From positions 186,001 through 250,000 of the forward strand of contig NW_027361731.1 in NCBI RefSeq assembly GCF_039654945.1: a stretch of DNA of 64,000 bases, in the 5' to 3' direction. Both the position numbers and the translations under genes were made by a program. Below, in pieces: positions 1-64,000 of this stretch. Every line of letters starts with the position of its first letter. Position 1 is the first letter of the stretch. The DNA comes from Dendrobates tinctorius (taxonomy: Eukaryota). The notes beneath the pieces were generated by a model. The model made no database searches and was not told the origin of the DNA. It was given only the letters and a program-made list of their open reading frames with translations.

Positions 1-2130
1 TGGCCCGGGTTTTATTGGCTGGGTCAGGCTCTTGTACTCGGAGCCGAGTGCTCGGCTGAGGGCTAATGGTCAGCTGTCTAATCCTTTCTCGCTTCATAGA
101 GGAACAAGGCAGGGATGTCCTCTATCCCCACTGCTGTTTGCTCTCGCAGTGGAGCCATTGGCTTCCAGGATAAGATTGGATACTGGCATAGAGGGATTCC
201 GGTATGGGGAGCATGAGGAGAAGGTAGCACTATATGCGGATGACCTGTTGTTATTTTTAGCGGACGCGGACAGATCATTACAAAACACGATGTCACTTCT
301 TGGGGCATTTGGGAAGGTTTCGGGTTTGGTTATTAACTGGGAGAAGTCTGCGCTCCTCCCATTGGATTCAAGCTCCTGCAGTGTGGTGGGTGTGACAGTT
401 GCAACGTCCCTTCAATATTTGGGCATAAAAATATCTAATAAGCTGACGGACTATGAGAGTTTAAATCTTGTCCCGTTGTTGGACAGGATCAAACAGAAGG
501 TTAAGGCCTGGGCAAAGTTACACCTCTCTGTAGTGGGAAGAGTGAATTTGTTGAAGATGGTAGTTATGCCGCAACTCTTATATGTCCTTCATAATTCCCC
601 TGTCTGGCTTCCCCAGAATAGGTTTCATAAAATCAATATGATTTTTAGAGAGCTCGTTTGGCTGAAACAAGGCGCGAGAATTAAACTTGAGCACTTGCAA
701 AAACCTAAGGATGAGGGGGGACTTGCGTTGCCCAACCCATGGCTCTACTTTTTGTCTTCCCAGTGCCAACATGTAGCAGGAGGGATGGAGGGCGAGTTGG
801 CGGATTTGGTGGGAGGTCAGAAGATTCTTCAGTTTCTGGTGGGACGGGTATCACTGGTCTCGAGTCTTGAGTCGGGTAGATTTCGATCCCTTGCATTCAG
901 GTTTCCTACGGTGCTTCTAATGGTTAGAGTATGGGATAAGCTGAGGCAGCTGAGAGGAATATGCAGTCTTACAAAGTACTCCCCCATATGGGACAATCAG
1001 CATCTGCCATGTATGAAGACGCTCGGAGGCTTTGCTCACTGGAGGCGGATTGGCATATGGTGGGTGTCGCAGCTGGTGGAGGGAGGGGTTTTTAAAACTT
1101 TCGAGCAATTGGGACAAGAATTTCCCCTCCAGCGCTCTATGTTTTATCAATACTTGCAGCTGCGTCACGCGTATATGGTGCAGAGCAAAAAAGTTGACCT
1201 AACCATACACCACGACGTCCTTATCCATAGGCTTGTTATGCAGGGGTCCACCAGAGGATTGATTTCAATGGTGTATGGTGGTTTACTTGGACAGGTCCTG
1301 TCAAGGCATCCTATTGGCGCACTGACAAAGTGGGAACAACAGCTGGGCACAATTTCGGCGGAGCAGTGGGACTCGATTCTACAGATGACTCCTAGGCTAT
1401 CTCTTAGTGAGCCTAGCCGCCTGTCTCAGCTATATATCCTCTATAGGACTTACAGGTCTCCCGAATGGTTGTTTAATAGAGGGGTGCGGTCGGATTCAAG
1501 GTGCCCCAAGTGCACGATGGATAATGCGGACATTTTACATATGATGTGGACATGCTCTTGCTTGCAGATATTTTGGATCGTGGTCCTTGGCCTTATAAAT
1601 TTAATCACGGGACAGGACATTCCCAGGGACCCCTTGATCTGTGTTCTGGGTTATGTTGATGAGGTGGGAGGGGATCAATACCTTAAAATTGCTGTGGTCA
1701 GAATGCTATTTGTGGCCTGAAAGCTGATAGCTTACCACTGGATCTCTGCCAAAATCCCCTCAAGAAAAGAATATATTAATAGGTTGAACCAAATATTATA
1801 TAGGGAAAAGTCTGTGTATCTTAGGAGGGGTGTGCCACATACTTTTGGGAAAATATGGGAGGGGTGGTTGAAGATTCCCAGCCTGGCTGCCTCGAATCTT
1901 CTGGATTAGTGGGTGGGCTCTGGAGGTGATCTCCTGTCGGTTGTCGTTCGCCATTTTTCATATGATACGGCTGTGCGATAGAATGGGGTTTATTCGTTAT
2001 GTGCCAGTCTATGCCATCGGACAAAGGGAGGGGGGAGTTATGGGGGAAGGGATTATTTGACAACTTGTTGTAAGTTGTATATGCTTGTCATTTACAAAAC
2101 TTTTAATAAAAACTATCTGATTAAAAAAAA
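1..2130 (+). mobile_element. L1/Tx1-clade LINE, 3' part (ORF2 RT to C-terminal Cys/His region, 3'UTR, poly-A); continues left of the window
   Basis: ORF 32-1720 has RGTRQGCPLSPLLFALAVEPL, LYADD, GGLALP and CPKC...HMMWTC. AATAAA at 2105-2110 and A-tail at 2123-2130. TGA at 1718 looks premature because the frame continues as KLIAYHW. Confidence 0.93.
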
Positions 2131-2485
2131 GAGCCAACAGCTGATAGGGAAAAAAGCCCTGAAGACGCTAGGCTTCAAAAAGACTATATCAGTACTCAGG
2201 TATTTTCTGAAGACAGAGCAAAAAGGAATTCAGCACACCCCAGCAGGGAATAGCAGAAATCCGGAAAAACAAAACCAAAACACAAATGCAAAAAACAGAG
2301 CAGAGAACTTAGCTTTTGAGGAGCAGGAATCAGACTGGTCTCCTAGAATCCCTCAGAGAGATCACCAGCAAGGCAGAAGGGCGTCGGCTGCCTTATATCC
2401 AGTCAGAAATTCCCGTCACCCAGTCATCATCAGCTCAGGTGCTTGGTAATCAGCCTCACTGCCTTCCTTCACCAGAAGAGGGAGT
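2131..2485 (-). mobile_element. LTR fragment, same family as the solo LTR at 39357-40172
   Basis: The reverse complement aligns to ~39409-39800, including the identical gactggatataaggcagccgacgcccttct. Confidence 0.8.
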
Positions 2486-2489
2486 TCAT

Positions 2490-4341
2490 CAGCCCTCAAT
2501 GGTGAAGGGGAAAATGAACTCACAACATTCTCCACTCTGTATGCTCCCATCTCTGCCATGACCCAAAAGGGAGCGAATCCAAACTGGTCCCCCGAGGCTG
2601 AAGAGGCCTTCCACTCTCTCAAACTGTTCTTCTCCATCGTACCCGTTCTGCATTAACCGGATGTAAATAAACACTTCTTCCTTGAGGTGGATGCATCCAC
2701 ATTAGGGGACAGTGCTTACCCAGAAGTTTTCCTAGGGTCGCCATGTGTTCTACAGCTTCTTCTCCAAGGCCTTCTCTGCTACAGAACGTAACTACATCGG
2801 GGACCGTGAGTTGGTCGCCATTAAGATGGCTTTGGGGGAATGGTGATATCTGTTGGAGGACGCAGTTTATCTAGTAGTGATCTACACAGACCATAAGAAC
2901 CGGGCATATCTCCAGTCCGCTCAGAGGCTTAATCCTCGCCAAGCCAGGTGGTCTTTGTTTTTTGCCCGCTTTAATTTTCTTTTGCATTTCAGATCCGGTG
3001 ACAAGAATGTCAGAGCTGATACCCTCTCTCGCTCATTTCTGTCTGGGGACCAAGAGGAGGATCCTCAGTTCATCATTGAACCCTCTAAGATGGTTTTGGT
3101 TGCCCCTATCTGCCTGTCACGAATTCCTCCAGAAAAGACTTACAGAATTACAATTGATCTCTCGTCATTACTGGTGGCCATCCATAAGGAGGGAAATCTA
3201 TGCTTATGTGACTGCCTGTCCGACTTGTGCCCTCAGTAAAGTTCTTAGACAACTTCGTACCAGTTATGTCCTACCCTTACCCATACCATCTGTTTCTTGG
3301 CAGCACATAGCAATGGACTTCATTATGGATTTGCCAGTTTCCAAAGGTTGCACCGTCATCTGGGAAGTTGTGGATTGCTTCTCTAAAATGGCGCATTTTA
3401 CACTGTTGTCTGCTCTTCCATCCGCTCCTGAATTGGCTGACAAGCTTCATTAAGCATATTTTCCGCCTGCATGGATTTCCTTGCCACATCGTATCCGATC
3501 GAGGTTTGCAGTTTACTTCCACATTCTGGTGAGCGCTCTGTAAACCTCTGTATATCGTCTTGGATTTCTCCTCGGCCCATCACCTTCAGTCCAATGGACA
3601 AGTGGAGCGTGTCAACCAGGTCCTGGGCAACTACCTGCGACACTTCGTCAATGCCCATCATAATGATTGGGTGAAATTACTTCCCTTGAATCAGTTCTCG
3701 TATAATAATCATGTTGGTGAAGCCTCGGGAGAGTTGCCATTCTTCATTGTGTTTCGGTCGGCAACCTGAGGTTCCCCTTCCAGTGACGGTTCTGTCTGAT
3801 ATGTCGCTTCGGCAGATGTCCTTTCCAATGATTTTGTGAAGTTGTGGGAGGACACCAGAGTCACGTTCGAAGCATCCTCGGTTTGTGTTAAGAGACATGC
3901 GGACAGTAGCCACCTGGATCCTCCATGCTTCTGTCCTGGGGACAAGGTATGGCTTTTGTCCAGGTATGTCCAGCTGAAGGTCCCCTCTTATCGGGCCTTT
4001 CGAGGTGTTGAAGCGAGTCAACGAGGTCTCCTGTAAATTGAAGCTACTTCCTTCTCTGTGGATTCCAAATTGCTTTCATGTATCCCTACTGAAGCCAGTC
4101 ATCCTGAGTCCCTTCTTCAAGGATCCCAGTACCGCGCCCATGCCAACAGCCTTGGATAATGTTTTTGAAGTGGAGAACATCTTGGCCATAAAGAGGGTGA
4201 GAGGCAAGACCCTCTTCCTCATTGACTGGAAGAGATTTGGTCCTGAAGAGAGGTCCTGGGAGCCCAAGGAGAATATTCACGCTCATTCTTCTCCGGAACT
4301 TCCTTGATGGCCTGAGGAGGTTGGGGCGTAAAGGGGGGTAC
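2490..4341 (+). pseudogene. Degenerate Ty3/Gypsy pol 3' half (RNase H, integrase, chromodomain) with PPT
   Basis: YTDHKN...[31 protein letters not shown] and IDWKRFGPEERSWEP, spread over several frames. PPT aaggggggta at 4331-4340. Confidence 0.92.
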
Positions 4342-4512
4342 TGTTAGCATCACGCTAGGTTCCCGGCGTGTTAGCTCACTCACCTTCACTGCAGATGGTT
4401 CCTCTCTTCCTCATGCTCCGCTTGTTCCCAGCAGCACTTCCAGCTGGGTTTCTGGCCATGTTCTAAGGGCACGCGCTTGTTCCCGCCCTCTTAAAGGCAC
4501 GTGTACTTGCTA
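4342..4512 (+). mobile_element. Gypsy LTR, 5' portion (split by the DIRS insertion; resumes at 27218)
   Basis: TGT start immediately after the PPT. LTR-like sequence resumes after the DIRS right end. Confidence 0.7.
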
Positions 4513-4949
4513 TTTCTCTTGTCACCTTCCACGACAGCCACATAGGAGGTTGTCTTCCCCGACCTAATAGGGGACAGGAACAGAGGTTAAATACCCCTCC
4601 CCTTCCTGCAATCACCAGTATTTTCCTGTCCCCTATGGGGCATGAAGAGGTCTACAATGGTGCTGCCGTGGCCCGCGATCAGAAGCACCCTATGTCTTTC
4701 ACCTGTACATGCTGGGCAGCCGAGGTCTGGGCCCTGCTCTCCTCCGGTGGCTGTTCCCGTCTCCTCCTGCTCGGTGGACTCGGGACCCTCCCACCTCTCC
4801 TGCGCTTCCTCGGGAGGTAAACGTGATGTGCGCACTGGTGGGCCAAAGGGGGGAGGAGGAGCACAGATGACGCTGGTCTCACGATTTTTAAAGGTCCGAG
4901 TGGGGAGCACCAGGTAAGACAACCTGTCTGACGCTGACTGCAGACGGAC

Positions 4950-6330
4950 ATGGACGATGACAAACCCTCTCTCTCTGCTTCTGCGGAGCCCAGCATACCC
5001 TCTCCTACTGTAAGTAGCAGGTGTCAGCCCCGGCTATCCTACCTTTATTTCCTACATTGGCTTAGCTTACCTTCTCTCTCTCTTATAGGGAGAAAAGGTC
5101 TCTGACCCTAAGAGGACCAGCCGCAAATGTAAAATGTGTACTGCTAGACTCCCCTCTTCGTCTGGCAAAAAGCTCTGCCAATCCTGTACGGAGGAGGTCC
5201 TACGTTCTGAACAGCCCTCTCTTCTGGATAGCATAAAATCCCTCATAAATCAGGAGGTTCAGGCCTCTATGGCCACTTTATCCCAGATCCCGGTGCCACA
5301 ACCACCTCCCTCTAAGAAGAGGAAGAAAGCTCCGATAGAATCTGACCCAGACTCGGGCGACATTCAGTCCTTGGGTTCGGAGTACGCTTGGGAGTATGAG
5401 GGTTCCACTTCCACTCCTAAATCAGGGAACAAGCAATATTACTTTTAGTTCCAATGATATGGGTGAACTAATCAGTATGGTTAGGGGCACCATGGGGGTG
5501 GAGTTGGAGGAAATTAAATACACGGTACAGTATGAGATGTTTGGGGGTCTGAAGCCCAAAGATCAAAAGGGGTTTCTTGTACACGAGAACATACAGAATC
5601 TCATCCTCCATGAATGGGGTCTCTCTGAAAAAGGCCTCAGCGTGCCCTCTGAGCTGAAAAAAACGTTTCTCCCTGGATGGTGATAATTCCTTATGGGAGA
5701 CCTCAAAGGTAGACGTGCATGTGTCCAGTGTATCTAAGAAAACAGCCCTTCCCTTTGAGGACTCTTCCCAGCTCAAAGATCCTATGCATCGAAAAATTGA
5801 GAGCTTATTAAGGAAGTCCTGGGACACCTCTACAAATCTGCTAAAAGCTAATATAGCTTCCACATGTATGGTCAGGTCCATGTTTCTATGGTTACGCACA
5901 CTTGAGGATCATCTGACTCAGGGTACCTCAAGGGAAGAGATACTGGACTCCCTACCCCTACTGCAGAAAGCGACGGGGTTCTTAGCTGATGCTTCAGCCG
6001 AGTCAGTCCGGGTAGCCGCAAAAGCAGCCCTTTTTTTCTAACTCTTCGAGAAGAGCGCTCTGGTTAAAATACTGGGGGGGACGACTTTACCTCCAAAGCC
6101 AAATTGTGCACCATCCCCTTCCAAGGCAACTATGTGTTCGAGCCTGTCCTGGATGACCTCTCTTCCGGAACATAAAAATCCTGGGGAGACGGTTTTTTCG
6201 TCCCTCCCGTGACCAACCCTCTCAGAGTACAGGGGGAAAGGCAAAACAGGGAGATGGAGTTATCCCAAAGGAGGCAAGGGCAAGAACATCCTTATCCCTA
6301 ACCAGCAACAGACCCCAGATAAGCAATGAC
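4950..6330 (+). pseudogene. DIRS ORF1 (gag-like: CxxC-CxxC finger, LAP2alpha-like domain); predicted intron 5010-5088; frameshifted
   Basis: ORFs 5134-5448, 5396-5683 and 5715-6041 (PFEDSSQLKDPMHRKIESLLRKSW). ATG 4950 joins in frame via a GT..AG intron. Confidence 0.8.
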
Positions 6331-6822
6331 AGCGCCCCGGTCAGGGGTCGACGCTTGCTCTTTTTCACCCAGTGGCAATCCATCTCCACAAATCAGTGGG
6401 ACCTCTGTACCATACGAGATGGACTAAAAATAGAGTTCGCGAGTCCTCCCCCACAATGTGTAAGGGTGACCTCCCTATAGTCTCCGCATCTCCAGGACTC
6501 CTTACTAAGAGGCCTACAAGATCTACTCAGGTCGAACACGATCTCGCGAGTGCCAAAGTTGGAGGAAGGACATGGCCATTACTCACGTCTCTTCCTGGTG
6601 ACAAAACCATCAGGGAAAAACCGAATCATCACAAACCTGAAGCCATTAAAAGAATCGATCCAGTACAGGTGATTCAAAATGGAGTCGATCAGGTCGGCAA
6701 TCCCGCTCATCGGACAGAACTGGGTAATGGCAACAGTGGATCTGAGGAATGCATACTACCATGTGCCAATCCATCCAGAGCACAGGAAATTCCTCAGATT
6801 CACAGTCTCTCAGGGTCAGCAA
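6331..6822 (+). pseudogene. DIRS reverse transcriptase, N-terminal part
   Basis: Reads ...FKMESIRS...VDLRNAYYHVPIHPEHRKFLRF, is broken by the hAT insertion, and continues at 18509 (HFQFNILPFG). Confidence 0.85.
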
Positions 6823-8031
6823 TAGAGTTGATCGAAACAGGTCGGTCAGATTCAAAAATCGCCGACTTTCGCCAAAATCGCCGATCGAAACCCGACCATA
6901 ACGTGAGGTCGGCCATGAGGTCGCCGATCAGCGCGCCAAAGTCGCGTTTCAAATGATGCTTTCAGCGCCTTTTCTCAGCCAATGATGGAGGACGCACACT
7001 GTGGGCAACGTGATGACATGCGCAGCGGCCACCACCATCTTGGAGAAGGGCATTAAAGTGATTGGCTGGCTTTGTGTGGCGTCACAGTGGGTATAAAAGG
7101 CTGTGACCGTCGACCGCCATCTTACTTCTGCCGATCTTACAATAGGGAGAGGTGCTGCTGCTGATTCCGAACAGGGAGTGCGTTAGGCAGGGAAGAAGAA
7201 AAAAAAACCTGCTTCTGCTGATAGCGCTTTTCACTGTACAGTTAGTGTGCAGTGAAAGGGGAGGATTTTTGCTTTTGTGCAGCAGCGCTGGTGGTGATTA
7301 GGCTGCCTTTTAAGGCTACCTGCTAGCTGCATTGCTGTGTGCACACTGCTGTTCAAACTGCTTTTTTCAAAGCACTCCAACTTTTATTATTTTGTCCTGG
7401 TGAGTTACTGAGCGTTCATTTTTTCACACACCGTATAGCGGTGTATGCTCCTCACACACTACCATGTACCGGCTGGTATCACGGACAAATAGAAGCTACC
7501 TGTGCGTGACTCTGGGGGAAAAAAAAGCCGAGGAGTTTTTCCGTTTTTCCAGACATACACCTTAGAGTCCTGTCCGTTTTTCAAACAGTTTTGTATATCT
7601 GCTGTTTGATTAACTAGACAGAGACAGCGTGTGTCAGTCCGTATACAAATACACAGGGCTTGACAACTTTCCATACACACACCGTATAGAGCTGTCCTAT
7701 TCTCAAACGGTATTGTATATCTGCCGTTCGCATTACAGTCACATTTATACAGAGTCAGCGTGTGTGTGACACTCCGTAAATACATATACGGAGATTTAGT
7801 TACACAAAAAGCGTATACAGCTGTACGGTTCCGTATATCTGCTTGTTGGATTACGGTCCAATACATACTGTGAGTCTGCTTGTTGGATTACGGTCCAATA
7901 CATACTGTGAGAGCGTCTGTGACTAACATAATATATACGTTGATTTAATTATTTTAATACACCTTACACAGCTGGACGCTCCTCATACAGTATAATCTCT
8001 CTGCTGGTATTATTGGTACATTTTCCCAAAC

Positions 8032-11000
8032 ATGAGGAAGTATGGTGGAAGAGGCCACGGACGTGGGCAGGGGGGGCGCAGCTGGTACTGATGGTGGTGG
8101 TGCATCGGCTGGTTCTGGCAAAAGCACAATAGCAGCTAAGGCAGGAGGTGCTGAGCCTGCGTCATCCTCTGGCCCAAGAAGGCCTGTAAGGTTGCCTTTT
8201 CTTGGAGTAGGAAAACCGCTTTTAAAGCTGGAGGATCAGGAACAGGTTTTGGCGTACGTTGCCGAAACAGCCACCAGCTCTATTGCCTCCTCTTCAGAAC
8301 GTTTGAAACCTGCAAGCACTGAGTCGTCAGTGCAGGGTTCTGGTCAGAAAAAACACCTTTTCTTGTGTCCTTCACCCCCACCAAAAGTTAAGGATGCGGC
8401 AGCCAACACTTCAGATTACTCTATGGAGCTCTTTTCACATACCATGCCTGGGTTATCCAGTCAAATCCTGATTTCCCCAGTCCAAGATGAATCTGACATG
8501 GAGTGCACTGATGCACAGCCACTGCTAGATGATTCTGCTGGTACATTGACCCACAGCACTACATTGCCCTCGCGGTCTATTGAGCCAGAATCTGACCCTG
8601 ATGAAACTCAGGTGCTCCTTCCCGCATACTATACCACCTTACACGGTGACACAGAGGAAGGTAAAGAGGAAGGTGCAGATAACTTTGAAGAGGAGGTGAT
8701 GGATGACCCAGTTCTGGACCCGGATTGGCAACCATTGGGGGAGGCGGGTGGCGCTGGCAATAGTTCAGATAATGAGAAGGATCCGCAGCAGGCATTGACA
8801 TCGCAGCAACGGTTATCTGGCAGGCCCGTAGCTGTCCAAAAACGTGGACCAAAAACTAAGAGTTGCAGGACAGCTTGGCCAGACGGTCAACTTAGCATAG
8901 CGTGCAAGGCCAGAAAATGTTTACCATAGTAGGAAGAGTGCAGTGTGGCACTTCTTTGTCCAAAATCCTACTGATGAGGCAAAGGTTACCTGTAAGAAGT
9001 GCGGAAGGACCTTTAGCCGAGGTAAACAACTCAGAAATTTGAATACCAGTTGCATGCTTAGACATTTAATCAACATGCACTTGCAAGCGTGGACGGACTA
9101 CAAAACCTCAGGTAGCACATGTGCACCTGCTCCGACTGAAGGTAGCCAACAATGCTCCATCGCTTCCTCCACTGTAAGACCACCGCCACCGTTAAGCACA
9201 CCACCAGCACTAAATGTGAAGGTGTCGTCACAAGGCCAAAGCACTCAGGGAATCACAATGTTTTTGCAACACAACAGTGAATCTAGGCCATCACCAACCC
9301 CCCTCACTCCATCCGGTCCACCGCTACTTCCCCGATATGCAGCTCTCCAGTCCAGCTCACCCTACCAGACACTCTGAGTAGGACAAGAAAGTACTCATCC
9401 TCTCATCCGCGTACACTTTGTTTGAACGCCTACATTGCCAAACTAATCTCATTAGAGATGATGCCCTACCATTTGGTTGAAAGAGAAGCTTTCCGCGACC
9501 TCATGGCCTACACTGTCCCACGCTATGACCTACCCAGTCGGCACTTTTCTCAAAAAGCCATCCCTACCCTCCACTGTCATGAGAAAGACCACATTGTCCA
9601 TGCACTAAAACAGTCAGTGAGTGGAAAGGTGCACCTCACAACAGATGCATGGACCAGTAGTCATGGCCAGGGCCGTTACGTGTCCATCACTGCTCACTGG
9701 GTTAATGTGGTGGATGCAGGCTCCACTGGGGACAGCGGCGGTGGAACAGTGCTGCCTAGCCCATGGTATAGGAAACAGTTGGCTGTAGGCTTTCGCTCCT
9801 CCTCCTCCTCTATCAGCGAAAGCTCGTCCACAGAGCGCAGTCGCATGAGTACTCCATCCGCAGCTGGCAGTGTTGCACACGAGGTGTCCCACTATCGAAC
9901 AGCTAGTGGTAAGCGTCAGCAGGCTGTGTTAAAGATTATGTCTTTGAGCGAGAACAGACACACCGCGGAGGTACTGGCTGACTACTTGCAGCGACAAACT
10001 GAGTCATGGCTGGGCAGTCTACATCTTGAGGCAGGCAAGGTAGTTAGTGATAACGGCCGGAATTTTGTGGCAGCCATAGCCCGTGCAAAATTCACACACA
10101 TACCTTGCCTGGCTCACACTTCGAACCTGTTGGTGCAGTGCTTCCTTAATAATTATCCGGAGTTAACATCCCTGCTCCATAAGGTGGGAAGACTGTGCTC
10201 GCACATCCATCGTTCGGCCGTACACTCCAGTCGTATGCAGAAGCTGCAGCGATTGCTCCACCTCCCCAAGCACCGCCTAATCATAGACGTTGCAACAAGG
10301 TGCAACTCCACCCTGCACATGGTTGAGAGGCTGTGCGAACAGAGGCAGGCTGTGATGCATTTGTGGGAGGATACACGGGCAGGCAGTTTGAGGGAGGACA
10401 TGGAGTTGTCGGGTGTGCAGTGGTCAAAGCTGAAAGACCTTGTAAAGTTCTTCAGTGTTTTGAGGAATGCACACGGCTGGTAAGCACAGATGAAGCCATC
10501 ATAAGCATGAGCATCCCACTTATGCGTCTGCTCATGTTTGATGCACATTAAGGATCAGGCGTCTGCAGCGGAGGAGGAGAAGGGGTGAAGCCTTGATGAC
10601 AGTCAGCCATTGTCTGGTTACGTAACTGTCCTGGACAAGGTGGAGGAAGAAGCGGATGAGGGGGATGATTATTTTGGGCAGGGGGATGATTATTTTGGGC
10701 AGGAGGATGCTTCTCTGGGGGCAAGAGAAAATATTGGCGTTCTAAGGTCAGGTGCAGTGTTTGTGCGTGACTGTAGGGATGTGGATTTGCCAGAAAGTGC
10801 TCCTCCACCCACCACTGGCAGTGCATCATTGACACCTGGAACATTGGCCCATATGTGCGATTATGCCTTGCGAATCCTAAAAAGGGACCCCCGCATTGCC
10901 AAAATGATGAGGGATGATGACTATTGGCTGGCCAGCATCCTCGATCCACGCTACAAAGGCAAATTACACAACATCATGCCACAGGAGAACCTAGAGATAA

Positions 11001-11538
11001 TATTGGCTAACAAACAAGCAACTCTGGTAAACCGTTTGTTTGAGGCTTTCCCAGCACACAGCTGCGGTGCTGGTTCTTCCACGAGCCGTAGTGGGCACAA
11101 TGGAAGAGGTGTTCATGGTGCACACAGCAGAAGTGGCGTTGGAGACAGGGGTTTAATGACCATGTTGTGGAATGATTTCTCAAGTACCGCTCACACGACT
11201 GCTAATACTGCATCGATTAAAAGTGACAGCAGTTGTCAACTATGGTTACAAACTACTTTTCCTCCCATATCGATGTTCTCCCACACAGGTCATTCCCCTT
11301 TGACTTTTGGGCCTCTAAACTGGACGCCTGGCCTGAATTGGCACAATATGCCTTACAGGAGCTCGCTTGCCCTGCTGCTAGTGTGTTATCTGAAAGAGTC
11401 TTCAGTGCTGATGGATCAATCCTGACAGAAAAAAGGACCCGTCTCTCGACCCAAAATGTTGATGATCTAACCTTCATTAAAATGAACCATGCATGGGTTT
11501 CAAAGGATTTTGTCCCACCTTCCCCTGATGACACATAG
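8032..11538 (+). pseudogene. hAT transposase (BED zinc finger, DDE core, C-terminal dimerisation domain), frameshifted
   Basis: WHFF..CKKC..HLINMH, HLTTDAWTS, VVSDNG, CLAH, DVATRCNST, LDPRYK and CPAASVLSERVFS across ORFs 8042-11538. Confidence 0.92.
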
Positions 11539-12029
11539 GTTGCCAGAAAACTGCCTCGCTTTTGTCCTCCTCTTCCTCGGACTTGCCCAATTACGCCCTT
11601 TGAAGCAGCTGAATGTCCAGCCAGCACATCAACATATGCCATTTTTTAAACATCCCTAACTGGGCTGCCCACCCCTCCCCCAACGGCTGGGGTCAAGACC
11701 TGGTGCACCCGGGCAAGTGCCGTTGCTCTGAACAGGTGGATGGGCCCACTGATGGCTGACTGCACTGGCACAGGGCCCCTCATAGTACAATACACTGTCT
11801 CTGACGGTAGGGGGGCCCACTCGCCGTCAGACACACCAGCATATTATGAGGGGTCCTGTGCCAGTACCGTCGCCCATGAGTGTGCCCCCCCTGCTTGGTC
11901 ATGGCCACAGCACTTGCAATTTGCAATACTTACCTCTCCCTCCTCCACCGCTGTGTAGTCTGGGCAGTTAAATCCTTCACAGGGACGGCCACTAGAAATT
12001 TGGTGTATTGATCAATGATGGTTAAGATG

Positions 12030-12520
12030 TAGCTATGGCCTGTCCTGCTGGCCTCTACCTTCAGATGATCAATGGCTACCCTTTGAAATGGACGTCAACT
12101 TACAAGCGGATGCAGTGGTGGTTTATCATCACCTTTCACAATCGTGATAGTCACAGACGTGTGACATTCCTGCCACCATTTTTCAATGTCTCCTCTCATG
12201 CCAATCCAATAGAATCACCTACGGCTTGTGGCTTCTGTCTTTGGCACTCCAAAATGACCAGACACATCATGATAGGCAGTGAGGACCATGTGTACATCTC
12301 TCCCAGTGATCACAATTTGATGGAGACGAGTAACGGTGATGTGATAAATGCTACTGCGATAAAGCAATCCTTTCTTCACAAAGAACCTTTTTCGCTTTCT
12401 CCACAGACACAGTAATTGAGGGTCTGCATTGCCTCTGCAACATCTACCGGGAGGTTTTCCAACGATAAATAATTCCAAAATTTCTGCCAACACTCGACTC
12501 TCCGTCTCTACTTGTATCCA
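12030..12520 (-). mobile_element. Gypsy integrase zinc-binding-region fragment inside the hAT
   Basis: GLLYR...AYHDVSGHFGVPKT in ORF 12215-12493 (-). Confidence 0.6.
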
Positions 12521-13370
12521 TGTAGTTTCCAGTAGTCTAGACTGGCTTACTGAGATTGAAATATATATGAAGATTTAAAAGTACCACAACACTGTACTCG
12601 TGTACGCTTTGAATACCTTTCCCTTTTTCTACTTTTTTAATTCTGGTGTAATACATAGTGAGCCTGTGAGTGTCTGTGTCTGACTCCAGAAGTATAGATG
12701 GAAATTTACCCCTAGACTGCATACACCTGGTATGTGCTGATACAGTATCTTGGTTGAAAAATTTGTATTACGGTATCATCTGTAGGATAGCCAACTGGGG
12801 GGGGGGGGGACCCTCTTCTTGCCGCAGACAAACACGAGACTGAGACAGAGTTTGTATTGAACAGTTCCGTTTTTATTGCCCATCCTTCTGTCGACCACAG
12901 CAATTCACCACAGCCGTTTCACATTTCTCTGTACCCAGGCCCCGGTACCTTCACTTCCTTTGTTACTATAATCGTGGCGTCCTCTGTGGCTCTTCACTGG
13001 GGCTGCCCTATGCCCATCCACCACAGCGCTTCACCAGTCTGAGCACACCGTCCGTATGATAGCCCCAGGCCGTCTTTGTCTGCGGCTACCGTCCTCTGGG
13101 CCACCCCCCGTGACCGCCTCAACTCTGTCCTCTCTGGAGCCTTTCCACTGTCTCTATTTCCTCAGCAGAACTTCCTCTTTACTGTGCTTCCTTCGCTGAC
13201 TGACTCTTCCAGAACCTTCCCTCAGCCTTTTATACTTCCAGTTCTGGTAACTCCGCCCACCATCACCTGACAGTTTCTCTGACCAATGGCAGTTATTCAG
13301 TCCCACTCCTACATTCTCCACTGCCCTCCAATGGGCAAGCTAAAACACTGCACCCTTTCTCTTTATCTTA

Positions 13371-13990
13371 GGCCTGTTTCACACTTCAGTTTTTCCTGTC
13401 AGTCCGAATCCGCCAAAATATCGGAAAACGGATCTGCAGACGGACTGGCAGGAACGGGTGGCATCGGATCGGCGGATGTACGGATCCGCCGAAGGGGAAA
13501 ATTTAAAGGAACCGCGCCTGTGAGAAAAAAAAAGTATTACCGGCGATGTAGCGCTCTCCGGCAGTGGGCATGGTGACTTCGGAGCGGTCATGGCAGCGGT
13601 GATGTGGCGGAAACAGGAGCGGTGATGTCGTGAGATGAGCAGGTGCGATGTCGTGGAGAAGAAGCATGATGCCGTAAAACGGGAGGAGCAGGTACGGGGA
13701 AAGAGAGAGAATTTTATCCAGGAGCCAGACAGAAATGCGGGTTAAATCTGGAAATATCGGATCCGCAGACCAAAAAAAGTTACATGCTCCGTCCGGCCCG
13801 CCAAGCAGACGGTAAAATCCTGGCGGATCCGTACTAAAGCGGATCGAACGGACGTCCATCCGTCAAGATCCGCCGATAATGCAACTCTATGAGGAAAAAA
13901 CGGATCCACCAAGAAAAATGGCGGATCCGTTTTTTTTTTCAAATCGGCGGATCTTGACTGATGGTCACAAATGGAAGTGTGAAACAGGCC
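13371..13990. mobile_element. PIF/Harbinger-type MITE
   Basis: TIR ggcctgtttcacactt; TSD TTA at 13368-13370 and 13991-13993. Confidence 0.9.
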
Positions 13991-14999
13991 TTAGCGGTTT
14001 CACACCTACACTGCGCTACACCTCTGCTTCTCACTACAGGCAGGTTTGTCTGTCAGTCCACCTTCCCTACATCATCCATAGTGAGTGAGCGTGTGTGGGT
14101 TACGCCTTCTATATATACGGTGAATCAGAGATAGCAATTTTTACACTATACTTGATACAGCTTGTATCTTGTTATACAGTACCTTTGTTCGACATTTAGC
14201 ATTACGGTCAAATCCATACTGAGTAAGCGTCTGAGAGTGACTACAGGACTTTATACGGAGATTTCAGTTGTACCTTAAAATATATATACTTGCTATCTTG
14301 TTATCCAGTACCTTTTTTCAACATTTTTTATTATGGTCAAACTCAGACTGAGTGAGCGTCTGAGGGTGACTCCGAAAATATATACCGAGATTTTCTATTT
14401 GGCCAACACTGTATACAGCTGTACGCTTCTGATACAGTACCATATATCTGCTGGTATTTTGGGTCCATTTTCCAAAACATGAGGAAGTATGGTGGAAGAG
14501 GACGTGGGCGTGGGGGGCCACCTGGTACTGGTGGTGCATCTGCTGGTAGTGCCAAAAACACAATAGCAGCTAAGGCAGGAAGTGTTGAGCCTGCGTCATG
14601 GTGTAGCTCTGGAAGGCCTGTAAGCAGGGCCTGCGTTAGGGGCAGGCAGACCAGGCAGCTGCCTAGGGCCCCTGCTCCTCTAGGGGCCCCCAGCCAGCGG
14701 CACATCACACAGCCGCTATGGGGCCCCTGTGAGGCAGGGGGGCCTGCCTGCCCCCAGCGCCGACTCCCGCCGCCGCATTGAAGGAGGCAGTGATGGAGGA
14801 GAGAGCGCCAGCTGACGCTCCCTCTCCCATCATTCCCCGCTCTGCCTCTGACACAGCGGGGGCGCGATGACGTCATTGCGCTCTCACTGTGTGCCAGACA
14901 GAGCAGGAAGAGACAGGAGCAGCCAGCATAGCGGGCACGAGGAGAAGGTGAGGAGTGTTTTTTTTTTTTTTTTAAAATCAGTGTGAGTGTTGGACTGTG

Positions 15000-16740
15000 G
15001 GGCCACTCTGGGGGGGCTATATACCATGCTCAGCTGTATCATACCATGCTGGGGGGGCCATATACCATGCTGGGCTGTATCATACCATGCTGGGGGGGCT
15101 ATATTCCATGCTGGGCTGTATTACACCATTCTGTATCATATCATGCTGGGGGGGCTATATACCATGCTGGGCCGTATTATACCAAGCTGGGATGTATTAC
15201 ACCATTCTGGGGCGCTATATACCGTGCTGGGCTGTATTATATCATGCTGGGCTGTATTACACCATTCTGGGGGGGGCTATAAACCATGCTGGGCTGTATC
15301 ATACCATGCTGGGGGGGCTATATACCATGCTGGGCGGTATTATACCATGCTGGGCTGTATTACACCATTCTGGGGGGGCTATATACCATGCTGGGCTGTA
15401 TTATACCGTGCTGGGCTGTATTATACCATTCTGGGGGGCTATATACCATGCTGAGCTGTATTATACCTTGCTGGGCTGTATTATACCATTCTAGGGGGGC
15501 TATATACCATGCTGGGCTGTATTATACTGTACTGGGCTGTATTATACCATTCTGGGGGGGCTATATACCATGCTGTGCTGTATTATACCATGCTGGGCTG
15601 TATTATACCATTCTGGGGGGCTATATACCGTGCTGGGCTGTATTATACCATGCTGGGAGGCTATATACCATGCTTGGCTGTATTCTACCATGTTGGGCTG
15701 TATTATACTATTCTGGGGGACTATATACCATACTGGGCTGTATTATACCATTCTGAGGGGGCTATATACCATGCTGGGCTATATTATACCATGCTGGACT
15801 GTATTATACCATGCTGGGGGGCTATACACCATGCTGGGCTGTATTATACTACTGGGCTGTATTATTCCATTCTGGGGGGCTATATACCATGCTGGGCTGT
15901 ATTATACCATGGTGGGCTGTATACCATGGTGGGCTGTGCTGTATACCATGGTGGGCTGGGCTGTATAGCATGTGGTGCTGGGCTATATACTATGTGGCTG
16001 TGTTATATACCATGGGGTACATTTTACATTATATTCTATAGGGGGAGGCTGTGTTATATAATATGGGGGGGCTACATTATATTCTATGGGGAGGTGGGCT
16101 GTATTATATTCTATTTGGGGCTACATTATATTCTATGGGGGGCTGTATTATATTATATTCGATGGAGGCTGCATTATACTATATGAGGAGGGCTACATTG
16201 TATTCTATGGAGGGGCTGCATTATATCCTATGAGGGGGTTGCCATATATTCTGTGGAGGGGCTGCATTATACTATATGGGGGTGGGGCTGCATTATTTTC
16301 TATGGGGGTTACATTATCTTCTGTGGAGTGGCTGCATTATACTCTGGGGTAGCTGCGTTATTCTCTAAGGGGTGGCTGCATTATACTATAAGAGGTGGGC
16401 TGCATTATATTCTATGGGGGTTACATTATATTTTATGGCGGGGCTGCATTATACTCTGTGGGGTGGCTGCATTATACTATATGTGGGCTGCGTTATACTG
16501 TATTGAGGACTATGGGGAATACATTATATGAAGAACTATGGGTGACTATGGCGGTGCATTATACTATATGGAGAACTATGCCGAGTGTATTATACTATAT
16601 GGAGGACTGAGCAGTGTATTTTAATATATGGAGGGCTATGAGAAGTTTATTATACTATATAGAGGACTGAGGAGTGTATTATACTATATGGAGGACTATG
16701 GGGCAGATTATATTATATGGAGGACTATGGGGTGTAAACT
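15000..16740. repeat. Minisatellite (~20-22-bp units, gggctgtattataccatgct/ggggggctatataccat), degenerating rightwards
   Basis: Directly visible tandem repeats; source of the spurious repetitive ORFs. Confidence 0.95.
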
Positions 16741-16784
16741 GTAGATGTGCTGCTGATAACATGATACTGTATGGTGATCTGTTA

Positions 16785-17182
16785 GGGTGTGTGCACACGT
16801 TGCGGATTAGTCTGTGACTTTTTCTGCAGAGAATCCATATATCTTGGCCGAAACCGCAGGGTAAAACACATGCATTTTTCCTGCGGATTCCTAGCATGTG
16901 TACAGTGGATTTGATGCAGGTTCTAGTGCGGTTTGGCAGTGCGGATGAGAGAGAGAGATTGATTTGTATGTCCCGGAACGTACACTGCAGCTGCGGTTCC
17001 GCAAAAAAGAAGTAACATGCTGTGGAAAATAAACCGCAGCAAATCTGTGTGGAATTTTCCGCAGCATGTGCATGGCGAATTTGGTTTTCCATAGGTTTAC
17101 ATGGTACTGTAAACCGCATGGAAACTGCTGCGGATCCGCAGGACCGGATCCGCAGCAAAAACCGCAACGTGTGCACACACCC
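16785..17182. mobile_element. PIF/Harbinger-type MITE
   Basis: Perfect 21-bp TIR gggtgtgtgcacacgttgcgg; TSD TTA at 16782-16784 and 17183-17185. Confidence 0.92.
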
Positions 17183-18508
17183 TTAGCAATCCATTAGTGA
17201 TCGTTCTGTTCCCATCATTCTTTCTCAGACGGTGGAAAGAGGCCGGGAAACAAGTGTTGAATGACTTCTTTAGTATTGTCGATCACACTCATTTAGCGGA
17301 CTGAACTCAGCACATGTAAATACAATCGAAATGCTTCTGTGATGTGCTATATGTTATCATTTGGGGCCCCAATTTAAACTTTGCCTAGGGCCCCACTTTG
17401 CCTAAAACCGGCCCTGCCTGTAAGGCTCCCTTTTCTGGGAGTAGGTAGATTGCTTTTTAAGCTGGAGCATCAGCAACTGTTTGGCTTACATTGCTGAAAC
17501 AGCCTCCAGCTCTATCGCCTCCTCTTCTGAAGTTGTAAAAAATGCAAGCACTGAGTCGTAACTGCAGGCTTCTGGTCAGGAGCAACCCCTTTCCTTGTGT
17601 CCTTCACCCACACCAAAAGTGAAGGATTGGGCAGCACACACTTCAGATTACTACATGGAGCTCTTTTCACATACCATGCCTGGGTTAATTAAAAATGGGG
17701 CCCATCAGATACTGGAGAATTATAAATGGGGCAGATCAGACACTGGAGCAGCATCTAAGGGGCCCATTATATACTGGAGCATTACAAATGGGGCCCATTA
17801 TATATGGAGCATTATTTGGGCCCATAACACACTGGAGCATCATCCATAGGGACCATCATATACTGTAGCATTATGTGGAGCTCATCATATACTGTATGGA
17901 ACATTATATGTGACTAATTATTCTGTATGGAGAAATATATGGGGCTCATTATTCTGTATGGCGCACAATGTGGTGGCCATAACACTGTATGGAGTAATAT
18001 ACTGTCCTGTTTTTGAGATATTGTACAATTTAAAATAGATCAGTCATGTCATGTAAGCAGTGAAGTATATGTCATTGTACTATACCTATATTTCTGTGGC
18101 GTATCGGAGCATCATGAGTTGTAGTATGTGTTAAAGGGGCGCACTGACACTCTTTGGCCCAGAGCACACGAAAATCTGGAGCCAGCCCAACCCCCCACAA
18201 CTTTAGCCAAATAACCCCCAGTTTTCAATGCGTAACTGTTATTATGAAGTAAATTAAGGTTGACAAGCTTCAGTAATAAGAATTGATGTTTTTAGCATTG
18301 AAATAGGCACTGTAGGTGTGTTTACTGTCCTCCATTCCCTGCCGACTTTGCTTCCCCATTGACTTGCATTGGGTTTCGTGTTTCAGTCGGACCCCGACTT
18401 TTCCCTATAGTCGGCCGATTTCATTCGACCCGACTTTTAAGAAAGTCGGGTTTCATGAAACCCGACCCGACCCGAAAAAAGGCAAAATCGCTCATCTCTA
18501 GTCAGCAA

Positions 18509-19886
18509 ATCAACCATTTTCAGTTCAACATCCTACCCTTCGGCATCTCATCGGCACGACGTGTCTTTACCAAGATCATGGCGGAAGCAGTGATTTTTCA
18601 TCTGGCGCCAGGGGAGATATGCATTATCACATATGTGGACGACTTCCTCGTCACTGCACCATCTATCTCACGTCTAAAGATGGACGTAGAAAAGACCCTG
18701 GAGATATTAAGATCCCTGGGTTGGATACCGAACCTGGAGAAATCAGAGATTGTAACATCCACAAGGAGAAAATTTTCTGGGAGTCGCCTTGGACTCAAGG
18801 CAAAGGACAGCCTTCCTACCCAAAGATCATCAGGTCGACTTTGTCCACAAGATAACCAGGTTCAGGAACCAGCGGACACCAACCCTCAGAGAGTCAATGT
18901 CTGCTCTTGGATCCCTGACTGCATGCATCCAGGCGGTTTCTTGGGCTTAGGCCCACACTCGAATCCTGCAAAGCCACGTGCTTCTACATTCCAGGCGGCG
19001 ACAAATTCCATTGTCCCGAAGGATTCCCCTCCCCAGTCATGTAAAATCGGCCCTGAGGTGGTGGTTGAACTACCGAAATCTTCAGAAGGGGCTCAGCTGG
19101 GATCAGCTTCCCCTGAAAACACTCTGGGGCGCAGTAGCAGAGAGATCCTATTTTCAGGGGCGATGACCACCGAGCATCAGCACCAGTTACTCAAAACTGA
19201 GGGAACTGAAGGCGGTAGAAGAAGCTCTAAAAGCGTCATCATTGCTAATCCAAAATCACCACGTCCGCGTCTACTCTGACAACATGACCACAGTGGCCTA
19301 CCTACGGTACCAAGGGGGTACGAAGTACGCCGGCCTGAAGGCAATAGCAGCAAGGATCTTCTCCTGGGCAGAGGAAAACTTGCTTTCTATCACAGCAGTG
19401 CATCTGAAAGGATCAGAAAACACCCAGGCAGATTTCCTCAGCCGGAAAGACGTCCATCCAGGGGAGTGGTGCCTGGACCAAACAGTCTTCTCATCCTTAG
19501 CATCAAGATGGGGGACTCCGGAGGTGGACCTATTCACCAACAGGCAAAATGGGAAGACAGAAGTATTCTTCTCCCTCAACCACATGGATGGAGCGCAAGG
19601 AATAGATGCCTTCGCCCAATGGTGAGATTTCAACCTCGCATATGCCTTCCCACCCATACCGATGCTAGCAAAAACACTACAGAAAATCTGGACAGACCGA
19701 GTCCCCACAATACTAATCGCCCCTCTGTGGCCCGGAAGAAGTTGGTACAGTGCCCTACTGGACATGGCCCAGGAAGGCCCCTGGCTTCTACCCCAAAAGA
19801 TCGACATCCTTCATCAAGGTCCTCTGCTACACCCGGACCTATGCAATTTGAACCTGGCAGCATGGTTACTGAGGCCAAAATCCTAA
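18509..19886 (+). pseudogene. DIRS RT C-terminus, RNase H and DNA N6-adenine methyltransferase-like domain
   Basis: LPFGISSARRVFTK, YVDDFLV, VYSDNMTTVAY, ADFLSR, WGTPEVDLF, YAFPP, LIAPLWPGRSWY. Confidence 0.9.
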
Positions 19887-20873
19887 GAGCCAAAGGACTC
19901 TTGGATAAGGTAATCCAAACCCTTCAGAAAAGCCGAAAACCAATTCCATCTATGCCAAGGTCTGGAAAAAGTTTTTCGTCCTTGTGCTTTCCAGGCACCC
20001 CTGATCCCTTCCACCCCAACGTAGCACAGATCCTAGACTTTTTACAAAAAGGACTAGAACTGGGCCTTACCCCCAGCACACTGAAGGTGCAAATATCAGC
20101 TCTTAGCGCCTTTTTTGATCTTGACCTGGCCAGCCACCGATAGATCAAACGTTTTATGGCTTGGGCATGAGATCCGCAGTCAGGTGCCTCCTTGGGATCT
20201 CAACATCGTGCTCAACAGCCTAACCCAAGATCCATTTGAGCCTTTAGATTCCATGACCATAAAGAACTTAACCCTTAAAACTGTCTTGTTAGTCACAATT
20301 ACTACGGCTAGATGTATAGGGCAATTGCAGGCCCTGTCACAATCACTGCAGATAGTATCATCTTGAGATTAGATCACACCTTTCTACCCAAAGTGGTCTC
20401 AAACTTCCATAGAGATCAGGATATTGTACTACCCTCATTCTGCCCAAGCCCTTCCAACCCTAAGGAAGAGACTTTCCACACTCTCAACATTCACAGAGTG
20501 GTCCTGTTTTACCTACAGCAGACTGAAGCCTGGCGGATTGACCAGAATTTGTTCATCCAGTTCTCAGGACGTAATAAGGGCAAGAAGGCGGCAAAGAACA
20601 CGATCGGCAAAGAACACGATCGCGAATTGGATCAGACAGTCTATCTGCCTGGCCTACTCATCACAGAAACTGGATCCACCAGCTTCACTGAAGGCGCATT
20701 CTACCTGTGCGATAGTAACATCATGGGCAGAGAGGGGGAATGCTTCGACAGAGCAGATATGCAGAGCCGCCATCTGGTCATCCATCCACACATTCACCCG
20801 GCATTACAGACTAAATTTCAATAGGGATTTAACTTTTGGCAGACGAGTTCTGCAGGCCGTGATCCCTCCCTAG
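19860..20873 (+). pseudogene. DIRS tyrosine recombinase
   Basis: STLKVQISALS, PPWDLNIVL, FLPKVVS, AHST and ICRAAIWSSIHTFTRHY; frameshifted. Confidence 0.9.
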
Positions 20874-20899
20874 AGAAATTAGCTGTTGGTATTACTCCG

Positions 20900-20983
20900 A
20901 TGTGGCTGTTGTGGAAGGTGACTTGAGAAAATAGAATTAGACCTACCAGTAATTCGGTTTCTAGGAACCTTCCACGATAGCAC
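20900..20983 (+). other. DIRS internal complementary region (ICR)
   Basis: 20900-20930 is complementary to the left end (4513-4543). 20928-20983 is complementary to the right end (~27160-27217). The two halves join at AAA. Confidence 0.9.
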
Positions 20984-22689
20984 TAATTTCCCTCCCTGTC
21001 TGATGTTTTACCGGATGATTCCTGCCCTTTGGTGGTAACTATTCATACTACAGTCATGGCCAAAAGTTTTGAGAATGACACAAATATTAATTTTTACAAA
21101 GTCTACTGCTTCATTTTTTCTAATGGCAATTTGCATATACTCCAGAATGTTATAAAGAGTGATCAGCTTAACAGCAATTACTTGCAAAGTCAATATTTGC
21201 CTAGAAAATTAACTTTATCCCCCAAAACACATTTCAACATCATTGCAGCCCTGCCTTAAAAGGACCAGCTAACATCGTTTCAGTGATTGCTCCATTAACA
21301 CAGGTGTGGGTGTTGATGAGGACAGGGCTGGAGATCAATCTGTCATGATTAAGAATGACACCACTGGACACTTTAAAAGGAGGCTGGTGCTTGGCATCAT
21401 TGTTTCTCTTCTGTTAACCATGGTTATCTCTAAAGAAACACGTGCAGTCATCATTGCACTGCACAAAAATGACCTAACAGGGAAGCGTATCGCAGCTAGA
21501 AAGATTGCACCTCAGTCAACAATCTATCGCATCATCAAGAACTTCAAGGAGAGAGGTTCCCTTGTTGCCAAAAAGGCTCCAGGGCGCCCAAGAAAGACCA
21601 GCAAGCGCCAGGACCATCTCTTAAAAGTGTTTCAGCTGCGGGATCGGGCTACCAGCAGTGCAGAGCTTGCTCAGGAATGGCAGCAGGCAGGTGTGAGTGC
21701 ATCTGCACGCACTGTGAGGCGGAGACTCTTGGAGCAAGGCCTGGTCTCATGGAGGGCAGCAAAGAAGCCACTTCTCTCCAGAAAAAACATCATGGACAGA
21801 CTGATATTCTGCAAGAGGTACAGGGAGTGGACTGCTGAGGACTGGGGTAAAGTCATTTTCTCTGATGAATCCCCTTTTCGATTGTTTGGGACATCTGGAA
21901 AACGGCTTATTCAGAGAAGACCAGGTGAGCGCTACCACCAGTCTTGTCTCATGCCAACTGTCAAGCATCCTGAAACCATTCATGTGTGGGGTTGCTTCTC
22001 AGCCAAGGGAATGGGCTCTCTCTGTCTTGCCTAAAAACACAGCCATGAATAAAGAATGGTACCAGAATGTCCTCCAAGAGCAACTTCTCCCAACCGTCCA
22101 AGAGCAGTTTGGCGATCAACAATGCCTTTTTCAACATGATGGAGCACCTTGCCATAAAGCAAAGGTGATAACTAAATGGCTCAGGGAACAAAACATAGAG
22201 ATTTTGGGACCATGGCCTGGAAACTCCCCAGATCTTAACCCCTTCACTACCAAGGGTGGTTTGCACGTTAACTACCGGGCCAATTTTTACAATTCTGACC
22301 ACTGTACCTTTATGAGGTCATAACTCTGGAACGCTTTCATGGATCCTGGTGATTCTGACATTGTTTTCTCGTGACATATTGTACTTCATGTTCGTGGTAA
22401 AATTGCATTCAAATAACTTGCGTTTATTTGTGAAAAAAACGGAAATTTGGCGAAAATTTTGAAAATTTCGCAATTTTCCAACTTTGAATTTTTATGCCCT
22501 TAAATCACAGCGATACGGCACACAAAAAACTTAATACATAACATTTCCCACATGTTTACTTTACATCAGCACAATTTTGCAACCAAAATTTTTTTTTGCT
22601 AGGAAGTTATAAGGGTTAAAATTTGACCAGCGATTTCTCATTTTTGCAACACCATTTTATTTTTAGGGACCACTTCACATTTGAAGCCA

Positions 22690-25030
22690 CTTTGAGGGGT
22701 CTATATGATAGAAAATACCCAAAAGTGACACCATTCTAAAAACTGCACCCCTCAAGGTGCTTAAAACCACATTCAAGAAGTTTATTAACCCTTTAGGTGC
22801 GTCACAGGAATTTTTTGAATATTAAAAAAAAATGAACATTTAACTTTTTTTCACAAAAAAAATACTTCAGGTTCAATTTTCTTTATTTTACCAAGGGTAA
22901 CAGGAGAAATTGGACTGCAAAAGTTATTGTGCAATTTGTCCTGACTACGCTGATACCTGATATGTGGGGGGGAACCACTGTTTCGGCGCATGGCAGAGCT
23001 CAGAATGGAAGGAGCGCCGTTTGACTTTTTCAATGCAAAATTGGCTGGAATTCAGATCGGACGCCATGTCACGTTTGGCGAGCCCCTGATGTACCTAAAC
23101 AGTGGAAACCCCCCCAAGTGACCCCATTTTGGAAACTAGACCCCCCAAGGAACTTATCTAGATATGTGGTGAGAACTTTGAACCCACAAGGGCTTCACAG
23201 AAGTTTATAACGTACAGCGGTACAATTAAAAAATCATATTTTTTCCACAAAAATGATCTTTTCACCCACAATTTTTATTTTTCCAAGGGTAACAGGACCC
23301 TAAAAGTTTTTGTGCAATTTGTCCTGAGTACGCTGATACCCCATATGTGGGTGTAAATGACTATTTGGGCGCATAGCAGAGCTCGGAAGGGAAGCAGCGC
23401 CATTTGACGTTTTTGGCTAGAATTGAGATCGGACACCATGTCGCGATTGGAAAACCCCTGATGTACCAAAACAGTGGAAACCCCCCACAAATGACACCAT
23501 TTTGGAATCTAGACCCCCCAAGGAACTTATCTAGATGTGTGGTGAGAACTTTGAACCCCCAAGGGCTTCACAGAAGTTTATAACGTACAGCAGTACAATT
23601 AAAAAATCATATTTTTTCCACAAAAATGATCTTTTCACCCTCAATTCTTATTTTTCCAAAAGTAACAGGACCCTAAAAGATATTGTGCAATTTATCCTGA
23701 GTACGCAGATACCCCACATGTGGGTGTAAACCACTATTTGGGCGTATGGCAGAGCTCGGAAGGGAAGCAGCGCCATTTGACGTTTTTGGCTGGAATTGAG
23801 ATCGGACACCATGTCGCATTAGGAAAGCCCCTGATGTACCAAAACAGTAGAAACCCCCCACAAATGACACCATTTTGGAAACTAGACCCCCCAAGGAACT
23901 TATCTAGATGTGTGGTGAGCACTTTGAACCCCCCAGTGCTTCACTGAAGTTTATAACGTCCGGGCGTGAAAATAAAAAAATCGTATTTTTTCCACAAACA
24001 TGATCTTTTAGTCCCCATTTTTTTATTTTCCCAAGGGTAACAGGAGAAATTGGACCCCAAAAGTTGTTGTCCAATTTGTCCTGAGTACGCTGATACCTCA
24101 TATGTGGGAGAAAACTACTGTATGGGCACACGTCGGGGCTCGGAAGGGAAGTAGTGACGTTTTGGAATGCAGACTTTGATGGAATGGTCTGCGGGTGTCA
24201 TGTTGCGTTTGGAGAGCCCCTGATGTACCTAAACAGTGGAAACCCCCCACAAGTGACCCCATTTTGGAAACTAGACCCCCTAATGAACTTATCTAGATGT
24301 GTGGTGAGCACTTTGAACCCCCCAGTGCTTCACAGAAGTTTATAACGACCGGGCGTGAAAATAAAAATATCGTATTTTTTCAACAAACATCATCTTTTAG
24401 TCCCCATTTTTTTTATTTTCCCAAGGGTAACAGGAGAAATTGGACACCAAAAGTTGTTGTCCAATTTGTCCTGAGTACGCTGATATCTCATATGTGGGAG
24501 AAAACTACTGTATGGGCACACGTCGGGGCTCGGAAGGGAAGTAGTGACGTTTTGGAATGCAGACTTTGATGGATTGGTATGCGGGTGTCATGTGCGTTTG
24601 GAGAGCCCCTGATGTACCTAAACTATTGAAACTCCCCACAAGTGACCCCATTTTGGAAACTAGACCCCCCACGGAGCTTATCTAGATGTGTGGAGAGCAC
24701 TTTGAACCCCCAAGTGCTTCACAGAAGTTTATAACGCCTGGGCGTGAAAATAAAAAAAACATTTTTTTCCGCAAAATTATATTTTTGCCCCCAGTTTTTT
24801 ATTTTCCTAAGGGTAACAGGAGAAATTGGACCCCAAAAGTTGTTTTGTAATTTGTCCTGAGTAGGCTGATACCCTACATGTGGGGGTAAAACACTGTTTG
24901 GGCACATGGCAGAGCTTGGAAGGGAAGGAGCACCATTTGACTTTTTCAACGCAGAATTGGCTGGAATTGAGATCAGACGCCATGTTGCCTTTGGAGAGCA
25001 CCTGATGTGCCCAAACAGTGGAAACCCCCA
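22690..25030. repeat. Tandem array of ~370-390-bp units (~6 copies)
   Basis: gtgaccccattttggaaactagacccc recurs at ~22727, 23119, 23491, 23864, 24253 and 24642. Confidence 0.92.
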
Positions 25031-25090
25031 ATTATAACTCCAACCCTAACCTCAACACACCCCTAACCCTAATCTGAGCCCTAGCCCTAA

Positions 25091-25225
25091 NNNNNNNNNN
25101 NNNNNNNNNNNNNNNNNNNNNNNNNNNNNNNNNNNNNNNNNNNNNNNNNNNNNNNNNNNNNNNNNNNNNNNNNNNNNNNNNNNNNNNNNNNNNNNNNNNN
25201 NNNNNNNNNNNNNNNNNNNNNNNNN
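25091..25225. other. Assembly gap (135 N), preceded by degenerate CCCTAA repeats
   Basis: N run; ccctaac-like repeats at 25041-25090. Confidence 0.99.
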
Positions 25226-27217
25226 AAATACATTTTCTTTTAGTTTTATTATTTTTCTCTAACTAAGGGGGTGATAACGGGGGGTTTGATTTACGATTTA
25301 TGGCGGTTTTTATGTTTGGCGGCTGTTGCACGCTAAAAGACGCTTTTTATTGTAAAAATAGTTTTTGCATCACCACATATTGTGAGCTATAATTTTTCCA
25401 TATTTTGACCCACCGAGTCATGTGAGGTCTTATTTTTTGCGGGACGAGTTGACGTTTTTATTGGTACCATTTTCGGGCACGTGACATTTTTTGATCGCTT
25501 TTTATTCCGATTTTTGGGATGCAGAATGAACAAAAACCAGCTTTTCATGAATTTCTTTTGGGGGGTGCGTTTACACCGTTCCGCGTGCGGTAAAATTGAT
25601 AACGCGTTTTTATTCTTCGGGTCAGTACGGTTACAGCGATACCTCATTTAGGTCGTTTTTTTATGTTTTGTCGGTTTTTTGCAATGAAAACAATTTTATA
25701 TAAAAAATAATTATTTTTGTATCGCTTTATTCTGCGAGCTATAACTTTTTTATTTTTTTGCGGATGATGCTGTATTGTGGCTCGTTTTTTGCGGGACAAG
25801 ATGACGTTTTCAGCGGTACCATGGATATTTATATGCGTCTTTTTGATCGCGCGTTATTGCACTTTTTGTTCGGTGGTATGATAATAAATCATTATTTTTT
25901 GCTTCGTTTTTTATTTTTATTTTTTAAGGGGTTCGCTAAAGGGGTTAACTAATGGGACAGTTTTATAGGGCAGGTCATTACGGACGCGGCGATACCAAAT
26001 ATGTGTACTTTTATTGTTTTGTTTTTTTTTTATTTTCAAAAAATGGATTTATTGGGGAATATTTTTTTTTTTTTAACTAATTTATTTAGCGATTTTTTTT
26101 TTAAATTATTTTTAACACTTTTTTTTTTTTTTTTTTTTACTTTATTACCTTGTCCCAGGTGGGACATCACTGTCCTGTGACAGATCGCTGATCTGTCACA
26201 TCACAGATCACTGTGACAGATCAGCGATCTGTCACAGGCACTGCTGCAGACTTCCTCATGCCTGCGCTTTGCAGGCACTGAGGAAGCCAGCTTCCTCAGG
26301 CCCCCGAAGGCCCCCGTCGCCATCTTGGATTCGGGGGCCTGGAGGAAGGGAGTCCCCCGCAGCAGCGCTGCACATTGCGCTGCCGTGGGGGGCTCAGGGA
26401 AGCACGGAGGGAGCCCCCTCCCTGCCGATGCTTCCCTTTAACCCCCGGTACACCGCGATCGCGTTTGATCGCGGTGTGCAAGGGGTTAACGTGTCGGGGG
26501 CGGTCCGTGACCGCCCCTGACACATTGTGCCGGGTGTCAGCTATGATAATTAGCTGACACTCGGCCGCGATCAGCGGCGCTCACCACGTGGGCGCCGCTG
26601 ATCGCGATGACGTAATATTCCGTCCATGGTAATTAGGTCCATGGTCACATGGACGGAATATTACGTCAATTGTAGGTAAGGGGTTAATCCCATTGAGAAC
26701 TTGTGGTCAATCATCAAGAGATGGGTGGACAAACAAAAACCTTCAAATTCAGACAAAATAAAAGCATTGATTTTGCAAGAATGGACTGCTATCAGTCAGG
26801 ATTTGATCCAGAAGTTGATTGAGAGCATGCCAGGGAGAATTGCTGAGGTCCTGAAGAAGAAGGGTCAACACTGCAAATATTGACTTGCTGCATTAACTCA
26901 TTCTAACTGTCAATATAACCTTTTGTTACTCATAATATGATTGCAATTATATTTCTGTATGTGATAAAAACATCTGACAAACACACATAAAAACCAGAGG
27001 GCAGCAGATCATGTGAAAATATAATATTTGTGTCATTCTCAAAACTTTTGGCCATGACTGTAGTGTGTCCAGGAAAACACTGGTGTTTTCAGGAAGGGGA
27101 GGGGTATTTAACCTCTTTGTGTTCCTGTCCCCTATTAGGGCGGGGAAGACAACCTCCAATGTGGCTGTCGTGGAGGGTTCCTAGAAACGGAATTACTGGT
27201 AAGTCTAATTCTATTTT

Positions 27218-27616
27218 CCTCCATGGTTTTGGGGTATTATGAATATATTGCTTCCTCTTCACTGGGGTGGTGCCTGAGCAACCTTCCTGTTTCAGTCTAT
27301 GATGTGTAAGGTCGCATACCAGTGCAAATCCTGCCTGCTGCACTCTGAAGCAAAACTTGCCTGCTGCACTCTGACACAAGCTCTGTCTGTTGCATTCTGA
27401 TACAAGCTCTGCCTGCTGCTCCATCCAGTCTGTCCTTCAGGTCCAGCTGCTGCGTGACTGTTGGTCTGCCCTGGAGTGGCACCTGGCATTCATCGGGAGC
27501 CAAGTCTAATCTCGGCATCAGATGCTCTAGTGAATAGTCAGGTGATCGCTTAGTCATGTCCCTACAGGCTCTCCGCAGTTCGTGGCACATTGTTTCCACA
27601 AACCACAACAGTGACA
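27218..27616 (+). mobile_element. Gypsy LTR, remainder (TATA-like box, R, U5; ends ...gtgaca)
   Basis: Followed by PBS-position sequence gtttgctcaggcc and gag ATG at 27630. Its 3' ~90 bp recur at 28135-28228. Confidence 0.75.
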
Positions 27617-27629
27617 GTTTGCTCAGGCC

Positions 27630-28228
27630 ATGGATCCCGCTGGACCCCGGACCCTGCCCGTACGGACCATGTACCAGGAACTTTGCCGACAGAAGAATGC
27701 ACAGGAAGAGCTGTTCACACAGTTGCAGTCCTTAGCCACTACGTTGGAGGCCTTAAACCTACCTCCAGAATTCCACATCTCGTAACAGCCGTGTCTCCTC
27801 CAGAGACATCCCAGACAATTCGCTTAGTTCAAGATCTTGGCCTCTGACTCTCAACCCCACCACGTTTTGACGGCAATCCGAAGCTCTGCCGTGGGTTCAT
27901 CAACCAGGACCGGCTGCATTTTGAACTTCTTCTGCGCCACATCCTGCTGGATCGAGCAAAGGTGGCATTTTTAATGTCGCACCTTGGAGGTGAGGTTTTG
28001 GCATGGTTGAACCCATTGTGGAAGAGCGAGTATCCATTGATCTCCAATTTACCTGCATTCTCGGAACCTTATCACAAAGTGTTCGATCAACCCGGGTGAA
28101 CCACCTCTGCAGCTTCCGCTTCCTCTCCATCAGAGGCTCTAGTGAGAAGTCAGGTGCTCGCTTGGTCACGCCCCTCCAGGCTCTCTGTGGTCCATGGCAC
28201 AGTGGTTCCACAAACCACGACCGTGACA
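27630..28228 (+). mobile_element. Internally deleted Gypsy: gag fragment joined to the 3' end of an LTR
   Basis: MDPA start and PPRFDGNPKLCRGFINQ; LTR 3' end repeated at 28135-28228. Confidence 0.75.
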
Positions 28229-28639
28229 TCCGGCCATATCACAATCGTCTCATCACCATTTTGCCGCTAGACCACAACATGTTCCTCCACCCAAAACGGT
28301 TCAAATGACGTTGGTCATTCTAAGTCCTTTCCTATAGAAGTTACGAGCCACCTACGACCTGGTATAAGAAGACGCTGACAATTACCTACCCAGTTCTGTA
28401 AACTAAAAAGTCAAATGACCGTGTATGTAGAATGATGTGCTGACAAGTTAGAAAATCACTTGAAGAAAAATATTAAGAAGCATATGATAATGATGCTGTT
28501 GGCTTCCTAGATCCATGATATCTTATTGGATGACTCTTACCTCTCTCCCTTCTGTGCTGCTGGTTGTGCTCATATGGTCCCTACAAGACCAGGTCCAGTC
28601 TTTATAGCCAAACTTAACTTTTATGATCGGTAACATTAA

Positions 28640-28990
28640 GGCTGTGTGCACATGTAGTGTTTTTTTTTTAAGGGTTTTTGATGCGTTTTTCGGGGTCAAA
28701 CCGATCAAAAACGCTTAAAAGAAGCATCCCATTCATTTAAATGCATTTTTGCCTTTTTGTGCCAATGGATGCATTTTTTACCACTAAGGAAACGCTTAGC
28801 GGTAAAAAATGCTGCATGTTCATTAATTTCCTATTAGGTCCGCGTTTTTGGCTTTTTTCTATAGTCCAAAAGACGCGCGGAAAAAACGCATCAAAAACGC
28901 TCAAAATTCACGGCAAAAACGCGCGTTTTCTGGGAAGGAGAACCCGTTTCCTGAGCGTTTAAGGCTATGTGCCCACATAGCGTTTTTTAA
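28640..28990. mobile_element. Truncated Harbinger-type MITE fragment(s)
   Basis: TAA + ggctgtgtgcacatg start, aaaacgc/gcgtttt repeats, second start ggctatgtgcccac at ~28963; no closing TIR. Confidence 0.5.
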
Positions 28991-31900
28991 TGTTCAGTGA
29001 GGTCCAAGTGTGAATTTCTGTACAATAACAGAGTTTCCCTTTATCCTGACTTTTCAATTTAAAATTGACTAACTTCAAACAGGATCACAAGGAACTACAT
29101 TAAAACCATTACACCTGTGCCATGATATATCTCTTAAGCGGTGTGTGGCTGATGGCTGTAATATACACGCCTGCAGGAGATGTGTTGGAATGACTCGAGC
29201 CCTGATATCATGGATTGACTCCACGTCATAAATTCCATTATGTTTTCAATATTAAGGAATTCAGATTACTGCACAATCTCTCCTGAAATGGGGAGACTAA
29301 TACTTTCTCTACTCTTCTGGTCAAGACTCACAGTAGCTCCCATGGTCCACCGTAAAGTAATGCAAGTCCTGTTTAGTATTGGATCTTGCCCCTCATACAT
29401 ACATTGTTGTTGAGGATGTAACATGTCTTTTTTTGTGTCTATTTGTTTACTGTTTTTCATATTGTATGAGTTGTGCTGGAATTGGCCTGCCTCACTTATG
29501 TGAGCCTGTAACATATTGGTAGTCTTTGAAAAAAAAGAAAAAAAAAAAGTTGCCTTTGCCTCTTCCAAATGCCCGAGATCTTAATTTTAAGACACCACAT
29601 CTCTGCACTATTATAAAAAGTCCTCCTTGAATGTCTAATACTTTTTAAAGAAACTCATTTAATGGAAAATATTGCCCGAGCTCTAACTTTATTTGCTGTT
29701 CTGTGGTGTGACATGGCAAGAAGAATGGTCAGATAGCCGGGTCCCAAACAGGCAAACAGGAGAGCAGAGAAAATACAAAATCAGAAGATGCCAGAGTAGT
29801 CAGTAAGAGGGGGGGGTGGCTATGTAGCTGAAGAGAGAGGACGCATGTTGGGAGAGCTCCCAAGAATCCTGCTTTATCATGCACTCAGGACCTTAATACT
29901 GCGACATACCTGGCAGTACCCGGATCCCTGGATATCAAGACCCCCGTGGGAGGATGTGGAGCGGCTCTGGTGAGCTAATGGCCGGGACGGGGGGCAGGGC
30001 CTGCATGAGGCGGCGGCCATCTTAGACTCACACTCTGTCAGTGAGAGCTGCGGCGTCGGCCCCTACTGCTGCAGCGCTACCCGGGCAGTGAATATCCATA
30101 CTGAGGACTAGAGGGAACGCGCGGTGAGTGAAAGATTGGGCCCTGCATTCTCCCCCCCACTGATAAGCTCACTAAACTTGTTGGCACCATTACTGTGGGA
30201 GCCTCTGGACTCCCCCCACTGCTGCTGTCCCTGTGGGTGCTGCGGGCCACGCCTGGATGCAAGAAATCCTTTTGACTCGACATCAGACACCATCCTCACA
30301 ATTTCACGTGGCCCCTCGGTGTGGGAGCTATTCCTGCGCTATAATCTACTAATAGCCCTGCTGTGTTCACCATCTGAAGTGGGAAATCTCCGGAGCATAC
30401 ACCTTTAGTTATCTTGCTATGTCATATTGCCATTGACCATGAATCGTTCCAAGGGGTCAGGAGAAGCAGAAAAATTAAGAGTTTGCCAGACTTAATCCCT
30501 CTGAAAGTACACGATCCCTTAGAAACAATCCCTATCAAGCTCAGCGTAAAAACCGTCCATCTGGGGGAGGAGAGGAGCCTGAGCAGGAAGAACTGACCCT
30601 CAAACAGGCGTCCGAACAGTTGATGCAGGCCATCTCCTTAACTAAGACATCTCTGACTGAGAAAATAGAGGACGTATACACTGAGGTGGGACGACTTCGA
30701 CAAGATATGCAAACCATGAGGGGACGCATTACGGAAATGGAGACAAGAGTGTCCTAGGTAGAGGACACCATCACACCTATGGAGGCCAAGTTAACAAAAG
30801 TGGCAGGTTCTATGAACGCCTGGAGGCAGATAGCGGACGACCTGGAGAATAGAATGCGTCAGAGCACTATGCATGTCATTGGTCTGCCGGAATGCTCAGA
30901 AGGGCAACATCCTGAGCAATTCCTGGAGGGCTGGCTCAAGGCTTCTTTGGGGGATGAAATCTGTCCAGTGTTCGCTGTCGAAAGGCCTTATAGGGTTCCT
31001 ACAAAACCCCTTCCTCCGGGAGCCCCACCTAGACCTTTCCTGGCACGTCTCCTCAATTGTAAAGACAGACACTATTCTGCGTCTTGCACGGCAAAAAATT
31101 CCTATCAAGTTCAACAATGCTGTGATCTCGATTTTTTCCCGGATTTTTCCATGGAACTTCAGAAACAGAAGGCACAATTCCTCAAAATCAAGAAACTGCT
31201 CAGAGAGAGGAACGTTATATACTCAGTGGTCTATCCGGCCCGGCTCCGGGTTGTCCACGAGGGCTCCTCTGTGTTTTTTACGGATCCAGCGGAGGCGGCT
31301 GAGTGACTGCGGTCTCATACGGGATCCTCTGCAAAGGAATCCTAATGTACTTACTGCTAACCTAAATTATTTCATTAATGGTCTAATTGGGGCTCTTCCT
31401 GCAGGTACCCAGTTTACCAACAATACCGGACGCTGAGTTCAGTGATGGTATCCCCCTGCTTGCTTTTTGATAGGAGTGTGAGACTTTGCTCCAATAATGT
31501 TTGTTTCTTGTTTTTTCTTATTTTACAACGGTTTTGATTGTTATTTAGGTAGAAGTCGCAGCCAACAGCAATCTCAATCTCTGTGGTGCCTCTAAATTCT
31601 GCTTGGGTAATACTACATGCCATATTCAGTGGAGTAAAACATGGGGTCTGAGATGATATGTGTGACATGGAACGTGAGAGGTATAAAGGCCCCTCGGAAA
31701 AAGATCAAGGTTTTCTCGCAGATCAGACGACATCGCCCTCACATTGTGGCCTTGGTGGAGACGCACCTGACCAGAGAAAGCTCAGTTCGTGCAGAAGCCT
31801 TGGGTACAATGGTCCGTCCATACATTTCACACTAGTTATTCGAGAGGGGTTTCACTGCTGGTACATAGAGATATTAGATGGGAAGCCAGGGAGACCTGGA

Positions 31901-32714
31901 GGGATCCCGAGGGTCGCTTTGTTTTTTGTACATGTATTGATAATTACCAGGAAATGTGTAATCCTATGTGTTTATAGTCTCTCCCCCCCCCCCCCGGCCG
32001 ATACGTCCATTCTTCAAAAAGCAACGAGCTTTGCCCTAAATTATCCAGACGCGGATGTTATCTGTATGGGAGATTTCAATATGGTCATGAATACCTGCCT
32101 TGATAAATTGAGATTAGATGGAGGAACGTCTGGGGGAGTCTCTTTGCCGACTGTGACCCTGCTGTCACTATTTATGGAGGGTAGCGGGTGACTAGATTTA
32201 TGGAGGATGCGTCACCCTGAATCAAGGGAATATACCTGCCACTCATCCACTAAGCGCTCTCTATCGCGCATAGACTATATATTTGGATCCAGTGGTCTGG
32301 CGATGTGGGTGGACAATATAGAACATGGCAGTAGGGGGATTTCAGATCATAGTCTGGTCATTCTTAAACTTAAATATGGGCACTCAAATAACAGGATGTT
32401 CTGGAAGCTGAACCCTTTTTGGTTAAAGTTGATGGTGACTACAGATAGAACGATCGATTGCATTGTTTCATCTCGTCCCACCCAGAACCTCAAGTTATCA
32501 ACTTATTTTGGGATGCCCTTAAGGCATATCTGAGGGGTTGCTTATCCTCCAAGATTTCTTATATTAAGAGTGTAACCTCAAGGGAAGATGATGAGATGGA
32601 GCGACAATTGAAAGATTCAGAGGCTAGATATATATCTAACCAAACTAACGGCAATAGGATTGAGTGGTTGGCTGCTCAGAAGTTATATGCTCAGCATATA
32701 GACACTAAGTCTAA

Positions 32715-32957
32715 AGGTATTGTCACACTTAGCGATGCACCAGCGATCCCGACCAGCGATATGACGCGGTCAGGATCGCTGGTGCATCGCTAAGTGGTCG
32801 CTAGTAAGCTGCCACACAGGCAGATCTCACCAGCGACATAGCAGCGGTCGGGGGTCATTACTTACCTGTCAGACGAGGCGATCCTGACGTCCTCCCGCCT
32901 GCGTCCACGCGTCGCTCGTCGGCGCCACAGGAAGCCCAGCAGGAAGCGGACGACGAA
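32715..32957. mobile_element. Truncated copy of the MITE family at 40791-41187, inside L1 ORF2
   Basis: aggtattgtcacacttagcgat... colinear with 40791-41030; TAA upstream; right end missing. Confidence 0.85.
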
Positions 32958-33758
32958 TAGATACTCGGCTGTTTCTATGATTATTACAGGTCACTATATG
33001 AATTTAAAAGTGACTTTGACAATTTGGGGTGTTTAGACTATTTGTCAGATGTGACATTTCCTATATTAGATCCTGAACAGCGAGCCCTTATGGACGCTGA
33101 ATTCACTGCGGAGGAGATAGAAAATGCCATTATGGACATGGCCTCCGGGAAGGCCCCTGGAGCGGACGGATTCCCTATTGAATCGTACAGGAAATATAGG
33201 GATATATTAACGCCACTTCTTGTTAAAGTATTTAATGGAATTTGGGAAGGGAAATCTATGCCTGAATCCTTTTACAAAGCTAATATAGTGCTTAGGAAGG
33301 AGGGGAACGACCCTTTGGAATGTGGATCCAAACGCTCTATCTCGTTAGTAAATGTGGACTATAAAATTTTCACTAAGATTGTAGCTACCAGACTGAATTC
33401 GATTATATTGAACCTTATACATTCTGATCAAATGGGCTTTATGCCTGGTAAAAGCACTTCCATTAACATCAGACGGGTCCAATCAATAGTCCAATATAGC
33501 TCCCTAATGCCAAATAACAAGTGGGCACTGACATCTCTAGATGCTGCCAAGGCTTTTGACTCTCTTGAGTGGCCTTTCCTCTCCGCGTGCTTGCAAAGAT
33601 ATGGCTTTGGTCATAAATTTATAAAATGGGTCAAAATACTATATATGAAGCCCAAAGCCCGTATTATAGTGAATAACTCCGTGTCTGAGTCTTTTCCATT
33701 ACATAGGGGGACTCGTCAGGGGTGCCCCCTTTCCCCTGCCCTCTTTGCCCTTGCGATT

Positions 33759-35360
33759 CATAGAATCATAAATCGTAGCGTAGAGTTGGAAGAGACCTCC
33801 TGGGCCATCTGGTCCAACCCCCTGCTCAATGCAGGATTCACTAAATCATCCTAGATAGATGCCTGTCCAACCTCTGTTTGAAGACTTCTATTGAAGGAGA
33901 ACTCACCACCTCTCGTGGCAGTCTGTTCCACTCATTGATCACTTGAACTTTCAAAAAGTTTTTTCTAATATCTGTGTCTCCTCCCATTCAGTTTCATCCC
34001 ATTGCTTCTAGTCTTTCCTTGTGCAAATGAGTCTCCTCTCAGTCTTCTCTTTTGCAAGCTAAACATTCCCAAATCCTGCAACCTTTCCTCATAAGACAGG
34101 GTTTGCAGACCGGTCACCATTCTGGTCGCTCTTTTCTGAACTTGCTCCAGTTTGTTGATGTCTTTTTTAAAATGTGGCACCCAAAACTGGACACAGTATT
34201 CCAGATGAGGTCTGACCAAAGAGGAGTAGAGGGCAATAATGACTTCACATGATCTAGACTGTATGCTTCTGTTTATACATCCTAGAATTGCATTTGCCTT
34301 TTTTGCTGCTGCATCACACTGTTGACTCATTCAGACTGTGATTTATTAGTATACCCAAGTCTTTTTCACATGTGGTGTTGCTTAGCACTATTTCTCCCAT
34401 TCTGTATATGCTTTTTTCATTTTTAGTGCCCAGATGTAGTACTTTCCATTTTTCCCTGTTAAAACCATTCTGTTAGTTGCTGCCCACTGCTCCAGTTTAT
34501 ATCTTTTTGAATCCTCTCTCTCTCTTCTCTAGTATTAGCTATCCCTCCTAGCTTTGTGTTATCAGCAAATTTAATCAGTTTACCCTCAATTCCTTCATCT
34601 AAATCGTTGATAAAGATGTTGAACAATACAGGGCCCAGGACAGAGCCCTGTGGTACCCCACTTGAGACATTCTTCCAACTGGATGTGCAGCCATTTACGA
34701 CCACTCTTTGGGTCCGATCACGAAGCCAGTTATGAATCCACCTAACAGTTGCCTTGTCCATTCCATACTTAGTCATTTTTTTCAATAATGATTGTGTAAG
34801 ATACTTTGTCAAATGCTTTGCTGAAGTCAAGATATACTATATCTACAGCATTTCCTTGATCCACCCAATCAGTAATTCTGTCATAGAAGGAAATTAAGTT
34901 AGTCTGACATGTCTTATTAGTTACAAACCCATGCTGACTCTGTTTAATCACTTTTTTCTTATCCAGGTACTTACATACATGTTGTTTAATAATTTGTTCA
35001 AAGATCTTTCCTGGTATAGAAGTCAGACTCACCGGCCTATAGTTGCCTGGGTCCACCTTCTTCCCCTTTTTGAAGATAGGAACAACCTTTGCTCTTCTCA
35101 AGTCTTCTGGGACTTCTCCTGTTCTCCAAGAATTTTCAAAGATTATGGAGAGGGGTTCAAAAATTTCTTCTGCTATCTCCTTCAGCACTCTGGGGTGTAA
35201 TTCATCTGGACCTGGAGACTTGAATTCATTTAGGTTAGCTAAGTGTTTCCTCCCTATCTTTCGGTTTATAGATGTCCTGGATTCTTCTATTCCCTTAATA
35301 GGACAGTGAAAAACAGTTGTTACATTTCCTTTCTGAGAGAAAACAGATGCAAAATAGGAA
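33759..35360 (-). mobile_element. 5'-truncated CR1 LINE inserted antisense into the L1 RT
   Basis: [42 protein letters not shown] and [11 protein letters not shown] on the minus strand. ATTCTATG-type 3' tail at 33759-33773. Confidence 0.94.
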
Positions 35361-38300
35361 CTGACAATACGTATTAGGTCTTCCCCTGGCATTAGAGGTA
35401 TAGATATAGCGGGTCGGGTAGATACCATGGGTCTATATGCTGACAATATGGTGATATTTATGGATGAAGCGGAGGAAACTCTGCCGCAAGCAATTGCCAC
35501 TATAGACAGATTCAGTAAATATTCAGGTCTATATATAAATTGGGAGAAGTTCGCTCTGTTACCCCTTTCCCATGCCCCAATGCCCCAGCTAGAGGCTCTC
35601 TCCTCACTGTCTATTGTATCTAGCTTTAAATATTTGGGTATATACATATCTCATAATAGCGCTCTTGATTCACAACTTAATATTCACCCACTGCTGGAAC
35701 TAGTTAAAGTGAAATTTGCAACTTGGAGCAAACTCCCGCTGTCACCAGCCGGACGCATTAACCTGATTAAAATGATATTACTTTCCAAGCTTAGCTACTC
35801 CCTTCAGCACAATGCTGTAATGGTACCCAAATTCTTTTTTGTGAATCTCAATTTCCAGATCACATATTTCATATGGGGGAAAACTAAGCCCAAACTTAAA
35901 TTGTCCACCCTGCAGAGACATAAAAAGAGAGGTGGGGTGGCGTTACCAGATTTTTTCCTATACTATTTGACTGGGCAGGCTAAAGTTTTAAGTAAATGGA
36001 TGCCGGGTAATTGCCTCCCCATTTCTGAAGGCCACCTGCTTCATGCTGCGCAAACGGATTGCCCACTGGGTTTCCTTGAGTTGGAGAGGTCTAATGTCCC
36101 TCGTCTACTACCCTTGCTCCGACTGGCGTGATTAGCATGGAGGCAAAGCGATGGGGTTTAAAGATTTTATAGCTGAAATGCCCCTGTGGAATAATGATTA
36201 TTTCCCGGAATTACTGAACCACCCATCCACTGATTTTTGGATTCAACGTAATGTCTCTTTGATGGAAGACTTGTATGACCAAGGGATCTTGATATCTTTT
36301 GAGCAAATACAGGTTACACATGATATCCCGAGATTCCAATTTTTCCGCTATTTACAGCTGAGATTAGCTCTTCAATCATTCATTAGAGGTAGGGGTACAG
36401 ACCGTACTATTTCATCTCTACCTCTGATAGGAATCCTTAATTCTCAAGGTCCCCAAGGTCTTATCTTCTCTTTTATATACGTACATGCTGTCGGTGGGAA
36501 CGGAATCTGCTATAAGCTCTATTAAAGGGAAGTGGGGAAGACTCATCCCTAATACGCAGGGAGAGGAGTAGGAAGAGATCCTGGAGTCTCCGGTCGGAGT
36601 GTCACCATCTATTAATAATAGAATGATACAGTTGTATATAATAAATCAATCATACATGACTCCGACACGACTTTTTAGAATGGGTCGATTTCAATCATCA
36701 GAATATCTGTGATGTCATTCCCCAGATGCGGATTTTGTTCACATGATATCGCAGTGTCCCACTATTCTACATTACTGGAAGGAGGTGACGTTCCTCTTGT
36801 CATCCCTGGTGCAGGTGCCTGTTCCTCTTGAGCCACTGGTCTGCTTGTTTGGGGTATGGGATGAGGAGATTTGGTGTCACTATGACGGGATCTTTCTGCG
36901 TGAGACACTGTTTATGGCACGGAAGGTATTGGCATTACGGTGGATGGGGGGGGGGTTCATGTCCCTCACTTAGAATGTGAATTGACCTGGGTCGGGGTCA
37001 CAACAGTAAACAAATACACAAGGCGGGAGCTGAGCACATGACTGAGATGACTGAACCAGAGGAGAGCAAGGCTGTATCTGGCAGCTTCCGGCAATATGCT
37101 TCAAGTTTTAGTAGGGCGTGGTGCTTTCCGATTGGCTGAAGCAGGAAGCCGATTACTTCAGTTGGACACCACACAATCCCATACTGCTAGACTGGATGGT
37201 ACTACAGGTCCCAGGCAACCTAATATTTTTGGAAGGACAGAACCCGTGCCATCCAGAGTTTCTTGTTGCTATGTCTCCTGCATCACCAGCGCCACCTGCA
37301 GAATGAATAAGGTGGCGTCTGATGGCAGAAACAGACGTTGCAGGAGCAGATCCCAGAAAAAATGTGACACTCCATTTTCAGAAGTCTTAATATGGCAAAA
37401 TAGAAAACCAGAGCAGTAGAAACCTGTCACGTCGCCGTCAGACACAGGGACTGCTGTTCCTGCTTCGGCCACTGGGAGGCACCGGACTGTCACGTCGCCG
37501 TGAGATACAGGGTCTACTGTTCCTGCCTCGGCCACTGGGAGGCGCCGGACTGTCACGTCGCCGTCAGATACAGAGACTGCTGTTCCGGTCTCAACCACTG
37601 GGAGGCGCCGTGCGGTCACGTCACCGTCAGACTCGGGGACGGCTGTTCCTGCCTCGGCCACTAGGAGGCGCCGTGGTTTCCCCGTGGGTGGTGGTGACAG
37701 AGAAGGAGGGGCTCCTGAGCAGGCATCTGGTGGGTGCAGGCTCCGCTCCTCTGTCAGTCATGAAAGGGTTGAGGCATCACCATCTGGCCTGGTCCTGGGG
37801 GTGGTCCAAATCACATCATCAGACTGAACCTGTGAGGGATAGCCTGATCCTTCAAATACCTTGGGGCCTGTCTTGCAGGCCGCCAGATATAGTCTTGGTT
37901 TCCCCAGTGTGCTAGTTATTTGCTATCTTTGATTCTGACCTTTGCCTGGATTTCTGACTCTGCAACTGCCTAATGATTCTGTACCTCTGCCGTCCTCCTG
38001 GTTTATGACTCTGACCTTGGCCTGAATTTGACTCTGCTATTGTCTGCCGTTTTTGTACCAGGCTGCCCGCCTGGTTAAGACTCGGATTCCTGACTACGCT
38101 TTTGGTCCCGTTTTTTAACCCCTCTCTGGCGACCGTCCTGCTCTGGCCCACTGCTCATATTCAGACAGTGCCTCCTGGGCTCTGCTGTAAGTCCAGATCC
38201 CTGTATAGGGGTAAAGGGTATCGGGGTTGCTCGGGGTGCTGTCTTACTGCAGCCCAGACTTGCAGGCGGACGTCACATTATATCTGGGCCCCCCCCCAAA

Positions 38301-39356
38301 AAAAAAATCGTTTTTATATATATCGCATATATAAAAGCATTATTCCTGAACTTTTTTTTTCTCCCCTCTCCTGCCTGAGCTGATTAATTGGCTAAAGCAC
38401 CTGTTACCTGCTTCAGTGCAGCGCCTGGAGGAGCACTCTCACCCTCCTACACAAGCATGCTGCAGTCTGGAGACTTCAGGGAAAATGTTGGACGTCAGAG
38501 ATCCACAGTCCTGGCACATCGGCCCCTGGGCAGCTCTGGTCAAACCAGGTATTGCCCGCAAATGCGGCTAAAGTTTTGTTACCTGTCTCTCTCTATTTTT
38601 GTAAGAAATCTCTGTGCTTGAAGGCTTATGTGGATAGTGGCTCTGAGGGAAATTTCATGGATTCTTTGGTTGCCAGGAATCTGGGTGTACCGCTACTGAG
38701 GCTGAATGCCCCTATTAAAACCACTGCTATCAATGGCACATCTATTATTCAGGCTGGAGTAGAATTCATTACTCCAGGAATTGCTATGTCAGTGGGGTCA
38801 TTACATACTGAACATATCTCATTTTTTGTGGTTGATGATTTATCAGTCGCAGTTGTTTTAGGTATGCCGTCCTTACACAAGCACAATCCTGTCATTGTCT
38901 GGCACCTTGCTGATATTGTGTGCTGGAGTCCACACTGTCAGGATAACTGCATATCGCTAGCAGTGAACCAGGTTAATGTTACAACCCCCGTCATCCCTTA
39001 TGCTTTCAGGGACTATGAGAATGTCTTTTCTAAAGTGGAATCTGAGAAATTACCCCCTCATAGAGAATATGATTGCCCTATAGACTTGATTCCGGATGCC
39101 CGTCTCCCAAAGGGGAGAATTTTTAATCTCTCCGGTCCAGAGCGTCAGGCCATGAATGACTACATAGCAGAAAGTTTACAAAAAAGTATTATTAGACCGT
39201 CCACTTCACCAGTTGGAGCCGGGTTCTTTTTTGTGGAAAAGAAAGATGGGGGTCTCAGACCTTGCATTGATTACCGGGAATTAAACGCAATCACTATAAA
39301 GAACCAGTATCTGCTTCCACTCATCCCTGATCTTTTTAATCAGCTTATGTGAGCCC

Positions 39357-40172
39357 TGTTGTGAGCTCATCTGTTCATCTGTTCATTCACCTTTTGTGTC
39401 CGAGGATCTCCCTCTTCTGGTGAAGGAAGGTAGTGAGGCTGATTTGGATGAAAGAAATCAAACACCTGATCAGGTGGATTGTGACTGGGTAACAGGAACT
39501 GCAGACTGGATATAAGGCAGCCGACGCCCTTCTGAGTGGCTGGTGATTTCTCTGCTGGATTCTTGGAGACCAGCCTGATTCCTGCTTCCCAAAGATAAGT
39601 TTTTGCTCTGCTATTGAACTTATTAGTTTTTGTTTTCTTTACCTTGTTTTTTGAGTTCAGCCATCCCCGGCCGGGGGTGTGCTGGATTCTTATTCCTTGT
39701 TCAGTGTTCTCTTTTGCTCTGCTTTCAGAATATTCTGAGTGCTGATATAGGGTTTGAAGTCTAGTGACTTCAGGGTCCTTTTTGCTTATCAGTTGTGTTG
39801 GTAATATTTTCAGCAGGGTTTTCTCGGATTGCAGACAGCAGCTTTTCTGTCCTGTCCTTTTTAGTTAGCTTGGGCCCCATCGTTTGCTCAACCTATCTTT
39901 CTATCTGTGTTAGTGTTTCATCTTGTTTCACTGTCATTATATGTTGGGGGCTGCCTATTGCTTTGGGGTCTGCTCTGGGGCAGTCAGTTTTTCCCTTTTC
40001 TTTCTTTAGGCTTATTTAGATCTCTGGCTGTGACGAGGTGTCTAGGATCACCGTAGGAACACTCCACGGCTACTGCTAGTTGTGTGATAGGATTAGGGTT
40101 CTGCAATCCGCTCTGATTTTCTGGGCTGAGCTTGTGTTTTGTTTTTTCCTCCTCGGTGACTCAATCATAACA
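39357..40172 (+). mobile_element. Solo LTR inserted in the Gypsy RT
   Basis: Termini tgttgtga...tcataaca; duplication gagccc at 39351-39356 and 40173-40178; TATA-like tataagg at ~39511. Confidence 0.88.
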
Positions 40173-40790
40173 GAGCCCGTTGGTTTACTAAACATGACCT
40201 CCGGGGGGCATATAACCTAGTCCGCATAAGAGAGGGTGATGAGTGGAAAACCCCCCCTTGGCCACTTTGAGTACCTCGTAATGCCGTTCGGACTCAGCAA
40301 CGCACCTGCCGTGTTTCAACATTTTGTAAATTATATTTTCAGAGACATTTGTGGGGTGTATGTAGTCATGTATTTGGATGACATCTTGATTTACTCTGCT
40401 GACCCTGTGACACACGCCCAGCACGTCTGTTCTGTGCTCCAAAGACTATGGGAACATTCTTTATTTGCTAAACTAGAAAAATGTGTTTTTTTTGTTTTTT
40501 TGTTTTTTTTTGCTGAGGAGGTACAGTTTCTGGGGTACATGGTCTCAGGCAAAGGTTTCTGTATGGATCCTGCCAAGATCCAACCCATTAAAGCATGGGT
40601 ACAACCCAGATCGCTAAAAGCACTGCAGCGATTCTTAGGGTTTGCCAATTACTACCGCATAATTTATCAAGGGTTTCTCAGAGATTGCCAAGCCACTCAC
40701 GGATTTGACCCGGAAGGAGGCAGACATGGCTAATTGGAAACCTGAGGCACTTCAGGCATTTTCTTCTTTAAAGGAGTGTTTTGTGGCTAA

Positions 40791-41187
40791 AGGTACTGTC
40801 ACACTTAGCGATGTACCAGCGATCCCGACCAGCGATATGACGCGGTCAGGATCACTGGTACATCGCTAAGTGGTCGCTAGTGAGCTGCCACACAGGCAGA
40901 TCTCACCAGTGACATCGCTGGGGACGGGGGTCGCTACTTACCTGTCACACTAGGCGATCCTGCGTCCTCCCGCCCGGCTCCACGCTCGTCGCTCGTCTCT
41001 CCACAGGAAGCGCCGCAGGAAGCTGACGACGAGAAGCGGTCCTGAACGTTCTCGCGCGATCAGCGATAACCAGCGGGGGAGCCGGTCGGCGGTAAGTATC
41101 AGACACAGCGATATCGCTAACAATATCGCTATAACGTCACAAGTTATAGCGATATTGTTAGCGATATCGCTTAGTGTGACAGTACCT
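40791..41187. mobile_element. PIF/Harbinger-type MITE
   Basis: TIR aggtactgtcacact; TSD TAA at 40788-40790 and 41188-41190. Confidence 0.92.
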
Positions 41188-44100
41188 TAACCCGGTACTA
41201 ATCCAGCCTGACTTAGACCGGCCGATGTGGTAGAAGTGGATGCCTCTGAGGTTGGAGTAGGGGCAGTGCTTTCACAAGGCACGGCATCCCTTACGCAACT
41301 TTATCCATGTGCTTTCTTTTCCTGAAAGTTCTTTCCTACGGAGAGAAACTATGATATAGGGAATCGGGAATTGTTGGCCATAAAATGGGCCTTCAAGGAA
41401 TGGCGTCACTTCCTCGAAGGTGCTAAACATAAAATTACAGTGATCACAAGAACTTGACCTACCTGGAGTCAGCCAAAAGGCTGAATTCTAGACAGGCAAG
41501 GTGGGCCTTGTTTTTCTCGAGATTCAACTTTGTAATCACCTTTCGTCCAGGTACTAAAAATGTAAGGGCTGATGCACTCTCTCGCAGTTTTTGCCCCTCA
41601 CAAGCTGAGGACGCTGAACCATTTCCTATATTGGCCAATGGGATTGTTTCGGCTGTGTCTTTGGACCTTCTGGAAGCGATCCGTGAGTCCCCAGAACAAG
41701 CCCCTGACATGACGCCCCCTCAAAAATTGTTCGTTCCGGCCACGTTTCGCCTGCAAGTTCTGAAAGAGTCGCATAACTCCATTCTGGCAGGCCATCCTGG
41801 TGTCAATAATACCACCAGCCTGGTGACTAGGAATTTTTGGTGGCTGACGGTGGTTAAGGATTGTAAAGATTATGTGTCAGCTTGTGAAATCTGTGCCCGC
41901 GCCAAGTCCCCCCCATAATCGCCCTGCCGGCTGGCTCCAGCCCTTGCCCATTCCTGAGAGTCAATGGACCCACATTTCCATGGACTTCATTACTGACCTG
42001 CCGCCCTCAGAAGGGAAGACGTGTATCTGGGTGCTGGTGGATAGGTTCAGTAAGCAATGTCATCTTGTTCCCCTGTCTGGTTTACCTAATTCTGAAACTT
42101 TGAGTAAGCTCTTCATAGTTCATGTTATACGATTGCACGGCGCTCCGGTAAATATTGTGTCTGACAGGGGTACTCAGTTTGTTTCCAAGTTCTGGAGGAC
42201 GTTCTGCAAATGCATAGGTGTTGAATTGTCCTTCTCCTCTGCCTATCACCCTGAGACCAATGGTCAAACTGAACGCACCAACCAGGCTCTGGAGCAGTAT
42301 CTCCGCTGTTACGTATCGGAGCATCAATCCGACTGGGTGGAACATCTGCCATTAGCTGAGTTCGCCGTGAACAACCAATACCAGGAGTCCATCAAAACTG
42401 CCCCTTTTTTCTGCAATCTCGGACTGCACCCACGCTTTGGTTCATTTTCGGCCACGTTGTCTGAGCTTCCGGGGGTAGAAAAATCTATACATAGTCTTTA
42501 ACCGATCTGGTCGGAAGTAAACACAAACTTGAAGGGGTCCCAGGTTAGACAAGCTTTGGCTGCAAATAGACGGTGATCCAAGGGACCGCACCTTTGAGTT
42601 GGGGACAAGGTCTGGCTTTCCACCAAGAATATCAAGCTTAAAGTGCCGTCTGCCAAATTGGGTCCCAGATTCATTGGTCCATATGAAATATTGGAAGTGA
42701 TTAACCCGGTAGCTTTTCGTTTAAAACTCCCTAAGTCTTTTAAATTGCCCAATGTTTTCCACAAATCTCTCCTCAAGTTGTACCGCTCTCCAATCCATCC
42801 TGTCCAGTCCCCTCCTCCTCCAGTTTTGGTCAGGGGCACCTTGGAATACGAAGTTCAGGGTGTTCTTGACTCCCGCATAGTGAGAGGTACCGTGCAGTAC
42901 TTGGTGTACTGGAAGGGCTACGGCCCGAAGGAGAGGTCCTGGGTTCCCGCGAGTGACATCCACGCCAAAGGTCTGATTAGAAAATTTCACCTCCTTCACC
43001 CTAACAAACCTGGTTTTGAGGGTCCAGAGGCCCCTTTTAGAAGGGGAGGTACTGTTACGTCGCCGTCAGACACAGGGACTGCTGTTCCTGCTTCGGCCAC
43101 TGGGAGGCACCGGACTGTCACGTCGCCGTCAGATACAGGGACTGCTGTTCCTGCCTCGGCCACTGGGAGGCGCCGGACTGTCACGTCACCGTCAGACTCG
43201 GGGACGGCTGTTCCTGCCTTGGCCACTAGGAGGCGCCATGGTTTCCCCGTGGGTGTTGGTGACAGAGAAGGGGCTCCGGTGCAGGCTCCGCTCCTCTGTC
43301 AGTCATGAAAGAGTTGAGGCATCACCATCTGGCCTGGACCTGGGGGCGGTCCAAATCACATCATCAGACTGTGAAGGATCAGGCTATCCCTCACAGTTTC
43401 AAATACCTTGGGGCCTGTCTTGCAGGCAACCAGATATAGTCTTGGTTTCCCCAGTGTGCTAGTTTATTTGCTATCTTTGATTCTGACCTTTGCCTGGATT
43501 TCTGACTCTGCTACTGCCTAACGATTCTGTACCTCTGCCGTCCTCCTGGTTTATGACTCTGACCTTGGCCTGAATTTGACTCTGCTTTTGTCTGCCGTTT
43601 TTGTACCTTTACTGCCCGCCTTGTTAAGACTCGGATTCCTGACTACGCTTTTGGTCCCGTTTTTTAACCCCTCTCTGGCGACCGTCCTGCTCTGGCCCGC
43701 TGCTCATATTCAGACAGCGCCTCCTGGGCTCAGCTCTAAATCCAGATCCCTGTATAGGGGTAAAGGGTATCAGAGTTGCTCGGGGTGCTGCCTTACTGCA
43801 GTCCAGACTTGCAGGCGGATGTCACAAAACCCCAATAAAGTGGCTCAATTTTGGAAATTATAACCCTCAGGGAATTACTCTATAGGAGTAGTGACTATTT
43901 TGATTTCACAGCCACTTTCTGGAAACTAACACTGAGTGGATGTTGAAGAGTGAAAATTGCACATTTGCCATTTTATTACCCAACACATAGTGTTCAGATT
44001 GTGCTTCAGGTGACACACACTATAAATTAAGTGGGTTCTTCTCAATATCGTAATGCCAAATAAATGAATGTTGAATGTGGTTTGGGCACACTGAAAGGCT

Positions 44101-44490
44101 CAGAAGTGAGGGAAAGATTTGACTTTGGGAGAGCGGATATTGCTAAATTGGTTTATGGAAGCCATGTTGCTTTTCAAGAGCCAATGAGCCACTAATAATG
44201 TGTAAACCTCTTGTTTTTGCTCTGGCAGTTGATGGATCTGAGTGGGGCTTGTTCTTTGTGAGATGAGTAGAAATTTTAATTGTTCATTCTGCCTCCCAAA
44301 TGTAGGTGAAAATAAATAATAAACAGTCGAACACCACACTCCACTGGGTCGTGCTATGAGGTTTTCTAATCAGACTGTGAAATGTCATTGTCTTGGTTTA
44401 TAATTAAACTTTTTTAATAGTTTAAGTAGAAATGTTAAGTATTAATTTCAAGGATTTTATTAAAATAATAATTGGTTTTACTCTTGGCAG

Positions 44491-45674
44491 ATGACTGGAC
44501 CAGGAAATCAGAGGGACAGCTGACATCTTCAATTTTTAAATCAGATGATCTTGAGAGTACACAGGAGACAATTGAAGTGAATGTCATTACTTCAGATATA
44601 CCATCATCCATTCGCAGCAAAGATCTACCATCTGATCCTTTGAAACAGATCCTGCCTTCTGATTCATTACAGACCCCTGAGGAAAATCGAAGTCACAAAA
44701 TAAGCATTAAAAAACAAACTGATAAAGCAAAGAAGCCAGTTTCACGTTCAGAATATGTAAATCGTTTTCCCCTCGAAAAGTCTTTTCTTAAATATCAAAA
44801 AATTCACACAGCGGAGAATAGATTTTCTTGTCCGAAGTGTAGGAAATGTTTCAACCGTAAATCACATCTTGTTATACACCAGAGAAGTCACACAGGGGAG
44901 AAGCCATTTTCATGTTCAGAATGTGGGAAATGTTTTACCCGGAAATCAGATTTGGTTGTGCACCATAGAATCCACACAGGGGAGAAGCCATTTTCATGTT
45001 CAGAATGTGGGAAATGTTTTAACCAGAAATCAGATTTTGTTAGGCACCAGCGAACCCACACAGGGGAGAAGCCTTTTTCATGTTCAGAATGTGGAAAATG
45101 TTTTACAGTGAAAGCAAGTCTGATGAAACATCAGCAAACTCACATGGGAGAGAAGACATTTTCATGTTCAGAATGTGAGAAATGTTTTAACCAGAAAACA
45201 GATTTGGTTAGGCACCAGAGAACCCACACAGGGGAGAAGCCATTTTCATGTTCAGAATGTGGGAAAAGTTTTAACCAGAAATCAAATCTTATTGTACATC
45301 AGAGATCTCACACAGGGGAGAAGCCTTTTTCATGTTCAGAATGTGGGAAAAGTTTTAAACAGAAATCAAATTTTGTTAAGCACCGGAGAATCCACATAGG
45401 GGAGAAGCCTTTTTCCTGTTCAGAATGTGGAAAATGTTTTATCCAGAAATCAAGTCTTATCAGACATCTGAGAACTCACACAGGGGAGAAGCCATTTTCA
45501 TGTTCAGAATGTGGAAAATGTTTTATCCAGAAATCAAGTCTTATCACACACCAGAGAAATCACACAAGTGAGAAGCCATTTTCCTGTTCAGAATGTGGAA
45601 AATGTTTTGAGAATAAATCATCTCTTCGCCATCAGAGCAGTCACACGGGGGAGAAGCTTTTTTCATGTGCATAA
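44491..45674 (+). CDS. Terminal exon of a C2H2 zinc-finger gene (oocyte/gastrula XlCOF/XlCGF-like, probably KRAB-ZNF): spacer plus 10 fingers
   Basis: Acceptor tttactcttggcag|AT (phase 1). Uninterrupted ORF with 10 CxxC-HxxxH fingers (the 10th is one residue short) and TGEKPF linkers. Upstream exons not identified in the window. Confidence 0.88.
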
Positions 45675-46176
45675 AGGGAATCTGTCACCTCGTTTTTTCG
45701 CATATAAGCTGCGGCCACCACCATTAGGGCTTATCTACAGCATTCTATAATGCTATAGATAAGCCCCCGATGTAACCTGAAAAACAAGTTAGATTATTCT
45801 CACCCAGGGGCTGTCTGGTGCGTTCCGGTGCCTCCCATCTTCATGCAATGATGTCCTCTTCCTTGCTTCTATCACGGCTCCTGCGCAGGCGTAATTCTCT
45901 GCCCTGTTGAGGGCAGAGCAAAGAACTGCAGTACGCAGGCCCTGGGAAAGGTCAGAGAGGTCTGGCGCCTGCACACTGCAGTACTTTACTCTGCCCACAA
46001 CAGAGCAAATCTGTACGCCTGCGCAGGAGCCGCGACAGAAGCAAGGAAGAGGACATCATCGCATGAAGATGGGAGGCGCTGGACCTGCGACACCCATCGG
46101 ACCGGGCCGCGCCCCCAGGTGAGTAAAATTAACTTGTTTTTCTTATATTTCAAGTTACATCTGGGGCTTATCTACA
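45675..46176. mobile_element. Kolobok/T2-type foldback MITE, right end lost
   Basis: Starts agggaatctgtcacc like the intact copy at 57795-58401; internal palindrome. Confidence 0.85.
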
Positions 46177-46579
46177 GGAAATGTTTTACATGGAAATGAA
46201 CTCTTAATAAACTTCAGAGACGTTTGTACCGTCTCATTTCTCATGTTTGTTCTCTTTAAAATAAAAACACTCATACTCTCCTTCCTTGCCGGTGCTGATC
46301 CATTGGTGTCGCGATTCCCCTTCCCGCATTTCTAATCGAAGGGCTCATCTTTCCACTCCGGTGCCATTTCTGCCTCAGCTTGGAAAAAGTAGCACTCTTA
46401 ACCCTCATAATGCAAGACAACTCAAGCCTGTCAGTCCTGCAATTTCTCCTTTCTTAATGCCGGTGTCACAAGAAAACAGCTCCACAAATCTCCTTGTGTT
46501 GTCACAGAAGCCCACGTACTGAGCAATGTTTGCGTCACAGGGGAATTTACCTCCCCTCCTCCCAAGCCACAGGGGATTC

Positions 46580-48440
46580 TGATATGGGGAACGCCATAAT
46601 TGGTTTGTATATCATATTGCGTCTATCCCTACTAAACAAGACATGGAGATATATATACAAAGGCTGAAGACCACATACAAAACTGAAATATGTTCCCTCA
46701 CTTCTAGCCTGTCACAGCTTACTGACAAGGTACAGAGATTAGAGGATGATGTTGTACAAGTTTTGGACCTTCAAAATGCTGATAAACAAACAGTGGATCT
46801 TCTCAGCCAGCAAATAAACAGTCTATAATGGTTGATGAACAAGAAAATCACAATAATATCTGGATAAGGGGTATACCTGAAAGCATCAATACACAAGCGA
46901 TTAAGCAAACACTGCTCACGTTATTCAAAATATCCTTGGTGATCCTATTGATAAGGAGCTGGAGATCGATAGGACGCACCGTCACTAGACAATCATGGCT
47001 CAGATTCTGCGAGTCCAATAGACATTATCTGTCCCACATTTTTTCAATGTAAATGAGCCCATTATGAGGAAAACAAGAGAGTTGGGTCTTGTTGATTTCA
47101 ATGTAAAACACATAAATTGCTCACACATCCTTTCTGAATGACACTTTCTAAAAGAAGGGTATTGAAACCACTACTTAATACCCTCGGGGAAAATGGCCTG
47201 ATGTATTTCTGGGGCTACACATTCTAGCTGTATATTTTCAAAGATCCAAGCGACATGAGACAATTCTGTGATGCCCTGGACATTCCCAGAATCCATATAT
47301 CTGACTGGCCACCTGCTCCACCATTGTCACAGAGAGTTCCAGCACGTTGCAGAAGACTTTCAATGGATCAGGAACTTGATGGTGATGCACCCAGATGGGA
47401 ACGGAACCTGCCAATCATATGAGCTCCTAAAATTAAACTTGTCTTCCCTGATGAGAGAGACAGTTTACAGATGTTTGGTTGTTCCTTTAAGAATATAATT
47501 ACATAATAGCTTAATAGAGTTTTATGTTCCTCTCTCCCATTATATAGAATGTCTCAGTTCATTTCTTAGAACGGCATATAAGTTGAGGTAACATTATATT
47601 ACTGTAATATCCGGCTGTATTTACTCGCTATATATTCCATGGTTCCCCCTAATAGGATCCCTAGGACTGGAAGACTTATGCCTGTAAACACAACTCCCAG
47701 TTACGGACTTTCTTTGGGATCTGCTTGTTTCCTTGTGTTCGATATATCCATAATCTATACCTCTTAGATGCTGAGAGGTAGACGTTACTATCTAACATCT
47801 ATACTTCCTACTTGCTCTTAATCTTTCTCTCCTTTTTTCCTTTCCCCCTCTCCTTTTTTCCATACAATAAGGCACAACTCAAAACGTTCTCATTGAATGT
47901 CAGAGGACTTAATGTTCCAAGAAAAAGAGCTCCAGTGTTTTATCAGATACATAAACTACACGTACATTATCTCTTTCTTCAGGAGACCCTCTTTAGGGGC
48001 GATCATACACCTCAGTTACTAACAGATATTATTCATCTTGGAGCCACTGTACAAATGCTGTCTCGAGGTCTAAGGTGCTAAGTATGGGCCGACACAAATC
48101 ACTGCCGCAGACTATGTTAGAAACACTGTCTGACATAGAGGGAATGTGTTTGATAAGATTTCTATCTACTCCAAAATGTTGTCTTTGGCAAACTTCTATC
48201 TCTAAATGTCACCAAATTAAGACATGCCATCAATACTTAAACAATTTAATTTATTTTGCAGAGGACATAATCATCATTGGAGGGGACTTTAGTTTTATCT
48301 TGGATTCTTCTTTAGACGTGTCCCTGGGCCGGAGTTAGCAATATAAATCACAAAAAAAAGCTTTGCTAAACGTGCTCTGGTCTCCAACTGGTCGATGTAT
48401 GGAGGACACTACAACCAGACATAAAAGATTATACGTATTA
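46580..48440 (+). mobile_element. Old degraded L1 (ORF1 and ORF2 endonuclease remnants)
   Basis: NNIWIRGIPE, SLNVRGLN, FLQET and IIIGGDF; many stops. Confidence 0.8.
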
Positions 48441-48539
48441 TAGACACATTACACGTCCATTGAAATAGACCCCCAAGAGGGACGGCTAGTAGTTGAAGCA
48501 GTCCTGTAGGTGATACATGAGGCGTCTTAAAGCGTGCAT

Positions 48540-49310
48540 AAATTTCAAAAACTGACCGTCACATCCAAGCATAAGCATAGTGTGAACAGGTGCTTAATCT
48601 AGAGTCACCAACTCATATACTGTACATTCAAGCAAAAAAGGAAGCACACTGTAGCGCCAAACCATGCAAACATGACAAATGAATAATGAATTGCATTACT
48701 GCATTAGAAATATGAAAAATTTAGAAAGTTTAGCGCATAAAATGGCCAAGTTATGTGTACCTGGAAGCCACGTTAAGGCATTTCTTGTTTTCCAGCTCCC
48801 TATTCTATGCCAATCCTCACTAAGACTAGTCTCCATCTGAATGGGAGCCTATGAAAAATCCTCTGTTAGGACTGAATTCTATATCTCTGTGGAGGGGAAA
48901 TGGCGCTGGTTTGATTAAAAACACCTGCAGCTAACAGGTGGAGTGCTCAGTCAGAAGGTTACTGAATACAAATTTCAAAAACTGACCGTCACATCCAAGC
49001 ATAATCATAGTGTGAACAGGTGCTTAACCTAGAGTCACCAACTCATATACATTCAAGCAAAAAAGGAAGCACACTGTAGCGCCAAACCATGCAAACATGA
49101 CAAATGAATAATGAATTACATTACTGCATTAGAAATATGAAAAATTGAGAAAGTTTAGCGCATAAAATGGCCAAGTTATGTGTACTTGGAAGCCACGTTA
49201 AGGCATTTCTCATTTTCCAGGTCCCTATTCTATGCCAATCCTCACTAAGACTGTAGTCTCCATCTGAATGGGAACCTATGAAAAATCCTCTGTTAGGACG
49301 GAAGTCTAAC
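48540..49310. repeat. Direct tandem repeat, period ~430 bp (~1.8 copies)
   Basis: aatttcaaaaactgaccgtcacatccaagcata at 48541 and 48971; colinear for ~340 bp. Confidence 0.9.
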
Positions 49311-50303
49311 ATATACCTCACAAGAGAGAAAGTAGCTCTTCACGTCTTTCAGACAGGTAGGCCACCAAAAAAATAGCTCAGGAACTCCTGTGTCTTCTGT
49401 ACACCCCGATGAACCGCCAACTTGGAATCATGGACGAACTTGAGGACCTGCAGCTTTACAGCCTCTGGAACGTATAAATGTTGATCCCGGACCCACATAC
49501 TGTTTCTGAGAACTAAGCTCACGTCAGCAGTCGGTTTGGCGAGAAATGGGTCTGCATCATAGGCCTCCTTAATGGTCTTCCATAGGTCCTTATTATGAAT
49601 GACTCCGACAAAGTTGACATCAGACAAGACAGTCTTAGACGGGGTCCCAGGTACGGAATCCGTGGCATGGATACGAGACAAATCATCCGCTTTCCCATTA
49701 CATGAACCTGGGCGGTACGAAATGACAAAATTAAATTGGTTCAAAAATAGACTCCATCGAGCCTGATGTGGAGAAAGTCAGATCTAAGGAATTCCACAAT
49801 AACTTGTTGTGCTGCCCCCTGCAGATGGTGCCTCCATTCCTTAAATGCAGTGATAATGGCTAGAATCTCCTTATCTCCCACATCGTAGTTCTCTGCAGCA
49901 GAGAGTCTGCGAGTTTCGGACAAAATCATCTCCGAAAGGGGAGTGCAATTTACGCCCAGGTTCTGGAAGGGTTTCTGCTCTGCGCTTGGTATTGATGTTT
50001 GTCTGTCTTCTGCATATCATCCTCAGACTAATGGACAGACGGAGCAGACCAATCAGACTCTGGAACAGTATCTTCGATGCTATATCAGCCATTCGCAGGA
50101 TGACTGGTTGGAGTTGCTTCCGCTAGCAGAATTTTGTTACAACAACTCTCAGAGTTCATCTACTAAGGTAACACCCTTCTTTGCCAACCTAGGTTATCAT
50201 CCCAGTATTCTTCCCAGATCCCCTATCAATGCACCGCTGCCTGCAGTTCATGAAAGGTTGACGGCAATGAGACAGAATCTGGTAACCCTGAAGGAATCGC
50301 TGT

Positions 50304-64000: not shown

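What the first reader, a model, noticed from the sequence alone, without database searches (positions are those of the whole stretch)
4950..5200. Spliceosomal intron in the gag ORF of a DIRS retrotransposon
Seen in sequence: ATG 4950 opens exactly 20 codons (MDDDKPSLSASAEPSIPSPT). GTAAGT follows at 5010, and a 79-nt interval ends in cttctctctctcttatag (AG at 5087-5088). Splicing (phase 0) joins directly to GEKVSDPKRTSRKCKMC...LCQSC, completing a CxxC-CxxC finger whose first Cys lies upstream of the next ATG. Unspliced, the frame stops at TAG within a few codons. Inference: a retroelement that keeps an intron must reverse-transcribe unspliced RNA while translating spliced RNA, which would be a splicing-based switch between genome and mRNA. 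A second strong donor (CAG|GTAAGA, GT at 4914) just upstream of the ATG might splice to downstream ORFs.
Basis: partly seen in the sequence, partly recalled or inferred. Interest (0 to 1): 0.72.

Follow-up and report, generated by a model that had tools for sequence, protein, structure and literature searches.

The report
Conserved intron in frog DIRS gag
A dead copy of a frog jumping gene (a DIRS retrotransposon) carries a short intron right after the start codon of its first gene; related elements in at least six other frog species have the same intron, so it is probably a working part of how these elements separate protein-making RNA from the RNA that gets copied.

Summary
ATG 4950 opens 20 codons, GTAAGT follows at 5010, and a 79-nt interval has a CTTAC branch motif, a pyrimidine tract and AG at 5087-5088. 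A phase-0 join leads to GEKVSDPKRTSRK-CKMC...CQSC. One correction: the unspliced frame stops at TGA 5103-5105, giving a 51-aa product. The TAG at 5086-5088 closes the exon-2 frame.

The host element is a decayed DIRS. It has inverted terminal repeats, a LAP2alpha-type gag, RT and a recombinase-like tail. An 11.7-kb hAT transposon splits the RT.

The intron is not chance. In 11 diverged DIRS gag lineages from six other frog species, the same layout recurs: a short ATG exon, usually GT[AG]AGT, a 76-358-nt intron and a phase-0 YAG placed 13-31 codons before the first zinc-finger Cys. The intron interiors cannot be aligned between lineages. This layout arises in 1-3% of shuffles per locus and was seen in 9 of 11 lineages.

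No RNA junction 5009/5089 appeared in four public runs. These were contigs of unconfirmed RNA status, so splicing itself and the proposed "switch" remain inferred.

The upstream donor at 4914 recurs in about half the lineages, and its role is unknown.

The scan had already reported this intron on other DNA of this genome (s1-376925). I found no description in the DIRS literature I could search.

The parts
4524..4633 (+). Left inverted terminal repeat of the DIRS element. It contains an internal palindrome (about 4566-4580 against 4625-4640).
   Evidence: 4524-4628 matches 27178-27070 in inverse orientation at 90.8%. The sequences are shown. A related repeat is present in L002, L001 and L011.
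4868..4893 (+). Promoter-like motifs in the leader: TGACG at 4868-4872 and TTTTTAAAG at 4885-4893. Putative only.
   Evidence: Read. Similar TTTAAAG/TATTTAAGG and TGACGTCA motifs lie at comparable distances upstream of the ATG in other lineages. No transcription start data.
4914..4919 (+). Upstream donor-like site CAG|GTAAGA, 36 nt before the gag ATG.
   Evidence: a GT[AG]AG lies within 50 nt upstream of the ATG in the window, L002, L001, L004/L005 and L008, but not in L003, L006, L007, L009, L011 or L012. Function unknown.
4950..5009 (+). gag exon 1: ATG plus 19 codons, ending ...CCT ACT just before the donor.
   Evidence: Other family copies have an ATG at the same place and frame (loose end at 4980 in X3). 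The homologous short exon is 10-43 codons in 10 other lineages.
5010..5088 (+). 79-nt phase-0 GT-AG intron: GTAAGT donor, CTTAC branch motif, pyrimidine tract, TAG acceptor.
   Evidence: Donor and acceptor are conserved in alignment A1 and in 11 lineages. Shuffle test.
5089..5448 (+). gag exon 2, first open stretch (119 codons). It holds the CxxC-x12-CxxC finger (Cys codons from 5128) and ends at a disabling TAG at 5446-5448.
   Evidence: 37 relatives; the best is 78% identical (P0001, Ranitomeya imitator).
5441..6330 (+). Rest of gag (LAP2alpha-like body), broken by frameshifts and stops.
   Evidence: 5658-6038 is 52% identical (E 4e-41) to residues 220-345 of P0024, inside its Pfam LAP2alpha domain.
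6346..6822 (+). N-terminal half of the reverse transcriptase, with one internal stop. It ends at ...FLRFTVSQGQQ.
6823..18500 (+). Foreign insertion: an 11.7-kb hAT-type DNA transposon flanked by an 8-bp duplication, GTCAGCAA (6815-6822 and 18501-18508). Not part of the DIRS.
   Evidence: junction sequences; zf-BED (8901-9374) and the hAT dimerisation domain (11227-11535); very high depth from about 6844 onward, so the ends belong to a high-copy repeat.
18509..20870 (+). C-terminal half of RT (YVDD at 18632-18652), an RNase H-like region, a methyltransferase-like region and a tyrosine-recombinase-like region (...HTFTRHY at 20787-20816), with several stops and frameshifts.
   Evidence: Pfam RVT_1 in 18359-19279 (E 3.8e-10).. 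The recombinase call rests on motifs read by eye; Pfam and PDB searches were negative.
20895..20930 (-). Short inverted match to the outer part of the left terminal repeat. Possible internal complementary region.
   Evidence: 4513-4548 against 20930-20895, 88.9% over 36 nt.
27070..27178 (-). Probable right inverted terminal repeat. It lies 6 kb beyond the recombinase end, with a Tc1/mariner insertion and an assembly gap between.
   Evidence: Tc1/mariner HTH and DDE_3 domains at 21306-22323.

Best explanation
The interval 5010-5088 is a genuine, inherited U2-type spliceosomal intron of a frog DIRS retrotransposon family, preserved here in a dead copy. It splits a tiny first exon, which supplies the start codon plus 10-43 poorly conserved codons, from the body of gag. 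Exon 2 begins 13-31 codons before the first Cys of the N-terminal CxxC...CxxC finger.

Shown:
- The layout, phase and splice signals are conserved across diverged lineages and species, while the intron interior is not.
- All 13 genomic copies examined keep the intron: the window plus L001-L012 without L010, whose identity to L009 I assumed rather than checked base by base.

Inferred:
- Because new copies are made from RNA and still carry the intron, the RNA that is reverse-transcribed must be the unspliced form.
- Because the ATG-exon frame dies in or just after the intron in most lineages, full-length Gag must come from the spliced form.
- In at least one lineage, Gag is followed in frame by a long open frame leading towards the recombinase, so whatever is made by reading on from gag would also depend on the spliced form.
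- Splicing would thus divide the transcripts into a translated pool and a replicated pool.

How unspliced RNA escapes such consensus-like splice sites is not known. Candidate explanations are packaging signals in the intron, export of unspliced RNA, or a separate transcription start.
For: Sequence anatomy in the window.

Homologs: one search found 37 relatives of exon 2, all from neobatrachian frogs (names).

Junction in gene models: P0006 and P0008 begin MDGSLCPASAEPSATPAT|GEKSAPK..., the same junction as proposed here.

DNA check of 12 loci in 11 lineages. The species are Ranitomeya imitator, Eleutherodactylus coqui, Bufo gargarizans, Bufo bufo, Engystomops pustulosus and Dendropsophus ebraccatus.
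- Exon 1 is 10-43 codons.
- The donor is GT[AG]AGT in 10 of 11 lineages.
- The intron is 76-358 nt and always phase 0.
- Pyrimidine content before the acceptor is 0.60-0.90, and the acceptor is CAG or TAG.
- In L004/L005 the intron is present in the DNA although the gene model missed it.

Divergence pattern: the intron interior cannot be aligned between window and L001, yet both splice sites match.

Shuffle test: the configuration appears in 1-3% of dinucleotide shuffles per locus and is observed in 9 of 11 lineages.

Reads:
- Other family copies keep an ATG at the same place and frame (loose end at 4980).
- Contigs span the whole intron (X1 record 2, X5 record 26).
- No intron-less joint was listed among 6,264 contigs laid from the probable DNA run X5.
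- None of the 40 best-supported base differences falls on 5010-5015 or 5085-5088, while four fall in the intron interior.

DIRS identity.
Against: - No RNA junction 5009/5089 was seen in four runs. These are contigs, which drop rare forms, and three of the runs are only guessed to be RNA.
- No transcript-derived protein with the spliced N-terminus was found.
- The supporting proteins are gene models, some of them chimeric with host genes, and I could not see what RNA evidence lies behind them.
- Splicing is not strictly required everywhere. In L004/L005 exon 2 starts with its own ATG, and in L011 the 159-nt intron is open in frame.
- One lineage has a weak donor (L007, GTATTC), and one Logan contig (L014) fits only with a phase-2 reading.
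- Near-consensus donors and good pyrimidine tracts predict efficient splicing, which sits awkwardly with the need for unspliced template RNA.
- The copy in the window is non-functional.
Confidence: 0.78

Rival explanations
1. The intron is real and spliced, but its main role is not a genome/mRNA switch. A promoter-proximal intron could raise expression and export, or make the transcript look like a host gene to surveillance systems that silence intronless retroelements (HUSH-type). Gag gating would then be a side effect.
For: Exon 1 is short and its peptide is hardly conserved, so what is kept is the ATG plus the splice signals. In L004/L005 and L011, Gag could be made without splicing. HUSH silences intronless mobile elements and introns protect against it in human cells (PMC8770142, found).
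Against: In 9 of 11 lineages the unspliced frame ends early, so Gag does depend on splicing there. Nothing is known about HUSH targeting in frogs. No expression data were obtained.
Confidence: 0.3
2. The signals are bound but not, or only rarely, spliced. The conserved GTAAGT would act as a U1 snRNP binding site (protection from premature polyadenylation, or part of an RNA packaging or dimerisation structure). The ATG exon would be an upstream ORF that regulates translation of gag from a downstream start.
For: No junction was seen. Contigs covering the intron are present in all runs. The first 30 nt or so of the intron are the best-conserved part between window and L002. The bin 4964-5057 has the highest family depth in the gag 5' region.
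Against: This does not explain why a pyrimidine tract plus YAG is kept exactly at a codon boundary, in phase with the ATG exon, in all 11 lineages. It also does not explain why the first finger Cys lies upstream of any in-frame ATG in the window and its closest relatives.
Confidence: 0.1
3. Chance splice-like motifs in a 5' untranslated region. The gene models that use them would be artefacts of predictors looking for a start codon.
For: The window alone reaches only about 1.7% by shuffling. Several supporting models are obviously chimeric (P0001-P0008).
Against: The same configuration was verified directly in DNA in 9 of 11 diverged lineages, including one where the predictor did not call it. 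Two different annotation pipelines agree for Engystomops (P0024 from RefSeq, P0040 from the submitter).
Confidence: 0.04

Closest known systems
DIRS1-like tyrosine-recombinase retrotransposons of anurans (e.g. the Xenopus DIRS families described in PMC9210276)
   Same: Both have inverted terminal repeats, a possible internal complementary region, a gag-like ORF1 with a LAP2alpha domain, RT/RNase H plus a methyltransferase-like region, a tyrosine-recombinase ORF and overlapping frames.
   Different: That description and the DIRS1-like overview (PMC3266345) do not mention any intron or splicing (0 occurrences each). Here ORF1 is split by a conserved intron just after its start codon.
copia (Drosophila) and BARE1 (barley), where splicing yields a Gag-only mRNA (PMC3735527)
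   Same: Both are retroelements that keep functional splice sites through retrotransposition and use spliced RNA for Gag and unspliced RNA for replication. BARE also removes a small (104-nt) intron.
   Different: In copia and BARE, splicing removes or disables pol downstream of gag in order to raise the Gag:Pol ratio, and Gag can also be read from unspliced RNA. Here the intron sits at the very start of gag and, in most lineages, must be removed for Gag to be made at all. The element class (DIRS, not LTR) and the host (frogs) also differ.
Retroviral major 5' splice donor in the leader, and Ogre/CRR splicing between ORFs
   Same: There is a consensus donor near the 5' end of the genomic RNA, and unspliced RNA has to be preserved for packaging.
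   Different: Retroviral Gag is translated from unspliced RNA, and splicing serves env and accessory genes. Here it is the reverse. Any role of the upstream donor at 4914 in making subgenomic RNAs is untested.
Exonisation of DIRS gag as the LAP2alpha domain of TMPO and ZNF451 in mammals (PMC4495291)
   Same: That paper inferred that the colonising DIRS sequence carried a splice acceptor. The gag exon-2 acceptor described here is such a site. Frog gene models P0002-P0005 join host exons to it or just upstream of it.
   Different: No mammalian sequence was examined here, so the link is a hypothesis.

Membership tests
DIRS (DIRS1-like) retrotransposon | Reverse transcriptase / RNase H | tested here: met
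   Pfam RVT_1 in 18359-19279 (E 3.8e-10). The N-terminal RT half at 6346-6822 and YVDD at 18632-18652 were read from the translation.
DIRS (DIRS1-like) retrotransposon | Tyrosine recombinase instead of a DDE integrase | tested here: inconclusive
   Motifs typical of DIRS recombinases were read by eye at 20085-20870 (...ITTAR..G.LQAL..., H-x-x-[R>C]......W.S..TF..HY). They resemble the recombinase-like end of the open frame in L010. Pfam and PDB sequence search gave no hit on these decayed fragments. No DDE integrase lies inside the element.
DIRS (DIRS1-like) retrotransposon | Inverted terminal repeats rather than direct LTRs | tested here: met
   4524-4628 matches 27178-27070 in inverse orientation at 90.8%. 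The right repeat is 6 kb from the recombinase end because of later insertions, so assigning it to the same element is probable, not certain.
DIRS (DIRS1-like) retrotransposon | Internal complementary region matching the repeat ends | tested here: inconclusive
   Only a 36-nt inverted match was found (20895-20930 against 4513-4548).
DIRS (DIRS1-like) retrotransposon | gag-like ORF1 with LAP2alpha-type domain | tested here: met
   5658-6038 is 52% identical (E 4e-41) to the LAP2alpha domain region of P0024. The window fragments themselves do not reach Pfam significance.
U2-type (GT-AG) spliceosomal intron | Consensus 5' splice site, branch motif, pyrimidine tract and AG | tested here: met
   ACT|GTAAGT; CTTAC with its A 19 nt from the 3' end; 90% pyrimidines; TAG|G.
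U2-type (GT-AG) spliceosomal intron | Removal joins two coding parts in frame; position and phase conserved in homologs while the interior diverges | tested here: met
   Phase 0 in all 11 lineages; exon 2 starts 13-31 codons before the first finger Cys; the interior cannot be aligned between window and L001.
U2-type (GT-AG) spliceosomal intron | Spliced junction observed in RNA | tested here: inconclusive
   No 5009/5089 joint in runs X1, X2, X3 and X5. All are assembled contigs, and RNA status is only guessed for X1-X3. One contig (X2 record 12) aligns from 5087 onward with 28 unmatched letters before it, which could be a diverged exon 1 or an unrelated flank.
Retroelement with separate spliced (translated) and unspliced (replicated) RNA pools, as in copia and BARE1 | Both RNA forms exist; only the unspliced form is reverse-transcribed | not testable with these tools
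   Indirect only. Every genomic copy examined retains the intron, and no intron-less joint was listed in the probable DNA run X5.

The most novel reading that the evidence does not exclude
The 5' intron is an adaptive 'host-gene disguise' and a gate combined. By always copying the unspliced RNA, frog DIRS elements ensure that every new insertion is an intron-bearing transcription unit. That would escape vertebrate surveillance of intronless DNA (HUSH-type) and make Gag only from spliced mRNA. The same ready-made acceptor at gag exon 2 would be what allowed DIRS gag to be captured twice as the LAP2alpha exon of TMPO and ZNF451 in mammals. The partly conserved upstream donor would give a second, alternative 5' splice site that tunes how much RNA keeps the gag start codon.
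Probability: 0.15. Interest if true: 0.8.

Novelty: new variant of a known kind. Interest (0 to 1): 0.6.

Why it matters
Retrotransposons copy themselves through RNA, so they normally lose introns. A family that keeps one for tens of millions of years must have a way to protect unspliced RNA for copying while using spliced RNA for protein.

How DIRS elements express their overlapping genes is still unknown. A conserved intron at the gag start gives a concrete, testable handle on it:
- Junction RT-PCR can show whether the intron is spliced.
- Donor mutants in a reporter can show whether Gag depends on splicing.
- Sequencing the cDNA intermediates can show which RNA form is copied.

It also offers a simple explanation for why DIRS gag is so easily spliced onto host genes. 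Chimeric frog gene models show this here, and the LAP2alpha domain in mammals may be an older case.

In practice, ORF-based annotation of DIRS gag misses the true start codon.

Tried and rejected
- Word-based protein search with exon 2 found nothing. Its length window excludes full gag proteins.
- Two further word searches for transcript-derived proteins with a spliced N-terminus returned only genome annotation models (P0002 part; P0024 part).
- Public runs: the only holders were small-share contig sets. Laying four of them gave no 5009/5089 joint. The joints 5017>5201 (X1) and 5021>5209 (X2) have non-canonical ends and 'between: not known', so I read them as contigs of diverged subfamilies, not splices.
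- Pfam on gag exon 2, on the other gag fragments and on the recombinase fragments gave no hits.
- PDB sequence search with the recombinase fragment gave no hit.
- Pfam on the 820-codon open frame of L010 gave no hit. That frame is the recombinase frame overlapping RT, not the RT frame.
- Self-comparison found no second gag copy in the window.
- Literature: no mention of a DIRS gag intron in PMC3266345, PMC9210276, PMC7192593 (artificial reporter introns only) or PMC3212892. Goodwin and Poulter 2001 is not held, so an older mention cannot be excluded.
- The two Logan contigs both retain the interval. L013 fits the phase-0 scheme. L014 fits only as phase 2 with a weak acceptor and is left as ambiguous.
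- The joined exon1+exon2 model of the window was not sent to any search. The exons were handled separately by reference.

Full report
**Observation**

- ATG 4950 opens 20 codons, ending ...CCT ACT at 5009.
- GTAAGT follows at 5010.
- The 79-nt interval ends in a pyrimidine tract and TAG, with AG at 5087-5088. A CTTAC branch-type motif has its A 19 nt from the 3' end.
- Exon 2 begins at 5089 in phase 0 with GEKVSDPKRTSRK, followed by CKMC...CQSC.
- The first Cys codon (5128-5130) precedes the next in-frame ATG (5134).
- The upstream CAG|GTAAGA has its GT at 4914.

One detail needs correcting. The unspliced ATG frame does not stop at a TAG within a few codons. It runs through the interval and ends at TGA 5103-5105, giving 51 aa. 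The TAG of the acceptor closes the exon-2 frame.

**What the element is**

The surrounding element is a decayed DIRS retrotransposon.
- 4524-4628 is repeated in inverse orientation at 27178-27070 with 90.8% identity. A 36-nt inverted match to the outer repeat lies at 20895-20930, just after the last coding region.
- The gag body (5658-6038) is 52% identical (E 4e-41) to the Pfam LAP2alpha domain region of a frog gag model, P0024. That is the domain reported for ORF1 of Xenopus DIRS families (PMC9210276) and traced to DIRS gag by Abascal et al. (PMC4495291).
- The RT N-half ends at 6822, and the RT resumes at 18509 (Pfam RVT_1; YVDD at 18632).
- RNase H-like, methyltransferase-like and tyrosine-recombinase-like stretches follow to about 20870. 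The recombinase call rests on motifs read by eye, because Pfam and PDB sequence searches on the broken fragments were negative.
- The RT is interrupted at 6823-18500 by an 11.7-kb hAT transposon. It has zf-BED and hAT dimerisation domains and an 8-bp flanking duplication, GTCAGCAA.
- gag itself has several frameshifts and stops.

This locus is therefore a fossil. What matters is what it preserves of its family.

**Relatives**

The word-based protein search with exon 2 found nothing in its length window. The exhaustive representative search found 37 relatives. All are from neobatrachian frogs: Ranitomeya imitator, Anomaloglossus, Phyllobates, Eleutherodactylus coqui, Bufo bufo, B. gargarizans, Engystomops pustulosus and Dendropsophus ebraccatus.

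Two Ranitomeya models begin MDGSLCPASAEPSATPAT|GEKSAPK..., which is exactly the junction proposed for the window. Others join host exons to the same G[DE]K start of exon 2, or to a site just upstream and then use the gag intron (P0002, resolved).

**Direct check in DNA**

I fetched 12 genomic loci representing 11 lineages and read the DNA (analysed). Every lineage shows the same plan:
- An ATG exon of 10-43 codons whose peptide is barely conserved. In L002 the ATG is mutated to ACG.
- A donor that is GT[AG]AGT in 10 of 11 lineages (L007 has GTATTC), usually preceded by ACT.
- An intron of 76-358 nt.
- A pyrimidine-rich tract (0.60-0.90) and CAG or TAG.
- Phase 0.
- An exon 2 that starts 13-31 codons before the first Cys of the finger.

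Further points:
- In Eleutherodactylus L004/L005 the annotated model starts at an ATG that is the first codon of exon 2. The upstream ATG exon, GTAAGT, tract and TAG are nevertheless all present in the DNA. The pattern therefore does not depend on the predictor.
- Between the window and L001, the intron interior cannot be aligned although both splice sites match.
- Between the window and its nearer relative L002, the intron is 77% identical, with the first 30 nt or so and the last 20 nt best kept.
- For Engystomops, a RefSeq model and an independent submitter model give the same spliced N-terminus.

**Chance**

I kept the homologous exon-2 start fixed and shuffled the 520 nt upstream while preserving dinucleotides. 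An ATG-ORF of 8-50 codons ending directly at GT[AG]AGT, 60-400 nt upstream, appears in 1.1-2.9% of 2000 shuffles per locus. It is observed in 9 of 11 lineages. The lineages share ancestry, so this is not a probability of independent origin. It shows that the configuration has been maintained while the surrounding sequence diverged beyond alignment.

**RNA and copy evidence**

The single run search returned only small-share holders. Three are guessed to be RNA (X1-X3, organism A) and one is a probable DNA run (X5, organism B). All are assembled contigs. When they were laid at 85% likeness:
- No 5009>5089 joint was listed in any run, including 6,264 contigs from X5.
- Contigs span the whole intron (X1 record 2, 4946-5114; X5 record 26, 4926-5097).
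- None of the 40 best-supported base differences lies on the donor hexamer or on the last four intron bases, while four lie in the interior.
- Contigs of other copies read ATGGATGGAGAC... for the 30 nt before 4980, so their ATG is at the same position and frame.

I take three things from this. Family copies keep the intron and the start codon. Intron-less DNA copies are not evident. Splicing itself is untested, because contigs drop minor forms and the RNA status of the runs is uncertain.

One contig (X2 record 12) matches from 5087 on, with 28 unmatched letters before it. It could be a spliced form with a diverged exon 1, but I could not read it.

**Mechanism**

Shown: a conserved intron-like module at the start of gag, retained in all genomic copies examined.

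Inferred:
- Since copies arise by reverse transcription and keep the intron, the template RNA is unspliced.
- In 9 of 11 lineages the ATG-exon frame ends in or just after the intron. In the window and its nearest relatives no in-frame ATG precedes the first finger Cys. Complete Gag therefore needs the spliced RNA.
- In Engystomops L010 the gag stop is followed, in the same frame, by more than 820 open codons that end in recombinase-like sequence. If that read-through is real, the spliced mRNA would feed all the proteins.

Unexplained: how unspliced RNA escapes a near-consensus donor and a good acceptor in an intron short enough for efficient intron definition.

Exceptions: L004/L005 have an ATG at the start of exon 2, and the L011 intron is open in frame. 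Splicing is thus not indispensable in every lineage, which leaves room for a role in expression or in escape from silencing of intronless elements (PMC8770142).

**The second donor**

A GT[AG]AG lies within 50 nt upstream of the ATG in the window, L002, L001, L004/L005 and L008, and weaker GTA sites occur in three more lineages. That is more than chance would give. However, TATA-like (TTTTTAAAG, 4885-4893) and TGACG (4868-4872) motifs just upstream suggest that transcription might start at or beyond it.

Spliced to 5089, this donor would remove the gag ATG and leave an ATGTAA mini-ORF before the next in-frame ATG at 5134. I found no evidence for splicing to downstream ORFs.

**Comparison with what is known**

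Splicing that partitions retroelement RNA is known for copia and BARE1, where a Gag-only mRNA is made and unspliced RNA is replicated (PMC3735527). It is also known for Ogre/CRR and for retroviruses. In those cases Gag can be read from unspliced RNA and splicing acts downstream of gag.

Here the intron sits at the gag start, and Gag depends on its removal. The DIRS literature I could search does not mention it. The key older papers are not held.

I therefore rate this as a new variant of a known kind. This scan had already reached the same conclusion on another piece of the same genome (s1-376925). My loci, shuffle test and read laying are independent of that note's text, but they draw on the same public resources.

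**Limits**

- The taxonomic range (hyloid frogs) reflects the sensitivity of a 119-residue query, not necessarily the true age of the intron.

Noticed in passing
window 6823-18500 (flanks 6815-6822 and 18501-18508): An 11.7-kb hAT-type DNA transposon (zf-BED at 8901-9374, hAT dimerisation domain at 11227-11535) sits inside the DIRS reverse transcriptase, flanked by an 8-bp duplication, GTCAGCAA. Its ends start TAGAGTTGATCG and finish CTCATCTCTA. The terminal regions are an extremely high-copy repeat in run X5 (depth up to about 600,000).
   Followed up: partly
L010:3941-6442 (Engystomops pustulosus), also L009: The gag stop codon is followed, in the same frame, by more than 820 stop-free codons whose end resembles the tyrosine recombinase. 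This frame overlaps the RT frame. It is consistent with the earlier scan note on a leaky gag stop (s1-366807).
   Followed up: partly
window 4566-4580 against 4625-4640; L011 about 2395-2470: The left terminal repeat contains an internal palindrome (TAGGGGACAGGAA ... TTCCTGTCCCCTA) that would form a hairpin with a loop of about 45 nt. A Bufo bufo lineage has the corresponding pair with a changed sequence (GTAGGGGCAGGAAC ... GTTTCCTGTCCCTAC).
   Followed up: no
window 4868-4893 and the equivalent regions of L001-L012: TGACG/TGACGTCA (CRE-like) and TTTAAAG/TATTTAAGG (TATA-like) motifs recur 40-140 nt upstream of the gag ATG in many lineages. This hints at a promoter between the terminal repeat and gag.
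   Followed up: no
window 27178-27215 and loose end at 4513: The sequence CTGGTAAGTCTAATTCTAT follows the right repeat on the + strand. The same sequence precedes the left repeat in other family copies (X3 loose end). It is probably a terminal extension or circle-junction sequence, and it contains another consensus donor (G|GTAAGT). Its translation (GRFLETELT) shows up in several chimeric frog gene models (P0001, P0007, P0008).
   Followed up: no
window 32-1720, 2962-3453, 21306-22323: Other mobile elements lie around the DIRS: a non-LTR-type RT ORF (RVT_1, weak zf-RVT), a Gypsy-type integrase zinc-binding fragment (Integrase_H2C2), and a Tc1/mariner transposase (HTH_Tnp_Tc3_2, DDE_3) between the DIRS recombinase end and the right repeat.
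   Followed up: partly
proteins P0001-P0008, P0020, P0021, P0037 (frog annotations): Many annotated frog 'genes' are chimeras in which host exons are joined to the DIRS gag exon-2 acceptor. The host parts include a flavin monooxygenase, a TM9 family member, an AP-3 beta subunit and zinc-finger proteins. This is either real exonisation or systematic annotation error caused by the strong acceptor.
   Followed up: partly
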